Below the pieces are notes generated by a model. That model was not told where the DNA came from. It saw nothing but the letters and a program-made list of their open reading frames with translations, and did no database searches. Below are positions 1 through 64,000 of a stretch of DNA of 64,000 nucleotides, piece by piece (position 1 is the stretch's first letter; every line of letters starts with the position of its first letter). The DNA comes from Xanthobacteraceae bacterium (GTDB lineage: Bacteria; Pseudomonadota; Alphaproteobacteria; Rhizobiales; Xanthobacteraceae): positions 52,979 through 116,978 of the forward strand of contig JALHMF010000004.1 of NCBI GenBank assembly GCA_022844205.1. Reading direction: 5' to 3'. Made by a program: the position numbers and the translations under genes.

Positions 1-2
1 TC

Positions 3-236
3 GGGGAAGTCGGCAGAGAACCCATTGAAAGCCGTTATGGTTTTCACGTTGTTCTGGTGGACCAGCGGATCGAGGGAAAAGAGCTTCCCTTCGATCTCGT
101 GCAAGACCGTATTGCTGGCTGGCTGACGGAAAAAGTGCAACGGACCGCTGTTGCCCAGTATCTTTCGATTCTGGCCGGCAGTGCTGACATCCAGGGAGTT
201 GAGATCAAGGCGACGAAATCGCCTCTCGTACAATAA
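3..236 (+). CDS. 3' end of a parvulin-type peptidyl-prolyl isomerase gene (5' end lies outside the window)
   Basis: Frame 3 is open from the window edge to TAA at 234-236. It translates as GEVGREPIESRYGFHVVLVDQRIEGKELPFDLVQDRIAGWLTEKVQRTAVAQYL. The YGFHVV block resembles PpiC/parvulin rotamase domains. Confidence 0.5.
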   Translation, partial: GEVGREPIESRYGFHVVLVDQRIEGKELPFDLVQDRIAGWLTEKVQRTAVAQYLSILAGSADIQGVEIKATKSPLVQ

Positions 237-383
237 GGGCAGATTATTGTTCGAAAACAACCAAGGGGGCCGCCCGTTTGAACCTAATCTTGAAAGGAGC
301 AGCGGCGCGTAGGTCAGACAATTTGCTGGCTTCCAACGAGCTGGACATGGAACATTATCGGGCTGTCGCGCATCGGTGACAAA

Positions 384-1112
384 ATGACTCTCGACCAACT
401 TTTCGATCGAAACGTTGCATGGGCGCTGAAGAAGACCCAGGAAGACCCAACCTTCTTCGTTCGTATGGCCGAGCAACAATCGCCTAAATATCTTTGGATC
501 GGCTGCTCCGATAGTCGGGTGACCGCGAACGACGTTCTAGGCCTTGATCCGGGCGAGGTCTTCGTCCAACGCAATATCGCCAATGTTGTGCACACGAGCG
601 ACATGAATTTACTCGCCGTGCTGGAATACGCGATTGAGATTCTCAAGGTTGAGCACGTGATTGTCTGTGGTCACTACGGTTGCGGCGGCATCCAGCGTGC
701 GCTGGGCGGAGACCGCTCCGCCCTGGTCGATCATTGGCTACAGCCAATCGTGATGCTTTATCGAAAACATCGTTCGACTTTCGACGCTATTGCTGATCAT
801 CACGCCCGTGTCGATCGGATGTGCGAACTCAATATAGAGATGCAGGTTCGCCGCGTCGCCTCGATTCCCACTGTCGAGAATGCTTGGGCTCGTGGTCAGA
901 AACTCCAGCTTTATGGCTGGATCTACGGCATGCATGATGGACTGCTGCGTGATCTCGGGCCAACGCTCGCTTCGGTCGCCGAGCGCGATGCACTTATCAG
1001 TATTGACGACCGCGTTCATAAACCCGCCGAACCGAAAAGCGGTGTGCGCCGCCATGCAATAGACGCCTTTAGCGCGCTCGGGTCTGGAAGTTGCGTAACT
1101 TGCCGTGACTAG
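384..1112 (+). CDS. can: beta-class carbonic anhydrase
   Basis: 242-aa ORF. KYLWIGCSDSRV and HVIVCGHYGCGG are the Zn-ligand Cys/His/Cys blocks of Can/CynT-type beta carbonic anhydrases. Confidence 0.9.
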   Translation: MTLDQLFDRNVAWALKKTQEDPTFFVRMAEQQSPKYLWIGCSDSRVTANDVLGLDPGEVFVQRNIANVVHTSDMNLLAVLEYAIEILKVEHVIVCGHYGCGGIQRALGGDRSALVDHWLQPIVMLYRKHRSTFDAIADHHARVDRMCELNIEMQVRRVASIPTVENAWARGQKLQLYGWIYGMHDGLLRDLGPTLASVAERDALISIDDRVHKPAEPKSGVRRHAIDAFSALGSGSCVTCRD

Positions 1113-1286
1113 CCTGAAATCAGACCGATAGGATTCCATTTCCCGCTTGCATCGATCAAACTCATATTCGTCTTTAAAATATCCTTTGTCCCTTGTCAGA
1201 ACACACCGGTCGTTGGACAAGGATGCGCCGTTCTCTCGCCGGTTCAGCCCATCGGATGCATTGATTCACAATCGTTCATGGATGGA

Positions 1287-1329
1287 CTTCATCACCAATA
1301 TTGCAGAATCTAGTTTTCGGTACAGACAG
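1287..1329. repeat. copy A of a ~43-nt repeated motif (second copy at 20844-20885)
   Basis: cttcatcaccaatattgcagaatctagttttcggtacagacag aligns with 20844-20885 at 37 of 43 positions with one 1-nt gap. Both copies lie in non-coding DNA. Confidence 0.6.
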
Positions 1330-1350
1330 TCCTTTTTTGGACGAGAAGTT

Positions 1351-3735
1351 TCAGACCTTGCCCATCGCCTTCAAAATATCCTGCGGTGTGACGGGCTGAG
1401 CGGCAACATTCGCTTTGAACGGCGAAAGCGCATCGTTGATCGCGTTCACGACCGCGGCGGGGGCGCCCGCGGTGCCGGCTTCGCCGGCACCCTTGGCGCC
1501 AAGCTCGGATGAAGCCGTCGGCGACACCACGTGGGTAACGTCGATGTCCGGCATCTCCGAGGCCATCGGCACGAGATAATCCGCCATGGTCGCATTCAGC
1601 ATCTGGCCGTTCTCGTCGTAGCGGCAGACTTCGAACAGGGCCGCGCCGATTCCCTGCACGATCCCGCCACGAACTTGCTCATCGACAAGTTGCGGGTTCA
1701 GCACCGTTCCGCAATCCTCCACGCACCAGTGCTTCAGAAGCTTTACGAATCCGGTGTCCGTATCCACCTCGAGATAGGACGCCTGAATGCCGTTCGTGAA
1801 CGCAAACGGATAATCCTTCGGCACATAATGCCGCGTCACCACGAATTCCGGCTTGAGATCGGCGGGCAGCGTATCGGGACGGAAATAGGCGACGCGGCCG
1901 AGTTCCGCGAGCGGCATGCGCTCGTTGCCGTTCGCCTTGTCCACGATCTTGCCGTCGCGGACGTCCAGCGTGCCGGGCGCGGCCTGAAGAATGACGCCGG
2001 CGACTTCGAGAATATTTTCGCGCAAGGCCTTGCCCGATTGCCAGGCGGCTTCGCCGCCGATGCCCGCCGCACGGCAGGCCCAGGTGCCGCCGCCATAAGG
2101 AGTGGTGTCGGTGTCGCCGGTAATCACGCGGACATCGGACAGCGGTACGCCGACCGCTGTGGCGACCACCTGTGCGATGACCGCCTCGGTCCCCTGACCC
2201 TGTTCGGTGACGCCGATGGAAGCAATAACACCGCCCTGCGGATTGAGGCGCAATGTGCAGCCATCCTGCGATGAGATGCGCGCTCCGCCGACGCCGTAGA
2301 ACGCAGCAGAGGGATTGGTAATCTCGATGAAGGTCGCGATTCCGATCCCGCGATGAATCCCCTTCTTGCGCAGTTCCGCTTGCTCCTTCCGGAGTGAGTC
2401 GTAATCCATCATCGAAAGCAGTTTTTTCAGCGACTGCTGATGCGAGAGCTTTTCGAACTTGATGCCGGACGCCGCGACCGAAGGGTGCGCGTCATCGGCG
2501 ATTACATTTTTTTCGCGAACCTTGGCGGGGTCCATTTTGATCGCGGCGGCGGCAAGATCGATCAGTCCTTCCGTCACCATCACCGCGATGGGATGACCCA
2601 CGGCGCGGTATTGGCACATCGGCACCTTGTTCTGGAAAACGACACGGGCCCGCGCGCGGTAATTCTTGTGCCTGTAGGGGCCGCCCGTGAGGTTGACGAC
2701 CTGATTGGCTTCGACTGCACTCGTCCGCGGATAGACGGAGTAAGGACCGATGCCGGTCAGATCGTCGATCTCAAAGCCGAGAATTTCTCCGTCGGCGGCA
2801 ATCGCCATCTTGCCCTTTACGCGATGATCGCGGGCGTGAATGTCGGAGACGAAGGATTCCATCCGGTCCGCAATGAACTTCACCGGGCGCTTGAGAATCT
2901 TGGCGATGGCAACCGTCGCCATTTCGTCGGGATAGATGTGGACCTTGATTCCAAACGAGCCGCCGACGTCTTTGCAGACGACACGCACGCTCGCTTCCGG
3001 CAAATCCAGATGCTTGCAGACGATGTCCTGCATCATGTGCGGAGCCTGGAAGGAATGATAGATCGTGAATTTCTCTTCACCGTCGTTCCAGTCGGCAAGG
3101 ATCGCGCGCGGCTCCAACGTAACGCCGGTATGGCGGCCGATCTGGAACGTCTGTTCCACGACAGCCGCCGCATTCCTGAATGCGGTATCGACATCGCCCA
3201 CATCGAGCGTTCGCTCGAAGGCGAGATTGTCGCCAAGCTCCGGATGAATGACCGGCGTCGATGGATCGAGTGCCGCTTCCATGTCCACGGCCGCCGGCAG
3301 CGGATCGAGATCGGCCTCTATCAGGGCGATGGCATCTTCCGCCTGTGCGCGGGTTTCGGCGACAACCGCGCAGATCGCTTCGCCGGTCCAGCACGCACGG
3401 TCGAGCGGGAGCGCATATTGAGGCGCCGATTTCAGCCCCTTGAAATGGCTGAGTACCGCGACCCACGGCGTACAGACTTTGGCGAGATCGGCACCGGTAA
3501 ACACGCCGATTACGCCCGGTGCGGCTTTAGCGGCGTCGAGATTGAAGCCGCGAATTTTTGCATGCGCGTGCGGCGAGCGCAGGAAAGCAATATGCGCAAG
3601 CCGGGGAAGACGAATATCGTCGACATAGGTGCCGCGTCCCATGACAAGCCGGCGCGCATTCGGGCGCGGGACCGAGCGGCCGATATAGCTATTCGGCCGG
3701 TCGAGAAACGTCAGGCCGCTGTCGCGCGCGTTCAT
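1351..3735 (-). CDS. molybdopterin-binding large subunit of a xanthine dehydrogenase/CoxL-family hydroxylase (copy 1)
   Basis: 794-aa ORF that is colinear with, and by eye more than half identical to, the copy at 12210-14573. Its start overlaps the stop of the upstream 2Fe-2S gene. The loop equivalent to the CoxL active site reads QYRAVGHP, not AYxCSFR. Confidence 0.9.
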   Translation of the reverse strand: MNARDSGLTFLDRPNSYIGRSVPRPNARRLVMGRGTYVDDIRLPRLAHIAFLRSPHAHAKIRGFNLDAAKAAPGVIGVFTGADLAKVCTPWVAVLSHFKGLKSAPQYALPLDRACWTGEAICAVVAETRAQAEDAIALIEADLDPLPAAVDMEAALDPSTPVIHPELGDNLAFERTLDVGDVDTAFRNAAAVVEQTFQIGRHTGVTLEPRAILADWNDGEEKFTIYHSFQAPHMMQDIVCKHLDLPEASVRVVCKDVGGSFGIKVHIYPDEMATVAIAKILKRPVKFIADRMESFVSDIHARDHRVKGKMAIAADGEILGFEIDDLTGIGPYSVYPRTSAVEANQVVNLTGGPYRHKNYRARARVVFQNKVPMCQYRAVGHPIAVMVTEGLIDLAAAAIKMDPAKVREKNVIADDAHPSVAASGIKFEKLSHQQSLKKLLSMMDYDSLRKEQAELRKKGIHRGIGIATFIEITNPSAAFYGVGGARISSQDGCTLRLNPQGGVIASIGVTEQGQGTEAVIAQVVATAVGVPLSDVRVITGDTDTTPYGGGTWACRAAGIGGEAAWQSGKALRENILEVAGVILQAAPGTLDVRDGKIVDKANGNERMPLAELGRVAYFRPDTLPADLKPEFVVTRHYVPKDYPFAFTNGIQASYLEVDTDTGFVKLLKHWCVEDCGTVLNPQLVDEQVRGGIVQGIGAALFEVCRYDENGQMLNATMADYLVPMASEMPDIDVTHVVSPTASSELGAKGAGEAGTAGAPAAVVNAINDALSPFKANVAAQPVTPQDILKAMGKV

Positions 3736-4241
3736 GAAGCCGTTCCTTTTTTGCTTGAGCGGGATTTTGCGACGGTTTCAATCGCGTCCACGATGGCGTG
3801 ATAGCCGGTGCAGCGGCAATAATTACCGGAGATCGCGTCGCGGATTTCCTCGCGCGTGGGCTTTGCATTTCGATCAAGCAGTTCGACGGCCGTCATCAAC
3901 ATGCCCGGCGTGCAGTAGCCGCATTGCAGGGCGTTGCGATTCAGGAACTCTTCCTGCAAATCGGCTGCCTTGCTGCTGTCGGTCAGCCCTTCGATGGTTT
4001 CCACCGTTGCTCCATCCGCTTGCACGGCGAGCATCAAGCAGCCGCGAACGGTCAAGCCGTCCACGCGGATGGTGCAGGCACCGCATACGCCGTGCTCGCA
4101 GCCAAGATGCGAACCGGTCAGGCCGAGAGTCTCGCGGAGAAAATCGACAAGATGCATCCTTGCGGCAACGGAGCGTGTCACACGCTCTCCATTCACGGTA
4201 AGGGTGATGTTCCGTTCGAGGTTGGTGGCCTGCCTGTTCAT
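3732..4241 (-). CDS. (2Fe-2S)-binding small subunit of the Mo hydroxylase (copy 1)
   Basis: 169 aa from the ATG at 4241 (MNRQATNLERNITLTVNGERV). The CEHGVCGACT and CGYCTPG cysteine blocks are of CoxS type. The 239-aa ORF in the track is an N-terminal over-extension. Confidence 0.9.
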   Translation of the reverse strand: MNRQATNLERNITLTVNGERVTRSVAARMHLVDFLRETLGLTGSHLGCEHGVCGACTIRVDGLTVRGCLMLAVQADGATVETIEGLTDSSKAADLQEEFLNRNALQCGYCTPGMLMTAVELLDRNAKPTREEIRDAISGNYCRCTGYHAIVDAIETVAKSRSSKKGTAS

Positions 4242-4260
4242 TTCGGATTTCACCCTAAAG

Positions 4261-5097
4261 TCACGACATGGATGCAACGACGCGGCCCAAGAGCACGCGC
4301 GCGAAATGCAGTTTGGTGGCCGCTGAATTCTCCGCGTCTTCGCTCGGCGACAGGTCAGAGGCGAGGACCGCTTGCGCATCCGCCATGCTTTTGTCGGCGA
4401 GCAGCGCTTCCGATGCGTTTGCGGCGAGCACGGGATGATCGCCGACTCCAAAATAGGAAAGGTTCAACTGCGACCAGCTGCTTCCCTTACGCACACCCTG
4501 TGCGGCGAGGCCGACAATTGCGTAATCGCCATGACGCCGCACGAGTTCGGAAAAGCCGGAAAGCGATCCGGCCGCAGGCAGCGGAATCTCGATGGCCGTC
4601 AGCACTTCGTTCTGCTTGAGGTCCGTCTCGAACAGCCCTTTGAAGAATGTTTTGACCGGAATTTTGCGCTCACCCTTGCTGCTCGCCGCAGTCATGGTCG
4701 CGTTGAGGGCGAGGCAGCAGGCCGGCAGTTCCGTTGCCGGATCGGACAGCGCCAGCGAACCGCCGATGGTGCCGCGATTGCGAATTGCCATGTGGGCGAT
4801 GTGCGGCACCGCCTTTGCGATCAGCGGCAGTTTTGCCGCGATCAGAGGCGATGCGCCAAGATCGAGATGACGCGTGAGTGCACCGATGCGAATGGTGCCG
4901 CCGCTCTCCGTGATCGTGTTCAAGCCGGCGATGCCGTTGATGTCGATCAGCAGCGTCGGGTTCGACAGCCGCATGTTGAGGCCTGCGATGAGGCTTTGGC
5001 CGCCCGCAAGCAGGCGTGCGTCCTCGTTCTTCTCGAGGAGGGCGAAAACCTCCGGTAATGAAGCTGGTTTGGCGTAGCCTACTTCTGACGCCTTCAC
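4261..5097 (-). CDS. FAD-binding medium subunit of the Mo hydroxylase (copy 1, CoxM/XdhB type)
   Basis: 278 aa with LLAGGQSLIAGLNMRL and RNRGTIGGSLA FAD-binding blocks. It lies 19 nt upstream of the 2Fe-2S gene, giving the order FAD, FeS, Mo. Confidence 0.9.
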   Translation of the reverse strand: MKASEVGYAKPASLPEVFALLEKNEDARLLAGGQSLIAGLNMRLSNPTLLIDINGIAGLNTITESGGTIRIGALTRHLDLGASPLIAAKLPLIAKAVPHIAHMAIRNRGTIGGSLALSDPATELPACCLALNATMTAASSKGERKIPVKTFFKGLFETDLKQNEVLTAIEIPLPAAGSLSGFSELVRRHGDYAIVGLAAQGVRKGSSWSQLNLSYFGVGDHPVLAANASEALLADKSMADAQAVLASDLSPSEDAENSAATKLHFARVLLGRVVASMS

Positions 5098-5144
5098 GAT
5101 CGCCTCCCTTGGCGTATTCTACTGACTGGCTTTTTCTTATTTAT

Positions 5145-5159
5145 CTAATTATCAATTAG
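5145..5159. promoter_or_regulatory. perfect 6-3-6 inverted repeat CTAATTatcAATTAG in the divergent promoter region; candidate TetR operator
   Basis: It lies in the 99-bp AT-rich gap between the Mo-hydroxylase operon (minus strand) and the TetR gene (plus strand). It contains the TTATCA half-site also seen at 10826-10839. Confidence 0.5.
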
Positions 5160-5196
5160 AACGTCGAACCCTCCTCCTGTCAACGACGGACGCCCC

Positions 5197-5886
5197 GTGC
5201 GACGCAAGCCCAAGGTGCTTCCCCAGAAGGTACGCCGCATGAACCCGCTTGAGCGGAAACGGCATATTGTAGAGGGAGCGATCGACTTTTTCGCGGAGGC
5301 GGGGATCGAAGGCCAGACCCGCGAACTCGCGGCCCGACTCGGCATCACCCAGCCGCTGCTCTATCGGTATTTTCCGAGCAAGGAAGACCTGCTGGAGCAG
5401 GTCTATCAGGATCTCTACTTGAAACGATGGAAGCCGGAGTGGGAGGCGCTGATTGGCGATCGTTCTCTGCCCATCGGCGAGCGGTTTCGCCGCTTCGAGA
5501 AGGATTACCAGAAAACCATTCTTACCTATGATTGGCTGCGGATTTTCTTCTCCGCCGGCCTGAAGGGATTTGCCTTGCCTGGCCGTTATTTGGGACGTGT
5601 GCGCGAACGCATCTTTGCGCCGGTGCTCACCGAATTCCGCCGGGAGTTCGGCCTTCCGTCGCCAGCACGGCTGCCGTTAAGCGACCGCGAATTCGAGTTG
5701 ATGTACGGCATTCACGGCGCGCTGGTTTACGTTGGCATCCGCAAGTACATTTATAATATGAAGGTGGCGTCCGATCAGGAACTCGTGTTCGACATGCAGA
5801 TCGATGCATTTCTGGGCGGGCTCGAACCGGTCATGCGGCGGCTTGCGAATGCCGAGATCGCCAATCGGGGAAGGGCAAAGTCGTAG
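5197..5886 (+). CDS. TetR/AcrR-family transcriptional regulator (paralogue 1)
   Basis: 229-aa ORF from GTG 5197, with an alternative ATG at 5239. The HTH block GQTRELAARLGITQPLLYRYFPSKEDLL is nearly identical to that of the regulator at 9893-10561. Confidence 0.85.
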   Translation: MRRKPKVLPQKVRRMNPLERKRHIVEGAIDFFAEAGIEGQTRELAARLGITQPLLYRYFPSKEDLLEQVYQDLYLKRWKPEWEALIGDRSLPIGERFRRFEKDYQKTILTYDWLRIFFSAGLKGFALPGRYLGRVRERIFAPVLTEFRREFGLPSPARLPLSDREFELMYGIHGALVYVGIRKYIYNMKVASDQELVFDMQIDAFLGGLEPVMRRLANAEIANRGRAKS

Positions 5887-5918
5887 CCGGTGCGAAACAA
5901 GTCGTGTCGTATTAAATA

Positions 5919-5928
5919 ATCAATTGAT
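5919..5928. promoter_or_regulatory. perfect 10-bp palindrome ATCAATTGAT upstream of the VOC/monooxygenase genes; candidate operator
   Basis: It lies in the 62-bp AT-rich gap between the TetR stop and the VOC start, about 20 nt upstream of the RBS GGAGGAAG. Confidence 0.45.
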
Positions 5929-5948
5929 CAATAAAACCGGAGGAAGAA

Positions 5949-6392
5949 ATGCTCACGCTGCTCTCTCATTATAATGTGCGCACCCGCCGCACTGCGGAAA
6001 CCCGCGACTTCTATGTGACGGTGCTGGGCCTGCGTGAAGGTCCGCGCCCTGAATTTCCGTTCCCGGGTCACTGGCTGTATTGCGGCGAGCAGGATGTGCT
6101 GCACATCGCGGGCATCGTCGATAACGACCCCGGCCTTCAGCAGTATCTGGGCGATCGTGGCGATGCGGGCGGGGCGGAACTGCGCGGCGGCGGCGCCATC
6201 GATCATGTTGCCTTCACCGCGAAGGATGCGATGGCGATGGCGAAACATTTCGTGCAGCACAAGATTGCCGCCCGCCACCGGCGCGTACCGAACATGGACC
6301 TCTATCAGATTTTTCTGGAAGACCCGAACGGAATCACGATCGAATTGAATTTCCCCGGCGAGAACCCTCCTGCGACTATTCCGGGCGCGTAA
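5949..6392 (+). CDS. VOC-family protein (glyoxalase/extradiol dioxygenase fold)
   Basis: 147 aa. The blocks HYNVRTRRTAETRDFYVTVLGL, IDHVAF and QIFLEDPNGITIELNF follow the pattern of paired beta-alpha-beta-beta-beta VOC modules. Confidence 0.7.
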   Translation: MLTLLSHYNVRTRRTAETRDFYVTVLGLREGPRPEFPFPGHWLYCGEQDVLHIAGIVDNDPGLQQYLGDRGDAGGAELRGGGAIDHVAFTAKDAMAMAKHFVQHKIAARHRRVPNMDLYQIFLEDPNGITIELNFPGENPPATIPGA

Positions 6393-6413
6393 TCCACTCC
6401 AGAGTGCGCGTAC

Positions 6414-7610
6414 ATGCCCAGAGCGGTCATCGTCGGCGGTTCACTGGCGGGATTGTTCGCCGGCCTCTTCCTGCGGCGGATCGGCTGGGATGTATCCATC
6501 CATGAACGCGTCGGCGAGGAACTCGGCGCGCGCGGTGCCGGAATCGTCACGCATGACGATTTGCAGGAGAAGCTGGCGCTGGCGTCGGGACAAACCGAGC
6601 CGATCGGTGTTCCGGTCGTCGGACGCGTCGTTCTCGATGCCCGTGGCGGCGTGGTTTGCCAAACCGAGCGGCCGCAACGGCTTGCCTCCTGGGATCGGCT
6701 CTGGCGTGTTCTGCGCGACAAGGCCGAAGAAATCTATCGGCCGGGAAGTGCATTTGTTTCGTTAACGCAGCACGGCAACAAGGTAGCGGTGCAGTTTGCA
6801 GGCGGCGAAAGCATCGCGGCTGATCTGCTTGTGTGCGCCGACGGTATCCGCTCCACGGCGCGGAAATTCCTGCTGCCGGACGTGGCGCCGCGCTATGCGG
6901 GCTACGTTGCCTGGCGCGGTTTGGTGGATGAAGAGAAACTTTCGTCGGAAACACGCACAATCTTGATGGACCGTTTCGGTTTTTGCCTTCCGCCGGGCGA
7001 GCAGATGCTCGGCTATCCGGTGGACGGCGCAGCGCGCGATGCAAGGCGCTACAATTATGTCTGGTATCGCCCCGCCGATCGCGAGCGCGATTTTCCAAGG
7101 CTGTTCGAGGGGGCCGACGGAAAATTCTACGGTGATGCAATCCCGCCGGGCCTCCTGAAGGAGGACGTGCTCGCGGACATGCGTAGGGCTGTGGAAAATA
7201 CGCTCGCGCCCGCATTTGCCGAGATTGTGCGCAATACCCCGCAACCCTTGCTGCAGGCGATTTCCGATCTGGAAGTGCCACGCATGGTGCTAGGCCGTGC
7301 CGCGATCATTGGGGACGCCGCCTTCGTCGCGCGCCCGCATGTCGGCATGGGCGTCACCAAAGCAGCAGGCGATGCGTATGCGCTTGCGGCTGCACTCGAG
7401 AACAATCCAGATATTGACGCCGCACTCGCCGGCTTCGATCGCGAGCGGACGGCGTTCGGTGCGCGCATCATCCGGCGCGCACGGCATCTTGGTGCCTATA
7501 TGCAGTCGCAGCTCGCCAACGAGGAAGAGCGCATGCATGCGGAACGGCATCGCAGCCCGGAAGCGGTGATGCGGGAAACAGCCTCAATGCACGGCATTGA
7601 ACAATGGTGA
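6414..7610 (+). CDS. FAD-dependent aromatic-ring monooxygenase, 2,6-dihydroxypyridine 3-hydroxylase-like
   Basis: 398 aa. It has the GxGxxG block AVIVGGSLAGLFAGL. The blocks PRYAGYVAWRGLV and AAIIGDAAFVARPHVGMGVTKAAGDA match my recollection of the Arthrobacter DHPH family blocks (PTYAGYVTWRGV; LIGDAAVTPRPHAAAGGAKA). Confidence 0.75.
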   Translation: MPRAVIVGGSLAGLFAGLFLRRIGWDVSIHERVGEELGARGAGIVTHDDLQEKLALASGQTEPIGVPVVGRVVLDARGGVVCQTERPQRLASWDRLWRVLRDKAEEIYRPGSAFVSLTQHGNKVAVQFAGGESIAADLLVCADGIRSTARKFLLPDVAPRYAGYVAWRGLVDEEKLSSETRTILMDRFGFCLPPGEQMLGYPVDGAARDARRYNYVWYRPADRERDFPRLFEGADGKFYGDAIPPGLLKEDVLADMRRAVENTLAPAFAEIVRNTPQPLLQAISDLEVPRMVLGRAAIIGDAAFVARPHVGMGVTKAAGDAYALAAALENNPDIDAALAGFDRERTAFGARIIRRARHLGAYMQSQLANEEERMHAERHRSPEAVMRETASMHGIEQW

Positions 7611-7618
7611 AGCGCGGA

Positions 7619-8386
7619 TTATTCCGCGGTCCAGCCGCCGTCGATCACAATCGAAGTGCCGGTAATCAGGCTGGAAGCGTCGCTCGCGAGCAGCACGACG
7701 GCGCCCATGATGTCTTCGATCTTGCCGAGACGCCCGAGCTTGATCTTCGAGAGCACATCGGCCTTGAACGTGGCGTTTTCAAAAAACGGCTTCGTCATCG
7801 GCGTTTCGATGAAGGTGGGCGCGATCGTGTTCGCGCGAATGCCGAAAGGCGCGAGGTCAATCGCCATCGCTTTGGTCCAGCCCTCCATCGCCCATTTTGA
7901 AGCGCAATAAACGCTGCGGTTGGCGGCGCCGACATGCCCCATCTGCGAAGAGATGTTGATGATGGAGCCGGGCCTGCCCGCTTTCTTCAGCCGCTTCGCG
8001 ACGGCCTGTGCGGTGAAGAACGCTGCACGCGCATTCAAATTCATGACGCGGTCGAAATCCGCGGCCTGCACATCGATGAAGGGTGCCGGCTTGTTGGTGC
8101 CTGCATTGTTCACGAGGATGTCGAACGGTGCTTCACTCGCCATGAATTTCGAGACCTGATCGATGTCGGTCACGTCCAGTGCCGCCGCGGCCACGCTTGC
8201 GCGATGCTCCTTTGCAATCGCATCCGCGGCCGCCTTCACTTCATAGAAGGAGCGCGCGGCGAGCGTCACATGCGCACCCGCATGCGCGAGTGCGGTGGCG
8301 CAGCCGAGGCCGAGCCCGCGCCCAGCGCCGGTGACCAGCGCCCGTTTCCCGCGCAGATCGAACGATGGCGGTTGCGGAAGGTCCAT
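7619..8386 (-). CDS. classical short-chain dehydrogenase/reductase (SDR)
   Basis: 255 aa from the ATG at 8386 (MDLPQPPSFDLRGKRALVTGAGRGLGLG). It carries TGxxxGxG, NNAG and the catalytic YCASK. The start lies 2 nt after the stop of the upstream HisD-like gene. Confidence 0.9.
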   Translation of the reverse strand: MDLPQPPSFDLRGKRALVTGAGRGLGLGCATALAHAGAHVTLAARSFYEVKAAADAIAKEHRASVAAAALDVTDIDQVSKFMASEAPFDILVNNAGTNKPAPFIDVQAADFDRVMNLNARAAFFTAQAVAKRLKKAGRPGSIINISSQMGHVGAANRSVYCASKWAMEGWTKAMAIDLAPFGIRANTIAPTFIETPMTKPFFENATFKADVLSKIKLGRLGKIEDIMGAVVLLASDASSLITGTSIVIDGGWTAE

Positions 8387-8388
8387 GG

Positions 8389-9696
8389 TTATTCCGCCGC
8401 GACACCGTAGGGCACGTTCTTCCGGCCGTAACGGCGCACCCGGATATTTGCCTGTTCGGCGTGACCGACAAAGCCTTCCAGCATGCATAGACGCGAGCAG
8501 TATTCGCCGATCATCGCCGATGCTTCATCCGTCAGCACGCGCTGGTAGGTGCAGGTCTTCAGGAATTTTCCCACCCACAATCCGCCCGTATAGCGCGCGG
8601 CTTTCTTGGTCGGCAGCGTGTGGTTGGTGCCGATCACCTTGTCGCCGAAACTCACATTCGTTCGCTGCCCCAAGAACAGCGCTCCGTAGTTGGTCATGTT
8701 ATTCAGGAAATAGTCCGGGTCCTTCGTCATCACCTGCACATGCTCGGAGGCGATCTCGTCGGCAACCTTCACCATCTCTTCATATGAGTCGCACACAATC
8801 ACTTCGCCGTAATCCTCCCACGCCTTTGAAGCGATGGAAGCGGTGGGCAGGATGCCAAGCAGCCGAGTGACTTCGGCCATGGTATCGCGGGCAAGTTTCT
8901 CAGAATTCGTGAGCAGCACGGCCGGCGAATTCGGCCCATGTTCCGCCTGTCCGAGCAGGTCCGTGGCGCAGATTTCGCCATCGGAGCTTTCGTCGGCGAT
9001 CACGAGCGTTTCGGTCGGCCCCGCGAACAGGTCGATGCCAACGCGGCCATAGAGCTGGCGTTTTGCTTCGGCGACAAATGCGTTGCCCGGACCCACCAGC
9101 ATATCGACGGCGGTCAGGGTTTCCGTACCCAGCGCCATGGCGCCGATCGCCTGTACGCCGCCAAGACAGTAGATCGTGTCGGCGCCCGCAAGGTGCTGTG
9201 CCGCGACAATCGCCGGCGCGGGCTTGCCGTTGAAGGGCGGGGCGCAGGTAATCACATTCTGCACGCCCGCGACTTTCGCGGTGATCACCGACATATGCGC
9301 GGAGGCGAGGAGGGGATATTTGCCGCCCGGCACATAGCAGCCGACGGAATTGACCGGGATGTTCTTGTGCCCGAGTACGATGCCAGGCAGCGTTTCCACT
9401 TCGAGGTCTTTCAGCGCGGCGCGCTGATGTTCCGCGAAATTCCGTACCTGTTTCTGCGCGAACTTGATGTCGTTGATGTCCCGGTTGGAAAGTTGCGCGA
9501 GGCAGTCCCTAATCTCGGCATCGGTGAGACGAAAATCCTTGCGGTCCCACTTGTCGAATTTTACCGACAATTCGCGCACGGCGGCATCGCCTCGCTTTTC
9601 GATATCGGTGAGAATTTCCTCGACGATGCGGCGGACATTCGCATCATCGTCGGCCTTCATGCTCGCCGATTTTCCGCGCTTGAGATACTGGGCCAT
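8389..9696 (-). CDS. histidinol dehydrogenase-family NAD-dependent dehydrogenase (HisD paralogue in a non-his context)
   Basis: 435 aa of full HisD length and layout, with [13 protein letters not shown] and [13 protein letters not shown] metal/substrate blocks. No other his genes are nearby. Confidence 0.8.
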
Positions 9697-9892
9697 AATT
9701 GTTTCCTTGTTGAACCGAATTCTGATGAAACGAGCCTGCTAACACAGTGGGAAATCGGTCAGACTTTCCGGTTTGTTTCCAATTGTCGGCATTTGCGCAG
9801 CCTATGCGTACGAATGACCCTTCACGGCATGCGGATTACGTTGCCTTTGCTTTGGCATGCGGTAGAAGCTGACGCGAAAGGGATACTGTCCG

Positions 9893-10561
9893 ATGGTACG
9901 GCTGAAGCGCGAAGATCGCGAACGCCACATTCTCGATGGCGCGGTCAAATTTTTCTCCGAGCGCGGATTTTCGGGCCAGACGCGCGAACTCGCGAAGAGT
10001 CTCGGCATCACGCAGCCGCTTCTCTATCGCTATTTTCCATCCAAGAAAGAATTGATCGATCGCGTTTACAAGGAGCTGTTCCTGAACCGATGGAATCCGG
10101 CTTGGGACGTTCTGATCACGAACCGGCAGATTCCGCTGCGTGACCGCATCCGGCAGTTTTATCTGGAATTCAGCGAGACGATTTTCTCCGAGGAATGGGT
10201 CCGGATGTTTATTTACTCCGGGCTCAATCAGGTGGAGTACAATCGGCAGACGCTGGAAAATCTTCAAAACGGAATTCTGCGGCGCATCTGCGTCGAACTC
10301 CGCCTGCATTGCGGGTACGACGAGGTAAGGGCGGACCGCATCACGGCTGTAGAACTCGAATACGCATGGGAACTGCATGGCGTCGCTTTCTACTATCACG
10401 TCCGAAAATACGTTTACCGAGTGCCGGTGGGTCAACCGATAGACGATCTCGTTTCCAACATGGCAGATGCGTTCCTCGCCGGTGCGCCGAACGTTCTCCA
10501 GCGTAGCATCGGGCCGGTTTTGTCGACCAAAAACGGTGCCCGCGCTTCTTCGAAGCAATAA
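9893..10561 (+). CDS. TetR/AcrR-family transcriptional regulator (paralogue 2)
   Basis: 222 aa with HTH block GQTRELAKSLGITQPLLYRYFPSKKELI. It is colinear with the regulator at 5197-5886 over its whole length. Confidence 0.85.
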   Translation: MVRLKREDRERHILDGAVKFFSERGFSGQTRELAKSLGITQPLLYRYFPSKKELIDRVYKELFLNRWNPAWDVLITNRQIPLRDRIRQFYLEFSETIFSEEWVRMFIYSGLNQVEYNRQTLENLQNGILRRICVELRLHCGYDEVRADRITAVELEYAWELHGVAFYYHVRKYVYRVPVGQPIDDLVSNMADAFLAGAPNVLQRSIGPVLSTKNGARASSKQ

Positions 10562-10589
10562 CGGCTGGCGACGAAGTCCGTCAAGAAAG

Positions 10590-10605
10590 ATTATCAAAAG
10601 ATAAT
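10590..10605. promoter_or_regulatory. perfect 6-4-6 inverted repeat ATTATCaaaaGATAAT; candidate operator
   Basis: First of three palindromes in the 302-bp AT-rich gap between TetR paralogue 2 and the second Mo-hydroxylase operon. Confidence 0.45.
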
Positions 10606-10708
10606 TTACGGAAATAAAAAAAGTTTGCGGGGCGTCACTTTTTTCTTTGCAGCGCACAAAGAAAATGGGTCAATCACGCTTCCCTTTTTTTGAAATTATA
10701 ATAGCAAG

Positions 10709-10719
10709 ATCAATATGAT
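10709..10719. promoter_or_regulatory. 4-3-4 inverted repeat ATCAataTGAT flanked by direct AGATCA repeats
   Basis: It lies in the same AT-rich gap. AGATCA occurs at 10707-10712 and again at 10721-10726. Confidence 0.35.
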
Positions 10720-10800
10720 AAGATCATTACGGGGTGCTCAGCCGCGCATCGCTAAAATCCCCTGCAGGCTCAAAAATTTTGATCGTCCGTACAGGGTCAC

Positions 10801-10839
10801 TTGACTCCACAAACCTGCCTATAGATTATCATTTGATAA
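10801..10839 (+). promoter_or_regulatory. putative sigma70-type promoter (TTGACT-17 nt-GATTAT) overlapped by a perfect 6-2-6 palindrome TTATCAttTGATAA (10826-10839)
   Basis: TTGACT is at 10801-10806 and GATTAT at 10824-10829. The palindrome overlaps the -10 element and lies about 25 nt upstream of the operon start at 10864. Confidence 0.45.
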
Positions 10840-10863
10840 AAATAAGAAACCGGGAGAGGTCGT

Positions 10864-11706
10864 TTGAAGGCCGCGCCGTTTCTATATGTGAAGCCGAAGT
10901 CCATCGATGAAGCCGTGGCCTTGAAAGAGCGTCACGGCGCCTCCGCGCGCTATCTGGCGGGCGGGCAAAGTCTGATGCCTGTGCTGAATTTCCGCCTCGA
11001 CCGTCCCGACCTGCTGATCGACATCAACGGCTTGAGCGAACTTCGTGGCGTTTCCAACTCCGGCAGCGGCGTGAAGATCGGCGCGCTGACGCGCCATGCT
11101 GAAGTCGCCAAATCCGAGATTGTAAAATCGCAGCTTGCTTTGCTGTCCGAGTGCATCCCGCACATCGCCCATCCGGCGATTCGCAGCGGGGGAACATTCG
11201 GCGGAAGCGTGGCGCTCGCCGATCCGGCGGCTGAATGGCCCGCCTGCTGTCTGGCGCTCGACGCCCGTATCGTCCTGCGTTCTTCGAAGGGAGAGCGCAG
11301 GGTCGAGGCGAAGGATTATTTCCTTGGCCTCTACGACACCGCTCGCACGGAAAATGAACTTCTGATTCGCGTCGAGTTTCCGGCGGTTGCCGCCGGAACG
11401 AAGGCCGTCGCGCTGGAGCTGGCGCGCCGCCGCGGCGATTTCGCAATCGCCGGCGTGCTGGCACAGGCAAAAAAAACCGGCGTCCGTCTTGAAAATGTCC
11501 GCGTGGTTTTCTTCGGCATCTCCGACCGGCCGGTTCGCCTGAGCGCGGTTGAGCAGGGAATCGCCGAAGGACAACCGATGGAAACAATCCATCAGGCGAT
11601 CGATGCCGGAATCAATCCGGACGACGACATCTATCAGTCGGGCGCCACCAAAACCCATCTTGCGAAAGTCTTGCTCGGCCGCGCCGTCGAGCAGTTGCGG
11701 CAGTAG
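10864..11706 (+). CDS. FAD-binding medium subunit of the Mo hydroxylase (copy 2)
   Basis: 280 aa from TTG 10864, preceded by GGGAGAGG. YLAGGQSLMPVLNFRL and RSGGTFGGSVA blocks are present. It is a paralogue of 4261-5097. Confidence 0.9.
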   Translation: MKAAPFLYVKPKSIDEAVALKERHGASARYLAGGQSLMPVLNFRLDRPDLLIDINGLSELRGVSNSGSGVKIGALTRHAEVAKSEIVKSQLALLSECIPHIAHPAIRSGGTFGGSVALADPAAEWPACCLALDARIVLRSSKGERRVEAKDYFLGLYDTARTENELLIRVEFPAVAAGTKAVALELARRRGDFAIAGVLAQAKKTGVRLENVRVVFFGISDRPVRLSAVEQGIAEGQPMETIHQAIDAGINPDDDIYQSGATKTHLAKVLLGRAVEQLRQ

Positions 11707-11715
11707 GAAAGTCCG

Positions 11716-12213
11716 ATGTCCGAGCAGATGCAGATCAGTTTCATCCTGAATGGCGAGCGCAAGCAGGTTCTTGTGCCGATGCGGCTCCACATCATCGATT
11801 TCCTCCGCGAGAAATATGAACTGTCGAGCCCGCGCGTCGGCTGCGAGCACGGCGTTTGCGGCGCATGCACGATCCGCGTCGACGGCGAACTTGCGCGCGG
11901 GTGCCTCATGCTGGCCGTCCAGGCCGACGGCAAAACCATCGAGACGTTGGAGCATCTGACGCAGACCGGCGAGATAAAAGATCTTCAGGAAAAATTTGTG
12001 GAGCGGAATGCGCTCCAGTGCGGCTATTGCACCTCTGGCATGTTGATCACCGCCGCCGACCTTCTGAAACAGGGCAAGCCGGCCTCGCGGGAGGCGATCC
12101 GGGATCATCTCTCGGGCAATTACTGCCGCTGCACCGGCTACGAGGCGATTGTCGATTCCATCGAGGCCGTCATGAAGAAGCGCGTCGAGAGCGGGAAGAG
12201 GGCAGCCCGATGA
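11716..12213 (+). CDS. (2Fe-2S)-binding small subunit of the Mo hydroxylase (copy 2)
   Basis: 165 aa with CEHGVCGACT and CGYCTSG blocks. The stop overlaps the start of the large subunit (ATGA at 12210-12213). Confidence 0.9.
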   Translation: MSEQMQISFILNGERKQVLVPMRLHIIDFLREKYELSSPRVGCEHGVCGACTIRVDGELARGCLMLAVQADGKTIETLEHLTQTGEIKDLQEKFVERNALQCGYCTSGMLITAADLLKQGKPASREAIRDHLSGNYCRCTGYEAIVDSIEAVMKKRVESGKRAAR

Positions 12214-14573
12214 ACGTTCAATCGAAGCCGGGCAAGGGCGGCTATATCGGACAAAGCATGCCGCGCCCGAATGCGGTTCGCCTCGTCGAGGGCCGCGCGC
12301 AGTATGTCGACGACGTGATGCTTCCGCGCATGCTGCACGTGGCGTATCTGCGCAGTCCCCACGCGCACGCGAAGATTCTCGCCATCCGCACCGATGCCGC
12401 AAAAAAGGCGCCGGGCGTCGTGCTGGTCGCGACTGGCAAGGATTTCGCAAACATTGAAAAATTTGCGGGCGTGCTTGCCCACTTCAAGGGCATGAAGTCG
12501 GCGCAGCAGAGCGTCATCGCCATCGACCGCGCCTGCTGGCAGGGCGAGCCCGTCGCAGCCGTGGTCGCGGAGTCGCGTCATCTGGCGGAAGATGCGTTGG
12601 AATTGATCGAAGTCGATTACCAGCCGTTGCCCGTCATGGTCGATATCGAACGCGGACTCGACGCCGATGCGTCGGTGATCCATGCCGAATTGAAGGACAA
12701 TCTTTGCTTCTCGCGCGACGTCGATGCTGGCGATTTCGACGCGGTGGCGGCGCGCGCCGATCACATCGTCGAGCAGACATTCCGCTTTCCCCGCCACACC
12801 GGTGTTTGCCTTGAGGGCCGTTCGGTTCTTGGCAACTGGATTAGCGCCGATAAACGGCTGACCGTTTATATTTCGCATCAAGCGCCAAACATGGTGCAGG
12901 ACTGTTTCGCGAAACTGTTGGGCCTGCCGGAATCCGCCGTGCGCGTGATTTGTGTCGATGTCGGCGGCTCGTTCGGCATCAAGACGCATGTGTACGGCGA
13001 CGAACTTGCGACCTGCGCCCTCTCGATGATGCTCGGACGTCCGGTGAAGTTCGTGGCGGATCGTCTGGAGTCGTTTGTCAGCGACATCCATTCCCGCGAT
13101 CATCTCGTCAAAGGCAAGATCGCGGTGACGAAGGAAGGCAAGCTGCTCGCCGTCAGTTTCGAGGACCGTCTGGCGGTCGGACCCTATTCCGTCTATCCGC
13201 GCGGCAGCGCCGTCGAGGGCAACCAGATCTGCAACATCACGGCGCAGTGGTACACGCTCGAAGCGTATCGCGCGCGGATGCAGACGGTGTTCACCAACAT
13301 GGCACCCTATTCGAATTATCGCGCCGTTGGCCATCCCGTGGCCGTTGGCATCGCGGAAGGGCTGGTCGATGCCGCCGCGCGCAAGATCGGCATGGACCCG
13401 ATCGAGATCCGCCGGAATAATCTCATTCCGGACCATGCGTTTCCGTTCCAGTCCGTCAGCGGCATGAAATTTGAAGTGATGTCACATCACCGCTGCCTCG
13501 ACGAATTGGTAAAGGCGATGAATTACGAGGCCCTTCGCAAGGAACAGGTGGAGCTTCGCAAGAAGGGACGCTACCGCGGCATCGGCATCGCGAGCATGAT
13601 CGAAATCACCAATCCATCCGCGATGTTCTACGGCATCGGCGGCGTGCGTGTGTCCGCGCAGGACGGCTGCACCGCGCGCATGGAGCCGTCCGGAAGCATC
13701 GTGATCCTGCACGGCTGCGGCGAGCAGGGGCAGGGCACCGAAACGATTTTTGCGCAGATCGCGGCCGACGCGATCGGCGTGCCGCTCGAAACTGTACGGC
13801 TTGTGACTGGCGACACCGAAGTCACGCCGTACGGCGGCGGCACTTGGGCCTCGCGCGGCGCCGGTGTCGGAGGCGAAGCGACATGGCAGGCGGCGCGCGC
13901 GCTGCGCCATAACATTCTGGAACTCGCGGCTCTCATAACGCAGACCGACATCGGCAAACTTACGATCGTAAACGGCAGCGTGGTCGATAGCGCTTCCGGT
14001 GAGGAAAAAATTACGCTCGCCGAATGCGGACGCATTGCCTATTTTCGTCCCGATACGCTCGACAGCTATCGCCCCGAGCTTTGCGTCACCCGGCATTTTG
14101 TCCCGAAACAGTTTCCCTTCTGCTTCACGAACGGCGTCATCGCCTGTCATCTGGAAGTGGATGTGAACACGGGCTTTATTGAACTCCAGAAATTCTGGGC
14201 GGTTGAGGATTGTGGCACGGTACTCAACCCGCAACTCGTTGATGAACAGATGCGCGGCGGTATTGTGCACGGGATCGGCCCCACGCTCTTCGAACACTGC
14301 ATCTACAATGAGAACGGGCAGCTCCAGAACGGCAACATGGCCGACTATCTCGTGCCGATGCCGTGTGAAATACCCGACATGGTCGTCTGTCACGTCAGCA
14401 CGCCAACCAAGGAAACGGAAATCGGCGCCAAGGGTGCGGGCGAGGCGGGCACCGCGGGCACGCCGGCTGCGATCATGAATGCACTTAATGACGCACTTCT
14501 GCCCTTCAACACGGTGCTGACGGATATGCCCTTCACGCCGGAGAAAGTTTTGAAGGGGTTGGGCAAGGTCTGA
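12210..14573 (+). CDS. molybdopterin-binding large subunit of the Mo hydroxylase (copy 2)
   Basis: 787 aa from the ATG at 12210 (MNVQSKPGKGGYIGQSMPRPNAVRLVEG). The 905-aa track ORF is an upstream over-extension running across the FeS gene in another frame. The active-site-equivalent loop reads NYRAVGHP. Confidence 0.9.
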   Translation: MNVQSKPGKGGYIGQSMPRPNAVRLVEGRAQYVDDVMLPRMLHVAYLRSPHAHAKILAIRTDAAKKAPGVVLVATGKDFANIEKFAGVLAHFKGMKSAQQSVIAIDRACWQGEPVAAVVAESRHLAEDALELIEVDYQPLPVMVDIERGLDADASVIHAELKDNLCFSRDVDAGDFDAVAARADHIVEQTFRFPRHTGVCLEGRSVLGNWISADKRLTVYISHQAPNMVQDCFAKLLGLPESAVRVICVDVGGSFGIKTHVYGDELATCALSMMLGRPVKFVADRLESFVSDIHSRDHLVKGKIAVTKEGKLLAVSFEDRLAVGPYSVYPRGSAVEGNQICNITAQWYTLEAYRARMQTVFTNMAPYSNYRAVGHPVAVGIAEGLVDAAARKIGMDPIEIRRNNLIPDHAFPFQSVSGMKFEVMSHHRCLDELVKAMNYEALRKEQVELRKKGRYRGIGIASMIEITNPSAMFYGIGGVRVSAQDGCTARMEPSGSIVILHGCGEQGQGTETIFAQIAADAIGVPLETVRLVTGDTEVTPYGGGTWASRGAGVGGEATWQAARALRHNILELAALITQTDIGKLTIVNGSVVDSASGEEKITLAECGRIAYFRPDTLDSYRPELCVTRHFVPKQFPFCFTNGVIACHLEVDVNTGFIELQKFWAVEDCGTVLNPQLVDEQMRGGIVHGIGPTLFEHCIYNENGQLQNGNMADYLVPMPCEIPDMVVCHVSTPTKETEIGAKGAGEAGTAGTPAAIMNALNDALLPFNTVLTDMPFTPEKVLKGLGKV

Positions 14574-14637
14574 AAAACGTTTTATCGTTCAAGCCAACCG
14601 TCGAGGGGCGAACCCTCGACACCAAGGGAGGATGCCA

Positions 14638-15900
14638 ATGAAGTCCGAGAAGAAAACAATCGCGGGTATCAGCCGCCGTAACCTGCTCGCTTCGGCCGCC
14701 GCCGTCGCGGCGCTGCCGGTGTTGCCGTCCATGCCGTACATCACGCGGGCTGCTGCGCAGGACACGGGTCCGATCAAGATCGGCTTCCCGGTTCCGCTCA
14801 CGGGCCCATTCGCCACCGAAGCGCAAGATCAGGTCCGCGCTGCCCAGCTTGCGGTCAAGGAATTCAACGACGCTGGCGGCGCCAATGGCCGTCAGTGCGA
14901 ATTGCTCGTTCGCGACGACAAGCTCAATCCGGGTGAAGCGGCGACGAGAACCCTCGAACTGATCGAGAAGGACAACGCGCACTTCATCTGCGGCACGCTG
15001 TCGGCGGCCGTGCAGCTTTCGGTCAATAACGTGACCAAGGCGCGTGGCGTGATTTATGTGTCGATCAGTCAGTCGGACAAGATCAGCGAGGCAAGCGATG
15101 CAAGCCCCGTGACGTTCCACGAAGCGGTAAACCCGCATCTGATGTCGAGCGCCGTCGCGCGCTACGCGGTCGGAAAGTTTGGCAAGAAGGCGGTCTGCCT
15201 CGTCTCTGACTACGCTTACGGCCACGAAAACCTGCGCGGCTTCCAGCGTGCCGGTCAGCCGCTCGGCCTGGAAATTCTCGCCGACCTTCGCCATCCGCTC
15301 GGCCAGACCGACTACTCGACCTTCCTGCCGCGCATCGCTGCGCTCAAGCCGGAGATCCTGTTCCTCGCTAACTTCGGCGCGGACTTGGTGAATTCGGTCA
15401 AGCAGGCGACCGATTTCGGCCTGAAAGATCGCATGAAGATCGTCTGCCCAACGCTGCTCTACACCTCGCGCATTGCGGGTGGTGACGAAGCATTCGAAGG
15501 CATCGCCGGTGCGGCTCCGTTCTATTGGGGCATCGAGGACAAGATCCCTTCGGCCAAGACTTTCAACGACAAGTTCAAAGCGGCTTACGGCGGCCGCTAT
15601 CCATCGGACTACGGCGCGATGGGCTACAGCGGCATCCGTCAGATTCTGGATGCGGTGAAGATCGCGAAGACCACGGAGACCAAGGCGGTTGCCGCGGCAA
15701 TTCGCGCATTGAAATACGACTACTACAAGGGCCCGCAGTACTATCGCGCCTGCGATCAGCAGTCGGTCCAGTCGGTCTTCGTGCTTGAATCGAAGACCAA
15801 GAACAAGCGCAACCAGTACGACGTATTCGACGTGGTCGTCACCGAAGCCCCGGACGAAAAGCGTCTTCGCACCTGCGAAGAGCTCGGCCACAAGACCTGA
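14638..15900 (+). CDS. periplasmic substrate-binding protein of a branched-chain-amino-acid-type (LivJ/LivK family) ABC importer
   Basis: About 420 aa. ATG 14638 sits 6 nt after GGGAGG, while ATG 14632 directly abuts the RBS. It has the Tat-like signal SRRNLLASAAAVAALPVL and a type-I periplasmic binding fold pattern (GPIKIGFPVPLTGPFA). Confidence 0.85.
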   Translation: MKSEKKTIAGISRRNLLASAAAVAALPVLPSMPYITRAAAQDTGPIKIGFPVPLTGPFATEAQDQVRAAQLAVKEFNDAGGANGRQCELLVRDDKLNPGEAATRTLELIEKDNAHFICGTLSAAVQLSVNNVTKARGVIYVSISQSDKISEASDASPVTFHEAVNPHLMSSAVARYAVGKFGKKAVCLVSDYAYGHENLRGFQRAGQPLGLEILADLRHPLGQTDYSTFLPRIAALKPEILFLANFGADLVNSVKQATDFGLKDRMKIVCPTLLYTSRIAGGDEAFEGIAGAAPFYWGIEDKIPSAKTFNDKFKAAYGGRYPSDYGAMGYSGIRQILDAVKIAKTTETKAVAAAIRALKYDYYKGPQYYRACDQQSVQSVFVLESKTKNKRNQYDVFDVVVTEAPDEKRLRTCEELGHKT

Positions 15901-15913
15901 TTCAAAAACAGCC

Positions 15914-15948
15914 ATGCCGGATGAGCGTTTGCTCATCCGGCATTTTCC
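15914..15948 (+). terminator. perfect 13-bp stem hairpin (atgccggatgagc-gttt-gctcatccggcat) followed by TTTCC; intra-operon attenuator or terminator after the binding-protein gene
   Basis: The stem arms at 15914-15926 and 15931-15943 are exact reverse complements. The hairpin lies in the 102-bp gap before the permease genes. Confidence 0.6.
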
Positions 15949-16002
15949 TACTCATGATGGCGGGCCGCGGGGTTTGCGGGCGGCAAGCGGGGTTACATCC
16001 AA

Positions 16003-16881
16003 ATGATTTCAATGGATCTGTTGCTGACTCAGCTTGCGACCGGACTCGCCCTCGGCTCGATCTACGTGATTGTCGGGCTTGGGCTCTCGCTTATTTTCGG
16101 AATGCTGCACGTCGTGAATTTCGCGCATGGCGCGTTCTTCATGGTCGGCGGATATGTCGGCGTCTTCGTTTTCGCCAAGACCGGCAATTTCTGGTTCAGC
16201 CTTGTCGCCGTGCCGCTGGTCGTCGGAGTGATCGGCATGGCGGTGGAACGCGTGCTGATCCGGCCGCTCTATGGCCGCAACATCGACGATCCGCTTCTGC
16301 TCACCTTCGGGCTTTCCTACATCTTTGTGGAAGTCATCCGGATCACCTTTGGCCTTGAAGGAATTCCCTTCGGCACGCCGCGCGAACTGCGCGGTGCTGT
16401 GGATATCGGCGTCGGCTTCATTCCGCTATACCGGATTTTCCTTGTTGCGCTGACCGCGGCCATTTTGATCGCGTTGTGGCTGTTCCTGGAAAAAACCTCC
16501 TACGGCCTCATCGTGCGCGCGGGCGCGCGCGATCCGGAAATCGTCCGCGTGCTCGGAATCGATATCTCCCGCGTATGGCTGTTCGTGTTCGGCTTGGGCA
16601 CCGGCATTGCGGGCCTGGCCGGTTTTCTTTCCGCGCCCATTCAATCCGTGAACCCCGACATGGGTGTTCCGGTGCTTGCCGAGGCTTTCGTTGTGACCGT
16701 GGTGGGCGGAATGGGCTCGCTGGTTGGCTCCGTCGTCGCGGGCCTGCTCGTCGGCGTTGTCGTCAGCATCACCTCGCTGTTCGCACCCGACATGGCGCGG
16801 GTCTCGATCTTTATCCTGATGGCGGTCGTGCTCCTGGTCCGCCCGCAGGGGCTGTTCGGCCGCAAGGGAGCGATGGGCTGA
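16003..16881 (+). CDS. ABC transporter permease, LivH type
   Basis: 292 aa and multi-spanning hydrophobic. The N-terminus LLTQLATGLALGSIYVIVGLGLSLIFGML is typical of LivH-family permeases. Confidence 0.9.
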   Translation: MISMDLLLTQLATGLALGSIYVIVGLGLSLIFGMLHVVNFAHGAFFMVGGYVGVFVFAKTGNFWFSLVAVPLVVGVIGMAVERVLIRPLYGRNIDDPLLLTFGLSYIFVEVIRITFGLEGIPFGTPRELRGAVDIGVGFIPLYRIFLVALTAAILIALWLFLEKTSYGLIVRAGARDPEIVRVLGIDISRVWLFVFGLGTGIAGLAGFLSAPIQSVNPDMGVPVLAEAFVVTVVGGMGSLVGSVVAGLLVGVVVSITSLFAPDMARVSIFILMAVVLLVRPQGLFGRKGAMG

Positions 16882-16882
16882 T

Positions 16883-17875
16883 ATGAGCATGCTTGCTTCC
16901 GAGCCGGTGAAAGTTGCCGAGGAAAGCGTGTTCCGCCGCGTGCTGCTGCTGATCGCGCGTCACCGCATGTTGTCGGTCACAGTCCTGCTGCTCGTGTTTC
17001 CGCTGTTCATGCCGTACACGTCGCTTGCCATTAACATTCTTGTTCTCGGACTCTATGCCGTCGGCTTCAACCTGATGTTCGGTTACGCCGGTGCGCTTTC
17101 CTTCGGTCACGCGGCGTTTCTCGGCATGGGAGCGTATGGCTGCGGCATCGCTTTTGTGAAATTCGGCATTCCGTGGCTGCCCTCGATCGGCATCGGTGTT
17201 CTGGTCGCAACGGCACTCGCCTTCGTGATGGGTTATCTTGCGATCCGTACCCGCGGCATCTACTTCGCGATGGTGACACTCGCCCTTTCGCAGCTTGTCT
17301 ATTACACCGTCTTCCAGGCCCGGACCTGGACCGGCGGCGATGACGGATTGCGCGGCGTCAATCTTGCAAAGATCAATCTCGTCGGCTTCGAATTCAACTT
17401 TCTCAACCCGACGGTGCGTTATTATGTGATCGGCGCGTTCGTACTGTTCGCGCTCTGGCTGCTTTCGCGCATTCTGGAATCCCCGTTCGGTGCGGTCCTT
17501 GAGGGCCTGCGAGAGAACGAGGCAAGGGCTCGCGCCTGCGGTTACGACGTCTCGCGCGCACGGCTGATCGCCTTCACGCTCTCCGGCATGTTTTGCGGGC
17601 TTGCGGGCGCGCTCTATGCGCTACACCTTTCCATCGTTCCAATCGAGACGCTGCACTACACGATGTCTGGCCTCGCGGTGATGATGGCGATTCTCGGCGG
17701 CATGGGCACTTTCTTTGGTCCGTTCGTAGGTGCTGCGACCATTCTCCTGATCGAGGACCTCGTCAGTCTCTGGACGGTCCACTGGCAATTGTTCGTGGGC
17801 GCGATCTTCATCGTTTTCGTTCTCTTCTTCCCCAAGGGCATTTGGGGGTCGTTGCTGGAACGGCTCCGCCTATGA
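16883..17875 (+). CDS. ABC transporter permease, LivM type
   Basis: 330 aa and hydrophobic, with the GYAGALSFGHAAFLGMGAY block of LivM-family permeases. It starts 1 nt after the LivH-type stop. Confidence 0.9.
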   Translation: MSMLASEPVKVAEESVFRRVLLLIARHRMLSVTVLLLVFPLFMPYTSLAINILVLGLYAVGFNLMFGYAGALSFGHAAFLGMGAYGCGIAFVKFGIPWLPSIGIGVLVATALAFVMGYLAIRTRGIYFAMVTLALSQLVYYTVFQARTWTGGDDGLRGVNLAKINLVGFEFNFLNPTVRYYVIGAFVLFALWLLSRILESPFGAVLEGLRENEARARACGYDVSRARLIAFTLSGMFCGLAGALYALHLSIVPIETLHYTMSGLAVMMAILGGMGTFFGPFVGAATILLIEDLVSLWTVHWQLFVGAIFIVFVLFFPKGIWGSLLERLRL

Positions 17876-18624
17876 ATTCGGATACGTTCCTCGAAACCAA
17901 AGCGGTTACCAAGAAATTCGGTGACTTCACCGCCGTCCGCGACGTGAGCGTGAAGTTCAAGCGCGGGGAACTGACGGCGATCATTGGTCCGAATGGCGCC
18001 GGCAAGAGTACCTATTTCAATCTGCTCACCGGCGCCTTCACGCCGACATCGGGCGAGATCGTCTTTAACGGAATCGACATCGCCGGCCAGCCTCAGCATC
18101 GCTATACGCATCTGGGCATCGCGAAGTCGTTTCAGATCACGACCGTGTTTCCCTATCTTAGCGTATTTGAAAATGTGCGGCTTGCGGCACAGGCGCGGGT
18201 CGTGACCTTCGACCTTTTCCGTCCACGCACGGCCTACCGCGAGGTTTCCGAAAAAGCCGATGAAATTCTGAGGCGCGTGAACCTGATCGGCCAGCGAGAA
18301 AGGATCGCCGCCAAGCTGTCGCATGGCGAGCAGCGCTCGTTGGAGATCGGCATGGCGCTGGCCGCCGATCCAACGCTGTTGCTGCTGGACGAACCGACCG
18401 CCGGCATGTCGCCCGAAGAGACACGCGATATGATCGACCTGATCGTGACGCTCTCCGCCGACCGTACGGTGATCCTCGTCGAACATAAAATGAAGCTGGT
18501 GATGAGCATCTGCAAGAAAATCATCGTGCTGCATCAGGGGGGGCTGCTCGCTGAAGGCGCACCCGACGATGTACGGCATAACGACACCGTGAAACGCGTC
18601 TATCTTGGTCAGAAGGCGGTCTGA
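17872..18624 (+). CDS. ABC transporter ATP-binding protein, LivG type
   Basis: 250 aa from ATG 17872 (ATGA overlap with the permease stop). It has Walker A GPNGAGKST, signature LSHGEQRSLEI and Walker B LLLLDEP. Confidence 0.9.
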   Translation: MNSDTFLETKAVTKKFGDFTAVRDVSVKFKRGELTAIIGPNGAGKSTYFNLLTGAFTPTSGEIVFNGIDIAGQPQHRYTHLGIAKSFQITTVFPYLSVFENVRLAAQARVVTFDLFRPRTAYREVSEKADEILRRVNLIGQRERIAAKLSHGEQRSLEIGMALAADPTLLLLDEPTAGMSPEETRDMIDLIVTLSADRTVILVEHKMKLVMSICKKIIVLHQGGLLAEGAPDDVRHNDTVKRVYLGQKAV

Positions 18625-19328
18625 TGCTCTCCCTCAAGGACATCAATGCCTGGTACGGACTGAGTCATGTCGTTCAGGGAATTTCCCTGGATGTCAGGCC
18701 GGGCGAGGTCGCCGCGATCCTCGGGCGCAACGGCGCCGGCAAAACGACGCTGCTGCGAACGATCATGGGCCTGATCGACCGCCGCTCCGGGATCGTTGAG
18801 TTCGACGGTACCGACATCATGCAGATGCCGATTCACGAGCGTTATCACCGAGGCCTTGCCTATGTCCCGGAAGACCGGCGCATCGTGCCTGGCCTCAGCG
18901 TGCGGGAAAATTTGCGGCTCGGGTTTGTCGGCCTGCGTGCCAAGGCCGAGGAAGAAGCCGTGATCGCCGAGGCGTGCGAGACGTTTCCGCGACTGCGGCA
19001 GCGTCTCGATCAGGAAGGGGTCACGCTCTCCGGTGGCGAACAGCAGATGCTGGCGATCGCGCGGGCGCTCGTAGCAAAGCCCCGAATGATACTTCTCGAC
19101 GAGCCTTCCGAAGGCATCATGCCGGTCTTGATCGACGAAATGTACGAGTTGTTCAAGCGCTGGAAGCAGCAGGGATTGTCCGTCATTCTCGTCGAACAGG
19201 ATGTGGAGCGGGCCCTCGAAGTGGCCGACCGCGCTTACATCGTAGATCAGGGCAGAATCATTTTCGCCGGTACGGCGAAAATGCTGCTGAATGACCGCGA
19301 GATGCAGGAACGTTATTGCTCGGTGTAA
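18624..19328 (+). CDS. ABC transporter ATP-binding protein, LivF type
   Basis: 234 aa with Walker A GRNGAGKTT, signature LSGGEQQMLAI and Walker B ILLDEPS. The start overlaps the previous stop. Confidence 0.9.
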   Translation: MLSLKDINAWYGLSHVVQGISLDVRPGEVAAILGRNGAGKTTLLRTIMGLIDRRSGIVEFDGTDIMQMPIHERYHRGLAYVPEDRRIVPGLSVRENLRLGFVGLRAKAEEEAVIAEACETFPRLRQRLDQEGVTLSGGEQQMLAIARALVAKPRMILLDEPSEGIMPVLIDEMYELFKRWKQQGLSVILVEQDVERALEVADRAYIVDQGRIIFAGTAKMLLNDREMQERYCSV

Positions 19329-19378
19329 GCTCGTTCGCTGTCGAAATGTGATGACTGGGGAATTGGACTGGAGGCGAC

Positions 19379-19828
19379 GTGGCGCTTGAAATGAGCGGCG
19401 AGTACGAACTACCGCAGGATCGCAAGACCGTCTGGAAGGCGCTCAACGATCCGGAAATCCTGAAAGTCTGCATTCCCGGCTGCGAAACGTTGGAGAAAAT
19501 TTCCGACACGGAATTTCAGGCCGTCGTGAAACTGACGATCGGTCCGGTCAGCGCGCGCTTCAAGGGCAAAGTGAGGCTCGACGATCTCGACCCGCCGAAT
19601 TCCTACACGATCGCCGGCGAAGGCGAGGGGGGCGTTGCCGGCTTTGCAAAGGGAAGTGCAGCGGTATCGCTTTCCGATGTGGCGGAAGGCACCAAGCTCT
19701 CCTATAAAGCCTCGGCCGCGACCGGTGGAAAGATCGCGCAGCTTGGCCAGCGGCTGGTCGCAGGATCGGCCAAGAAAACCGCCGACCAGTTCTTTACCAA
19801 TTTCGTGAATGCGCTGAATTCCTTGTGA
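19379..19828 (+). CDS. CoxG-like SRPBCC-family protein (carbon monoxide dehydrogenase subunit G family)
   Basis: 149 aa from GTG 19379, with an alternative ATG at 19391. EYELPQDRKTVWKALNDPEILKVCIPGCE and GPVSARFKGKVRL are typical CoxG N-terminal blocks. It is the last gene of the Mo-hydroxylase/ABC operon. Confidence 0.85.
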   Translation: MALEMSGEYELPQDRKTVWKALNDPEILKVCIPGCETLEKISDTEFQAVVKLTIGPVSARFKGKVRLDDLDPPNSYTIAGEGEGGVAGFAKGSAAVSLSDVAEGTKLSYKASAATGGKIAQLGQRLVAGSAKKTADQFFTNFVNALNSL

Positions 19829-20111
19829 ATACGGAAATTTGATTCGACGTAGACGCATGGAAAGTTCCGGGTAATCATCGCTCGTAGAGGCTCTAAATCG
19901 ATTTACCTCAACCGGTCATTGTACCCGAGAGCACAGGACTAGGGCGTTCCTTCGTGGAAGCGGGCCGTCAAACATTGTTCCTGTTCCGGCAAAAATACCT
20001 CCGACAGCGGGTGCTTCGGCCCACATGCTCGTCATGAGCGAGGCACATCGGCGCGGAATTCTGAAGAGATATGCTGCTTGCTATAATAATGAGCAGCCCG
20101 CGGGCCGAGCC

Positions 20112-20747
20112 TTATGGTCTTTCCACGACCGCGACTGCAGCTTCGTTGCGCCGCAGGAAGGGCAGCGTGAAGGGCGCATCGTAATTGAGCACATAAGGAA
20201 CCCCGGTCGGACGCCACTGCGATTCACTGAGCGCCGCGACAAGTTCAGACTGGCGGTCTGCGAAATCATTGCCCGGTCCGGAGAAACGCAAGGTTGCAAT
20301 CGTCTCGCCCGGGACAGTGACGATTTTCACCCGGCTATCTAAGGGCTTAGGCGCGCTGTCCCGGGTGTATTTCGCCGGCAAGAAGAATTGCATACGGAGC
20401 GCGCCTATTGCTTCCGAGGCTTGAACTGGAGCCGTCATCGCTATCCGTTCCTTGTCGCGGACCTCGACCGGCACGGTCATGGCGATCTTCGTACTTGCAA
20501 AAGCGGCACTCTGATTGGCACCCGAAATATACGCAAATAGCAACCGAAAGGCTTCGCCGCGCCCTTCGTTGCCAGTAGCCGGTACCTCAACTTCTGCTGC
20601 CACACGTGGCCCATACTGGCGAATTTCGACGCGATCCGCGATCCTTGCGATGATGTGGTAGCGCGGCTCCTCATAAAGACGGATACCAAAAACGCCAATT
20701 AGGCTTTCGAGCGCCAGGACAGAGTAATACGTTATCGATTCAAACAT
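20112..20747 (-). CDS. SOUL haem-binding family protein with N-terminal hydrophobic anchor or signal
   Basis: 211 aa. YEEPRYHIIARIADRVEIRQYGPRVAAEV, IAMTVPV (present twice) and YDAPFTLPFLRRNEAAV match the SOUL/HBP22 family pattern. Confidence 0.8.
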   Translation of the reverse strand: MFESITYYSVLALESLIGVFGIRLYEEPRYHIIARIADRVEIRQYGPRVAAEVEVPATGNEGRGEAFRLLFAYISGANQSAAFASTKIAMTVPVEVRDKERIAMTAPVQASEAIGALRMQFFLPAKYTRDSAPKPLDSRVKIVTVPGETIATLRFSGPGNDFADRQSELVAALSESQWRPTGVPYVLNYDAPFTLPFLRRNEAAVAVVERP

Positions 20748-20843
20748 CGTCGCAACTCACTCTTGTTTGTCGCGGCATTGCCTGCTCACAGGGCTAGCTC
20801 TGCCGCAACACAATCAACTGATGCCTGAGTAACGCATTCTCTG

Positions 20844-20885
20844 CTTCATCACCATATTGCAGAATCCGGTTTTTGGTATAAACAG
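20844..20885. repeat. copy B of the ~43-nt repeated motif (see 1287-1329)
   Basis: cttcatcaccatattgcagaatccggtttttggtataaacag matches copy A at 37 of 43 positions. It lies inside an AT-rich non-coding stretch. Confidence 0.6.
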
Positions 20886-21026
20886 GCTCTCACGATCCTT
20901 AAGCCAACTGAACTTAGTCATATTGCCAAATATTGATCGGCTTCCACAGGGTGTCTGCCAAAAACCTTATCCGATTTGATGACGCCAATCCCTGTAAATT
21001 TCCCTTTTATCAGGGAATTGGTGCTG

Positions 21027-21056
21027 GAGGCGGGTTCGAATCCTAGTCCCCAGCCA
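21027..21056 (+). other. tRNA 3'-end-like relic (T-loop consensus plus CCA) with no matching 5' half
   Basis: The sequence is ggaggcGGGTTCGAATCCtagtccccagCCA. GGTTCGAATCC is the canonical T-arm/T-loop string, but the 3' T-stem (cctag) no longer pairs with gcggg. No complementary acceptor 5' strand (ctgggga) is present upstream. Confidence 0.4.
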
Positions 21057-21245
21057 ATGTTCGACATATATGGTTTTTCCTTTTGAACTCATCTCTTCTG
21101 AATCTTTAAAACACCGGCCAGTTCAACTGCCTCTCAGTACAGTCATTCAAAATTGGTTGACGGCTCATTCCTGAAACACCACAATTCGCTCTGAACAAAA
21201 AAAGTCTTCGCCGCAGGCTGTCGGCTTTCCATCAGGACATTTTCA

Positions 21246-22121
21246 GTGCGCGACATAGACAGCAAGACGATCACGGATGCGGTGATCGGCTATTGCGAGC
21301 CGGAAACCGATGAACGGCTGAAATATCTGCTCACCCACGGGCTTGCCCATCTCCACAACTTCATCCGCGAAGTCCGCCCGACCCATGCGGAGTGGCGCGC
21401 GGTCATCGACAAGCTCACCCGCGCAGGCTCCATCACCACCGATGAGCGCAATGAATTCGTGCTGTTTTCCGATGTGCTCGGCGTTTCCTCGCTCGTGGAC
21501 ATGCTGAATTCCGATCCGTCCGCGACGGCGGCCAGCGTTCTCGGGCCGTTTCACATCCACGATGCACCGGAACTGAAAGTCGGCGGCGATTTAATCCGCG
21601 GCAATCCGGGCGAGCAGGTTGTCGTCTCGGGGCATGTCCGCGATGCCGGCGGAAAGCCGGTGGCGGGGGTGACGATGGATCTTTGGCAGACGGCCGAGAA
21701 CGGCCTCTATTCCAACCAGGACCCGAACCAGCCCGATTACAATCTTCGCGCCACCATGAATCTGGGCCCGGACGGGCGCTATCTCTTCACCACGGTGAAG
21801 CCCGCTCCTTATACCGTGCCGGACGATGGACCGGTCGGCGACCTTTTGAGGGCCACCGGCCGCCGCGCCTGGCGGCCCGCGCATTTTCACGTCATCGTGC
21901 GCGCGGACGGTTACAAGCCGATCGTGACCGAGTTGTTTCTTTCCGACGATCCGTATCTCGACCGCGATGCGGTTTTCGGCGTGCGGAAATCGCTCGTGGT
22001 CGAATACAGACCGCGCCACAGCATCGAAGGTTTGCCTTCGGACCTGGAAGCAAGATCCAGAATGAAAATTCCGTTTTCCGTCATCGACTACGATTTCGTG
22101 CTTGTGCGGGAAAAAAGATAG
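21246..22121 (+). CDS. intradiol ring-cleavage dioxygenase, hydroxyquinol 1,2-dioxygenase type
   Basis: 291 aa from GTG 21246. It has an N-terminal helical domain (NEFVLFSDVLGVSSLVD) and a catalytic core with GPFH, DLWQTAENGLYS and WRPAHFHV (Fe ligands Tyr/His), as in catechol/hydroxyquinol 1,2-dioxygenases. Confidence 0.85.
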   Translation: MRDIDSKTITDAVIGYCEPETDERLKYLLTHGLAHLHNFIREVRPTHAEWRAVIDKLTRAGSITTDERNEFVLFSDVLGVSSLVDMLNSDPSATAASVLGPFHIHDAPELKVGGDLIRGNPGEQVVVSGHVRDAGGKPVAGVTMDLWQTAENGLYSNQDPNQPDYNLRATMNLGPDGRYLFTTVKPAPYTVPDDGPVGDLLRATGRRAWRPAHFHVIVRADGYKPIVTELFLSDDPYLDRDAVFGVRKSLVVEYRPRHSIEGLPSDLEARSRMKIPFSVIDYDFVLVREKR

Positions 22122-22158
22122 AGACCGGATGAACAAACGACCAACGGGGAGTTACGCC

Positions 22159-23151
22159 ATGAAATTCAGGAAAACGATCGGGCGGGCAGCGCTCGCACTG
22201 ACACTTGCAATGCTGCCTTCGGCCATTGCAAACGCGCAAGACTACCCTTCGCGCACCATCACCCTTGTCGTGCCGCTGGCGGCCGGTACCGGCATGGATA
22301 CCGCCGCGCGCATCTACGGGGAAGAATTGTCCAAACGTCTCGGCAAGCCGGTGGTGATCGAGAACCAGCCGGGTGCGGCCATGATGACCGCGGCATCGTC
22401 GGTGGCGCGCGCGAACCCGGACGGTCACACGCTGCTGGTTGCCGCGATTGCGCCGATGGCGATCAATCAAACGCTCTACAAGCAGATTTCCTACAACCCC
22501 GACAAGGATTTCACGCCGATCGCCCTCTACGCGAAATCGCCGTTCGTTCTGATCGTGAACCCTTCTTCCGGAATCGACAGCATCGGCGCCTTCATGAAAA
22601 AGGCGAAGGAGAGTGCCGCCAATCCGATCACCTACAGCACGCCGGGTGCCGGCTTTCTGCAGCACCTGACGATGGAACACATGAAGCAGCAGTTCAAATT
22701 CGACGCGACGCATGTGCCGTATAAGTCCTCGCCGCAGGCGATCAGCGACGTGGTCGGCGGCCATGTGCAGTCTTCCATCGCGGAGATGGGCGCTTCGCTC
22801 GGCCTGATCCGCGAAGGCAAACTGAAGGCGCTGGCGGTAACTTCACTCAATCGGCTGAACAGCTTGCCGGATGTGCCCACGATTTCGGAAGCGACAGAAC
22901 TCAAGGGCTATGAGGCGGTGTCGTGGCATGTATTGCTGGCGCCTTCCGCCACCCCGCGTGCAATCGTGGACCGGCTGCACAAGGAGATTAAGGAAATCAC
23001 CGGCGACAGTGCATACAAGAGCCGCATTGCCGCGACCGGTCTCATTCCGATCGATACCGAGTCGATCGAGGATGTGACCAAATATATCCGTGCCGAACGG
23101 GCGCGCTGGAGTGGTGTGGTGAAGGCACTGGGCATGGAGGGATCGCAATAG
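22159..23151 (+). CDS. Bug/TctC-family tripartite tricarboxylate transporter substrate-binding protein
   Basis: About 330 aa from ATG 22159 (MKFRKTIGRAALALTLAMLPSAIANAQDYPSRTITLVVPLAAGTGMD). The YPSRxITLVVP...G..D block is the Bug-family N-terminal hallmark. Confidence 0.85.
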   Translation: MKFRKTIGRAALALTLAMLPSAIANAQDYPSRTITLVVPLAAGTGMDTAARIYGEELSKRLGKPVVIENQPGAAMMTAASSVARANPDGHTLLVAAIAPMAINQTLYKQISYNPDKDFTPIALYAKSPFVLIVNPSSGIDSIGAFMKKAKESAANPITYSTPGAGFLQHLTMEHMKQQFKFDATHVPYKSSPQAISDVVGGHVQSSIAEMGASLGLIREGKLKALAVTSLNRLNSLPDVPTISEATELKGYEAVSWHVLLAPSATPRAIVDRLHKEIKEITGDSAYKSRIAATGLIPIDTESIEDVTKYIRAERARWSGVVKALGMEGSQ

Positions 23152-23178
23152 CTCGACAGAATTTCTTTTGAAATAAAA

Positions 23179-23201
23179 GAGGCGCCCGTGATGGGCGCCT
23201 C
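23179..23201 (-). terminator. perfect 9-bp GC-rich hairpin (gaggcgccc-gtgat-gggcgcctc), followed on the minus strand by TTTTATTTC
   Basis: The arms are exact reverse complements. A T-tract is present only in the minus-strand reading, so this is a likely rho-independent terminator for the ugp-glpK transcript, about 275 nt beyond the glpK stop. Confidence 0.5.
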
Positions 23202-23205
23202 CGAA

Positions 23206-23340
23206 GTGGTGCCTGAAGTGAGCGGCGAATACGAACTGCCGCAAGATCGTGCAACCGTCTGGAAGGCACTCAACGAAATCCGGAAATCCTGAAGGTTTGC
23301 ATTCCGGGTTGCGAATTGCTCCGGTCAACGCCCGCAAATC
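23206..23340 (+). pseudogene. decayed 5' fragment of a coxG paralogue
   Basis: gtggtgcctgaagtgagcggcgaatacgaactgccgcaagatcgtgcaaccgtctggaaggcactcaacga aligns base by base with the coxG start at 19379. A 2-nt insertion (gaAAtccgg versus gatccgg) shifts the frame to TGA at 23290-23292. After GCE the match jumps to the PVSARFK region (ccggtcaacgcccgcaaatc), which indicates an internal deletion. Confidence 0.75.
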
Positions 23341-23474
23341 TTGCGCAGGAAATCCGCGACGTGCCGGGCAGGGACCGTTGCTCGTGTTGCTGGGTGAGGC
23401 GCTGAAGACGGGTACGAGCGCTGGTCTCTCTCTGGAAACGATTCCCGCGCTGCAATCCGCGGCGCAATAGACCT

Positions 23475-24971
23475 TCAGGTGCCCGGCTGGATTAAGCGTC
23501 CGACCGCGTCCTTCCAGCCCGCAAGCTTGCGCGCGCGCGTGGCTTCGTCCATTTGCGGCATGAAGCGGCGCTGCAACCGCCAGCTTCCCGAAAATTGTTC
23601 AAAGCCCGGATAGACGCCCGCAGCCAGCCCCGCAAGATAGGCCGCACCGAGCACGGTCGTTTCCAGAATTTGCGGCCGATCGACGGGTGCATCCAGCAGA
23701 TCGGCCAGCCGCTGCATGGTCCAGTCGGAAGCGACCATGCCACCGTCCACGCGCAGCACGGTTTTCGCCGCCGCACTTTCCTGCCAGTCCGCCTGCATCG
23801 CGCGCAGGAGGTCGGAGGTCTGGAAGCAGACGCTTTCCAGAGCGGCGCGGGCAAGTTCCGCCGGGCCGGTGCCGCGCGTCAGTCCGAACAACGCGCCGCG
23901 CACATCCGGATTCCAGTAGGGCGCGCCCAGACCGACGAACGCGGGGACCAGATACACGTCCTGTGCCGGGTCGGCATCCGGCGCCAGCGCATCGGAACCC
24001 TTCGCGGTTTTGATGATTCCCAATCCGTCCCGCAGCCATTGCACGGCGGCACCGGCGATGAAGATCGAACCTTCCAGCGCATAGGTCCGCTTGCCGCCGA
24101 TCTGGTAGGCGATGGTGGTGAGAAGCTTGTTCTTCGAGGCGACGGCGCTCGTACCCGTGTTCAGCAGCGCGAAGCAGCCCGTGCCGTAGGTCGACTTGAT
24201 CATGCCCGGCGCGAAGCAGGCTTGGCCGACGGTCGCCGCCTGCTGGTCGCCGGCGATGCCGGTGATCGCAATCGGCGTGCCGAAGAGTTCCGGTGCCGTT
24301 GTTCCGAAAGGACCGGATGAGTCGCGCACCTCCGGCATCAGCGCGCGCGGAACGTCAAAGAGCTTTAACAAATCGTCGTCCCACCGGCCTTTATGGATGT
24401 CATATAAAAGAGTGCGCGAAGCGTTGGTCGCGTCGGTGGCGTGCACTTTACCGCCGGTGAGTTTCCAGAGAATCCACGTATCGACCGTCCCGAAGGCAAG
24501 CTCGCCGCGTTCCGACCGTGCTCGCGCCCCGGAAATGGAATCCAGAATCCACGCGATCTTGGTCGCGGAAAAATACGGATCGAGCAGCAGACCGGTTTTC
24601 GCGGCGACGAGCGGCTCGAAGCCTTCCGCTTTCAACTTCGCGCAGACATTCGCCGTGCGGCGATCTTGCCAGACGATGGCGCGGCCAAGCGCCTGGCCGG
24701 TCTTGCGATCCCAGATCAGCGTCGTCTCGCGCTGGTTGGTGATTCCGATGGCAGCGATGTCCTTCGCGATTGCCCCGGCCTTTTCCATTGCCGCGCGGCA
24801 GGTCGCGAGCGTTGTCTTCCATAAATCTTCCGGCTCGTGCTCCACCCATCCCGACGCAGGAAAATGCTGCGAGAATTCCTGGTGGGCGCTGGCCGCAATG
24901 GAAATATCAGTCCGAAACACCAGTGCGCGCGATGAAGTCGTTCCCTGATCGATCCCGAGGACGAACGTCAT
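23475..24971 (-). CDS. glpK: glycerol kinase
   Basis: 498 aa. [24 protein letters not shown] and GDQQAA are FGGY-kinase/GlpK blocks. The start overlaps the ugpC stop by 1 nt. Confidence 0.95.
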
Positions 24972-26032
24972 CAGATCCTGCGGCCGCTGCCGCTGTCGAA
25001 GAGATGCAAATGCTCGCGGGCGGCACTTACAGTAATCCTGCCGCCGACTTTCGGGATGTTGTCGTAGAGACGAACGATCACTTCCTTGCCGGTCGGGAGC
25101 TTTCCGTAAATGAAGGTTTCCGCGCCGACGGCTTCCACCACCATGACTTCGAGATCGAACAGGGCACCGCCTTCGATGCCGGAAAGAGTCAAGTGCTCCG
25201 GGCGCACGCCGAGCACGGCCCCTTGCTTCGGAACCGCGAAACCCCTTGCGCCCGAGAGGCCGCCACCTTCGGCGCTTAATCCATCTCCGTCCGCGCGGAC
25301 CGGAATGAAGTTCATCGCCGGCGCTCCGATAAATCCGGCGACGAACATGGATGCCGGCCGTGAGTAGAGTTCCAGCGGAGGCCCGATCTGCTCGATCTGG
25401 CCTAGATTAAGCACCACCAGAATATCCGCGAGCGTCATCGCCTCCAGCTGGTCGTGGGTAACGTAAACGCTGGTGACGTCGAGCGAGCGCTGCAGTTTTT
25501 TGATCTCGACCCGCATCTGCCCGCGCAGCTTGGCGTCGAGATTGGAAAGCGGCTCGTCAAACAAGAACACGGCGGGCTTGCGCACGATCGCGCGCCCCAT
25601 CGCAACGCGCTGGCGCTGGCCGCCGGACAAGTCGCGCGGGCGGCGCTTCAGATACGGCTCGATCTCCAGCATCTTCGCGGCTTCACGCACCCGCGTCTCG
25701 ATCTCGGCCTTGGGCGTGCCGCGATTGCGCAAGCCGTAAGCCATGTTGTCGTAGACCGACATATGCGGATAGAGCGCGTAGTTCTGGAACACCATCGCGA
25801 TGTCGCGCTCGGAGGGTTCGATGTCATTGACGATGCGCTCGCCGATCCGGATTTCGCCGGAGGTGATGGTTTCGATGCCCGCGATCATGCGCAGCAGCGT
25901 GGATTTTCCGCAGCCGGAAGGCCCGACCAGCACGCACAAAGCGCCATCCGGCACGTCGAAGCTGACACCCTTCACGGCCTCGATGCCGCCGGTATAGGTC
26001 TTGCGGACGTCGCGGAGTTTTACCTCGGCCAA
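24971..26032 (-). CDS. ugpC: sn-glycerol-3-phosphate ABC transporter ATP-binding protein
   Basis: 353 aa with Walker [10 protein letters not shown], signature [10 protein letters not shown], Walker B FLFDEPLS and a MalK-type C-terminal regulatory domain. Confidence 0.9.
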
Positions 26033-26033
26033 T

Positions 26034-26885
26034 TCACTTCTCCGTTTCCACGAGACCGCGCACGAACAGCTTCTGCATCAGGATCACGACCGCTACCGGC
26101 GGCAGCATGGCGAGCATCGCGGTCGCCATCACGAGTTGCCACTCGGTGATCGCGTCGGCGGTGACGATCATTTTCCGGATGCCGATGACGATGGTCTGCA
26201 TCTCGTCGCGCGTGGTGATCAGCAGCGGCCAGAGATACTGGTTCCAGCCGTAGATGAAGAGAATGACGAAAAGTGCGGCCATGTTGGTGCGCGATAGCGG
26301 CAGCAGCGTATCCTTGAAAAAACGGAACGGCCCCGCGCCATCGATGCGCGATGCCTCGACGAGTTCGTCGGGGACGGTCATGAAGAACTGGCGGAACAGC
26401 AGCGTCGCGGTCGCGGACGCAATCAGCGGCAGCGTCAGTCCCGCATAAGTGTCGAGCAGGTTGAGGTCGGCGGCGATCTTGTAAGTCGGATAGATGCGCA
26501 CTTCCACCGGCAGCATGAGCGTCACGAAGATCACCCAGAACGCGGTCATCCGCAGCGGAAAGCGGAAATAGACGATGGCATAGGCGCTGATGATCGAGAT
26601 CGCGATCTTTCCGCAGGCGATCACCATCGCCATGATAAAGCTGTTCAGGAGCATGGTGCCGACCGGCTCGCGCGTGGTGCCGGATGTGCCGATGAAAATC
26701 GTGCGGTAGTAATTCTCCAGCATCTGCGAGCCGGGCCAGGGCGGCATCTGGCCGTTGGAGATGATGGTCGGCTCGTGCGTGGACGCGACGAAGGCGAGAT
26801 AGACCGGGAAGGCGACAATGGCGATCCCGATCCAGAGCACCAGATGCGGGATGACGCCTCGCCAGAATGTGCGCTGTTCGACCAT
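26034..26885 (-). CDS. ugpE: sn-glycerol-3-phosphate ABC transporter permease
   Basis: 283 aa, a MalG-type permease with EAA loop [20 protein letters not shown]. Confidence 0.85.
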
Positions 26886-27763
26886 CAGTACGTCACCTTG
26901 CGCTCGACATATTTGAACTGGATCGCCGTCAGTCCGATCACGATGATCATGAGGATGACGGATTGCGCCGCCGAGCCGCCGAGATCGCCGCCGAGACGCC
27001 CATCGAAATAAACCTTGTACACCATCGTCTCGGTTGCCTTCGCAGGACCGCCGCCGGTCATGGCGTCAATGATGCCGAACGTATCGAAGAAGGCGTAGAC
27101 GATGTTGACCACGATCAGGAAGAACGTCGTCGGCGACAGCAGCGGAAATACAATGGTCCAGAAGCGCCGGAAGGGACGGGCGCCGTCGATCGCGGCGGCT
27201 TCATGCAGGCTGCGTGGAATCGCGGCAAGCCCTGCGAGGAAAAACAGGAAGTTGTAGGAAATCTGCTTCCATGCCGCGGCAGCCACCACCATGGTCATCG
27301 CGTGATTGCCGTTCAGCAAAGGATTCCAGTCGTATCCGAGTTCGCGCAGCCCGCGCGCAAGAATGCCGAACGAAGGCTGGAACATGAATGCCCAGAGCAC
27401 GCCCGCGACTGCCGGCGCCACCGCGTAGGGCCAGATCAGCAGCGTGCGATAGATGCCGCTCGCCCGTAGCGGCTTGTCGGCCTGCACCGCCAGCAGCAAC
27501 GCGATCGAGAGCGAGGTGAAGGAGACGATGGTGGAAAAGAAGAGCGTGGTCCCAATCGTGCGGTAATATTCCGCGCTTTCGTAAAGGTGCTTGTAGTTCT
27601 CGAACCACACGAAAGTTGTCGAAAGGCCAAACGCATCCTGCAAGAGAAACGATTGCCAGAGCGCCTGGATCGCCGGCCAGTAAAAAAAGATCATGGTGAT
27701 CGCGATCTGCGGCGCGATCAGCAAAAAAGGAAGAAAACGATTCTGGAAAAGCGCGCGTTTCAT
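26885..27763 (-). CDS. ugpA: sn-glycerol-3-phosphate ABC transporter permease
   Basis: 292 aa, a MalF-type permease with EAA loop [20 protein letters not shown]. The stop overlaps the ugpE start. Confidence 0.85.
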
Positions 27764-27807
27764 GCGAATGAAGCGGGCGGGCCGTCAGTGCGGCCCGCCC
27801 GGATTGA

Positions 27808-29109
27808 TCAGCGTGTAACCGTGCGTTCGAACTGGCGCAGCATGGCGTTGCCGCGCTGCACGGCGCTGTCGAGCGCATCCTTCGCGGACTTTTTGCCCGC
27901 GAGTGCCGCCTCGAACTCTTCCGCCCAGACATCGCGCAACTGCACCATGTTGCCAAGCCGGAGACCGCGGGAGTTTTCCGTCGGCTCCTTGTTGGTCAGC
28001 TCCAGCAGCGGCGTCTCCAGATACGGCGCTTCCTTGTAGTAGCCGGACTCCTTTGTCTTGGCATAAGCCGCCTTCGTGATCGGCAGATAGCCCGACGATT
28101 TGTGGATCGCGACCTGGCGGTCGGTTTCCGACAGGAACGAGAAGAACTTCGCGACGCCTTTGTATTCGTCGGGTTTCTTGCCGCCCATCACCCATAGCGA
28201 AGCGCCGCCGATGATCGAGTTCTGCGGAGCGCCGGAAACATCGGGGTAATAAGGCATCGGCGCGTTGGTCCAGTCGAACTTCGCATTCGACTTCACGTTG
28301 CCGAAAAATCCCGACGAGGTGAGGAAGATCGGGCATTCGCCGGAGGTAAAGCGGCCTTCGCCCGTATTGGTGCGGCCGGAATAGTCGTAGGTCTTGTCCT
28401 TCTGCAATTCGATCAGCGTTTCGAGATGCTTCACGAGCAGCGGGTTGTTAAAGCGCAACTCCGTGTCGAAACCGTCAAGGCCGTTCGCCTTGGTGGAGAG
28501 CGAGACGTTGTGCCATGCCGACATCTGCTCGACGTTCACCCACGTTACCCAGGCATTGGAGAACCCGCAGGTGGCGTAGCCCGCGGCTTTCAGTTTTTTC
28601 GCCGCATCGAAGACTTCCGGCCAGGTTTTGGGGATCGACGCAACATTCGCCTTCTTCAGCGCATCGCGGTTGATCCACATCACCGTGGACGAAGAGTTGA
28701 AGGGGAACGAAAGCATCTCACCCTTTGATGTGGAGTAGTAACCGGTGATCGCGGAGAGATAGGCCTGCGGATCGAATTTCTCGCCGGCTTCCTTCATCAG
28801 CACATGCACAGGCTTCACGGCCCCGGTCGCCGCCATCATGGTGGCGGTGCCGACCTCGAATACCTGCAGGATGTGGGGTGCGTTGCCTGCGCGAAATGCG
28901 GCGATGCCGGCATTCATCGTGTCGGGATAGCTGCCCTTATAGGTGGGCACGACCTTGTATTCTTTCTGCGATTCGTTGAACTCGTTGGCCAGCCGGACGA
29001 CGACTTCGTTGTTGCCGCCCGTCATTGCGTGCCACCATTGGATTTCAACCTGTGCGGACGCGGGCGTCACATAGAAAGCTGCGGCCATGAAAATGGCGAA
29101 GCGGCGCAT
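27808..29109 (-). CDS. ugpB: sn-glycerol-3-phosphate-binding periplasmic protein
   Basis: 433 aa from ATG 29109 ([29 protein letters not shown]). [44 protein letters not shown] closely parallels my recollection of E. coli UgpB ([44 protein letters not shown]). Confidence 0.9.
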   Translation of the reverse strand: [433 protein letters not shown]

Positions 29110-29294
29110 TGATCCCTCCTCGGATGAACTTTGTCGGCGAGGCATTTTCCTGCCCCGTTGCGATCAGCTTACGGGAGAAAAGTGTCGTCTCCAACTGTAA
29201 GCTCGATATATGACAAGCCTTTGAAAATAATACGGTATTGGCTGAACCGCCGGAGGGAGAAAAAGCCTGTCCCGCCAATTCTTCAAGGGAGAAA

Positions 29295-30050
29295 TCAGCT
29301 TTTGATCCAGTACCCGCCGAAATCATCGACCTGCGCGATCGGCTCGTGGATTCCGTGCGCGGCCCGGAATTCGTCAACGGCTTCGCGCTGCGATTCAAAC
29401 AGGAAGTAATCGTCCACGATCAGCGTTCCGCCACGCGAAAGCTTTGCATAAAGGCAGTTCAATCCGTCCATGGTGCTTTCATACAAATCGCCATCGAGCC
29501 GCAGCACGGCGAGCGATTTCACCGGTGCTGCCGGAAGCGTATCCTTGAACAGGCCCTCGAGAAAAATCACCTGATCGTCGAGCAGGCCATAATGCGCAAA
29601 ATTTGCCTTCACTTCTTCAAGCGATACCGCAAACAGGCTGTTGCGATGAAAATCCGCGGCAAGGTCGGCCTCCGATCCGCGGGCGGGAGCGGGTGGTCCG
29701 GCGAACGTGTCCGCTGCGAACACGCGGCGGTTCGCAATGCCATAGGCCTTCAGCACCGCACGCATCATGATGCTGGCACCGCCCCGCCACACGCCCGTTT
29801 CCATGAAATCGCCGGGGATATTGGCCGAGAGCACCCGTTCGCATTCCTGGCGCAGGTTTTCCATGCGCTTGGCACCGATCATGGATGGCGCGGTGGCGGG
29901 CCAGTCCCATCCGTTTTCTCGAAATTCGTCGTTGAAGCCTTCGGCTTTCGATCCCGGCAGGGCCGGGTCGCGGTTCAGCCGTCCGATCAGACTCTCACGC
30001 ATGAGGTCGAGATAGGCCTGGACCGATGGATCGTCGGCGGGCGAGGGCAT
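29295..30050 (-). CDS. TylF/MycF/NovP-family SAM-dependent (sugar) O-methyltransferase
   Basis: 251 aa. GDFMETGVWRGGASIMMRAVL is the SAM-binding block and LRLDGDLYESTMDGLNCLYAKLSRGGTLIVDDY holds the metal-binding Asp residues typical of macrocin-O-methyltransferase-like enzymes. Confidence 0.85.
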   Translation of the reverse strand: MPSPADDPSVQAYLDLMRESLIGRLNRDPALPGSKAEGFNDEFRENGWDWPATAPSMIGAKRMENLRQECERVLSANIPGDFMETGVWRGGASIMMRAVLKAYGIANRRVFAADTFAGPPAPARGSEADLAADFHRNSLFAVSLEEVKANFAHYGLLDDQVIFLEGLFKDTLPAAPVKSLAVLRLDGDLYESTMDGLNCLYAKLSRGGTLIVDDYFLFESQREAVDEFRAAHGIHEPIAQVDDFGGYWIKS

Positions 30051-30146
30051 GGCTGCGCCGTTCTACCGAAACTCTGAAAACCTCACAAACTTGCGGAATT
30101 CGTTGAACTCCGGCTATGGCTGTGCGTTGCGCTTCGCAGGGTGAGG

Positions 30147-31169
30147 ATGGCAAGCAAGAAAATCTTGATTACCGGCGGGGCCGGGTTCGTCGGCTGCAAC
30201 GCGGCGAAGTATTTTGGCGAACGCAACTGGAACGTGACCGTGCTCGACAATCTTTCGCGCACCGGCACGGAGAACAATCTGCAGTGGCTGCGCGATGAAA
30301 CCGCGTTCGATTTTGCGAAAGCAGACGTTCGGGAACGCGCGGCCGTGGACAGCATCGTCTCCGAGGGCCGTTTCGACGCCGTGCTGCATCTGGCGGCGCA
30401 GGTCGCTGTCACAACCTCGGTGATCGATCCGCGCGCGGATTTCGAAGCCAATGCGCTCGGCACGTTCAACATGCTCGACGCGGTCCGGCGTTATCGTCCC
30501 GACACGGTTTTCATCTTTGCCTCGACCAACAAGGTTTACGGCAAGATCGTCACCGCTGAAACGGTGCTGCGCGGCAGCCGCTATGAGTATGTGAACCGCC
30601 CGCACGGCATCAGTGAGAGCGAGCCGCTCGATTTTCTTTCACCTTATGGCTGCTCAAAAGGTGCCGCCGATCAATACGTGCTCGACTTTTCCCGGATTTA
30701 TGGGATTCCGGCGACTGCGTTCCGCCAATCCTGCATCTACGGCACCCGTCAGTTCGGCGTAGAGGATCAGGGCTGGGTTGCCTGGTTTGCGATTGCGTCG
30801 CTGCTGGGTCGGGAGATCACGATTTTCGGCGACGGCAAGCAGGTGCGCGACGTCCTGCATGTGGACGATCTGCTGCAGGCTTATGAGGCGGCAATCCGCG
30901 CACCGGACAAGATCGCCGGTGAGGCGTTCAACGTGGGTGGCGGCCCAAAACAGGTCATGTCGCTCCTGGACCTGATCGGAATGCTGGAGAAAAAGTTCGG
31001 CCGGAAGATTCCGCTGAAGTTCGACGGCTGGCGGCCCGGTGACCAGCAGGTTTACATTAGTGATATTCGCAAGCTTGACCGCCTGCTGGGGTGGAAGCCG
31101 GAAAAGGATGCCGCCGCCGGTGTTTCCCAACTGATCGAATGGGTAAAGCAGAACCGCTCACTGTTCTGA
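30147..31169 (+). CDS. NAD-dependent NDP-sugar epimerase, CDP-paratose/tyvelose 2-epimerase family
   Basis: 340 aa from ATG 30147. KILITGGAGFVG, VLDNLSRTGTENNLQWL, STNKVYG, SPYGCSKGAADQY and GDGKQVRDVLHVDDL are colinear with my recollection of Salmonella Tyv/RfbE. Confidence 0.8.
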   Translation: MASKKILITGGAGFVGCNAAKYFGERNWNVTVLDNLSRTGTENNLQWLRDETAFDFAKADVRERAAVDSIVSEGRFDAVLHLAAQVAVTTSVIDPRADFEANALGTFNMLDAVRRYRPDTVFIFASTNKVYGKIVTAETVLRGSRYEYVNRPHGISESEPLDFLSPYGCSKGAADQYVLDFSRIYGIPATAFRQSCIYGTRQFGVEDQGWVAWFAIASLLGREITIFGDGKQVRDVLHVDDLLQAYEAAIRAPDKIAGEAFNVGGGPKQVMSLLDLIGMLEKKFGRKIPLKFDGWRPGDQQVYISDIRKLDRLLGWKPEKDAAAGVSQLIEWVKQNRSLF

Positions 31170-31446
31170 ACTCTGAACAGCTTTCTCGCGGCATTAACGA
31201 TGGGCGTAAATTTCTGTCCGGCTGTGTTTGCCGTCCAACATTCGCCGCGTTGGATAAACATCGTGCTGGTGGAACTTTTAGAAGTCCATGTGCGTTCTAC
31301 ACCGGCTTTCAGACGTGCCGAAAAGTGGTTACAGTTCAAGCCTGTAGCTGGAGTCTTCCTGAATAATTATTCATCGGCCAGATGCATCGTCCAACGCGGC
31401 GCTAGGGCGGCTCGCGGCGGACGGATGTAACCCGGAGCGTGTAAAC

Positions 31447-32412
31447 ATGGACAGCGGTCGCAGAGTTCTGGTAACCGGCGGCGCTGGTTTTATCGGTTCT
31501 CATCTTTGCGAGCGGTTGCTGGCTCAGGGCAGCGAAGTCCTCTGCGTCGATAATTTTTTCACATCCACCCGTTCCGGCCTTGTCCATCTGATGGATGACC
31601 CACGCTTCGAGCTGATGCGACACGATGTCTGTTTTCCGCTCTATGTCGAAGTGGAAAATATCTACAATCTCGCTTGTCCAGCTTCGCCCGTTTCCTACCA
31701 GATGGATCCGGTACAGACGACGAAGACCAGCGTGCATGGCGCGATCAACATGCTCGGTCTTGCCAAGCGCCTGAAAGCGAAAATCCTGCAAGCTTCCACC
31801 TCGGAAGTGTACGGCGACCCGGCGGTTCATCCGCAGCCGGAAGAATATTGGGGTAACGTCAATCCAATCGGCCCGCGCTCCTGCTATGACGAAGGCAAGC
31901 GCTGCGCGGAAACGCTTTTCTTCGACTATCACCGGATGCACCAGCTTCGCATCAAGGTGGCGCGTATCTTCAATACCTATGGGCCGAGGATGCAGATGAA
32001 CGACGGCCGTGTCGTTTCGAATTTCGTCGTGCAGGCGCTGCGCAACAAGGACATCACCGTCTATGGCGACGGCGAGCAGACCCGTTCTTTCTGCTACATT
32101 GACGACATGGTCGATGGGCTGATCCGCCTGATGGAGTCCGGAGACTCGATCACCGGTCCGATCAATCTTGGTAACCCGGGGGAGTTCACGATTCGCGAAC
32201 TGGCGGAAATAGTTCTCAACATCACGGGCTCCAGTTCCAAGATCGTTCACCGTCCGCTTCCCATGGACGACCCGAAACAGCGCAAACCCAATATCAGCCG
32301 CGCCCAGGAACTGCTGAACTGGCGCCCGACCGTAAAGCTGCGGGAAGGCCTTGCGCGTACCGTGGCGTATTTCGAAAAACAGATTGCATCCGAGCCGCTA
32401 AAGACGGTCTGA
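31447..32412 (+). CDS. UDP-glucuronate decarboxylase (UDP-xylose synthase)
   Basis: 321 aa. [54 protein letters not shown] and [11 protein letters not shown] form the UXS/ArnA-decarboxylase-type signature set. Confidence 0.85.
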
Positions 32413-32436
32413 TTCGCTCGGGGGGAACACTATCCA

Positions 32437-33423
32437 ATGAGAATTCTCGTCACGGGCGGGGCTGGGTTCATAGGCACCCATCTGAGCCGGAGGCTGCTTG
32501 CCGACGGTCACGAAGTGTCGGTGGTCGATAACGAATCCAACGGCGACCCGTCGCAGCTCCTGAAAGAAGTCCGTTATATGCGTGGCGATGTCGTCCGTCC
32601 GGAAGAGATGGAGCCTGTGTTCGCCCGCGGCCTCGACGCGGTCTGTCATGTAGCGGGCCAGGTATCGATCATCCGCTCGTTCTCGGACCCGGTTGCCGAT
32701 CTGCGGACGAATGTTGAAGGTACGCTGAACGTGATCAATCTGTGCCTGAAATACAAAGTGCCGCGCCTGATCTATGCTAGCTCCATGACGCTTTACGGTC
32801 AGGTGGAGACCGTGCCGACGCCGGAAACCGAACCATGTCTGCCGGATTCCTATTACGGAATCACCAAACACGCCGCGGAACGTTACGTCCATTCCACCGC
32901 CGAGCGGCCGGACTTCGATTTCGATTTCAAGGTGACTTCGCTGCGGATGTTCAGTGTCTACGGGCCGGGGCAGGCCTATAACAATCCCTATCAGGGCGTG
33001 CTTGGCATTTTCTCCGGCAATATCCTGCGTAACGAGCCGATTACTATTTTTGGGGACGGCGAACAGACGCGCGATTTCATCTATATCGACGATGTCATCG
33101 ATGGCTGGGTGCGTGCATTGCATGCGCCGGAAGCCGCCGGAAAGATCATTAATCTGGGCAGCGGCCGTTCCACCTCCATCAATCAGCTCGCGGAAGCGAC
33201 GATCACCGCGTTCGGTTATCCGAAAGGCGGCTATCCGCTTGTGCGCAAGCCGGGCCGTCCGGGCGAGCAGCGCAAGGTGCAGGCGGACATCGCGCAGGCG
33301 AGGGCGGTGCTTGGCTGGGCGCCGAAAACGCCGTTCAAGACAGGCCTTGCAAAAACCGTCGAGTGGGCGCGCAAGGAATTTTCCACAATCGCGCTCGCAG
33401 CCGCAAGCGGAGCCGCCCGTTGA
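32437..33423 (+). CDS. NAD-dependent NDP-sugar epimerase/dehydratase (GalE-like extended SDR)
   Basis: 328 aa with [14 protein letters not shown], the catalytic YGITKHAAE (YxxxK) and GDGEQTRDFIYIDDV. Confidence 0.8.
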   Translation: MRILVTGGAGFIGTHLSRRLLADGHEVSVVDNESNGDPSQLLKEVRYMRGDVVRPEEMEPVFARGLDAVCHVAGQVSIIRSFSDPVADLRTNVEGTLNVINLCLKYKVPRLIYASSMTLYGQVETVPTPETEPCLPDSYYGITKHAAERYVHSTAERPDFDFDFKVTSLRMFSVYGPGQAYNNPYQGVLGIFSGNILRNEPITIFGDGEQTRDFIYIDDVIDGWVRALHAPEAAGKIINLGSGRSTSINQLAEATITAFGYPKGGYPLVRKPGRPGEQRKVQADIAQARAVLGWAPKTPFKTGLAKTVEWARKEFSTIALAAASGAAR

Positions 33424-34523
33424 AGCTTCTGCTGGTTACCTCGGTTGACGCCTGGACCCGCAGCACCGCCACCATTCACAAATGGGTGGAGACCGGCCGT
33501 GCACTCGGTCACGATGTCTCGGTCTACGGCGAGCCGAATGGCGAACTGCCGGCGCTGAATTTTACGACTGATACCTCCGGGTACGATCTGGCGCTTTTTG
33601 TCGTGCAGGTGCCGAGCGATTTTCCGGAAATGCCTTATCTGGCGCGCGTGCTCGACAGTGTTCCACGCGAGCGCCGCGTGCTTGCCGATTTGTGGGGACG
33701 CTATAACGAGACGATCCGGATCGACCACGACTTCAATCATCTGGAAAAACTCGACGGCCATCTTGGCTGGGAATGGGACGACGCGTTTCGCTCCGTATCG
33801 GGTCGCATCGTGCAGCCATCGTTGACGCCGCTCCGGGCGGATGTGCAGCCGTTCCTGTTTCACGGATTTGATTCCGCCTCGATCGTGAAGCCGCATGCTT
33901 CGGCGAAAGATGCCGCCGCCGCCTGGGCGAAAAAACCGCTCGGCATGATGTATGTGGGCAGCAACTGGCAGCGTTGGGAGCAGCTTCGCGCTTTTCTGGA
34001 ACAATATGGAAAAATCCGGGATCGTGCTGGCCCGGCGGCTCTCGTTGGCTGGGACTGGAGCGCTCGTCCCGACTGGGCAGTCGAAAAGAGCATCAAAGGC
34101 GTCGATACCGATCCCGCGTTACTCGCGAGACTGAACGTCGATATACGTCACGGTGTACGTTTCGATGAGATCGTGGCGCTGCTCGGTCAAGCCAAATTCG
34201 CGCCTGTGTTTCATCGCCCGCTGTTTCGGCATCTGGGCTTTGTCACCAATCGCAGCTTTGAGACTTTTTACGCCGATACGATTCCGGTTCTGATGCTGCC
34301 GGAGAATTTCGTGCGCTCGATTTACGGCGACACGGCGCTGAAGCTCGTTCCGGCTGCGGGCGTGAGCACATTCCTGGCGGACGCGATCGCCAACCCCGAA
34401 CCGTATTGGGATGCGGTGCTGCGGACGAGGCAGCATCTGGCGCAGCATCATTCATACAAGATCCGCTTCGATGAACTGGCGGCCATCGCGAAATTTCCGG
34501 TCTCAGCGGGGACAGCGCGGTGA
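33420..34523 (+). CDS. uncharacterised GT-B/CgeB-like (Glyco_trans_1_2-like) protein, paralogue 1 of 3
   Basis: About 367 aa from TTG 33420 (TTGA overlap with the epimerase stop). The track ORF from 33363 would overlap the epimerase by 60 nt. It shares conserved blocks with the next two genes: GHDVSVYG, VPRERRV, DFNH, QPSL, YVGSNW, RSFETFYADTIPVLML and IYG. No TM segment or signal peptide is evident. Confidence 0.6.
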   Translation: MKLLLVTSVDAWTRSTATIHKWVETGRALGHDVSVYGEPNGELPALNFTTDTSGYDLALFVVQVPSDFPEMPYLARVLDSVPRERRVLADLWGRYNETIRIDHDFNHLEKLDGHLGWEWDDAFRSVSGRIVQPSLTPLRADVQPFLFHGFDSASIVKPHASAKDAAAAWAKKPLGMMYVGSNWQRWEQLRAFLEQYGKIRDRAGPAALVGWDWSARPDWAVEKSIKGVDTDPALLARLNVDIRHGVRFDEIVALLGQAKFAPVFHRPLFRHLGFVTNRSFETFYADTIPVLMLPENFVRSIYGDTALKLVPAAGVSTFLADAIANPEPYWDAVLRTRQHLAQHHSYKIRFDELAAIAKFPVSAGTAR

Positions 34524-35578
34524 ATTGTTTGTTCGTCATGAAACATCGCGGCAACGCCGGAAATACACATGCGGTAGCGAACTATATTCGGGTCGCGCCT
34601 AAATTCGGGCACGAGATTGCATTATTTGGCGATCCGCAGCCGCATCTGCCCGAGTTGAAATTCTCCCGCGACATCCGCGCCTTCGACCGTCTCGCGTATC
34701 TGTTCGAATCCGAAATATACCGGTTAAGCCCGCTGCATGAAGCGACCATGCTGGGCTCCGTTCCGAAGCAGCATCGTATCGTTTTCGACATGGACGGCAT
34801 GTATAACCCGGTGATCGAACTCGACGGATACGATTTCAATCATCGTTCCGAGGATGAGCGCGCGGCGTGGGCGGCGCATTACGAGGCGCTTTCAAATAGT
34901 GTGGCGAAGCCGACCATCGCCAAGCCGGATCATCCGCGCGTAAACCCGATGATTTTCTACGGCTACGATTCCACACTGGAACTTCCACTGGAAACGGTAC
35001 CGACAAAGGAATTCGACATTCTGCACGTCGGCCATAACTGGTGGCGCTGGCGGGAAGTGGAATCGGAATTGTTGCCGGCGTTCGAAAAAATCCGGGATCA
35101 GGTCGGCGAGATCGGCTTTATCGGACTTTGGTGGGACCGGCCTCCCCCAGAAGGACCGGAAGCAGGCCCGCAACTTGCATTCCAGTCCGATCCCGAGCGC
35201 TTCCAGCGGCTCCGCATCAAGACAAGCGAAGCCGTAATGTACACCGATGTCATCCGCACAATGAGCAGTGCCAGGATCAACATTTTCACCCAGCGTCCGT
35301 TGCTGCATCACCTGAAGCACCTGACGCTGAAGTATTTCGAGATTTTTTACGCCGACACCATCCCGCTCCTGATGCTTGACCGCGATCTGGTCGAGGCGGT
35401 CTATGGGCCTGCCGCGCGAGAGCTTGTATTGCCCGGCCGTGTCGCGGAAAAAATCCTCGATGCCCTGAGCCGCCCGGATCACTACCGTGAAGTCGTGTGC
35501 GATGTGCGGCGCCATCTTGCTGAAAATTTTTCGTACGATCGGCGAATGGAAGAACTCGTAGCCGCGTTGAAGAACTAG
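34520..35578 (+). CDS. uncharacterised GT-B/CgeB-like protein, paralogue 2 of 3
   Basis: 352 aa from GTG 34520 (GTGA overlap with paralogue 1). Shared blocks are GHEIALFG, VPKQHRIVFDMDGMYN, DFNH, HVGHNW, KYFEIFYADTIPLLML and VYG. Confidence 0.6.
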   Translation: MNCLFVMKHRGNAGNTHAVANYIRVAPKFGHEIALFGDPQPHLPELKFSRDIRAFDRLAYLFESEIYRLSPLHEATMLGSVPKQHRIVFDMDGMYNPVIELDGYDFNHRSEDERAAWAAHYEALSNSVAKPTIAKPDHPRVNPMIFYGYDSTLELPLETVPTKEFDILHVGHNWWRWREVESELLPAFEKIRDQVGEIGFIGLWWDRPPPEGPEAGPQLAFQSDPERFQRLRIKTSEAVMYTDVIRTMSSARINIFTQRPLLHHLKHLTLKYFEIFYADTIPLLMLDRDLVEAVYGPAARELVLPGRVAEKILDALSRPDHYREVVCDVRRHLAENFSYDRRMEELVAALKN

Positions 35579-35600
35579 TTGCTCCCGGAGGAGCAGCAAA

Positions 35601-36650
35601 ATGAAGCTGGTGTTCGTGTACTGGGGTTACGAGAACGCCGGAAGCATGCTGGATTTGCGCGGCTATGCGCGGGCGGCACGCGGCCTCGGGCATGAGGTCA
35701 CGGTTTACGGGCCGCCAAACGATTATTTCAAGCTGGATTATTCGCAGGATTTGTCGCGAGCCGACGCGGTGGTCTTCGTGTTCGAATGGACGACGCATCT
35801 GCAGTTCGGGGACCGCCTCGACTGGGCGCGGTTACTCTCTGCCGTTCCCCGCAGCCGCCGTGTCGTCATTGATTGCGACGGCGCCTACAACGATCCGATC
35901 GAGTTCCGCGGCGATTACAATCATCGTACGCAAGAGGAGAGCAGCAAGTGGATCGAGGTATGCGACAGCATCTCCGACAAGATCCTGCAACCCACGCTGC
36001 GTCCGAAGCGAAAGAACGTACGTCCGTTTTTCTTCCATATCTACGACTCGACCTGGGAAACGCCGCTGGATTTCTCCGCCAAGGAATTCGGCATGATCTA
36101 TGTGGGTCATACGAAATTCCGCTGGCATGGCATGTCGCAGGTCTTAAAAGCGATGGAGCCGGTTCGTGAAAAGCTTGGCCGCGTCGCGTTAGTAGGCGAT
36201 GGCTGGGATCGCGCGATGGAGTGGACCGAGTTTCAGGACATCAAGGCGAATTACTATGTGGACCGGGAATACCTGAAGAAGCTGAACGTTGAAGCGCTGC
36301 CTCCGGTGCCTTTTCCGAAGGTTACGGAGACCATGAACAGGGGCATTTTCAACCCAGTCGTTTATCGGCCGCTGTTCGAGTATCTTGGCATGGTCACCTG
36401 CCGCACGTTTGAAACACCGGCGGCGGGCACGATTCCGCTGTTCCTGCTGGACGAGGAATATGTGACTGAAATCTACGGGCCGCGCGCATCGCAGCTTTTG
36501 CTGGGCGGCGATGCGAGCGGAAGAATCGCCGACGTTGTCACACGTCCCGGGCATTATGCGGGCATCGTGCAGGACATCCGCAAGGATTTTGCAGTCCGGC
36601 ACAGCCCTGAGTCGCGGCTGCGTGAATTGATCGGCATCATTGGGGAGTGA
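35601..36650 (+). CDS. uncharacterised GT-B/CgeB-like protein, paralogue 3 of 3
   Basis: 349 aa with the RBS GGAGGAG 7 nt upstream. Shared blocks are GHEVTVYG, VPRSRRVVIDCDGAYN, DYNH, QPTL, YVGHTKF, RTFETPAAGTIPLFLL and IYG. Confidence 0.6.
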   Translation: MKLVFVYWGYENAGSMLDLRGYARAARGLGHEVTVYGPPNDYFKLDYSQDLSRADAVVFVFEWTTHLQFGDRLDWARLLSAVPRSRRVVIDCDGAYNDPIEFRGDYNHRTQEESSKWIEVCDSISDKILQPTLRPKRKNVRPFFFHIYDSTWETPLDFSAKEFGMIYVGHTKFRWHGMSQVLKAMEPVREKLGRVALVGDGWDRAMEWTEFQDIKANYYVDREYLKKLNVEALPPVPFPKVTETMNRGIFNPVVYRPLFEYLGMVTCRTFETPAAGTIPLFLLDEEYVTEIYGPRASQLLLGGDASGRIADVVTRPGHYAGIVQDIRKDFAVRHSPESRLRELIGIIGE

Positions 36651-38029
36651 GCGTTTTGCTCGGACGCAACCAGGCGCTCAAGGCCGATGGATTGGGCGCG
36701 CCCTCTGCTGGCGCGCATGCACTGCGCATGCAGCTCAATTACGGCTTCAATGAAATTTACGGCTGGTGGCATCTTTCGGAGGGGGAGCACCGGGAGCGCA
36801 TCCAGCGCCGTCTGCGGCTGATGGGAACCAAGGTTATTCGCGTCTTCGCGTTCGATCAGCCCGTGCCGGACCCAGTGAAGGACTGGCGTTCGTTTTCCGC
36901 CTACCTGCAAGGTGTGCTGGATGCGGGCGCGAAGCCGATGGTCACCTTCGCAAAATTCCATCCGCCGTTCGGCGACGCCCGCAATATTGGCAATTTCGTC
37001 TCGCGATGCTCCGAACTTGTCTGGAGCTGCATCGAGCAGTGGGGCGGCGACGAAGTGAAGGACTGGTACTGGTGCGTCTGGAATGAGCCGAACAACCTCC
37101 TTGTCGGCGGCGATCTCAGCTTTTCCGAATACAAGCGCATCTACAAGGAAGTTGCCGCTGCGGTGCTGGTGCAACTTGAGCCGCATCTTCGCGGCCGCAA
37201 GCTGATGCTGGGCGGCCCCGCCATCGACGGTACGCACCGCATGTACTGGATGGACTGGATCGCGCGCCTCGTGAACGAGGTCGATGAGAAAATGATCGGC
37301 TTCGTCTCCTGGCATCGTTACGGCGACTGGCGCCCGGCGGTGCCCAGCGCATCGCTCGGCCTTGAAATGTGGGGCTCGCCCGATTCCCCGAACGGCCGCG
37401 TATTCGAAGCGCTCCTGATGGCGCAGACGCCGGCCTATGAAGCGAATGCGCGCGGCGTCGGCAGGCTCATCGGTGGACGAAAAATCCTGAACGTCTGCGG
37501 CGAACTGAATGCCATGTCGCATCACGAGCAATATTACACGCTCGGCCTGAACCAGAATGCGTTTGGCGGCGCCTATTATTGCTCGGCACTGATCGGGCTG
37601 ATCCGCGGCGGTGCCGAGCTTGAAATGCGCTGGACGGCCACCATCCATACCGATGCTTATGGTCTTGTCGCTATGAATGGCGATCCGACGCCGGCCGGCC
37701 TTGCCAAGCAGATTTTCGCGCAGCATGTGCGCCACGGCGATCTCATCCGCTTCCCGCGTAACCGCCTCGGAGCGACGGACGTGGACGCGATTTTCTCGGA
37801 TGGCGAGGACGGCCGCCGCAGCGGCGTGTTTGTCAACATGTCTTCGAATCCGGAGACGCTCGACGCAGCGGAATGGGATGATGCGCTGAAAACTTGCGGC
37901 GATATTCTGCTCGTGGACACCGGCACCGGAAACAGCGTAATGCGGCTGCCCTTCGATGGAAAAATCCGCTTCAATGGGTATGGAGTAGCGGTCGTTACCA
38001 ACCGCGCTGACGCGACTGAGATCGGCTGA
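36647..38029 (+). CDS. clan GH-A (TIM-barrel) glycoside hydrolase-like protein, GH39/GH5-like, with no signal peptide
   Basis: 460 aa from GTG 36647 (GTGA overlap with paralogue 3). WYWCVWNEPN carries the NEP acid/base motif of clan GH-A. A candidate nucleophile lies in NVCGELNAM. The N-terminus MSVLLGRNQALKADGLGAPSAG is not signal-like. Confidence 0.5.
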   Translation: MSVLLGRNQALKADGLGAPSAGAHALRMQLNYGFNEIYGWWHLSEGEHRERIQRRLRLMGTKVIRVFAFDQPVPDPVKDWRSFSAYLQGVLDAGAKPMVTFAKFHPPFGDARNIGNFVSRCSELVWSCIEQWGGDEVKDWYWCVWNEPNNLLVGGDLSFSEYKRIYKEVAAAVLVQLEPHLRGRKLMLGGPAIDGTHRMYWMDWIARLVNEVDEKMIGFVSWHRYGDWRPAVPSASLGLEMWGSPDSPNGRVFEALLMAQTPAYEANARGVGRLIGGRKILNVCGELNAMSHHEQYYTLGLNQNAFGGAYYCSALIGLIRGGAELEMRWTATIHTDAYGLVAMNGDPTPAGLAKQIFAQHVRHGDLIRFPRNRLGATDVDAIFSDGEDGRRSGVFVNMSSNPETLDAAEWDDALKTCGDILLVDTGTGNSVMRLPFDGKIRFNGYGVAVVTNRADATEIG

Positions 38030-38074
38030 TTGAAATGTTCGCGGGCATGAGCCTGCGGGATAAGGGAGAGAAAC

Positions 38075-38635
38075 GTGGATAAGGCGTTTGGATGGATCGG
38101 GGAAATTTTCCAGACTCTCCTGAGAGTGGTGCCCTGGCTCGTGATCGTGCCGGCGACACACCGGGGAGTGGCATTTGTCCGTGGCTTCAAGGTCAAGGAG
38201 TGGCCACCCGGCTTGCACTGGTACTGGCCGGTTGTGACCACCTACAAGCTGATGACGGTCGTCCGCCAGACGCAGCGTATTCAGTCCAAGGTCATCATGA
38301 CCAAGGATCTGAAAACCGTAACCGTCGGCGCCCTCGTGACCTATGAGGTGGACGATGTGGTTTCCGCGATCGCCAAGGTCGCCGACCTGCCGTCCGACAT
38401 CATGGAGCGATCGCAGGGCGCCATTCTCTCAGTGGTTGCGGAAAGCACCGTTGAGGAAATCCAGAACAATCGCACGCTGTTCAACCAGCAGCTGACCGAG
38501 CGGGTCGGCAATGTGCTGAACGGCTATGGCGTGCAGATTCTGCAAGCGCAGCTTACCGAGTTCGCGCCTTGCCGCGCGCTGGCGATTAACGGCAACGTGG
38601 CGGTTGGCAGTTACACGCTATGGACCGGATTTTGA
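38075..38635 (+). CDS. SPFH/band-7 domain protein with N-terminal membrane anchor
   Basis: 186 aa from GTG 38075. It has a hydrophobic N-terminus (IFQTLLRVVPWLVIVP) followed by an SPFH-like core (RGVAFVRGFKVKEWPPGLHWYWP ... MTKDLKTVTVGALVTYEV ... YGVQILQAQLTEF). Confidence 0.65.
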   Translation: MDKAFGWIGEIFQTLLRVVPWLVIVPATHRGVAFVRGFKVKEWPPGLHWYWPVVTTYKLMTVVRQTQRIQSKVIMTKDLKTVTVGALVTYEVDDVVSAIAKVADLPSDIMERSQGAILSVVAESTVEEIQNNRTLFNQQLTERVGNVLNGYGVQILQAQLTEFAPCRALAINGNVAVGSYTLWTGF

Positions 38636-38662
38636 GATCGAGAGCGCGCGCTCCCGTTCTCC

Positions 38663-39046
38663 TTATTTTTTCTTGCCGTCCTTGTCGAACTGCTTGAGAA
38701 ACGCGATGATATCGGCAATGCGCTGCTCGCCCTTCAAGCCCGCATACACCATCTTGGTGCCTGGAATTTTTTCTTTCGGGTTCTGGATATATTCGGCAAA
38801 GACCTTCTCGTCCCAGACGATGCCGGACTTCTTGTTGGCATCGGAATAATTATAGCCATCGACCGTTCCGGCCGTGCGCCCGAAGAGGCCGTTGAGCAGG
38901 GGCCCGACGGTATTCTTCGCCGTCTCGCCGACCTGATGGCAGGCGCGGCACTGCACGAATACTTTCTCGCCGGCTGCGGCATCTTGCGCCTGCGCGGAGG
39001 GTACGAAGCTAAGGATGGCAGCCGCAGTTAGTACGAACTTCTTCAT
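38663..39046 (-). CDS. class I c-type cytochrome (cytochrome c2/c550-like), periplasmic
   Basis: 127 aa with signal peptide MKKFVLTAAAILSFVPSAQA, haem site CRACH and distal Met block PGTKMVYAG. Confidence 0.85.
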   Translation of the reverse strand: MKKFVLTAAAILSFVPSAQAQDAAAGEKVFVQCRACHQVGETAKNTVGPLLNGLFGRTAGTVDGYNYSDANKKSGIVWDEKVFAEYIQNPKEKIPGTKMVYAGLKGEQRIADIIAFLKQFDKDGKKK

Positions 39047-39068
39047 GGTTTCCTCGATGGATTTGTTT

Positions 39069-40058
39069 TCAGGATAAAGGCGTGAAACGAAATTCCGTTC
39101 CCTTTGTCTCGACCATCCCGTGGCCGGGCCAGGCGATATGGAATGCGATCAGCGGCATTCGCTCTGCGGCAAGCAGACCGAGCATTTTCTTCCGCGTCGC
39201 AATTCCTTTCTCGTGATCGAAATCGGCGCCGACGCGCCAGCCGGGGCGTGCGAAGGAAATTACACCATTGTTAAACACATCACCGCCGATCAGCAGGCGC
39301 TCCTTGCCGCTTTCGAGCATCACGCACATGTGGCCCGGCGTATGACCGGCGGAATCGATATAGCTCAGCCCGGGCGCAACCGCGTCGCCTGCTTTGCGGC
39401 GTTCGATCTTGTTCTCGATTTTCTTCAGGATGCGCGCGGTTCCAATCGCCATGCCCTTCAGCCAGTCCGGCGCCTTCTCGGCGGTTTTGGGATCCATCCA
39501 GAAATCCCATTCGGGGGCAGAGATAATGTAGCTCGCATTGGGGAAACGAGCGCCTTCGTCGAAATCGTCCACGGCGCCCCAGAGATGATCGGCATGCGCA
39601 TGGGTGAAGACGACCTTGGTGATTTTCGCGGGATCGATGCCCGCGGCTTCCAGATTTTCCACGAGCTTGCCCGCGGTCGGCTGGAAGTTGGGACCGGAGC
39701 CCGCGTCAATCAGCACCAGATCGTTGCCGGTTTTGATCAGCGTTACGTTCGTCTGCGATTGTGAAAATTCCTCCGGCTGCCCGTGTGCTTTCAGCAGCGA
39801 GGCGATCTCCGCCGCTGCATTGTCCGGCAGCGCAAACGATTGCGGCACCATCAGCGTGCCGTCGCTGAACACGAAAACCTCAAGCGCTCCAAGTTTTCGC
39901 CTGAATGGAGCGGTGGCGGCGAGGGAAGGCGAGCTCGCCATTCCGGTGACGATACCTGCCGCCGCCATCCCGAGCAGCACGCGGCGGCGATGCGGAAACC
40001 TGTCCCGCATCGCGCGCTTCGTGTTGTTCCTTAAATCAGCCGGACCGGAATTCATCAC
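39069..40058 (-). CDS. soxH: Tat-exported MBL-fold metallohydrolase, SoxH-like
   Basis: 329 aa with Tat motif HRRRVLLGMAAAG and metallo-beta-lactamase motif VVFTHAHADHLWG. It sits directly downstream of soxF (ATGA overlap), matching the position of soxH in the Paracoccus sox cluster. Confidence 0.7.
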   Translation of the reverse strand: MMNSGPADLRNNTKRAMRDRFPHRRRVLLGMAAAGIVTGMASSPSLAATAPFRRKLGALEVFVFSDGTLMVPQSFALPDNAAAEIASLLKAHGQPEEFSQSQTNVTLIKTGNDLVLIDAGSGPNFQPTAGKLVENLEAAGIDPAKITKVVFTHAHADHLWGAVDDFDEGARFPNASYIISAPEWDFWMDPKTAEKAPDWLKGMAIGTARILKKIENKIERRKAGDAVAPGLSYIDSAGHTPGHMCVMLESGKERLLIGGDVFNNGVISFARPGWRVGADFDHEKGIATRKKMLGLLAAERMPLIAFHIAWPGHGMVETKGTEFRFTPLS

Positions 40059-41329
40059 GCGAAGATGTCGGCGATGATGCCCGAGTACCAGCCCATGTTT
40101 TCTTCCTGGGTTTGCTTGCGAACTTCCGGCGACTCGCCGGTCTTCGAGAGAAAAGTCGAGCTGGCGAAAATCTTGCCGTCCTTCGCCTCGTAGCTGCCGC
40201 CGATCTTGATGGTGTCGTCGGTTTCGATGAGGCTCCAGCAGGTGTTGGTGTAGCGGGCCGGGAACGTATCCGACTTGATTAGGTCTCCCCGGATCATCAT
40301 GGCCGCGACCTTCGCCTGGCTGTTGGCGGAAAAACCGGACTTCGGCATGTCGCCCGGAATGCAGCTGTCGCCCACGATGTAGATGTTCTCGTCCATCGCG
40401 GACTGCATGCTCTCCGGTTTGATCGGGCAGAAGCCGCTGTCATTGGCGAGCTTCGCGTCGAGGGCGATTTTCCCGGCCGATTGCGCCGGGATGACGTTGA
40501 TGAGGTTTGCCTTGTAGGTGGCGAGGTCGGTCGTCACCGTCATCGCCTTGGCGTCCACGCCTTTCAGGCCGCCGTGCATTTTCGGATCCTGCCATTCGAT
40601 CATGCCGGGGTAATGCTTTTCCCAGCCTTCGACGAACAGCGCCTGCTTCGAGAAAGCAGGCTTCGGATCGATGCAGATGATCTTCGATTTCTTATGGCCC
40701 TTCGCCTTGAGCACATGCGCCATCATGGAGAGGCGTTCATAGGGTCCGGGCGGGCAGCGGAAAGGATTCGGCGGGGCGATCATGACGATGGTCGCGCCGT
40801 CGGAAAGGCTGTCGAGCTGCTTCTTGAGAAGCACCGTTTGCGGGCCGGCTTTCCAGGCATGCGGCAGCTGTTCTTCCACCGCCTGCGAATAGCCCGGAAC
40901 GGATTCGTATTTCAGTTCGATGCCCGGTGCGAGTACCAGCTTGTCGTAGCCAATCGTGGAGCCGTCGGCGAGCCGCACGGTCTTCTTCTCGCGGTCGATG
41001 CCGGACGCCATCTGCTGGTTGAGGCGGACGCCGTATTTCGAGGCAAGCGCCCCGTAGCTGTGGGTGATCGAATCCAGCGGACGGAATCCGCCGAGATACA
41101 AATTCGAGTGGAAGCAGGTGGTGAAGCTCTTGGCCGGCTCCACGAGCGTCACGTCGATGGCGCCCTTGGCATCGCGTGCGATGTATTTTGCGACTGTGGC
41201 GCCGCCCGGGCCACCGCCGACAACGACGACACGCGGCTTGGCCTGCGCGATGGCGGGCGCGTAAAGACCCGAGGAAAGGGCGACTGCACCCGCGCCCGCG
41301 AGAAACTGTCTGCGATTGGTAGAAAACAT
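40055..41329 (-). CDS. soxF: flavocytochrome c sulfide dehydrogenase flavoprotein (SoxF/FccB type)
   Basis: 424 aa from ATG 41329, preceded by GGGAGG. It has Tat signal NRRQFLAGAGAVAL, FAD fold VVVVGGGPGGATVAKY and an FCSD-type C-terminal domain. Confidence 0.85.
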   Translation of the reverse strand: MFSTNRRQFLAGAGAVALSSGLYAPAIAQAKPRVVVVGGGPGGATVAKYIARDAKGAIDVTLVEPAKSFTTCFHSNLYLGGFRPLDSITHSYGALASKYGVRLNQQMASGIDREKKTVRLADGSTIGYDKLVLAPGIELKYESVPGYSQAVEEQLPHAWKAGPQTVLLKKQLDSLSDGATIVMIAPPNPFRCPPGPYERLSMMAHVLKAKGHKKSKIICIDPKPAFSKQALFVEGWEKHYPGMIEWQDPKMHGGLKGVDAKAMTVTTDLATYKANLINVIPAQSAGKIALDAKLANDSGFCPIKPESMQSAMDENIYIVGDSCIPGDMPKSGFSANSQAKVAAMMIRGDLIKSDTFPARYTNTCWSLIETDDTIKIGGSYEAKDGKIFASSTFLSKTGESPEVRKQTQEENMGWYSGIIADIFA

Positions 41330-41354
41330 TGCGTACCTCCCGAGTATTTTTTGA

Positions 41355-41708
41355 CTACTGTTTTCCATGCCCCGCTTGCGGCAGGCTTCCGAAAAATGCG
41401 GCAAGGGCCGCCACTTCCTTCTCCGACAGCCGGCCCGCGATCGTCTGCATCACCGGATTGTCGCGCTTTTTGCTGCGATATTCGTTCATGATCTCAATGA
41501 AACTCGATTCTGGCCAGCCCACGATCGCCGGGATGCCGACGAAGTTACCGCTCAACTGATGGCAGGTCACGCACTCGCTGGAAAGATATTGGCCATAGGC
41601 TTTGTCGCCGGAAGTCTGTGCTGTTCCCGGCAGCCAGGGTGTTATGGCGAGAATCAAAATGAAAAAAAACAACAAAGACGGAGCGTATATTGCGGCCGGG
41701 AAATTCAT
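41355..41708 (-). CDS. soxE: small monohaem c-type cytochrome (SoxE/FccA-like partner of SoxF)
   Basis: 117 aa from ATG 41708, with a hydrophobic signal and a single CVTCH haem site. It lies between soxD and soxF. Confidence 0.65.
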   Translation of the reverse strand: MNFPAAIYAPSLLFFFILILAITPWLPGTAQTSGDKAYGQYLSSECVTCHQLSGNFVGIPAIVGWPESSFIEIMNEYRSKKRDNPVMQTIAGRLSEKEVAALAAFFGSLPQAGHGKQ

Positions 41709-42418
41709 TCCACTCTCGGGCCTTTGCCCGTTTCCGGCGTCACGTCGATTACACGCGCGCGGCCTGTGACTTTCGCCTCGCCGGGGGCGCAGTTCTTCAT
41801 GCATGGTTCTTTTCGCCAGAACGCGCGCTCCGATTTTTCGCGGTCATCTTCGGTGAAATTCGCCTGGTTCGGAAGTTTGATCGAAGAAAAATTCTTGTCA
41901 TTCAACTCGAATTTCTCATCTTTAATCACGTCGTTCAAATACAGCACATAGGCGGTCACCGCATAAAGCTCGTCGTTGGTGAGCGTCTGGGCGGCCCCAT
42001 AAGGCATCGCCCGGCGGATATAGTCGATCAGCGTGGAGGCATAGGGCCAGTAGGATCCGACCGATTTCACCGGATCGTGACTGGCGAGCGTAGCATTGCC
42101 GCCGCTGAGGATCGGCCAGCGTCCCGCGCTCTCGCCGAACTCGCCGTGGCATGAGGCACAGCGCTCGACATAGATCGGCTCGCCTTCCTTTACCGTACCT
42201 TTTCCGGGCGGAAGTCCCTGGCCGTCCGGGCGGATGTCGATGTCCCAGCCGGCGATTTCCTCGGGCTTCGCTTCGCGGCCGATGCCGAGCGGCTTCGGTT
42301 TCGCTTTCTGTGCCTGTGCATGAACAAGGCGCGGCTCGATCATTTGCGTAACGCCGAAAGTCAGCACGGCGACCAAAAACGCTCCGAACAGCGCGAAGGC
42401 CTTAGGAGACTTCGACAT
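41705..42418 (-). CDS. soxD: sulfane dehydrogenase cytochrome c subunit SoxD (short monohaem form)
   Basis: 237 aa from ATG 42418 (MSKSPKAFALFGAFLV), overlapping the soxC stop by 17 nt. It has a single CASCH site plus the WPYASTLIDYIRRAMP block typical of SoxD. Confidence 0.8.
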   Translation of the reverse strand: MSKSPKAFALFGAFLVAVLTFGVTQMIEPRLVHAQAQKAKPKPLGIGREAKPEEIAGWDIDIRPDGQGLPPGKGTVKEGEPIYVERCASCHGEFGESAGRWPILSGGNATLASHDPVKSVGSYWPYASTLIDYIRRAMPYGAAQTLTNDELYAVTAYVLYLNDVIKDEKFELNDKNFSSIKLPNQANFTEDDREKSERAFWRKEPCMKNCAPGEAKVTGRARVIDVTPETGKGPRVE

Positions 42419-43691
42419 TCTCAACCTCGCCGGTCTTGCGGACATGCCAGGTCTGGATGCCGTTGTTGTGGTAGACGGAATTCACGCCGCGGATTTTCCG
42501 AAGTTCGTTTTTCGTGGGTTGCACGTAGCCCGTTTCGTCCATTGCGCGCGACTGGATCAGCAACTCACCGCCGTCCCAGTCGAACTCGTAATAGAAACGA
42601 ACCAGCGCCTTGTCCCAGACCGGCCCGTCGATGCGCGCGCTCCGCCAGTTGCGGCCGCCGTCAAGCGAGACATCCACGCGTGATATTTTTCCGCGGCCCG
42701 ACCAGGCGATGCCGGAGAGCACCGTGAATCCCGAATTGTGCTTGAGCGGTGCTTGCGGGCTTGGGCAGGTGATGACGGATTTTGCATCCATCACATAGGT
42801 GAACTGCCGCGCTTTGCCGTTTTCGAGGAGGTCGGTGTATTTCGACGTCTCCTCGCGGTGGTGCCACGGCTGGTCGCCGACTTCGATGCGGCGCAGCCAT
42901 TTCACCCACATGTTCGCTTCCCAGCCAGGGATCACCGCGCGCACCGGATAGCCGTTTTCCGGATAGAGCATCTCGCCATTCATCCGATAGGCGATGAGCA
43001 CGTCGTCGAGCGCCTTTTGCAGCGGAAGCGAGCGCGTCATCGCGGCGGCATCGCCGCCTTCGAGCAGCAGCCATTTAGCATTTGTCTTCAGGCCAGCTTC
43101 ATCGAGCAGGGTCTTCAGCGTGACGCCGGTGTACATCACGCAATGGACCATGCCGTGCGTGTACTGGCAGCCATCGAGCTGCGCGCCGCGCCATTCCATG
43201 CCGGAGTTGGCCGCGCATTCGCAGAAATAGGGTCGGTTCACGCGCGGCATACGCTTGATGTCGTCGAGCGTGAACAGCAGCGGCTTGTCGACCAGCCCGT
43301 GCAACATCAGACGGTAGTCGGCGGGATCGACTTCCGCGATGCCGGAATGATGCCGCTCGAACAACAGGCCGTTCGGCGTGATATTGCCGTCGAGCGCATG
43401 CAGCGGCGTGAAGCTCACGGAACTTTCGCGCGAGGCCGTGAGCCATTCCACGTCGCGGCGGATGACGTTTTTCTCGAATTCGGAAGGCTTGCCGTAAGCG
43501 CGCACGGCAACCCCTTCGCCAAGGCTGCGCGACCAGTCCGGCACGTTTGGCGGCTGGTTGTCCGGGTTGCCCATGCCGTTCGCGAAGCCGCTGCCGGCGG
43601 CGACCGCCGCGCTCCCCATCGTCAGGCTGCGCCAGAGGAACAGCCGGCGGGTCGGCTCGCGGTCCAGAGTGGGCATCGGGTCTTTCCGCAT
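42402..43691 (-). CDS. soxC: sulfane dehydrogenase molybdopterin subunit SoxC (sulfite-oxidase family)
   Basis: About 429 aa from ATG 43691, with an alternative at 43676. It has Tat motif TRRLFLWRS and a sulfite-oxidase-family Moco domain including the conserved Cys context YFCECAANSG. Confidence 0.85.
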   Translation of the reverse strand: MRKDPMPTLDREPTRRLFLWRSLTMGSAAVAAGSGFANGMGNPDNQPPNVPDWSRSLGEGVAVRAYGKPSEFEKNVIRRDVEWLTASRESSVSFTPLHALDGNITPNGLLFERHHSGIAEVDPADYRLMLHGLVDKPLLFTLDDIKRMPRVNRPYFCECAANSGMEWRGAQLDGCQYTHGMVHCVMYTGVTLKTLLDEAGLKTNAKWLLLEGGDAAAMTRSLPLQKALDDVLIAYRMNGEMLYPENGYPVRAVIPGWEANMWVKWLRRIEVGDQPWHHREETSKYTDLLENGKARQFTYVMDAKSVITCPSPQAPLKHNSGFTVLSGIAWSGRGKISRVDVSLDGGRNWRSARIDGPVWDKALVRFYYEFDWDGGELLIQSRAMDETGYVQPTKNELRKIRGVNSVYHNNGIQTWHVRKTGEVENVEVS

Positions 43692-43719
43692 GACTGGCTC
43701 CGTCAGATGCCCGACAATC

Positions 43720-43735
43720 ATGCAAGAAATTGCAT
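43720..43735. promoter_or_regulatory. perfect 6-4-6 palindrome ATGCAAgaaaTTGCAT in the AT-rich soxB-soxC spacer
   Basis: The 121-bp spacer is the only sizeable gap inside the minus-strand sox gene string and is visibly AT-rich. TTTGCA is repeated nearby (ttttgcattttgc at about 43753-43765). Confidence 0.4.
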
Positions 43736-43812
43736 ATGTCGAGATAAAAAAATTTTGCATTTTGCGGCGAAGGGGACACTGGTTCGCCGTAGAAAATACG
43801 ACCAAGAGACAA

Positions 43813-45495
43813 CTATACTCCCACCACTTTCACGTTGGCGGATTCGCGCGGGGCAACGGCGCCCTTTTTCTTGATGTGGCTGGTCACCACGTCCCAGATC
43901 GCTGGACCTTCGGTGCCCTCGTTCACGCTGGCCCAGCCGCTGACCGTGTATTCCTTTACGGGATCGAGCTTCTGACCCTTGCGTATAAGTACGAGATTGG
44001 AGATGCGCTCGCCGATCTTCCTGTTGATGTCGATTGTGTAGCTGAGCCCGCCGACGCGGACCATGTCGCCCCCCTGCTGATAGTAGGGATCGGGGTTGAA
44101 GAGATTATCAGCCACGTCCTCGAGAATTTCCTTGATGCGTGCGCCGGTCATCTGCATCCGGTAAACATTTGGATAGGAAATGGCGGTCGCGTTGTAGATG
44201 TCCTCGCGCGTGATGTCCTGACCGGGCAGCAGCGAATTGCCCCAGCGGAAGCCGGGCGACAGCGCGATCTCCGCGTCGCGCTCGGCAATGAGTGCATCGC
44301 AAATCACGTCGTCGAGTGTGCCGTTGAAATTGCCGCGCCGGTAAATCAGTGTTTGTGCTGTCCCAATTTTTTCCCGCAGCATCTTTTCATGCGGCTCGCG
44401 GTGCTGGCGAATACGCGCATTCATTTCCGGATCGGATGCAATCGCATCGGAGAAAACCGGGATCAGCTTGAAGCGGAAATCCTTGATCTCGCCGTTACGG
44501 ACTTCCAGATCGAGGCGGGAGACGAATTTTCCGTGGCTACCGGACGCGACCAGCAAGGTCTTTCCGGCCTTCACAACATCCGGAAGCGCATCGTGCGTAT
44601 GCGCGGTCAGGATCACGTCGATGCCGCGCACGCGGGAGGCGAGCTTGCGGTCCACGTCGAAGCCATTGTGCGAGAGCAGCACGACGAGGCTGGCGCCGGC
44701 CTTGCGCGCCTTCTCGACATTCGCCTGCAAATCTTCTTCGCGGATGCCAAACGACCATTTCGGAATCATCCAGCGCGGGTTGGCGATCGGCGTATAGGGG
44801 AATGCCTGTCCGATGATGGCGATTTTCACGCCGCCGCGTTCAACATAGGCGGTCGACTCAAATACCGGCTCGTTCCACTCATTGTCGCGGATGTTTTGCG
44901 CGAGAAAGGGAAAGCCGAGTTTTTCGGTGATTTCCTTCACGCGTTTCTCGCCCAGCGTGAATTCCCAGTGGCCGGTCATGGCGTCGGGCTTCAGGATCGA
45001 CATGCAGTCGATCATGTCCTGACCCTTCGATTGCAGGGCCGTGTAGCTGTTCGTCCAGGTGTCGCCGCCGTCGAGGAAAACCGTGCGGTCGCCGCGCTCG
45101 GCGCGGATCGATTTCACGATGGTCGAAACCCGGTCGAGCCCGCCAAGCTTGCCGTAGGTTTTGCCGAGTGCCGCGAAGTTCTCGAACGTCAGCGCATGCG
45201 CCGCGGCCGAGCCCGCTGGAATCTTGTAACGGTCGAGGAGCGCCTTGCCGGTGAGGTGAGGGACAAGGCCCTTCACTTCGCCGACGCCGATATTGACCGA
45301 AGGCTCGCGGAAATGGACGGGAATGAGTTGCCCGTGAATGTCGGCGACATGCACGAGCGTCACGTTGCCGATCGAATCGAATTTCAGAAGGTCGGCCTGT
45401 GTCAGCCGCTGCTGGGCAAGGGCGCGGGTCCAGCCCGCGGGAAGGATCGCCGCGGTGGCGGCAGCCAACTGGACAAAGTCGCGCCTTGAAAGCAT
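43813..45495 (-). CDS. soxB: thiosulfohydrolase SoxB
   Basis: 560 aa with Tat signal SRRDFVQLAAATAA. The dinuclear-Mn 5'-nucleotidase-type motifs VHVADIHGQ, GGDTW and LLSHNG are present. Confidence 0.95.
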   Translation of the reverse strand: MLSRRDFVQLAAATAAILPAGWTRALAQQRLTQADLLKFDSIGNVTLVHVADIHGQLIPVHFREPSVNIGVGEVKGLVPHLTGKALLDRYKIPAGSAAAHALTFENFAALGKTYGKLGGLDRVSTIVKSIRAERGDRTVFLDGGDTWTNSYTALQSKGQDMIDCMSILKPDAMTGHWEFTLGEKRVKEITEKLGFPFLAQNIRDNEWNEPVFESTAYVERGGVKIAIIGQAFPYTPIANPRWMIPKWSFGIREEDLQANVEKARKAGASLVVLLSHNGFDVDRKLASRVRGIDVILTAHTHDALPDVVKAGKTLLVASGSHGKFVSRLDLEVRNGEIKDFRFKLIPVFSDAIASDPEMNARIRQHREPHEKMLREKIGTAQTLIYRRGNFNGTLDDVICDALIAERDAEIALSPGFRWGNSLLPGQDITREDIYNATAISYPNVYRMQMTGARIKEILEDVADNLFNPDPYYQQGGDMVRVGGLSYTIDINRKIGERISNLVLIRKGQKLDPVKEYTVSGWASVNEGTEGPAIWDVVTSHIKKKGAVAPRESANVKVVGV

Positions 45496-45527
45496 CGAAC
45501 GCTCCGTGTCGCCGCCGGAGCGGGAAC

Positions 45528-45857
45528 TCAGCTCACCTTGATCGAGTCTTCGCCGACGATCTTGGAACCGTCGTCGTCAATCCAGGTCAGCACCACGGGG
45601 CCCGATTCCTCGGCCTTGAACTTGAACTGGATGTACGGGTTCGCGGAGACGGCCGGCTCGAAATCCGCCGAAAAGACTTCCTTGCCGTTCACCGTGCAAG
45701 TGAACTTGTTCAGGATCTTGCGGGGGATCACCTTGCCTTCGCGGTCCTTGCGCTGACCCGTTTCCATGATGTGCGAAACGAGCGCCTTCACTTCAATGAT
45801 GTCGCCCTTCTTGGCTTCTTTCTTGTCGAGCTTGATGCGCGGTTTAGCTTCGGCCAT
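45528..45857 (-). CDS. soxZ: sulfur-compound chelating protein SoxZ
   Basis: 109 aa. KKGDIIEVKALVSHIMETGQRKD and FEPAVSANPYIQFKF are typical SoxZ blocks. Confidence 0.9.
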   Translation of the reverse strand: MAEAKPRIKLDKKEAKKGDIIEVKALVSHIMETGQRKDREGKVIPRKILNKFTCTVNGKEVFSADFEPAVSANPYIQFKFKAEESGPVVLTWIDDDGSKIVGEDSIKVS

Positions 45858-45890
45858 CGAAATCTCCTCAATCCTGTTATGCGCTGCGCG

Positions 45891-46349
45891 TCAGCCGCCG
45901 CAGCCGCCGATCGTGACCTTCACTTCCTTGGTCGTGGAGAAGAACGAGCCGTCGTTCATCTTCGCGATGGCCGTGACGTTCTGGGTGCTGGCAAGCCGGA
46001 TGCGGGTGTTGGCTTCCGCGATGCCGGTGCTGGGACCGAAGTGGAACGTCGCGACACCCGAACGCGGGTTGCCGTCGGCGACGATCAGCACTTCCTGCAC
46101 GTAATTTTGCGCGGTCATCGGGCTTTCGACCGAGACGGTCATCGGCACCGTATTGCCGTTTTCCGCGATCTCCGGCACGTCGAGCTTCACGCGGCCCATG
46201 GTCGGGGCCTTACCGCCCGTGAACTTGCCGATCACTTCGTTGATATCGTTCTTCCCCTGGGCGGACGCGAAGTCCACACCCACCAAGCCGGTCAGCGCGC
46301 ATCCGGCGCCAAGGACCAGCACCTGCCGGCGGTCGAAATTGAGCTTCAT
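45891..46349 (-). CDS. soxY: sulfur carrier protein SoxY
   Basis: 152 aa with Tat signal DRRQVLVLGAG and the diagnostic C-terminal swinging-arm motif VKVTIGGCGG. Confidence 0.95.
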   Translation of the reverse strand: MKLNFDRRQVLVLGAGCALTGLVGVDFASAQGKNDINEVIGKFTGGKAPTMGRVKLDVPEIAENGNTVPMTVSVESPMTAQNYVQEVLIVADGNPRSGVATFHFGPSTGIAEANTRIRLASTQNVTAIAKMNDGSFFSTTKEVKVTIGGCGG

Positions 46350-46696
46350 CGAAAACCTCCTGCGCCCAGACTGCGGTCGCTACCCCAATATAGGGATTGT
46401 AAACCGCTCTCTCAATCAAATCGAGGTGACAGTCAAACGCAAGCCCGTTGCGGCGAGAAGGGGCTCACCACGCTTGCCTTGCGGACGTTTCCTCGCGCCT
46501 GCGTAACCCGCAGGACATATTCATTTATCAATAAGTGTGTAATCGAACCGATCCGGTCGCGCAACAGGATTCGCTTCCTTGCATGTGTTCAGCATCTTCC
46601 CATCCCCGCCGATGGATGTATTGTCTGACGGCTTTGGTTGAAGGACGATACGTGCGAAACAACCGCCGATCGTTGGATTTATTGGGGGAGGCTGGC

Positions 46697-47524
46697 GTGC
46701 AGGCCCTATTTTCTATGTTGATCGTTGCTGCGTGCGCGATGTTTGCAACTGCGAACACGGTGTCCGCGCAGGATGCCGAGACCGAAAAGGCAATCGAGAA
46801 ATACCGGGCGATGCTGCGGGAAGACCCGTGGAGCAATCCCGGCCTGCTGGATGCCGATCGCGGCGAGGCGCTGTGGAAGACCGCGCGCGGGCCGAGCAAG
46901 GCCAGCCTCGAAAAATGCGACCTCGGCAAGGGTCCCGGCATCGTCGATGGCGCCTTCGCGGAACTGCCGCGTTATTTCGATGACGCCAAGCAGGTGATGG
47001 ACGTCGAGGCGCGCCTGCTCTGGTGCATGGAGAAATTGCAGGGCTTCACGCGCGCGGACGTGGTGAAACGCATTCATCCGGGTGGCGGCGCGCCCGTGAA
47101 GGAACTGGGTGCCATCGCCACTTGGATTGCGAATAAGTCCTCCGGCATGAAATTCGCGGCCAAATTCGACAAGCCGCAGGAAAAAGAGGTCGTCGCCGTC
47201 GGCGACAATCTCTTCCATCGCCGTTCCGGCCCGTTCGACTTCTCCTGCTCGACCTGTCACGCAGCGGAAGGCCTGCGCATCCGTTTGCAGGGGCTGCCGT
47301 TCCTGGAAAACAAGGAAGCAGCGAAAAAGGTCGTGGGCGAATGGCCGGCCTATCGCGTTTCCTCGACGCATGTGATGACCATGCAGCACCGCATGTACGA
47401 CTGCTACTGGCAAATGCGCATGCCCGAACTTGAAATGGGCTCCGATGTCAGCGTGGCGCTGATCGCTTACCTTACGAAAAATGCCGAGGGCGGCGAGATC
47501 AACGCCCCCGGTCTGAAGCGCTGA
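46697..47524 (+). CDS. soxA: L-cysteine S-thiosulfotransferase subunit SoxA (monohaem type)
   Basis: 275 aa from GTG 46697, 6 nt after GGGGGAG. The track ORF from 46535 is probably over-extended. It has a single haem site CSTCH and the Cys-ligand block MYDCYWQMR. Confidence 0.85.
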   Translation: MQALFSMLIVAACAMFATANTVSAQDAETEKAIEKYRAMLREDPWSNPGLLDADRGEALWKTARGPSKASLEKCDLGKGPGIVDGAFAELPRYFDDAKQVMDVEARLLWCMEKLQGFTRADVVKRIHPGGGAPVKELGAIATWIANKSSGMKFAAKFDKPQEKEVVAVGDNLFHRRSGPFDFSCSTCHAAEGLRIRLQGLPFLENKEAAKKVVGEWPAYRVSSTHVMTMQHRMYDCYWQMRMPELEMGSDVSVALIAYLTKNAEGGEINAPGLKR

Positions 47525-47535
47525 GGAGAACGGAC

Positions 47536-48156
47536 ATGAAAAAAACGACGCTCCTCATCGCGGCCTTCGTCGTCGGCATCACTTCGGCCGCCTGGTCCCA
47601 GCAGAAGCCCGCGGTCGATCCGGCTAAGGTCGATGCGATGGTCAAGAAAGCGTTCCCCGGTGCCCCGGAAGACTGGGCACCGCGCCTGTCACAGGACGAA
47701 ACCATGAAAGTCTGCTCCGCGACAGGCAACAGCCCGCCGAAAGCGCAGGCTGACGCCATCATGAAGCGTGAGCGCGCCTCGATCGAATATCCGGCGGATG
47801 GAAAATTCGTCGGCGACTGGAAGAAGGGTGAGGCATTGGCGCAAAACGGCTACGGCATGCGCTTCACGGACTATCCCCCGGCCCGGGCCACCGGCGGCAA
47901 CTGCTACGCGTGCCACCAGATCAGCGCCAAGGAACTGAGCTACGGCACGCTCGGCCCGAGCCTCCAGCAATACGGTAAGCTGCGGGATTTCAAGGAAGCG
48001 GAAGCGAAAATCCTCTACGAGAAAATCTACAATTCGCACGCGACCATTCCGTGCTCGAACATGCCGCGCTTCGGGTCCAACAAGATTCTGACCATCGACC
48101 AGATCAAGGATGCGGTGGCGCTGCTGATGGATCCGGAAAGCCCGATCAATAAATAA
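47536..48156 (+). CDS. soxX: L-cysteine S-thiosulfotransferase subunit SoxX (long form)
   Basis: 206 aa with a signal peptide, haem site CYACH and the C-terminal MPRFG block typical of SoxX. Confidence 0.85.
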   Translation: MKKTTLLIAAFVVGITSAAWSQQKPAVDPAKVDAMVKKAFPGAPEDWAPRLSQDETMKVCSATGNSPPKAQADAIMKRERASIEYPADGKFVGDWKKGEALAQNGYGMRFTDYPPARATGGNCYACHQISAKELSYGTLGPSLQQYGKLRDFKEAEAKILYEKIYNSHATIPCSNMPRFGSNKILTIDQIKDAVALLMDPESPINK

Positions 48157-48244
48157 ACGGCTACGAGCGATCAGCACCGGTTGAATGTGAACTCGCCGCT
48201 TTTTGTTTCTGCTATACTGTCTGTCCGCAAACAGGAGCACAGCC

Positions 48245-48760
48245 ATGGGCCTGACCAGCAGACGAAATTTTCTCGGCACGCTCGCGCTGACCGGCGCCGC
48301 AATCGGGGTCAGCGGCGCGTCCGCCAATCCGGGGAAACTCAATATTTCCACCGTGAAAAAAGACACCGATGTCGCCTGCCTTTATCACTGCGACTTCGGC
48401 GACCCGCAGCGCTTCGGACAGTTGCTGACCAACATCAGCAATCATCTGTCCGTTTACGAGTTCGATCCGTTCAAGGTAAAAATCGTGATCGTCGCGCATG
48501 GCGCGGGGATCAAATTCTTTCTGAACGATCTCGCCGACACGCCGTGGGAAAAAGACGGCGTTCAGGATGATCTCTACAAGCGCTTCGTCGGCCTCACCAA
48601 GTTCGGCGTGGAAGCCTATCTCTGCGAGATCACCTATTCGCGGAACAAGATCGAGCTTGCGAAGACGCGTGCGGATGCGTTCCTCAAATTCGTGCCGTCT
48701 GGCGTCGCCACCGTGGCCGAGTTGCAGGGCAAGGGCTACGCGTATTTGAAGGTGGGTTGA
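48245..48760 (+). CDS. Tat-signal-bearing DsrE/DsrF-like family protein
   Basis: 171 aa from ATG 48245 (MGLTSRRNFLGTLALTGAAIGVSGASA), preceded by AGGAG. It has a DsrE-like Rossmann core (KIVIVAHGAGIKFF) and cysteines in LYHCDFGD and AYLCEITY. Confidence 0.65.
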   Translation: MGLTSRRNFLGTLALTGAAIGVSGASANPGKLNISTVKKDTDVACLYHCDFGDPQRFGQLLTNISNHLSVYEFDPFKVKIVIVAHGAGIKFFLNDLADTPWEKDGVQDDLYKRFVGLTKFGVEAYLCEITYSRNKIELAKTRADAFLKFVPSGVATVAELQGKGYAYLKVG

Positions 48761-48780
48761 TTTCGCAGGAGTATAACTCC

Positions 48781-48876
48781 GCCTCATCCTGAGGAGCCGC
48801 GCTTCAGCGCGGCGTCTCGAAGGATGCAGGCGGCCCATGCTTCGAGACGCGCCTGCGGCGCTCCTCAGCATGAGGC
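48781..48876. repeat. REP/MITE-like nested imperfect palindrome
   Basis: The outer arms are gcctcatcctgaggagccgcgc (48781-48802) and gcggcgctcctcagcatgaggc (48855-48876). The inner arms are gcgtctcgaaggatg and catgcttcgagacgc. It fills the convergent gap between the dsrE-like gene and soxW. The sequence type is familiar from Bradyrhizobiaceae intergenic repeats, which I recall rather than have verified. Confidence 0.7.
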
Positions 48877-49464
48877 CTAGCTATTCGCCTTCAAATATTC
48901 CGGCAGCGTCGTCTTCTCGTAGCCGCGCTCCGCCACAAAACGGAACATGCCGAGGAATTGCGCCGGCTTGAGATATCCCTGCCAGCGCGTCACTTCGCGG
49001 TCGGCTGGTTTCTTTGCGCGCAGTCCGTCGGCACGCTCGGGGAAGAACAGGAAGGTCGGCGTGTAACGTACGCCGTATTTCTGCGCGAGCTGTTTCTCCG
49101 AAAGTTTCTCGCCGTCGAAATCCGTCACCTCGCGCGAACCGATGATGTTCAGTTGCAGCACGTCGAAGCGCTCGCGCACATAGTGCTCGATTTCCGGCTG
49201 CGCGAAATTCACGAGATGCATATCCTTGCAGTAGGGGCATCCGCGCAACTCGAACAGCACCGCAAGGCGCTTGCGGTTTCCGCTGGCCGCGGTGAGGTCG
49301 TCTTCCAGTTCGAGGAGGCTATCGAGGAACCAGTCCTGCCGGTAGATTCCGTCCTCGGTCAGCAACGCTTTTGCCCCCGCCCCTTGAAGCGAAGGCAGGG
49401 CGGCGCTCACGGCGAGCGAAGCAAGGAGCGTGCGTCTGGAAATCATGGGCTTCCTGATATTCAA
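48877..49464 (-). CDS. soxW: periplasmic thioredoxin SoxW
   Basis: 195 aa with Tat-like signal SRRTLLASLAVSAALP, a thioredoxin fold and the redox motif CPYC. Confidence 0.75.
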   Translation of the reverse strand: MNIRKPMISRRTLLASLAVSAALPSLQGAGAKALLTEDGIYRQDWFLDSLLELEDDLTAASGNRKRLAVLFELRGCPYCKDMHLVNFAQPEIEHYVRERFDVLQLNIIGSREVTDFDGEKLSEKQLAQKYGVRYTPTFLFFPERADGLRAKKPADREVTRWQGYLKPAQFLGMFRFVAERGYEKTTLPEYLKANS

Positions 49465-49539
49465 TTATTCGCAAGTGTAATCGCGAACCGTGCCTATATA
49501 AAGCCGGTCGGTCCGCCACGCCGCATCAGGAAAAGTTGA

Positions 49540-49890
49540 ATGCTAACGATACGCACGGTTTTCGCCGCCTTCTTCCTGCTCGCCTTCGTGCCGGTGCAGG
49601 CCGCGGAGCTGCTGATGTTCCGGCAGGCGGGTTGCCCCTGGTGCGCGACATGGGACCGGACGATTGCGCCGATTTATCCGAAGACGGAGATCGGCAAGAA
49701 ATTCACATTGCGGCATGTGGATTTGTATGGAAGCCGAAAGGACTGGCCGCAGTTGAAGGTGCCCGTTCGCTTCACGCCTACCTTCGTCCTCGTGGATCAA
49801 GGCAGGGAAATCGGCCGCATTGAAGGATACGCCGGTGAACACTTCTTTTGGGGCCAATTGGAGCGGCTTGCGGAGCAGGCGGGAAAATAA
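49540..49890 (+). CDS. soxS: small periplasmic thioredoxin-like protein (SoxS-like)
   Basis: 116 aa with a signal peptide (FFLLAFVPVQA), redox motif CPWC and the TPTFVL cis-Pro-region block. Confidence 0.6.
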   Translation: MLTIRTVFAAFFLLAFVPVQAAELLMFRQAGCPWCATWDRTIAPIYPKTEIGKKFTLRHVDLYGSRKDWPQLKVPVRFTPTFVLVDQGREIGRIEGYAGEHFFWGQLERLAEQAGK

Positions 49891-50016
49891 CACATATATA
49901 AACAGTAAAATATGAATGCTTCCAGTGTAAATTTGTATTTTATAGCTTGTGCCGGATATGAATTGTAATTAAATATAGGGACGCAATTCCCGTTTGGGGA
50001 ATTTTAGGGCGGTCCC

Positions 50017-50370
50017 ATGAAGTCTTCCGTCGTCGCTCTCCGTAAGCCGAAGAAGGCCGATCTCGATATCGACGTGCTGATGGAGAACGCGCGCGACGCC
50101 GCCGAATTCCTGAAGGCGCTTTCGCATGAGGCGCGCCTCGTTATTCTCTGCATGCTGGCGGAAGGCGAGAAATCGGTTTCCGAGATCGAGGAAATTCTCG
50201 ATCTGCGGCAGCCCGCCGTCTCCCAGCAGCTTGCGCGCCTGCGAGCCGACAATCTCGTCGACACGCGCCGCGACGGGAAAAACATCTACTACTCGCTCTC
50301 GCGTCCCGAGGTCCGCAAGGTCATCGGCGCGCTTTACGAATCCTTCTGCAACGCTCAACGCAAAAAGTAA
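50017..50370 (+). CDS. soxR: ArsR/SmtB-family transcriptional regulator (SoxR-like)
   Basis: 117 aa with the winged HTH LKALSHEARLVILCMLAEGEKSVSEIEEILDLRQPAVSQQLARLR, located in the sox locus. Confidence 0.75.
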   Translation: MKSSVVALRKPKKADLDIDVLMENARDAAEFLKALSHEARLVILCMLAEGEKSVSEIEEILDLRQPAVSQQLARLRADNLVDTRRDGKNIYYSLSRPEVRKVIGALYESFCNAQRKK

Positions 50371-50413
50371 GGGTGGCAGGCGGACGGCGAGAGCCGCACG
50401 CCGGGAGTTCAAC

Positions 50414-51547
50414 ATGATCGATTTCAACGAACCGTACATTCTTCGACTGGCACTGGGCTTCGGCCTTGGCATCGCGCTCGGTTACGTCGTGCGCGCCGGC
50501 CGTTTCTGCACCTTCGGCGCGATCGAGGATGCGACCTATCAGGGCGACACGCGCCGCCTGCGTTCATGGGTCGTCGCGGTAGCCGTCGCCATCGCGGGCG
50601 TGCATGCGCTCGAACTCTGGGGCGGTCTCGATCTCACGCGTTCGATCTACACCGGTTCGCGCCTTGAATGGGGCGGCGCCATCATCGGCGGCCTCATTTT
50701 TGGCTTCGGCATGGCGCTCGTCGGCACTTGCGGCCTCGGTACGCTTCGCCGCATCGGTGGCGGCGATCTGCGGGCGCTTATCGTATTCTTCGTCATCGCG
50801 ATCAGCGCGATGATGACGCTGCGCGGCCTGTTCGGAAACGTCCGCATCAATCTCACAAGCGTGCTCGGGACCGATCTCGGCAAGTCGCAGCGCATTACCG
50901 AACTCTTCGGTGTCACCGGCACGTCGGCGGCACTAGCGGCTGCGATTATCGCTCTGCTGCTGATCTTGCTTGCGTTCAATCACAAGGGTTTCCGCGCTTC
51001 TCCGCGCTATGCGCTGACCGGTGCGGCCGTCGGCGCGCTGGTCGTGGCCGGCTGGTGGGCGACGGGGATTTTCGGCTTCGATTCTTTCGAGGATCGCCGG
51101 ATTGAATCCTTCACCTTCGTCGCACCGCTCGCCGACACCGTGCTCTACGCGATGATCTCGTCGGGCCTGAAGCCCGATTTCGCGATCGGCGCCGTCCTCG
51201 GCGTCGTGTTCGGCTCGTTCCTTGCGGCCATTGCCGCGGGCCAGTTCAAGATCATCGGCGCGCGCGATACCGCCCATCTTGGCCGCGGCATCGTCGGCGG
51301 CGTGATGATGGGCTTCGGCGGCGTCACGGCACTCGGCTGCACCATCGGGCAGGGCGTCACGGGTGTGTCCACGCTGTCGCTGACCTCGTTCATCGCCATC
51401 GCCTCGATCCTCGGCGGGGCGCGGCTCGGCCTCTATTATCTGGTGGATCGCAAGCGCGCGGTTGCGTCGAAGCCGCTCGTGACGCCGAAAGAGGTGGCGC
51501 TCCAGACCGCTTCCGTTCAGCCAGACCGTGTGAGCTGCGTGGACTGA
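50414..51547 (+). CDS. soxT: YeeE/YedE-family sulfur-compound (thiosulfate) transporter-like membrane protein (SoxT-like)
   Basis: 377 aa from ATG 50414, polytopic. It has the repeated Cys-containing motifs GRFCTFGA, VGTCGLG and ALGCTIGQG typical of YeeE/YedE. The 473-aa track ORF is an over-extension across soxR. Confidence 0.75.
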   Translation: MIDFNEPYILRLALGFGLGIALGYVVRAGRFCTFGAIEDATYQGDTRRLRSWVVAVAVAIAGVHALELWGGLDLTRSIYTGSRLEWGGAIIGGLIFGFGMALVGTCGLGTLRRIGGGDLRALIVFFVIAISAMMTLRGLFGNVRINLTSVLGTDLGKSQRITELFGVTGTSAALAAAIIALLLILLAFNHKGFRASPRYALTGAAVGALVVAGWWATGIFGFDSFEDRRIESFTFVAPLADTVLYAMISSGLKPDFAIGAVLGVVFGSFLAAIAAGQFKIIGARDTAHLGRGIVGGVMMGFGGVTALGCTIGQGVTGVSTLSLTSFIAIASILGGARLGLYYLVDRKRAVASKPLVTPKEVALQTASVQPDRVSCVD

Positions 51548-51585
51548 AGTTTGTCTTCCGCTCAATCGTGGATCACGATCCCGGC

Positions 51586-52026
51586 TCAGCCGTTCCGGCT
51601 GGCCGGGACGACGTTTTTCGGCACGACGGCATTCGCCTCGATCTCGACCAATGCCTCATCTTCCACCAGCGCCACCACCTGCACCATGGTCATTGCGGGA
51701 AAATGTTTCCCCAGCACCGCGCGATAGGCCTCGCCGATTTCGCTCAGGCGCGCGAGATATTCCTGCTTGTCGGTCACGTACCAGGTGAGCCGCGTGATGT
51801 GCTCCGGCTTACCGCCGGCCTCCGCGATAACAGCCACGACATTCTCCAGCGCCTGTCTTGTTTGTTTGACGAAATCGCGGCTCTCGAATCGCTGATCCGC
51901 GTTCCAGCCGATTTGTCCCGCGACGAAAACCTGACGCCCTTCGGCGGCGACGCCGTTGGCGTAGCCTTTCGCCGCTTTCCATTTTTTCGGATGAAGGATT
52001 TCATGCGCTGTTTTCTTAACGTTCAT
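51586..52026 (-). CDS. RidA/YjgF-family reactive-intermediate deaminase
   Basis: 146 aa from ATG 52026. GYANGVAAEGRQVFVAGQIG and the C-terminal LVEIEANAVV are RidA-family blocks. Confidence 0.8.
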   Translation of the reverse strand: MNVKKTAHEILHPKKWKAAKGYANGVAAEGRQVFVAGQIGWNADQRFESRDFVKQTRQALENVVAVIAEAGGKPEHITRLTWYVTDKQEYLARLSEIGEAYRAVLGKHFPAMTMVQVVALVEDEALVEIEANAVVPKNVVPASRNG

Positions 52027-52052
52027 TCGACGGCCTCTTGAGATTGCAAAAT

Positions 52053-52160
52053 CCCTCCCCCTGCACGGGGGAGGGTTAGGGAGGGGGTCGGTAACGCAGA
52101 TGACCCCCACCCGGTTTGCTTCGCAAACCGACCTCCCCCTTTTAGGGGAAGGTGAAGAGA
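52053..52160. repeat. cluster of GC-rich hairpins (REP-like element)
   Basis: Four hairpins are present: ccctccccc-tgcac-gggggaggg (perfect 9 bp, 52053-52075); gggggtc...gaccccc (7 bp, 52084-52108); cggtttgc-ttc-gcaaaccg (8 bp, 52112-52130); and cctccccc-tttt-aggggaagg (imperfect). They fill the gap between the aryl-CoA ligase and ridA. Confidence 0.6.
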
Positions 52161-52185
52161 AGCGCGCGCGGAGATGTGCATCGTT

Positions 52186-53820
52186 TTACTTTCCACCCTG
52201 CCGCAGCCGGAAGCGCTGGATCTTGCCGGTCTGGGTCTTTGGCAATGCATCGGTGAACTTCACCGAGCGCGGATATTTGTAGGGCGCGATCGTCGCTTTC
52301 ACATGGTCCTGAATGCGTTTCGTGGTAGCGGCGTCGCCAATCACGCCTTCGACAAGCACGACATGCGCCTGCACGATCTGCCCGCGCTCCTCGTCGGCAA
52401 TGCCGATGACGGCGCATTCTTTTACGTCCGCATGGGCGAGGAGAGCGGCTTCCACTTCCGGCCCGGCGATGTTGTAGCCCGATGAAATGATCATGTCGTC
52501 GGAGCGCGCGGCGAAATGGAAATAGCCACCCTTGTCATGGATGAAGGAATCGCCCGTGAGATTCCAGCCGTCCCGCACGTAATCGCGCTGGCGTTTGTCG
52601 GCGAGATAGCGGCATGCCGTCGGCCCGCGCACGGCGAGGCGGCCGACTTCTCCGCGCGGCAATTCCTTCATTTCGTCATCGACGATCTTTGCTTCGTATC
52701 CGGTCACCGGCTTACCCGTGCAGGCCGCGAACGCATCGCCAAAACGATTGGTGATGAAGATGTGCAGAAGTTCGGTGGAGCCGATGCCGTCCAAAATCGG
52801 TTTGCCCGTCTTCTTGGTCCAGTCATCGAACACGGGTGCCGGCAGCGTCTCGCCGGCGGAGACCGCCGCGCGCAGCGATGAAAGATCCGCACCTTGCTCC
52901 ATCGCCTGCAACATCACACGATACGCCGTGGGGGCGGTGAAGGAGATCGTCGCTTTATACGTCTGGATGATCTCGATCATGTTGGCGGGCGATGCGTTTT
53001 CCAGGAGCGTCGCCGTTGCACCGAAGCGCAATGGAAAGATTGCGAGACCGCCGAGACCAAACGTAAAAGCGAGCGGCGGCGAGCCGACGAAAATATCCTC
53101 CGGCTTAACCTTTAAAATTTCCTTCGCGTAGCCGTCCGCGACGATCAGGAGATCGCGGTGGAAGTGCATCGTAGCCTTCGGCTCGCCCGTTGTGCCCGAA
53201 GTAAAGGCGAGCAAGGCCACGTCGTCGCGTCCCGTCTTCGCCGCCTCGAAGCGCACGTCCTTCGAGAGCGCGATGCGGTCCAGTTCGGCGTCGTGATTGG
53301 CGGTGCCGTCAAAGCCGATCACTTTTTTGAGAAACTTTGAATCCTTCGCACAGGCGATGAGTTCGTCCATCAGCCGCGTGTCGCAGAGCGCCAGCGCGAT
53401 CTCCGCCTTGTCAACGATTTTTGTCAGCTCGACCGCGCGCAGCATCGGCATCGTGTTGACGACCACCGCCCCCGCCTTGGTGGCACCGAGCCAGCAGGCC
53501 ACCATCGCCGGATTGTTGGCGGAGCGGATCAGCACGCGGTTACCAGGCTTCACGCCGTAGTCCTCGGCGAGCGCGTGCGCGATGCGGTTGGTCCAGTCGG
53601 AAAGCTCTTTATAGGTGCGCCGGCGTCCATTGCCGATCAGCGCCGTGTGGTCGCCGAAGCCCCGCGCGACCAGCCTGTCGGTCAGTTCCACGCCCGCGTT
53701 CAGGAATTCAGGGTAGTCGAATCCCTTCAGCAAAATCTCCGGCCATTGATCGAATGGCGGAAGATTGTCGCGGGTGAATGGGTCGGTGTGTCCGCTCGGC
53801 CCAAGTTTGGTGACAAGCAT
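52186..53820 (-). CDS. aryl-CoA ligase of the benzoate/2-aminobenzoate-CoA ligase family (AMP-forming)
   Basis: 544 aa from ATG 53820. The N-terminus DPFTRDNLPPFDQWPEIL is typical of this subfamily. AMP-binding motifs FTSGTTGEPK, GYNI and a C-terminal KTQTGKIQRF block are present. Confidence 0.85.
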   Translation of the reverse strand: MLVTKLGPSGHTDPFTRDNLPPFDQWPEILLKGFDYPEFLNAGVELTDRLVARGFGDHTALIGNGRRRTYKELSDWTNRIAHALAEDYGVKPGNRVLIRSANNPAMVACWLGATKAGAVVVNTMPMLRAVELTKIVDKAEIALALCDTRLMDELIACAKDSKFLKKVIGFDGTANHDAELDRIALSKDVRFEAAKTGRDDVALLAFTSGTTGEPKATMHFHRDLLIVADGYAKEILKVKPEDIFVGSPPLAFTFGLGGLAIFPLRFGATATLLENASPANMIEIIQTYKATISFTAPTAYRVMLQAMEQGADLSSLRAAVSAGETLPAPVFDDWTKKTGKPILDGIGSTELLHIFITNRFGDAFAACTGKPVTGYEAKIVDDEMKELPRGEVGRLAVRGPTACRYLADKRQRDYVRDGWNLTGDSFIHDKGGYFHFAARSDDMIISSGYNIAGPEVEAALLAHADVKECAVIGIADEERGQIVQAHVVLVEGVIGDAATTKRIQDHVKATIAPYKYPRSVKFTDALPKTQTGKIQRFRLRQGGK

Positions 53821-53821
53821 C

Positions 53822-54970
53822 TTACGACTCCGAAAGAACCTGTCTTGCGATGACGACCTTCTGCACTTCCGAGGCACCCTCATAGATGCGGAGTGCGCGA
53901 ATTTCGCGATAGAGGCTTTCGACAATATGCCCGCGGCGCACGCCGTCGCCGCCGTGAATCTGCACGGCCTTGTCGATCACGCGCTGCGCGCGTTCCGTCG
54001 CATAGAGTTTCGCCATCGCCGCCTCGCGCGTGACGCGGGCCGTACCCATGTCTTTCGCCCATGCCGCGCGATAGACGAGGAGTGCTGCCGCATCCACATC
54101 GAGCGCCATTTCGGCAAGCTGCGCCTGTACCATTTGCAATTCCGCCAGCGGCGCGCCAAACAATTCGCGCTGCTTCGCGCGTTTGACCGATTCCTCCAGC
54201 GCGCGGCGTGCGAAGCCGAGCGCGGCGGCGCCGACCGTGGTGCGGAAGACATCGAGCGTCGCCATCGCGATCTTGAAGCCTTCGCCGGGCTTGCCGATCA
54301 TGTTCGCCGCCGGGACACGGGCGTTCTTGAAATGCAGCCGGGCGAGGGGATGCGGCGCGATCACTTCCAGCCGCTCGCCAATGCTAAGCCCCTGCTGGTT
54401 GGCGGGAACGATGAAGGCGGACAAGCCCTTGGCACCCGGCGCTTCCCCGGTGCGGGCGAACACGATGTAAAAATCCGCGATGCCGCCGTTGGAAATCCAG
54501 GTCTTCTCGCCGTCGAGCAGATAGCTGTCAGCTTCACGCTTCGCAGAGAGTTCAATCCGCGCCACATCCGAGCCGGATTTTGGCTCCGTCAGCGCGAAGG
54601 CAGCGATGGCTTCGCCCTTGCGGGTCTTCGCGAGCCACTTCTTTTGTTCGACCGTGCCGAAAAAAGTAATCGCGCCCGCACCCAGCCCCTGCATCGCGAA
54701 CGAAAAGTCAGCGAGCCCGTCGAAACGCGCGAGCGTCTCGCGCATCAGGCAGAGCGTGCGCACATCGAGCGCGCTGCCTTTCTCCGGATCGGGTGCCGTG
54801 TGCAGAAGAAATCCGTCGCGGCCGAGCTTGGCGACAATTCCTCGGCAGGCTGTATCGACATCCTTGTGATCGACCGGAAGGTTCGTATTGCACCATCGCT
54901 CGATTTCCGTTGCGAGCGCGCGGTGACGCTCCTCGAAGAACGGCCAGTTCAAAAAACTTCTGTCGGCCAT
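53822..54970 (-). CDS. acyl-CoA dehydrogenase
   Basis: 382 aa from ATG 54970. [17 protein letters not shown] and the C-terminal IYEGASEVQ are ACAD-family blocks. Confidence 0.9.
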
Positions 54971-55782
54971 CAGTTGCCCTCGAACACCGGTTTTTGTTTC
55001 GCGGCAAACGCCTTGTAGGCGCGCTCGAAATCGGCCGTCTGCATGCAGATCGCCTGCGCCTGCGCCTCCGCCTCGATCGCCTGTTCGAGCGACATCGACC
55101 ATTCCTGGTTCAGCTGGGTTTTTGTAATGCCATGCGCGAAGGTTGGCCCGAGGCTCATCTGGTGCGCGAGCGCCAGCGCCACACCTTCCAGCGCTTTCTG
55201 TTCGACGAGCCTGTTGTAGAAGCCCCAGCGTTCGCCTTCCTCGGCGCTGAAGGTACGGCCGGTATAAAGAAGTTCAGCCGCGCGGCCCTGACCGATGATG
55301 CGGGGGAGGATCGCGCAGGCGCCCATGTCGCAGCCGGCAAGGCCGACGCGCGTGAACAGAAAAGCAGTCTTCGCTTCGGGTGTCGCGAGGCGCATGTCGG
55401 ACGCCATCGCGATGATGGCGCCCGCACCGACGCAGACGCCATCGACCGCCGAAATGATCGGCTTGCCGCAATTGAGCATTGCCTTCACGAGATCGCCGGT
55501 CATGCGGGTGAAGTCGAGCAGTTGCTTCATGTCCATTTTGACGAGCGGCCCGATGATGTCGTGCACGTCGCCGCCCGAACAGAAATTGCCGCCATTCGAC
55601 AGGAACACCACGCCGTGAATGTCTTCGGCATATTTCAGGGCAAAGAATGTATCGCGCAGCTCCGCGTAGGAATCGAAGGTGAGGGGATTTTTCCGGTCGG
55701 GCCGGTTGAGCTGGATCACGCCGACGCTGTTCTCGGCGCGCCAGAGAAAATGCTTCGGGGCGAGTTTCGCCATCTTGGTCAT
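54970..55782 (-). CDS. enoyl-CoA hydratase/isomerase (crotonase) family protein
   Basis: 270 aa from ATG 55782. [21 protein letters not shown] and [10 protein letters not shown] are oxyanion-hole blocks. Confidence 0.9.
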
Positions 55783-56255
55783 GCTTCGCCCTCCCAGTTG
55801 CTGCGAAACGATTTCAGTTTCGCCGACATGTCGTTGGCATCCCTTGACGAGACTTCCTTTAGCAATTCGTCGATCCAGCTCTGATGCGCGCTCGCCATCT
55901 CTTCGAACAGAGTCTTGCCCTTGCGTGTGAGCTTGATGATCGAGGTGCGCCGGTCGCCATCGCGAAGCGAGCGCTCCGCCAGCTTGTCGGATACGAGCCG
56001 GTCCACGATGCCGGTGATGTTGCCGTTCGAGACCATCAGGAAGCGGGAGATTTCGCTCATCAGCATTCCCTCCTGCTTGCGATAGAGTGCCGCCATCACG
56101 TCGAAGCGCGGCAATGTCACATCGAATTCGGTCTTGAAGCGTTCGCGCACGGTATTTTCGATCAGGCGGCTCGCGCGCAGAAGACGAAGCCACAGGCGCA
56201 GCTTTGTCTTGCCGTTCAGTTTTTCGCCGCGCGCGGGAAGGGGAGCGCTGACCAT
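55779..56255 (-). CDS. MarR-family transcriptional regulator
   Basis: 158 aa from ATG 56255. It has the winged [43 protein letters not shown] and is translationally coupled at both ends. Confidence 0.8.
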
Positions 56256-58546
56256 CAGACCCTCACAGTTGCGGAATCGACACGCGTGGAAATCCGATAC
56301 AGCTGGTCGCGGCCCGGCAGATAGGGTTCCGGCCACTTCTCCTGCGTGTCGCCGAGTGCCGCCGCCGCATGCAGCGTCCAGTACGGATCGGCCAGATGCG
56401 GCCGCGCGAGGCAGACGAGATCGGCACGGCCCGCCATCAGGATCGAGTTGACGTGATCCGGTTCAAAGATATTGCCGACCGCCATGGTCGCCATGCCGGT
56501 CTCGTTGCGGATGCGGTCGGAAAACGGCGTCTGGAACATGCGGCCGTAAACCGGCTTTGCGCGTGTGCTGGTCTGGCCCGCGGACACGTCGCAGATATCG
56601 ACACCCGCCTCGCGCAGCAGGCGCGCGATCTTGACGGCTTCGCCCGGCGTGACGCCCTGATCGCCCATCCAGTCACTGGCGGAAATACGCACCGAAATCG
56701 GTTTCTCGTCCGGCCACACCGCGCGGACGGCGCGGAAGATTTCCAGCGGATAGCGCATGCGGTTTTCAAGCGAGCCGCCGTAATCGTCGGTGCGGTTGTT
56801 CGTGATCGGCGTGATAAAGGAGGAGAGCAGATAGCCGTGCGCGCAGTGCAGTTCCAGCATGTCGAAGCCGGCACGGTCCGCCATCTTCGCGGCATGCACG
56901 AACTGGTCGCGCACGCGGTCCATGTCGGCGCGGTCCATCCGCTTTGGCGTCTGGTTTTGCGGCGACCACGGAATTTCCGATGCCGAAAGAATCGGCCAGT
57001 TGCCGGATTTCAGCGGAGCATCGGATTCTTCCCAGCCAAGCTGCGTCGATCCTTTGGCGCCCGAATGGCCGAGCTGGCAGCAGATTTTTGCGTCGGTTTC
57101 CGTGTGTACGAAATCGACGATGCGTTTCCACGCCGTCTCATGCTCCGGCGCATACAGGCCGGTGCAGCCGGGCGAGATGCGGCCTTCCGGCGAAACGCAG
57201 GTCATCTCGACGGTGACGAGCCCGGCGCCGCCTTTTGCGCGTTCGCCGTAATGCACTAGATGCCAGTCGTTCGGCGTGCCGTCCTTCGCCTTGTATTGCG
57301 CCATCGGCGAAACGACAATCCGGTTCTTCAGTGTGAGGCCGCGTAGCTTGAGCGGCGCGAACATCGGCCGGCGCACATTCTCGGCGTTGCTGCCCGCCTG
57401 CCGCTGGAACCAGGCTTCGGCATCGCCAAGCCATTCCCTATCGCGCAGACGCAAATTCTCGTGGCTGATGCGCTGCGAGCGGGTGAGGAGCGAATAGGTG
57501 AACTGCACCGGATCGAGATGCAAATAGCGCTCGACCTCCTCGAACCATTCGAGCGAATTCCGCGCCGCGGACTGCAGCCGCAGCACTTCCGTGCGGCGCG
57601 CGTCCTCGTATTTCTGGAACGCGTCCTGCATGGATTTCTCGCTGTGCAGGTACTCCGTCATCGCGATGGCGCTCTCCAGCGCCAGTTTGGTGCCGGAGCC
57701 GATGGAGAAATGTGCTGTCGCCGCGGCGTCGCCCATCAGCACGATGTTCTTGTAAGACCACTTCTCGCAGAGCACGCGCGGAAAATTCAGCCAGCCCGAG
57801 CCGCGCAAGTGTTTTGCGTTCGACATCAAGCCATGGCCCCCGAGATAGTTTGCAAAGATGCGCTCGCAAACGGCGATCGAATCTTCCCTTGACATCTCGT
57901 TGAATCCGAATTTCGCGAAGGTCTCCTCCGAGCATTCGACGATGAACGTCGCCGTGGTTTTGTCGAACTGGTAGGCATGCGCCCACACCCAGCCATGCTC
58001 GGTCTGCTCAAATATGAATGTAAAGGCGTCATCGAATTTCTGATGCGTGCCGAGCCAGACGAATTTGCATTTGCGAAGTTCGATTTCCGGCTTGAAATGC
58101 CCGGCGAATTCCGTCCGTACTTTTGAATTCAGCCCGTCGGCGGCAATGACGAGGTCGTAGGATTTCGCGAATTCCGCTGCACGCTCGACTTCCGTTTCGA
58201 AATGCAGCTTTACGCCAAGCTCGCGCGCGCGCTGCTGGAGCAGGACCAGCAACTGCTTCCGCCCGATGCCGCAAAAGCCGTGGCCGCCGGAAACGATCGA
58301 CCGGCCACGGTAATGCACTGCGATGTCATCCCAATAGGCGAAGTGCTGCCGGATCGTCTCCGCACTGACGGGATCGTTGGCCGCGAGATTTTGCAGGGTT
58401 TCGTCGGAGAGCACCACACCCCAGCCGAACGTGTCGTCGGCCTTGTTGCGCTCGAACACGGCGACCTCGTGCGAAGGATCGCGCAGCTTCATGCTGATCG
58501 CGAAATAAAGCCCAGCCGGTCCGCCGCCGAGGCACGCAACGTTCAT
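56255..58546 (-). CDS. bifunctional FAD monooxygenase / Old-Yellow-Enzyme-type reductase (salicylyl-CoA 5-hydroxylase or 2-aminobenzoyl-CoA monooxygenase/reductase type)
   Basis: 763 aa from ATG 58546. The N-terminal half carries [14 protein letters not shown] and [14 protein letters not shown] flavin-hydroxylase motifs. The C-terminal half carries [18 protein letters not shown] and [14 protein letters not shown] motifs. Confidence 0.8.
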
Positions 58547-58766
58547 GCGATGCCGCACCTTTCCTTTACGAGGCGTCACAGCCTCGCATCGGCCGGAATT
58601 TATTTCAAGCTTAAAAAGTTCATGATTGAACAATTCAACAGGCAGGGCCGCTTTTTGTGGGGAAATCGCTTTCGCCCTTTCCGATGCGTTCGAATTCAGC
58701 TACCCCCAACAGTTCCGTACCTGCTTCTACCGCATTGCAACAACAGCCCCGTTCACGAGCCGGATT

Positions 58767-59120
58767 TTGGAACGCATCCTCAACGCCACACTCAACAGCT
58801 ATCGCGGCTTGCGCCATGCGTTCCTCACCGAAGCCGCCTTCCGGGAAGAGGTCATCGCTTTCGCCCTGGCGCTTCCGCTTGGCTGGTTCATTGCGCCAGG
58901 CCCGGGCTGGTATGTCGCCATGATCGGCTCTCTGCTCGCCGTGATGGCGGTTGAACTCCTGAATACCGGCATTGAAAGGCTGTCCGACCACGTTACGCCG
59001 GATCATCACCCGGCCATCGGGCGGGTAAAGGATTACGGGTCGGCGGCCGTTTTCTGCGGCCTGTCGCTTGCGGGGCTGGTCTGGCTGGTGGCACTCGGAA
59101 TCCGGATCGGCCTGATCTGA
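58767..59120 (+). CDS. dgkA: diacylglycerol kinase
   Basis: From ILNATLNSYRGLRHAFLTEAAFREE to the end, the sequence is colinear with my recollection of E. coli DgkA (SWKGLRAAWINEAAFRQE ... VEILNSAIE ... KDMGSAAV). The TTG at 58767 gives about 117 aa. The track ORF from 58626 adds 47 non-homologous residues, so the start is uncertain. Confidence 0.75.
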   Translation: MERILNATLNSYRGLRHAFLTEAAFREEVIAFALALPLGWFIAPGPGWYVAMIGSLLAVMAVELLNTGIERLSDHVTPDHHPAIGRVKDYGSAAVFCGLSLAGLVWLVALGIRIGLI

Positions 59121-59228
59121 GCCACCGCTCGCAAAAATCGCCCGATGCCAAACAGTTAAGCTTGCCACGACAATTTTATTACAGAATGATGACGTTTAGC
59201 CGTCGCCGTACCGGCGCGGCCTGTTGGG

Positions 59229-60950
59229 TTGCTGGACGCGTACCGGGCCATGTTGCCGGGCATTTTGCTATCTGGGTTCGTTGCGTCCGCCAAAGCTGCG
59301 GAAAGCAGGCGCGCCGGCATTTTGATTATCGCGGGCATTCATCTCATCGCGCTGGCATTGATGCTCTGGTCGGAATCCGAATGGATTTCGATGGCCGCCT
59401 TCGCGCTGACCTGGGGTCTCCTGAATTTCTGCTGGCTGGTGCTGCTGAAACGGCCTTCGCTCGCCGCCGCGTTCTCGCTCGCGATCTTTGTCGTGATCGT
59501 GCTGCTCTCGCGCTTCAAGCATGACACCTTCTTCCTTACGGCGAATTTCATCGACGTCATGTTCATCGACGACGACACGATCCGCTTTCTGCTTGCGATT
59601 TTCCCGCAGCTTTCCCTGATGATCGTTGCGATGATGCTGATTGCGATTCCGGCGATGATCTATGCATGGCGGGTGGATCGCTTCCGCATCCGCCGCAGGT
59701 TCGCGGGTCCTGCCGCCGCTCTCTGTTTTTCAGGGCTCGCCGCCATCGCCTTTGCGGCGCCGATCGGGCAGGATCAGGAATTCATCAACGACAATTACAT
59801 TTCGAAATTCGCCCGCTTCGGCTCCATCGCGGTAATCGATTATTTCACGCGGGGATTGCTGGAGTCGGATGCGGATGTTGTCGAGCGGCTGAAGCCGGTC
59901 GACGATAAATGTATTCTGCCGCGCAAGGCGCCGCACATCGTCTTGATCCTCGACGAGTCGAGCTTCGATGCGAGCCAGGTGCCGAACCTGAAGCTCCCCG
60001 CCAACTATCGCAATCACTTCCGCTCCTACGACGGCAAGATACGCACGCTGCAGGTGGAAAGCGTCAGCGGGCCTACCTGGTATACCGAATATAATGTGCT
60101 GACCGGGCTTTCCGTGCGCTCCTACGGCCGCTTCGCCGATGCGGTGACCCGCATCGCCGCGGGCCGCGTGGAGCGCGGACTGCCGCATGCCTTGCGCCGC
60201 TGCGGTTATCGCACCTTCAGCCAGTATCCATGGCTCGGCAATTTCCTCGGCGCGAGAAATTTCCATCGCTCGACCGGCATCGAGCATTTTATGGATGCCA
60301 AGGATCTCGGCACGCTCGAAATCCAGCCGGACAGTTTTTACTATGACGCGGTGGTCCGGCTGATCCGGAAGGAACGGGCCAACGGCCCCATGTTCGTGTT
60401 CGCCTACACGATGGCGAACCACATGCCGTGGACTTATCGTTACCGCCCCGACCTCGCATCCGGATGGAAGGATCCGGGCAATCCCGGCGAGACGGATGAA
60501 TATCTGCGCCGCCAGTCGATGAGCGAAACCGATTACAGGCAACTGGTCGCGAAATTGAAGAAGGAATTTCAGGGCGAGCCGTTCCTGGTCGTCCGTTTCG
60601 GCGATCACCAGCCCTACTTCGCCAAGCAAGTGATCGACGATGCAGCAGACGCCGCCGGCGTCGCGCGCAACATCGCGGATTTCGACCAGCGCTACTACAC
60701 AACCTATTATGCAATCGACGCCATCAACTTCACGCCGCCGAGCCTTGCTTCCGCGATCAACAATCTCGATGCGCCGTATCTGCCGCTGGTGGTGCTGGAG
60801 GCGGCGGGCGTTCCACCCGATCCTTCCTTCGCCGAACAGAAGCGCATGTTCCTGCGCTGCGACGGCCGCTTCTATTCTTGCAAGGATGGTGCGGAATCCC
60901 GGCGCTTCAACCGGCTGCTGATTGAAGCCGGGCTGATCAAGGGCCTTTGA
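59229..60950 (+). CDS. membrane-anchored sulfatase-like hydrolase/transferase (LTA-synthase / phosphoglycerol-transferase family)
   Basis: 573 aa from TTG 59229, with an alternative ATG at 59250. It has about five N-terminal TM segments followed by an alkaline-phosphatase-superfamily domain (HIVLILDESSFD ... SGPTWYTEYNVLTG ... NHMPW). Confidence 0.7.
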   Translation: MLDAYRAMLPGILLSGFVASAKAAESRRAGILIIAGIHLIALALMLWSESEWISMAAFALTWGLLNFCWLVLLKRPSLAAAFSLAIFVVIVLLSRFKHDTFFLTANFIDVMFIDDDTIRFLLAIFPQLSLMIVAMMLIAIPAMIYAWRVDRFRIRRRFAGPAAALCFSGLAAIAFAAPIGQDQEFINDNYISKFARFGSIAVIDYFTRGLLESDADVVERLKPVDDKCILPRKAPHIVLILDESSFDASQVPNLKLPANYRNHFRSYDGKIRTLQVESVSGPTWYTEYNVLTGLSVRSYGRFADAVTRIAAGRVERGLPHALRRCGYRTFSQYPWLGNFLGARNFHRSTGIEHFMDAKDLGTLEIQPDSFYYDAVVRLIRKERANGPMFVFAYTMANHMPWTYRYRPDLASGWKDPGNPGETDEYLRRQSMSETDYRQLVAKLKKEFQGEPFLVVRFGDHQPYFAKQVIDDAADAAGVARNIADFDQRYYTTYYAIDAINFTPPSLASAINNLDAPYLPLVVLEAAGVPPDPSFAEQKRMFLRCDGRFYSCKDGAESRRFNRLLIEAGLIKGL

Positions 60951-61074
60951 ACGCCTATTTGCGCCGCGCCTCAAAACTCGGCAGATTTCCAGCAAGCCAG
61001 AAACCATGAACCAAGGCCGCACTTGACCGGCCATCCACGCGGCCCGACAACAGCCGCACTCAAGGGAGGATCGA

Positions 61075-62052
61075 ATGAAACGCAAATCCATTTACGCCGC
61101 ACTTGCCGGTGTCATCGCACTCACCGGCCTCGCGGTCGCTCAGCAATTTCCCGCCCGCCCGATCACCATGGTGATCCCGTTCGCAGCCGGCGGCCCGACC
61201 GACGTGCTTGGCCGCGTGGTCGCGGCACGCATGACGGATGTGGTCGGTCAGCAGGTGGTCGTTGAAAACGTCGGCGGCGCCGGCGGCATGCTCGGCGGCG
61301 ACCGCGTCGCGCGCGGCGCGGCCGATGGCTACCAGATGCTGCTCGGCACGGTCGGCACGCAGGCACAGGGTCAGACGCTTTACAAAAAGCCGCTCTATAA
61401 CTCCGTCACCGACTTCAAGCCGGTGGCTTTGCTGGCACAGGTCCCGATCGCGCTCGTCGTGAAGGCCGACCTGCCGGTGAAGGACCTGAAGGAATTCATC
61501 GCCTACGCGCAGACGAACCAGAAGAAGATGCAGTTTGGCTCGGCCGGTCCTGGTTCGGCCACGCATCTAGGCTGCGTGCTCCTGAATTATGTGCTGAAAC
61601 TCGACATCACGCACATCCCTTATAAGGGCACGGGTCCGGCGATGCAGGATCTGATCGGCGGCAACATCGATTATCTATGCGAGATCATCACCACGGCGAA
61701 GCCGCAGGTCGATGGCGGCAAGGTGAAGGCGATTGCGCTGATGAACGCCACGCGCTCCCCTGCGCTTCCGAATCTGCCGACCGCCAAGGAGCAGGGCACC
61801 GACGGGCTTGAGGCCTACACCTGGAACGCGCTCTTCGTGCACAAGGATACGCCGGATGCCATCGTTGCCGCCCTGAACAAGGCAGCGATTGAGTCCGTGC
61901 AATCGCCCGGCGTGAAGGACCGTCTTGAAGGCCTTGGTGCGCAGATCGTGACCAAGGAGAACTCCACGCCGGAGTATCTCGGCAAGCTCCTGAAGGAAGA
62001 AATCGCGAAATGGGCGCCCGTCATCAAGGCCAGCGGCGTATCGATCGACTGA
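61075..62052 (+). CDS. Bug/TctC-family tripartite tricarboxylate transporter substrate-binding protein
   Basis: 325 aa with a signal peptide and FPARPITMVIPFAAGGPTD, the Bug-family hallmark. Confidence 0.85.
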   Translation: MKRKSIYAALAGVIALTGLAVAQQFPARPITMVIPFAAGGPTDVLGRVVAARMTDVVGQQVVVENVGGAGGMLGGDRVARGAADGYQMLLGTVGTQAQGQTLYKKPLYNSVTDFKPVALLAQVPIALVVKADLPVKDLKEFIAYAQTNQKKMQFGSAGPGSATHLGCVLLNYVLKLDITHIPYKGTGPAMQDLIGGNIDYLCEIITTAKPQVDGGKVKAIALMNATRSPALPNLPTAKEQGTDGLEAYTWNALFVHKDTPDAIVAALNKAAIESVQSPGVKDRLEGLGAQIVTKENSTPEYLGKLLKEEIAKWAPVIKASGVSID

Positions 62053-62867
62053 TGACAACGAAACCCCCACTCCGGATCGGCCTTGCCGGTCTCGGAGCGG
62101 TCGGCCGCGAAGTGGCAAAACGGCTGGAAGCCGGGCTCGATGGGCTTGTGCTTTCGGCCGTTTCCGTTCGAGACGCGGAAAAAGCGAAGCGCATCCTTCC
62201 GCGCATCGGGGCGGGCATCATAGCGGTCTCCGCCAAGGAACTGCCCGGCCATTGCGATGTGATCGTCGAATGTTTGCCGTCGTCGCTGTTCCGCGATGTG
62301 GCCGTTCCTGCGATCGACGCCGGCAAGATTTTCATGCCGCTGTCCGTCGGCCAGTTGCTGGAGCATTCCGATCTCGCAGAGCGTGCGAAGAAAACGGGTG
62401 CCCGCATCATCGTGCCGACCGGCGCGCTTCTCGGTTTGGACGCGGTGCGGGCCGCCGCCGAAGGAACAATTCATTCGGTGAGGATGGTGACGCGCAAGCC
62501 GCCGAAAGGCCTTGAGGGCGCGCCTTACCTGAAGGAACACAACATTTCCATGAACGACGTGAAAGCGCCGCTCAAGGTGTTCGACGGCACCGCGCGCGAA
62601 GGCGCAAAAGGCTTTCCCGCCAATCTCAATGTTGCGGCGGCCCTCAGCCTTGCCGGTGTCGGACCGGACAAGACGCGGCTCGAAATCTGGGCCGATCCGA
62701 CCGTGGACCGCAATACGCATACGATCGAGATCGATTCCGACAGCGCGCGATTCAAGATGACGATCGAGAACATTCCGTCGGAAAATCCGCGCACCGGAAA
62801 GATCACCGCACTCAGCACCGTGGCGGCGCTGCGCGGGCTGGTGTCCTCGTTGAAAGTCGGGACCTAG
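62052..62867 (+). CDS. aspartate dehydrogenase-like (NadX family) NAD(P)-dependent oxidoreductase
   Basis: 271 aa from ATG 62052 (1-nt overlap with the TctC stop). LRIGLAGLGAVG is the Rossmann block. GALLGLDAV, NLNVAAALSLAG and NTHTIEI follow the NadX domain pattern. Confidence 0.75.
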   Translation: MTTKPPLRIGLAGLGAVGREVAKRLEAGLDGLVLSAVSVRDAEKAKRILPRIGAGIIAVSAKELPGHCDVIVECLPSSLFRDVAVPAIDAGKIFMPLSVGQLLEHSDLAERAKKTGARIIVPTGALLGLDAVRAAAEGTIHSVRMVTRKPPKGLEGAPYLKEHNISMNDVKAPLKVFDGTAREGAKGFPANLNVAAALSLAGVGPDKTRLEIWADPTVDRNTHTIEIDSDSARFKMTIENIPSENPRTGKITALSTVAALRGLVSSLKVGT

Positions 62868-62868
62868 T

Positions 62869-63465
62869 TCAACCTTTGCAGGGTGGATGCCGCGGCGGCA
62901 CCGTGTCCTTGAACTCGGGAAAGCTCTTCCATGACGGCTCCGGAGGAGTGGCGCCCGGTGCGGGGACGTACATCGAGGGCTCGAGCAGTTGGAATTTCGG
63001 AATGTAGCGCGGGCAATTGGGAAAAATTGCCGTGGCCCTCACCCGCACGATCATCTGCGCGCCGGGTGTTTGAGCGAGCAGCGGATCGTCGCGCAGGACG
63101 CGGGCCTCGCCCTGCACCCGCAGCCGCCGCGGTTTTTCAAAATCCAGAAACAGCAGGCCCACATTCGCGTTTACCGAAATATTGCCAAGGCTGAGGAACA
63201 TTCCGTTCCCATCGTAATCCGGGAAAGCAAGTTCATCCGGTGCAGTTACACGCACAAAGCCTGGCGCGCCGCCCTTGTGGTTGCAGGTGGGCCGGCCGTC
63301 TGCGTCCGCCGTGGCCAGGAAAAACAGAAAGCAGCTTTCGATGAAATTCCTGTCACTCTCCGAGAACTTGGTTCTGGTGTTGACCTGTTCCAGCCGGTCG
63401 GAAAGGCGGCGGGTATCGAACAGATCCTGAAAGCGGCGATTTCCATCATGATACATGATGCTCAT
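62869..63465 (-). CDS. pyridoxamine 5'-phosphate oxidase-family (FMN-binding split barrel) protein
   Basis: 198 aa from ATG 63465. FFLATADADGRPTCNHKGGAPGFVRV is a typical PNPOx-like block. Confidence 0.7.
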   Translation of the reverse strand: MSIMYHDGNRRFQDLFDTRRLSDRLEQVNTRTKFSESDRNFIESCFLFFLATADADGRPTCNHKGGAPGFVRVTAPDELAFPDYDGNGMFLSLGNISVNANVGLLFLDFEKPRRLRVQGEARVLRDDPLLAQTPGAQMIVRVRATAIFPNCPRYIPKFQLLEPSMYVPAPGATPPEPSWKSFPEFKDTVPPRHPPCKG

Positions 63466-63602
63466 GGGATTACCCTGTTGGCCGGAGGGGGCGGCGGCCG
63501 GATACATTATGATCCTGAAACCCAAAAAAGGTCGATGCAGGCAAACCCGCGTTCAGTGCGGGAGCAGCACTGCGGGATTCGTAAGAACTGAAAAACCGGA
63601 GC

Positions 63603-64000
63603 TTAGGACGCGTATTTGATCGTGCAGCCGTAGACGCGCGAAAAACCGACCGACACCGGCTTCCCCTGTTTGATCTCGGTGAGCGCCTCATCGACGAAGT
63701 TGCGCGCCGTTTTCAGATCTTCCAGCCGGGCTGTCGGCTTGTCGTCGATGCCGCCCTTGTAAACCAGCGTTCCGGCGCCGGAGATCACATACATATGCGG
63801 GGTTGCGGTTGCGCCGTAAGCGCGTCCGGCCTGCCCCTTGGGATCGAACAGCACGGCCGTCGGTGCGGCGCCGCGATCTGCCGTGAGTTTGTTCGCCTCT
63901 GCAGGAGAGACATGCCCCTGTTCGCCGGGTGCCGATGAGATGACGGTGAGCCAGACGACGCCGTCCGCCGTCCATTTCTTCTGCAGGGCCTGCATGTTGT
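63603..64000 (-). CDS. thioredoxin-fold redoxin-family protein, 3' part (N-terminus outside the window)
   Basis: Open to the window edge, with C-terminal sequence ...VYKGGIDDKPTARLEDLKTARNFVDEALTEIKQGKPVSVGFSRVYGCTIKYAS. The family assignment rests on my recollection of similar redoxin proteins. Confidence 0.55.
   Translation of the reverse strand, partial: NMQALQKKWTADGVVWLTVISSAPGEQGHVSPAEANKLTADRGAAPTAVLFDPKGQAGRAYGATATPHMYVISGAGTLVYKGGIDDKPTARLEDLKTARNFVDEALTEIKQGKPVSVGFSRVYGCTIKYAS

Follow-up and report, generated by a model that had tools for sequence, protein, structure and literature searches.

Described glycan systems and the layout of the locus

The psl locus of Pseudomonas aeruginosa is a glycan biosynthesis operon with priming, polymerase and export functions that includes a GH39-fold hydrolase, PslG, which is membrane-anchored or periplasmic. 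Spore-surface glycosylation proteins of the CgeB/YkvP type (PF13524) are soluble and work without export machinery inside the Bacillus mother cell. The mycobacterial methylmannose polysaccharide (MMP) cluster (ManT, MeT1, MeT3 and MmpH) is compact and export-less, combines a GT-B enzyme with O-methyltransferases and a cytosolic glycoside hydrolase of its own, on which biogenesis depends, and yields a cytoplasmic methylated glycan (PMC9883506). The locus described here is analogous to the MMP cluster in its logic but not homologous to it, as the two show no sequence homology when taken as systems. MmpH has an (alpha/alpha)6-barrel fold, whereas the hydrolase in this locus is a GH39-like TIM barrel; a single processive glycosyltransferase operates in MMP, in contrast to three fixed paralogues here; and the MMP cluster, which belongs to Actinobacteria rather than Alphaproteobacteria, contains neither NDP-sugar epimerases nor an SPFH protein.

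The locus extends over positions 29295–38635 of a 64-kb stretch of DNA from a Xanthobacteraceae bacterium, hereafter the window. An ORF check found nine ORFs, each at the coordinates of the first-pass annotation, and together with Pfam confirmed its nine-gene layout and domains. A TylF/NovP/MycF-type metal-dependent sugar O-methyltransferase (29295–30050, minus strand) is transcribed divergently from the remaining genes, all on the plus strand. These encode SDR1, an NDP-hexose C2-epimerase of the CDP-tyvelose 2-epimerase family (30141–31169); a UDP-glucuronate decarboxylase (UDP-xylose synthase, UXS; 31447–32412), which is the first gene of a long operon; SDR3, a GalE-like NDP-sugar 4-epimerase (32437–33423); the GT-B glycosyltransferase-like paralogues PA (33420–34523, 367 aa), PB (34520–35578, 352 aa) and PC (35601–36650, 349 aa); a GH39-like clan GH-A retaining glycosidase (GH; 36647–38029); and a short stomatin/QmcA-like SPFH protein (38075–38635, 186 aa). 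Reading of the junctions verified the overlaps and the gap noted earlier: the TTG start of PA overlaps the SDR3 stop (cgTTGAag, at 33420), GTGA overlaps join PA to PB (gcgGTGAat, at 34520) and PC to GH (gaGTGAgc, at 36647), and the 22-nt gap between PB and PC holds a GGAGGAG ribosome-binding site before position 35601. Directly 3' of the SPFH stop codon, a consensus scan and sequence reading identified a terminator-like hairpin followed by a T-run (38640–38671, plus strand), a pattern match that probably marks the end of the operon.

A seven-gene core with frequent accessories

Conservation was examined in 60 species-level genomes, mostly Hyphomicrobiaceae and Xanthobacteraceae, and co-occurrence was counted in the 35 loci with enough flank. 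The neighborhood of the paralogue triplet, GH and SPFH genes, which the first-pass annotation had proposed for inspection, is conserved. The order GalE-like SDR, three paralogues, GH and SPFH never changes in the 60 genomes, with SDR3 always directly upstream of PA. The SPFH gene is absent beside the module in Paraliomyxa and is thus not strictly required. SDR1 adjoins the module in all 35 loci, on either strand, and the SPFH gene does so in 34, whereas the methyltransferase lies near the module in 29 and UXS within the locus in only 18. Seven genes therefore make up the core, namely SDR1, SDR3, the three GT-B paralogues, GH and SPFH, and UXS and the methyltransferase are frequent accessories rather than fixed parts. 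Matching three SDRs to three glycosyltransferases had been taken to indicate a trisaccharide containing xylose; this arithmetic is weakened because UXS is so often missing and just two SDRs are invariant.

The three SDRs are of the extended type and match PF01370/PF16363. SDR1 aligns over its full length with the T. atlanticus CDP-tyvelose 2-epimerase TaTyvE (9rl0, 352 bits) and scores 295 bits against 1orr. It keeps the TNK, YGCSK, DQGW and WR..DQ motifs in an alignment compared against the description of TaTyvE, an enzyme that interconverts CDP-Glc and CDP-Man (PMC13098431). UXS matches human UXS1 (4gll, 2b69) with 400 bits over residues 5–314, and its DNA is 74% identical to UXS genes of Sinorhizobium fredii megaplasmids. 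SDR3 is closest to the UDP-glucose 4-epimerase of T. maritima (4zrm, 204 bits); its score against TIGR01179 (galE), 170 bits, lies under the cutoff of that model, and its sequence carries the ASSMTLYG and YxxxK motifs. The succession of a UXS gene and, directly after it, a GalE-like SDR recalls the Uxs/Uxe pair of Sinorhizobium meliloti (UDP-xylose synthase and UDP-xylose 4-epimerase), and by this analogy the pairing suggests UDP-Xyl and UDP-L-Ara as donors. In contrast to that system, SDR3 stays with the module in the 17 of 35 loci that have no UXS, so its substrate need not be UDP-xylose.

The methyltransferase had been called a divergent TylF-type enzyme. Its gene is indeed divergent in orientation, but its sequence is that of a strong family member (PF05711, 290 bits), with PDB matches to 4cdz (243 bits), NovP (2wk1, 239 bits) and MycF (205 bits); in a further difference from the MMP cluster, MeT1 structures are not among these matches.

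Three GT-B paralogues and a GH39-like hydrolase

PA, PB and PC are mutually 30–35% identical over their full length and share invariant motifs, for which donor-binding roles are putative and assigned by analogy. Orthologues, by comparison, show median identities of 61–71% (61% for PA, 63% for PB), and PA orthologues occur in all loci. These values, combined with the fixed order in 60 genomes, argue for an ancient triplication. Pfam support is marginal: PF13524 is the only family that touches the paralogues, at 25.5 bits for PB and 23.6 bits for PC against a cutoff of 25, and PA has no Pfam match, which counts against a role in glycan assembly. The AlphaFold2 model of PC (pLDDT 81, pTM 0.82), however, retrieved almost exclusively GT-B transferases in Foldseek, including T4 BGT (E 1.4e-9), GlgM, the MMP mannosyltransferase ManT (7qsg, itself soluble), PimA and BshA. 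The first-pass assignment of the paralogues to the GT-B type is thus borne out, and the modeling identifies them as predicted minimal GT-B glycosyltransferases of a rare family. This clade is distinct, with 484 representatives out of 1.84 billion; relatives of PC number 1276 in 90%-identity clusters, and among the 120 matches listed they are 70–100% identical to PC.

The paralogues may attach sugars to a protein or to a small-molecule aglycone that is produced elsewhere, followed by TylF-type methylation and by deglycosylation or activation through GH, in parallel to CgeB/YkvP-type glycosylation in the Bacillus mother cell or to natural-product tailoring. The PF13524 matches point this way, as does the fact that the closest solved relatives of the methyltransferase, NovP and MycF, are natural-product sugar O-methyltransferases. 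The paralogues are acidic to neutral (pI 6.0–6.7), with acidic N-domains that appear weakly unlike those of typical lipid-acting GT-Bs, and soluble acidic transferases would fit a soluble acceptor. The clusters around distant outgroup relatives, which count in favor of the cytoplasmic assembly proposed below, are always of the soluble glycosylation kind and contain GT2, GT1, SDR and methyltransferase genes; one such relative is fused to a GT2 domain. The Catenuloplanes relative, which speaks for an aglycone, has a neighborhood resembling a secondary-metabolite cluster, where an EryCIII-like GT, a MycE-type methyltransferase, DegT, a halogenase and a radical SAM enzyme are encoded. In comparison with the CgeB/YkvP proteins, the scores against PF13524 are at or under the gathering threshold, the paralogues form a clade of their own, and no sporulation context is present. 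We regard glycosylation of a protein or aglycone as improbable. In the 60 genomes, the module has no conserved neighbor that would serve aglycone biosynthesis or encode a candidate substrate, and its housekeeping-like conservation and vertical distribution in Hyphomicrobiales are atypical for secondary-metabolite tailoring. The base composition (GC 0.585 for the locus, 0.596 for the window) likewise bears no sign of recent transfer.

The assignment of GH to clan GH-A also held. It matches PF01229 (GH39) with 36 bits (cutoff 26) and, around a WNEPN motif, XynB1 (2bs9, E 3e-8). The AlphaFold2 model (pLDDT 82) displays a TIM barrel with a C-terminal beta-sandwich; Foldseek related it to 2bs9 (E 7.5e-16) and to GH79, GH30 and GH51 enzymes, and PslG (5bx9, 9g17) is among its top structural matches. 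In 21 orthologues, residues N146-E147-P148 and G285-E286 do not vary, which preserves both glutamates of the predicted catalytic pair. As in Psl, a GH39-fold hydrolase is thus found inside a glycan biosynthesis operon, but GH has no signal peptide or transmembrane segment, and the priming, polymerase and export functions of the psl locus do not accompany it.

XynB1 and other GH39 beta-xylosidases are the closest solved relatives of GH, and a sugar ABC importer and an FGGY kinase are encoded directly upstream of the locus in the window. GH could accordingly work with these two as a beta-xylosidase-type intracellular enzyme in the breakdown of imported oligosaccharides, with the other genes remodeling the released sugars. 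Such a catabolic or salvage function is very improbable: other genomes do not conserve the importer and kinase beside the module, the GH gene comes after three glycosyltransferase genes throughout and is translationally coupled to them, and the methyltransferase and NDP-sugar epimerases are biosynthetic enzymes.

Export genes, the SPFH protein and the probable product

No export machinery was found among 45 ORFs of the window scanned against Pfam, a set that took in every gene within ~5 kb of the locus and, farther away, ORFs of about 250 aa or more. Genes for Wzx/Wzy, ABC exporters, priming or OPX proteins are not recurrent in ~55 related loci; a census of 116 flanking ORFs matched no export or priming family with at least two ORFs, no polymerase family recurs in the flanks, and the module has no further conserved neighbor. 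The absence of these systems, asserted earlier for this locus, holds for it and, as regards recurrent neighbors, for its relatives. As export genes do not recur and the Foldseek matches are almost all GT-B, the module is not one that always adjoins wzx/wzy or ABC export genes, nor do the paralogues match a characterized non-glycosyltransferase family with high confidence. The locus is supported as a coherent, self-contained glycan-building unit.

The SPFH protein (PF01145, 85 bits) matches a stomatin homologue (2rpb, E 1.4e-8) and E. coli QmcA (8z5g), with residues 11–171 aligned to 9–170 of 305. A hydrophobic N-terminal segment precedes the SPFH domain, as in stomatin/QmcA-type scaffolds, but the protein lacks the C-terminal coiled-coil and cap region from which known SPFH cages are built, as well as an NfeD partner, and its gene has a fixed place among the glycan enzymes of an operon, an arrangement of which our literature search found no description. 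The proposed N-terminal anchor amounts to a moderately hydrophobic segment (Kyte-Doolittle peak 1.50). No 19-residue window reaches 1.6 in any of the nine products, and none has a signal peptide or a strong transmembrane segment, in agreement with the earlier statement on the other proteins.

Given the absence of export genes and signals, the product may stay in the cytoplasm. A surface destination is also possible, since LPS core, glycolipids and other glycans that are made at the cytoplasmic face do not require an exporter in their own locus. The module may then build part of an envelope glycoconjugate, be it an LPS core or O-chain cap, a glycolipid of the membrane or some other lipid-linked glycan, which housekeeping machinery from another part of the genome (MsbA/Lpt or a generic flippase) would flip. 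We consider this a serious rival, if on balance unlikely. In its favor, the GT-B enzymes of LPS-core-type pathways are soluble or peripheral and function with no exporter encoded in the locus, the core includes the apparently membrane-anchored SPFH protein, and a 60% identical SDR3 homologue in Azospirillum belongs to a polysaccharide cluster of the classical kind, whose other members include an undecaprenyl-phosphate glucose phosphotransferase, Gmd, Ugd and UXS. The LPS of some phototrophic Hyphomicrobiales is reported to contain O-methyl-xylose and O-methyl-mannose, on which our literature search found nothing. Against this, lpx, waa, kdt and lipid-carrier genes are never recurrent in the flanks, the locus has no priming transferase, and we know of no role for a cytosolic GH39-like hydrolase in LPS-core assembly; the acidic N-domains, where lipid-acceptor GT-Bs usually present a basic surface, argue weakly in the same direction.

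As no export genes are present, the module probably builds a small, methylated chain of sugars at the inner face of the cell membrane. Tentatively, we favor an operon whose product is a defined hetero-oligosaccharide, usually O-methylated and assembled at the inner membrane on its cytoplasmic side. The two epimerases, and UXS where present, would supply unusual donors, likely a CDP/NDP-mannose-type hexose through C2 epimerization, a C4-epimerized UDP-sugar and UDP-xylose. Counting against this proposal, genes for primary donors, such as glucose-1-phosphate cytidylyltransferase and UDP-glucose dehydrogenase, are absent from the locus, apart from a Ugd fragment in one related locus (L059). The three non-redundant GT-B enzymes would each form one distinct linkage, successively, on an acceptor not encoded in the locus; one sugar per transferase is an assumption, and a hetero-oligomer or different acceptors could apply instead. 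The TylF-type enzyme would methylate a sugar hydroxyl after transfer, like NovP, MycF and TylF, and the cytosolic retaining GH39-like enzyme may trim or recycle the product, comparable to MmpH in MMP or PslG in Psl. The coiled-coil-less stomatin-like protein may tether or organize enzymes or product at the membrane.

The module is a strongly conserved, uncharacterized operon of soil and water Hyphomicrobiales. Housekeeping flippases, for example MsbA-type transporters, could export a lipid-linked product, and if it is an envelope glycoconjugate, these bacteria would display it as a glycan on their surface even though no export genes lie nearby.

Gene layout and sugar-nucleotide enzymes of the locus

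ORF lists and family scans bear out the nine genes that the first-pass annotation had placed at 29295–38635. The gene of TylF (29295–30050, minus strand), a sugar O-methyltransferase with strong TylF-family similarity, is transcribed divergently, and SDR1 (30141–31169), a full-length relative of CDP-tyvelose 2-epimerases, forms a separate unit. They are followed by UXS (31447–32412), a UDP-glucuronate decarboxylase, the GalE-like SDR3 (32437–33423), three tandem full-length paralogues, PA (33420–34523), PB (34520–35578) and PC (35601–36650), the hydrolase GH (36647–38029), GH39-like by Pfam and model, and SPFH (38075–38635), a stomatin-like Band_7 protein. The overlaps described from the sequence are seen (TTGA at 33420, GTGA at 34520 and at 36647), as is the 22-nt gap before 35601, in which a GGAGGAG site is found. 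Together with a hairpin and T-run directly 3′ of the SPFH stop codon, the overlaps indicate a long operon that extends from UXS through SPFH.

The G+C content of the locus (0.585) matches that of the window (0.596), and a recent horizontal acquisition was therefore rejected. A defence-system reading was also discarded, judging from the component types: none is a PADLOC-type feature, and all are glycan-enzyme-like. No riboswitch or small RNA was found at 28500–39500 in an Rfam E-value scan. The divergent SDR1–SDR3 intergenic region (about 340 bp), compared in 12 loci, is poorly conserved except around the ribosome-binding site, and contains no conserved small ORF or motif.

TylF scores 290 bits against PF05711 (cutoff 23), and its nearest solved structures are 4cdz (243 bits), NovP (239 bits) and MycF (205 bits), the latter two being natural-product sugar O-methyltransferases; literature searches on PDB codes 4cdz and 5i10 returned nothing. 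SDR1 aligns with the epimerase TaTyvE (9rl0) at 352 bits over residues 7–337 and with the Salmonella enzyme (1orr) at 295 bits. The alignment to TaTyvE retains STNKVYG, YGCSK with the YxxxK pair, the DQGW loop and WR.(G/S)DQ, with VAM replaced by VAV. In TaTyvE, which interconverts CDP-glucose and CDP-mannose, the TNK segment, the YxxxK pair and the DQGW loop (Gln205/Trp207) are catalytic or substrate-positioning elements (PMC13098431). SDR1 is accordingly placed in the CDP-tyvelose 2-epimerase family by its sequence features, its nucleotide and sugar specificity being putative. UXS matches the human UXS1 structures at 400 bits over residues 5–314, a full-length, high-scoring similarity that predicts a UDP-xylose synthase, and related genes on plasmids bear the annotation UDP-glucuronic acid decarboxylase. 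SDR3 scores 204 bits against the Thermotoga maritima epimerase 4zrm and falls under the equivalog cutoffs of all NCBIfam models. Its closest plasmid-borne homologue (60% identity) is located on Azospirillum brasilense Sp7 plasmid p2 (89007–107948), between genes of a GDP-mannose 4,6-dehydratase and a UDP-glucose/GDP-mannose dehydrogenase; a UXS and an undecaprenyl-phosphate glucose phosphotransferase belong to the same cluster. This setting suggests that SDR3-type enzymes may act on GDP-sugars in some contexts.

Glycosyltransferase paralogues, hydrolase and SPFH protein

PA, PB and PC share 30–35% identity over their full length. A search of PDB sequences with their profile gave chance matches only (E>0.3), which made a fold comparison necessary. 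By its structural matches, the AlphaFold2 model of PC (pLDDT 81, pTM 0.82) has the GT-B fold of two Rossmann-like alpha/beta domains with an inter-domain cleft; only PC was modelled, and the GT-B assignment of PA and PB follows from their full-length identity to it. Foldseek returned 306 matches at E≤1e-3, and the 50 listed are GT-B transferases and several UDP-GlcNAc 2-epimerases of the same fold, with query-normalised TM scores of 0.39–0.64. The matches include the T4 beta- and alpha-glucosyltransferases (BGT/AGT), GlgM, the mannosyltransferase ManT of the mycobacterial methylmannose polysaccharide (MMP) cluster, PimA, BshA and SenB, at TM scores of 0.5–0.64. As no match stands out, PC appears to be a minimal GT-B enzyme outside every solved family. 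PF13524 (Glyco_trans_1_2, CgeB/YkvP-like; threshold 25 bits) is matched by PB at 25.5 bits, while PC reaches 23.6 bits and PA has no match; many PC orthologues carry a precomputed match to this family. The segments YVG(H/N)..RW, RP(L/I), T.R.FE and T.P do not vary among the three paralogues and hardly vary across the wider family, and by analogy with GT4-type enzymes the invariant acidic and basic C-domain residues are putative ligands of the NDP-sugar donor. An invariant D-x-N-H motif (D105/H108 in PC) is a candidate site of the catalytic base, a position that would imply an inverting mechanism.

The family is rare: an exhaustive search of 1.84 billion proteins with a profile yielded no more than 484 representative clusters at E≤1e-3. 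Of the 1276 relatives of PC in 90%-identity clusters, the 120 that were listed share 70–100% identity with it. A further subfamily, distinct from the orthologues of PA, PB and PC, is single-copy and about 345 aa long; it occurs in Streptomyces, Catenuloplanes and metagenomic contigs and conserves the motifs YVGNNW.RW and TPRMFET. In the five contexts examined, these relatives lie within soluble glycosylation gene clusters that contain GT2, GT1/GT4, PhyH, polysaccharide pyruvyl transferase, SDR, HAD and methyltransferase genes, and no exporter was found. The Catenuloplanes cluster also encodes an EryCIII-like GT, a MycE-type methyltransferase, a DegT protein and a halogenase, and a fusion with a GT2 domain occurs in one member of the family. 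These contexts and the fusion lend independent support to a glycosyltransferase role of the family.

In these five outgroup loci (L066–L070; around 10001–11050 in each), the order PhyH, GT2, family GT, PS_pyruv_trans, SDR, HAD, GT1 recurs in parts. It is nearly full in L068 and L070, L069 combines PhyH and the family GT with GT1 and methyltransferase genes, and the common element in L066 and L067 is only a GT2 gene directly or closely upstream. Integrase, recombinase, helicase or NB-ARC genes near four of the five (the exception being L066, which has an IS4-type transposase fragment at its edge only) suggest that the cassette may be mobile. A 475-aa neighbour in L067 was considered as a relative of GH and rejected, as the two are unrelated.

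The top fold matches to T4 BGT and AGT had prompted a reading of the paralogues as phage DNA glucosyltransferases. Viral contigs contain no relatives of either subfamily, which rules this reading out; the T4 matches are most likely explained by how small these GT-B proteins are.

GH scores 36 bits against PF01229 (GH39; cutoff 26) over only about 120 residues. Its AlphaFold2 model (pLDDT 82) shows a TIM barrel followed by a C-terminal beta-sandwich, and the best Foldseek match is the GH39 enzyme XynB1 (E 7.5e-16), followed by PslG and by GH79, GH30 and GH51 enzymes. Model and Pfam score thus point to a GH39-like member of clan GH-A. N146-E147-P148 follows model strand 141–144 (strand 4) and aligns with the NEP region of XynB1, the WNEPN acid/base region of GH39 beta-xylosidases; E286 is located in strand 281–288, at the end of strand 7. 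Neither varies among 21 orthologues. The Glu of NEP is the predicted acid/base and E286, assigned by its position, the candidate nucleophile, so that a working retaining glycosidase is expected. The N-terminus of the maximal ORF is non-hydrophobic, poorly conserved and disordered in the model.

SPFH (186 aa) scores 85 bits against PF01145, and its PDB matches are stomatin homologues (archaeal stomatin cores) and QmcA. The SPFH domain is thereby recognized. The alignment covers residues 9–170 of the 305 of Escherichia coli QmcA, and the protein consequently lacks the C-terminal coiled-coil half that builds the known SPFH cages. Its N-terminus has a hydropathy peak of 1.50 on the Kyte–Doolittle scale, and no product of the locus has a 19-residue window at or above 1.6. 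The enzymes of the locus are soluble, and its GT-B and GH-A folds come with intact motifs.

Conservation and surroundings of the module

Metagenome contigs from activated-carbon and drinking-water samples are 99–100% identical to the window at the protein level over the nine genes. A census of one genome per GTDB species yielded 60 loci, read as 20-kb stretches, nearly all from Hyphomicrobiales (Hyphomicrobium, Filomicrobium, Rhodomicrobium, and Hyphomicrobiaceae and Xanthobacteraceae MAGs); one comes from the myxobacterium Paraliomyxa miuraensis and one from a Planctomycetota-labelled MAG. The census used short peptide patterns and may therefore miss more divergent carriers. When the nine window proteins were mapped, the order SDR3-PA-PB-PC-GH-SPFH was constant in the mapped loci. 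Among the 35 loci with enough flank, SDR1 and SDR3 are nearby in all, SPFH in 34, TylF in 29 and UXS in 18, with the position and orientation of TylF and UXS varying. The module is thus a seven-gene core with two common accessories, set in heterogeneous flanks without export genes. UXS is encoded in cis by only about half of the loci, which weakens the earlier proposal of a defined xylose-containing trisaccharide, drawn from the 3:3 count of sugar-nucleotide enzymes and paralogues. Each paralogue forms its own orthologue group (median identity 61% for PA, 63% for PB and 71% for PC), which indicates an old triplication with all three copies maintained.

Two loci carry additional copies. The PA-PB-PC-GH block occurs twice in tandem in a Hyphomicrobiaceae MAG (L038, 2652–12415), and a Planctomycetota-labelled MAG (L059, 4888–9240) has four paralogues, PB being duplicated; here SPFH is directly followed by a fragment of a UDP-glucose dehydrogenase, and a DrrA-type ABC ATPase is encoded upstream. 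A Hyphomicrobiales-type module was also found on the 370-kb contig JBNOAI010000005.1 (L021/L005) of assembly GCA_050283925.1, labelled Leptospira interrogans. The 21-kb stretch fetched has 60% G+C, far from the base composition of Leptospira, and the contig is almost certainly contamination.

A tblastn search of plasmids with PC found no match, and in a megablast of the whole locus against plasmids the UXS segment alone matched (74–77%), so the module is no rhizobial megaplasmid trait. All-against-all ORF clustering of the 60 loci revealed no conserved neighbour beyond the nine genes, the other large clusters being antisense shadow ORFs. Glycosylation of a protein or of a small molecule by the locus is possible, and the absence of a conserved substrate gene speaks against it.

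No priming transferase, flippase or ABC exporter, polymerase or synthase, or OPX/PCP component was found in the window ORFs scanned. When 116 ORFs from the flanks of about 55 loci were compared with Pfam, 129 families were matched, most often response regulators (6) and M20 peptidases (4). Among the families with at least two ORFs none was an export, priming or polymerase family, and isolated cases may exist; a DrrA-type ABC ATPase is nearby in one locus. The locus is not a classical surface-polysaccharide locus of the Wzx/Wzy-, ABC- or synthase-dependent kind. This absence suggests a cytoplasmic destination of the product. The main rival to this reading is a glycoconjugate that is assembled at the cytoplasmic face and then flipped by housekeeping machinery, as would suit the membrane-anchored SPFH and the 60%-identical Azospirillum SDR3 homologue in a classical lipid-carrier-dependent cluster; it is opposed by the cytosolic location of GH, by the lack of a lipid-carrier gene and, weakly, by the acidic N-domains of the paralogues.

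In the window, a sugar ABC importer and an FGGY kinase lie upstream of the locus and a sox/FCSD sulfur-oxidation cluster downstream, and the remainder codes for catabolic and transport functions. None of these neighbours is conserved beside the module in other genomes. A catabolic role of the locus, which the importer might suggest, is contradicted by this lack of conservation and by the coupling of the genes.

The sulfur-oxidation set (38663–47524, mostly minus strand) directly adjoins the locus and is likewise not conserved beside the module elsewhere. Its members include a cytochrome c, a metallo-beta-lactamase-fold protein, a flavocytochrome c sulfide dehydrogenase, a SoxCD-like molybdoenzyme with its cytochrome, a SoxB-like 5′-nucleotidase, SoxZ, SoxY and SoxA. 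Two large subunits of xanthine-dehydrogenase-family molybdopterin hydroxylases (1351–3735, minus; 11856–14573, plus), a catechol dioxygenase (21246–22121) and TctC receptors (22102–23151 and 61075–62052) look like an aromatic or heterocycle catabolic neighbourhood. In a 573-aa protein 20 kb from the locus (59229–60950, plus strand), a sulfatase-superfamily domain is confined to the C-terminal half (residues 280–464), an architecture reminiscent of membrane-anchored phosphoethanolamine/phosphoglycerol transferases. AT skew is strongly negative at 16001–18000 (−0.32) and 50001–52000 (−0.18), which correspond to permease genes (BPD_transp_2, 16003–17875; Sulf_transp, 50126–51547); it probably reflects T-rich codons for hydrophobic residues and nothing structural.

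Proposed pathway and its precedent

The locus is best filed as a glycan biosynthesis operon of unusual, strictly conserved make-up without export genes. What is unusual is that three paralogous GT-Bs of a rare family are combined with a GH39-like enzyme and a minimal SPFH protein. Under the proposed mechanism, the two invariant epimerases, with UXS where present, would supply uncommon donors, and the three distinct GT-Bs would attach different sugars one after another in a fixed order. Methylation of a sugar after transfer would fall to the TylF-type enzyme, as with its characterised relatives; the cytosolic GH39-like enzyme may trim or recycle the product, and the stomatin-like protein may tie the pathway to the membrane.

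The closest precedent, in logic only, is the mycobacterial MMP cluster, in which a GT-B mannosyltransferase, O-methyltransferases and an essential cytosolic hydrolase yield a cytoplasmic product without an exporter (PMC9883506). The sole protein link is the generic GT-B fold shared with ManT; MmpH is an (alpha/alpha)6 barrel, in contrast to the TIM-barrel GH, and the set of homologous ManT, MeT1, MeT3 and MmpH is not present. The locus is therefore not a member of the MMP system. A bolder reading, which we consider unlikely, is that Hyphomicrobiales make a new intracellular or inner-leaflet O-methylated oligo- or polysaccharide by a three-GT line with a recycling glycosidase on a coiled-coil-less stomatin-like scaffold; in function, this glycan would be the alphaproteobacterial equivalent of the mycobacterial polymethylated polysaccharides.

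Uncharacterised but conserved glycan clusters are numerous. Literature searches found no description of this locus, no SPFH–glycosyltransferase operon and, for Hyphomicrobium and its relatives, nothing on O-methyl sugars or polysaccharides. The SPFH linkage, the cytosolic hydrolase and the mycobacterial parallel make the locus a tractable, somewhat unusual target, and the question is directly testable in the cultured carriers Filomicrobium insigne (CGMCC 1.6497), Hyphomicrobium sp. CS1BSMeth3, Rhodomicrobium sp. Az07 and P. miuraensis.

If the reading is true, it would provide a function for a very rare GT-B family, tie a minimal SPFH protein to glycan synthesis (the first SPFH protein dedicated to a glycan pathway, should the scaffold reading also be true) and give TyvE-like C2-epimerases a physiological role beyond 3,6-dideoxyhexose pathways. 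It would be a second independent case of a GT, an O-methyltransferase and a dedicated hydrolase without an exporter, a rare arrangement so far known from mycobacterial MMP. Abundant environmental Hyphomicrobiaceae and Xanthobacteraceae of drinking-water filters, soils and sediments would then hold a conserved methylated-glycan pathway without the classical export routes.

Follow-up and report, generated by a model that had tools for sequence, protein, structure and literature searches.

Three tandem GT-B-like paralogues in a widely conserved operon represent a new subfamily of putative glycosyltransferases

The window analysed here, a stretch of 64,000 nucleotides from a Xanthobacteraceae bacterium, carries three consecutive ORFs (A, B and C, Table 1), raising the question of what kind of protein they encode and why three diverged copies have been kept side by side. 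The predicted lengths are those of exact database copies, and pairwise BLASTP over the full length gave 29% identity between A and B (E 2e-49), 35% between A and C (E 9e-61) and 33% between B and C (E 4e-68), showing at the amino acid level that the three are full-length paralogues, as the original prediction had proposed. Nearly all of the motifs listed in that prediction were recovered in a formal MAFFT alignment of the three proteins, in which the GH[DE][VI]xx[YF]G, VP[RK]xxR[VI] and D[FY]NH blocks align, as do [YH]VG[SH], FE..A.TIP, [IV]YG and the C-terminal R.......[HF]S block. Three of them do not hold throughout, however, since A has DLWGRYN in place of DxDGxYN, and B has KPTI in place of QP[ST]L and KYFE in place of RxFE.

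Table 1. Position and assignment of the operon genes and flanking features in the window
Feature	Position	Strand	Assignment and supporting details
TylF-type sugar O-methyltransferase	29295..30050	-	Divergent from operon; Pfam TylF 290 bits
SDR1, CDP-tyvelose 2-epimerase-like nucleotide-sugar epimerase	30141..31169	+	PDB 9rl0 E 2e-104, 1orr E 5e-87
UDP-glucuronate decarboxylase (UDP-xylose synthase, UXS)	31447..32412	+	Human UXS1 structures E 1e-119
SDR3, UDP-sugar 4-epimerase-like (GalE-like)	32437..33423	+	Pfam Epimerase 204 bits; PDB 4zrm E 3e-59
Paralogue A	33420-34523	+	367 aa, TTG start; GT-B glycosyltransferase-like
Paralogue B	34520-35578	+	352 aa, GTG start; GT-B glycosyltransferase-like
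Paralogue C	35601-36650	+	349 aa, ATG start; GT-B glycosyltransferase-like
GH39-like clan GH-A glycosidase, cytoplasmic	36647..38029	+	Pfam GH39 (PF01229) 36 bits vs cut-off 26, spanning residues 104-226 only; NEP acid/base motif at residues 146-148
Small SPFH/Band-7 protein, last operon gene	38075..38635	+	Pfam Band_7 85 bits; hydrophobic N-terminus (KD19 hydropathy 1.50)
Terminator-like hairpin and T-run, operon end	38640..38671	+	7-bp stem 38640-38661, then CTTATTTTTT

The AlphaFold2 (AF2) model of B (pLDDT 93.3, pTM 0.91) consists of two Rossmann-like halves with alternating strands and helices. When it was compared with the PDB by Foldseek, 209 matches were obtained at E<=1e-3, and all 50 of the 50 matches listed are GT-B enzymes, among them T4 BGT, SenB, AGT, PimA, PglA, BshA and MshA (E 1.5e-9 to about 1e-6, TM 0.55-0.67, identity only 10-13%). 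The two-halved GT-B layout anticipated from the sequence is thus supported by the model of B, to which A and C are tied through the full-length alignment, and a GT-B fold is predicted for all three. The top matches, T4 BGT, AGT and SenB, act on DNA or a selenium compound and lipid-carrier machinery was not found nearby, which would fit a GT-B fold used otherwise, for glycosylation of small molecules, proteins or nucleic acids or in non-Leloir enzymes. We regard such a use as very improbable: the E-values of BGT, SenB, PimA, PglA and BshA are similar at 10-13% identity, so that the ranking carries no specificity, no phage relatives of the family were found, nucleotide-sugar enzymes and a glycosidase are encoded nearby and other glycosyltransferases in distant loci, and the presence of several sequential copies argues for chain building.

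PF13524 (Glyco_trans_1_2) is the sole Pfam family to which the A/B/C family maps, and no unrelated enzyme class emerged. With 25.5 bits B lies at the gathering threshold of 25 bits and C with 23.6 bits below it, A has no match of its own in the Pfam profile search, and 57 of 69 family members match at E<=0.01. The Pfam model aligns with the C-terminal Rossmann half, including the [RK]xFE...A..TIP block, and the two-domain GT-B fold is likewise shared with the PF13524/CgeB-like branch, which lacks the motifs DxDGxYN and D[FY]NH that mark the N-domain of the family. DUF3880, the N-terminal domain of the CgeB type, was matched neither in A, B and C at E<=1 nor among the 69 relatives at E<=0.01. 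The CgeB type (DUF3880 plus Glyco_trans_1_2) was therefore rejected, and of the suggested CgeB/Glyco_trans_1_2 affiliation only the PF13524 part is supported. NCBIfam yielded no significant match (C at chance level only, E 0.1, 11.9 bits vs a cut-off of 349). The family had been called unannotatable, which is an overstatement: it describes A and the NCBIfam result, but B passes PF13524 and one orthologue carries the NCBI name 'glycosyltransferase'. Additionally, a natural fusion joins a domain of the family to a GT2 domain (P0168). We regard the family as a small but solid new subfamily of putative glycosyltransferases on the margin of Pfam Glyco_trans_1_2.

Among 197 proteins, conservation of D90, D105, N107, H108, R176, R259 and E274 (B numbering) is 92-100% within each of the clades A, B and C, with E274, R176 and R259 reaching 98-100% in all three. 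These last residues are candidates for the nucleotide-sugar-binding positions of the GT-B C-terminal domain, a Glu on the helix that follows the fourth strand and a basic residue where the first helix starts. The putative catalytic residues are kept in every copy, and by this measure the copies look active. The His/Glu signature that has been described in the GT-B enzymes PimA, MshA and ManT (PMC9883506) appears to have parallels in His108 and Glu274. The retaining GT4 enzymes PimA, MshA, BshA, PglA and ManT resemble the paralogues in overall fold (Foldseek E 1e-8 to 1e-6) and in being soluble and cytoplasmic, and the N-domain His and C-domain Glu are reminiscent of their GPGTF signature (PMC9883506). 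However, identity is 10-13%, PF00534 (Glycos_transf_1) has no match in A, B or C, and the position eight residues before E274 is H in A, K in B and E in C, a Glu not being conserved there across the family. GT4 membership was rejected on the missing PF00534 match and on the EX7E motif, of which the first Glu is absent and only the second (E274) is present.

The family is sharply delimited, with 468 clusters at 50% identity among 1.84 billion representatives, and falls into three clades (bootstrap 1.0 for A, 1.0 for B and 0.99 for C), while some 70 loci, representing at least six phyla, keep the gene order A-B-C. The phylogeny, with the three clades spanning several phyla, confirms the ancient triplication that had been postulated. 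The number of paralogues per locus ranges from two to eight with a conserved order A-B-C(n): two in L063, three in the alphaproteobacterial loci, four in several loci of Acidobacteriota, Nitrospirota and Myxococcota, and six to eight in L073, L055 and L061. In the latter three, which belong to other phyla, clade C expands to up to six copies. Sub-clades of C track gene position. The distant members of the family are single-copy and lie in polysaccharide clusters, together with genes for GT2, GT4, pyruvyl- and carbamoyl-transferases. In another locus (L071), three copies have GT4-like and GT8-like genes as well as an ABC-2 permease as neighbours.

The genes of the operon are translationally coupled, with stop and start codons overlapping between SDR3 and A (TTGA), A and B (GTGA) and C and the GH39-like gene (GTGA). 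Overlap had been predicted within the triplet as a whole, where it is found for A and B, but B and C are separated by 22 nt, the ribosome-binding site being GGAGGAG. The codon overlaps point to stoichiometric co-expression and, with the strict tandem order, the co-occurrence in about 70 loci and the separate maintenance of each clade over long evolutionary time, could indicate an obligate hetero-oligomeric glycosyltransferase complex, perhaps a single polymerase-like machine with interdependent subunits. We consider this unlikely, although translational coupling and strict co-occurrence fit it as well as they fit sequential action. Copy number is not fixed (2, 3, 4 or 6-8), distant members occur singly, fusions of A with B or of B with C were not seen in the family survey, and the putative catalytic residues, which scaffolding subunits often lose, are lost in no copy. 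Of the two options originally proposed, we lean towards transferases acting in sequence rather than an obligate hetero-trimer, given a copy number of two to eight and catalytic-type residues in every copy. The conserved order A-B-C(n), the agreement of the C sub-clades with gene position and the high bootstrap values of the three clades also favour sequential action.

The neighbouring genes encode enzymes that could supply and modify such a product. SDR3 lies directly 5' of A in almost all of 76 loci, and SDR1 adjoins the cluster in most. UXS adjoins the cluster in about half of the alphaproteobacterial loci and is missing from the 8-kb flank of many related loci, so that not every locus need use xylose or arabinose. 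L073 and L017 encode a UDP-glucose dehydrogenase. The TylF-type protein is related to NovP, MycF and 4cdz in the PDB (E about 1e-70), and a copy is found less than 8 kb from the cluster in 41 related loci. In other phyla, methyltransferases without homology to it are found repeatedly (L024, L056 and L064). The GH39-like gene follows the glycosyltransferase genes in 68 loci. Its product combines the GH39 features, namely the PF01229 match, a predicted (beta/alpha)8 barrel plus beta-sandwich and the NEP motif, and in Foldseek its AF2 model (pLDDT 84.6) best matches the GH39 enzymes XynB1 (2.8e-17) and PslG (5bx9, 1.6e-16), and also a GH79 beta-glucuronidase. N146-E147-P148 is invariant in 38 orthologues, and the likewise invariant E286 is the candidate nucleophile Glu. 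In 55 loci the SPFH gene directly follows the GH39-like gene on its 3' side; with a single exception, these loci are labelled alphaproteobacterial.

PslG, the second-best structural match of the GH39-like protein, belongs to the Psl locus of Pseudomonas aeruginosa, where a GH39-fold glycosidase is also found beside glycosyltransferases inside a glycan-biosynthesis operon. PslG itself is anchored in the membrane or resides in the periplasm, and Wzx/Wzy-type and polyprenyl machinery is part of the Psl locus. In contrast, a search for a hydrophobic segment in the GH39-like protein found none, the glycosyltransferases belong to another family, and Wzx/Wzy-type or polyprenyl machinery is missing nearby. 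In general, the conserved core lacks initiating polyprenyl-phosphate transferases, flippases, polymerases and exporters, and in this genome none was found up to about 10 kb away.

The absence of exporter, flippase and initiating transferase from the conserved alphaproteobacterial core, the lack of signal peptides and TM segments in all enzymes including the GH39-like one, and the recurrence of methyltransferases across phyla are consistent with an intracellular O-methylated oligo- or polysaccharide, by analogy to the mycobacterial methylmannose polysaccharide (MMP), a reading that we find quite unlikely. The MMP cluster comprises ManT, MeT1, MeT3 and the (alpha/alpha)6 hydrolase MmpH (PMC9883506), and its logic is alike, in that a compact gene set provides one or more soluble GT-B transferases and sugar O-methyltransferases and a cytoplasmic, primer-generating glycosidase, but no exporter (PMC9883506). 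Carried over to our operon, the GT-B enzymes would elongate, the methyltransferase would modify and the cytoplasmic glycosidase would cut chains into primers in a self-recycling manner, for which the chances are similarly low. There is no homology between the components here and the MMP enzymes, ManT being a GT4 enzyme, as A, B and C are not, and the GH39-like hydrolase being (beta/alpha)8 instead of (alpha/alpha)6; the MMP cluster also lacks SDR nucleotide-sugar enzymes, which this operon has. MMP membership was rejected on the GT and hydrolase differences, leaving an analogy only. Moreover, an ABC exporter directly follows the GH39-like gene in two non-alphaproteobacterial loci (L064 and L073), and the ABC-2 permease in L071 likewise points to export.

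A further comparison is offered by the operon for the arabinose-containing polysaccharide (APS) of S. meliloti, which comprises a UDP-xylose synthase, a 4-epimerase, transferase(s) and glycoside hydrolase(s) and thus is an alphaproteobacterial operon with the same enzyme sequence logic (PMC7902896, PMC12560781). It differs in having a single synthase where three GT-B paralogues are found here, and an ApsE-like exporter is missing here. The APS operon is located on the megaplasmid pSymB, which we take to be part of the PLSDB collection. Neither C nor the GH39-like protein has a homologue in the 72,556 PLSDB plasmids (tblastn), and on this basis, presuming that pSymB is among them, homology to ApsS and ApsH was rejected.

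On balance, we consider it probable that A, B and C are soluble GT-B transferases that act one after another in the synthesis of a defined glycan. They would be cytoplasmic proteins derived from ancient duplications, all putatively still catalytically competent, and co-translated with the enzymes making their likely donors, of which UDP-xylose synthase is one. The 4-epimerase-like SDR could yield UDP-L-arabinose or another 4-epimer, and the CDP-tyvelose-2-epimerase-like SDR a 2-epimer, for instance a sugar of mannose configuration. Most likely each transferase would form one specific linkage, and together they may assemble a hetero-oligosaccharide or repeat unit stepwise, with the higher copy numbers of some lineages (up to eight) leading to longer or more branched chains. 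The TylF-type enzyme would O-methylate one of the product's sugars, trimming, sizing or recycling of the chain may fall to the cytoplasmic GH39-like glycosidase, and in Alphaproteobacteria the machinery may be kept at the membrane by the small SPFH protein. The product of the operon is probably a methylated and pentose-containing sugar chain, and the locus represents a widely conserved operon with a new enzyme subfamily, yet an ordinary kind of system.

Full-length comparison showed the three consecutive ORFs A, B and C to be paralogous over their whole length, as the original prediction had proposed, with 29% identity between A and B (E 2e-49), 35% between A and C (E 9e-61) and 33% between B and C (E 4e-68). 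The shared motif islands it had described were reproduced by a MAFFT alignment, apart from three small deviations (DLWGRYN in A, KPTI and KYFE in B), and the overlapping stop and start codons were found at SDR3/A (TTGA), A/B (GTGA) and C/next gene (GTGA), while GGAGGAG sits ahead of C. Moreover, public metagenome assemblies contain the exact A, B and C proteins at identical lengths; the window itself stems from a drinking-water metagenome on activated carbon (PRJNA301005 / JGI 3300002461), its source being a Hyphomicrobiales-like alphaproteobacterium. A clue to specificity was sought in the divergence of the acceptor (N-terminal) versus the donor (C-terminal) domain, which revealed no clear asymmetry (25-36% vs 32-35% identity). 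The genes from SDR1 to the SPFH gene, including A, B and C, form one operon.

Features of the operon and its divergent neighbour (positions in the window)
Feature	Position	Strand	Description	Match
TylF-type sugar O-methyltransferase	29295-30050	minus	divergent	E about 1e-70 to NovP and MycF
SDR1, CDP-tyvelose 2-epimerase-like	30141-31169	+		E 2e-104
UDP-xylose synthase	31447-32412	+		E 1e-119 to human UXS1
SDR3, UDP-sugar 4-epimerase-like	32437-33423	+		E 3e-59
A, B, C	33420-36650	+	uncharacterised GT-B family (predicted fold)	
A	33420-34523	+	367 aa, TTG start	
B	34520-35578	+	352 aa, GTG start	
C	35601-36650	+	349 aa, ATG start	
GH39-like protein	36647-38029	+	NEP motif, model	
SPFH/Band-7 protein	38075-38635	+	186 aa	
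Terminator-like hairpin	38640-38671		after SPFH gene	

The suggestion that these proteins belong to the GT-B/Glyco_trans_1_2 branch is supported by Pfam matches and by the modelled fold of B. PF13524 (Glyco_trans_1_2) was the sole Pfam family found, scoring 25.5 bits for B and 23.6 bits for C (cut-off 25), with no match for A; 57 of the 69 family members matched it at E ≤ 0.01, and no other family recurred. DUF3880 had no match in A, B, C or the 69 relatives, and a DUF3880/CgeB architecture was rejected. NCBIfam returned nothing significant for A, B and C, and a PDB sequence search with a three-protein profile yielded only chance-level matches to ThyX and Rpp30 (E 0.35-1.4), thus giving no solved relative by sequence. 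The AlphaFold2 model of B, built on the 69-sequence alignment (pLDDT 93.3, pTM 0.91), consists of two Rossmann-like halves, and among the Foldseek matches listed against the PDB there were only GT-B glycosyltransferases, namely the T4 beta- and alpha-glucosyltransferases, SenB, PimA, PglA, BshA, MshA and GlgM (E 1.5e-9 to about 1e-6, TM-score 0.55-0.67, identity 10-13%). A kinship with phage DNA-glucosyltransferases, as suggested by the top matches, was rejected, because no phage homologue was found and the match ranking is unspecific. By predicted fold, A, B and C are placed in the GT-B superfamily at the margin of PF13524, and not in GT4/PF00534.

Out of 1.84 billion cluster representatives searched with a profile, only 468 passed E ≤ 1e-3 and 329 passed E ≤ 1e-10, with many fragments among them, so the family is small, sharply bounded and outside the GT-B continuum visible to HMMER. 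In 197 proteins, conservation of residues D90, D105, N107, H108, R176, R259 and E274 (numbered as in B) is 92-100% within every clade; judged by these residues no copy looks like a dead enzyme, and pseudo-enzyme or scaffold copies were rejected since the key residues are kept in all clades. Our literature search found neither the family nor the operon described. Overall, the original interpretation proved essentially right and the finding real.

Scanning one genome per species, with loci labelled by tblastn, returned 76 related loci, in which the order SDR3, A, B, C and GH39-like gene is the same almost everywhere. Carriers in Hyphomicrobiales include Hyphomicrobium, Filomicrobium and Rhodomicrobium as well as MAGs labelled Xanthobacteraceae, Hyphomicrobiaceae and Devosia; myxobacterial carriers are the marine Enhygromyxa and Paraliomyxa and one Myxococcaceae MAG, and further ones belong to Acidobacteriota, Gemmatimonadota, Nitrospirota, Binatia and Actinomycetota. 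Most Alphaproteobacteria have three copies, locus L063 only two (A and C), and several loci four, arranged A-B-C-C in L053, L056, L064 and L075 and A-B-B-C in L017, with six in L073, seven in L055 and eight in L061. A neighbour-joining tree of 74 members resolved three clades (bootstrap 1.00, 1.00 and 0.99), with all extra copies except one B duplicate falling in clade C, whose sub-clades track gene position (first, last and middle Cs) across phyla. Judged by these three clades and positional sub-clades, the triplication is older than the spread of the cluster, in line with the ancient origin originally proposed. Furthermore, the nesting of Enhygromyxa among Alphaproteobacteria suggests transfer of the whole module.

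Several individual loci deserve mention. In a Hyphomicrobiaceae MAG (L032:4386-13462) the entire A-B-C-GH39 module is present twice in tandem. Two clusters occur in assemblies of unexpected organisms, Leptospira interrogans LS0056 (L062) and Kocuria sp. M4R2S49 (L073). The former is laid out as in Alphaproteobacteria, SPFH gene included, with 64-77% identity, and therefore looks like assembly contamination; the latter has six copies together with an ABC exporter and is closer in type to the clusters of Gemmatimonadota or Acidobacteriota, suggesting either transfer or contamination.

Clustering of all ORFs in the loci showed co-conservation of the SDRs in 73 loci, the GH39-like gene in 68 and the TylF gene in 41, while the SPFH gene was found, always directly downstream, in 55 loci, all of them labelled alphaproteobacterial except L017. 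The NEP acid/base motif of the GH39-like protein is invariant, and its model (pLDDT 84.6) best matched the GH39 beta-xylosidase XynB1, the biosynthetic GH39 endoglycosidase PslG and a GH79 beta-glucuronidase. No transmembrane or signal-like segment was seen in any of the enzymes, a hydrophobic N-terminus being confined to the SPFH protein. Some loci in other phyla add further genes: a UDP-glucose dehydrogenase (L073, L017), a GT2 and a class-I methyltransferase together with a doubled GH39-like gene (L056, L064), a methyltransferase (L024), or a carbamoyltransferase and a GDSL-type enzyme (L075). Among more distant relatives, an actinomycete MAG (L071) carries three copies beside GT4-like and GT8-like genes and an ABC-2 permease, and single-copy members sit in ordinary polysaccharide clusters. 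One forest-soil protein, P0168 (1044 aa, L081:1021-4155), fuses the GT-B domain of this family (1-343) to a GT2-type domain (about 394-492), followed by about 550 further residues without a Pfam match, and its gene adjoins FkbM-type methyltransferase and epimerase genes.

The best-supported reading of A, B and C is that they are soluble Leloir-type glycosyltransferases, each of which would make one linkage, a defined glycan being assembled by their joint action at the cytoplasmic face. Donors would come from the co-encoded SDR enzymes, with UDP-Xyl the most certain and a 4-epimer such as UDP-L-Ara and a 2-epimerised hexose both plausible; the TylF enzyme would O-methylate the product, and the GH39-like enzyme would trim, size or recycle it. 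Variable copy number, fixed gene order and catalytic-type residues in all copies lead us to favour stepwise action over an obligate hetero-trimer.

The product could be either exported by an ABC transporter or retained in the cytoplasm. Export is hinted at in L064, L073 and L071, and an ABC_membrane-type exporter directly follows the GH39-like gene in L064 and L073 only. In L064 (Myxococcaceae MAG) the cluster is flanked, at L064:39-2348 and L064:14925-17081, by a DUF5916 protein and a 719-aa ABC exporter, which carries an N-terminal extension of about 170 residues ahead of its transmembrane domain. No conserved exporter or initiating transferase was found in the window or the alphaproteobacterial loci, and the genes up to about 10 kb from the operon in this genome include no initiating transferase, flippase or exporter. 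The conserved module, which lacks an exporter in Alphaproteobacteria, combines SDRs and 3-8 soluble GT-B paralogues with a methyltransferase, a GH39-like glycosidase in the cytoplasm and an SPFH protein. Its product could be an O-methylated oligo- or polysaccharide that stays inside the cell and has a defined length, made colinearly with one paralogue per sugar and re-primed by the glycosidase on a membrane patch organised by the SPFH protein, a reading that we consider unlikely. To our knowledge, polymethylated storage or chaperone polysaccharides come so far only from actinomycetes; if true, this reading would extend them to Hyphomicrobiales, Acidobacteriota, Gemmatimonadota and others.

The logic of the operon has parallels in three known systems. 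It resembles that of the S. meliloti APS operon, where Uxs1 and Uxe are encoded together with a transferase and hydrolases (PMC7902896, PMC12560781), and, via PslG, that of the Psl locus, while the all-soluble make-up of transferase, methyltransferase and hydrolase recalls the mycobacterial MMP cluster (PMC9883506). Apart from generic SDRs, no APS, Psl or MMP component was found to be homologous to those of the operon, and identity with the APS operon was rejected, as tblastn with C and the GH39-like protein found no homologue among plasmids.

Regarding the flanking regions, the operon is followed directly downstream by genes for sulfur oxidation (38663-46600, minus strand), including a cytochrome c, a metallo-beta-lactamase-fold protein, a flavocytochrome c sulfide dehydrogenase flavoprotein, a SoxCD-like molybdoenzyme and cytochrome, a SoxB-like 5'-nucleotidase, SoxZ and SoxY. 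Just upstream of the TylF gene is a sugar-type ABC importer (23475-29145, minus strand; solute-binding protein, two permeases and MalK-like ATPase) along with an FGGY carbohydrate kinase, not conserved with the cluster in other loci. Additionally, a strongly negative AT skew (-0.32) was seen at 16-18 kb (16003-19328). This stretch has no tandem repeats and overlaps two ORFs of 292 and 330 aa, after which come two ABC ATPase-like genes, so the skew probably reflects T-rich codons of membrane permeases.

Together, the A/B/C family adds a new and uncharacterised subfamily to an enzyme class that is very well known, and its gene cluster is conserved but of conventional type, not a new kind of system; beyond routine are the 2-8 paralogues that are orthologous by position, the GH39-like enzyme of the cytoplasm and the SPFH partner, the latter two being unusual accessories in a biosynthetic operon. 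The analysis defines a clean, compact GT-B subfamily whose members fall into three (or more) orthologue groups by position, with a gene neighbourhood that is highly conserved in six or more phyla. As its paralogues vary in number (2-8) but keep a fixed order, it offers a convenient natural series for the idea that each transferase makes one linkage. From the operon a glycan, probably pentose-containing and O-methylated, is predicted for bacteria common in soil, drinking water and wastewater, such as Hyphomicrobium, Filomicrobium, Rhodomicrobium and Xanthobacteraceae.
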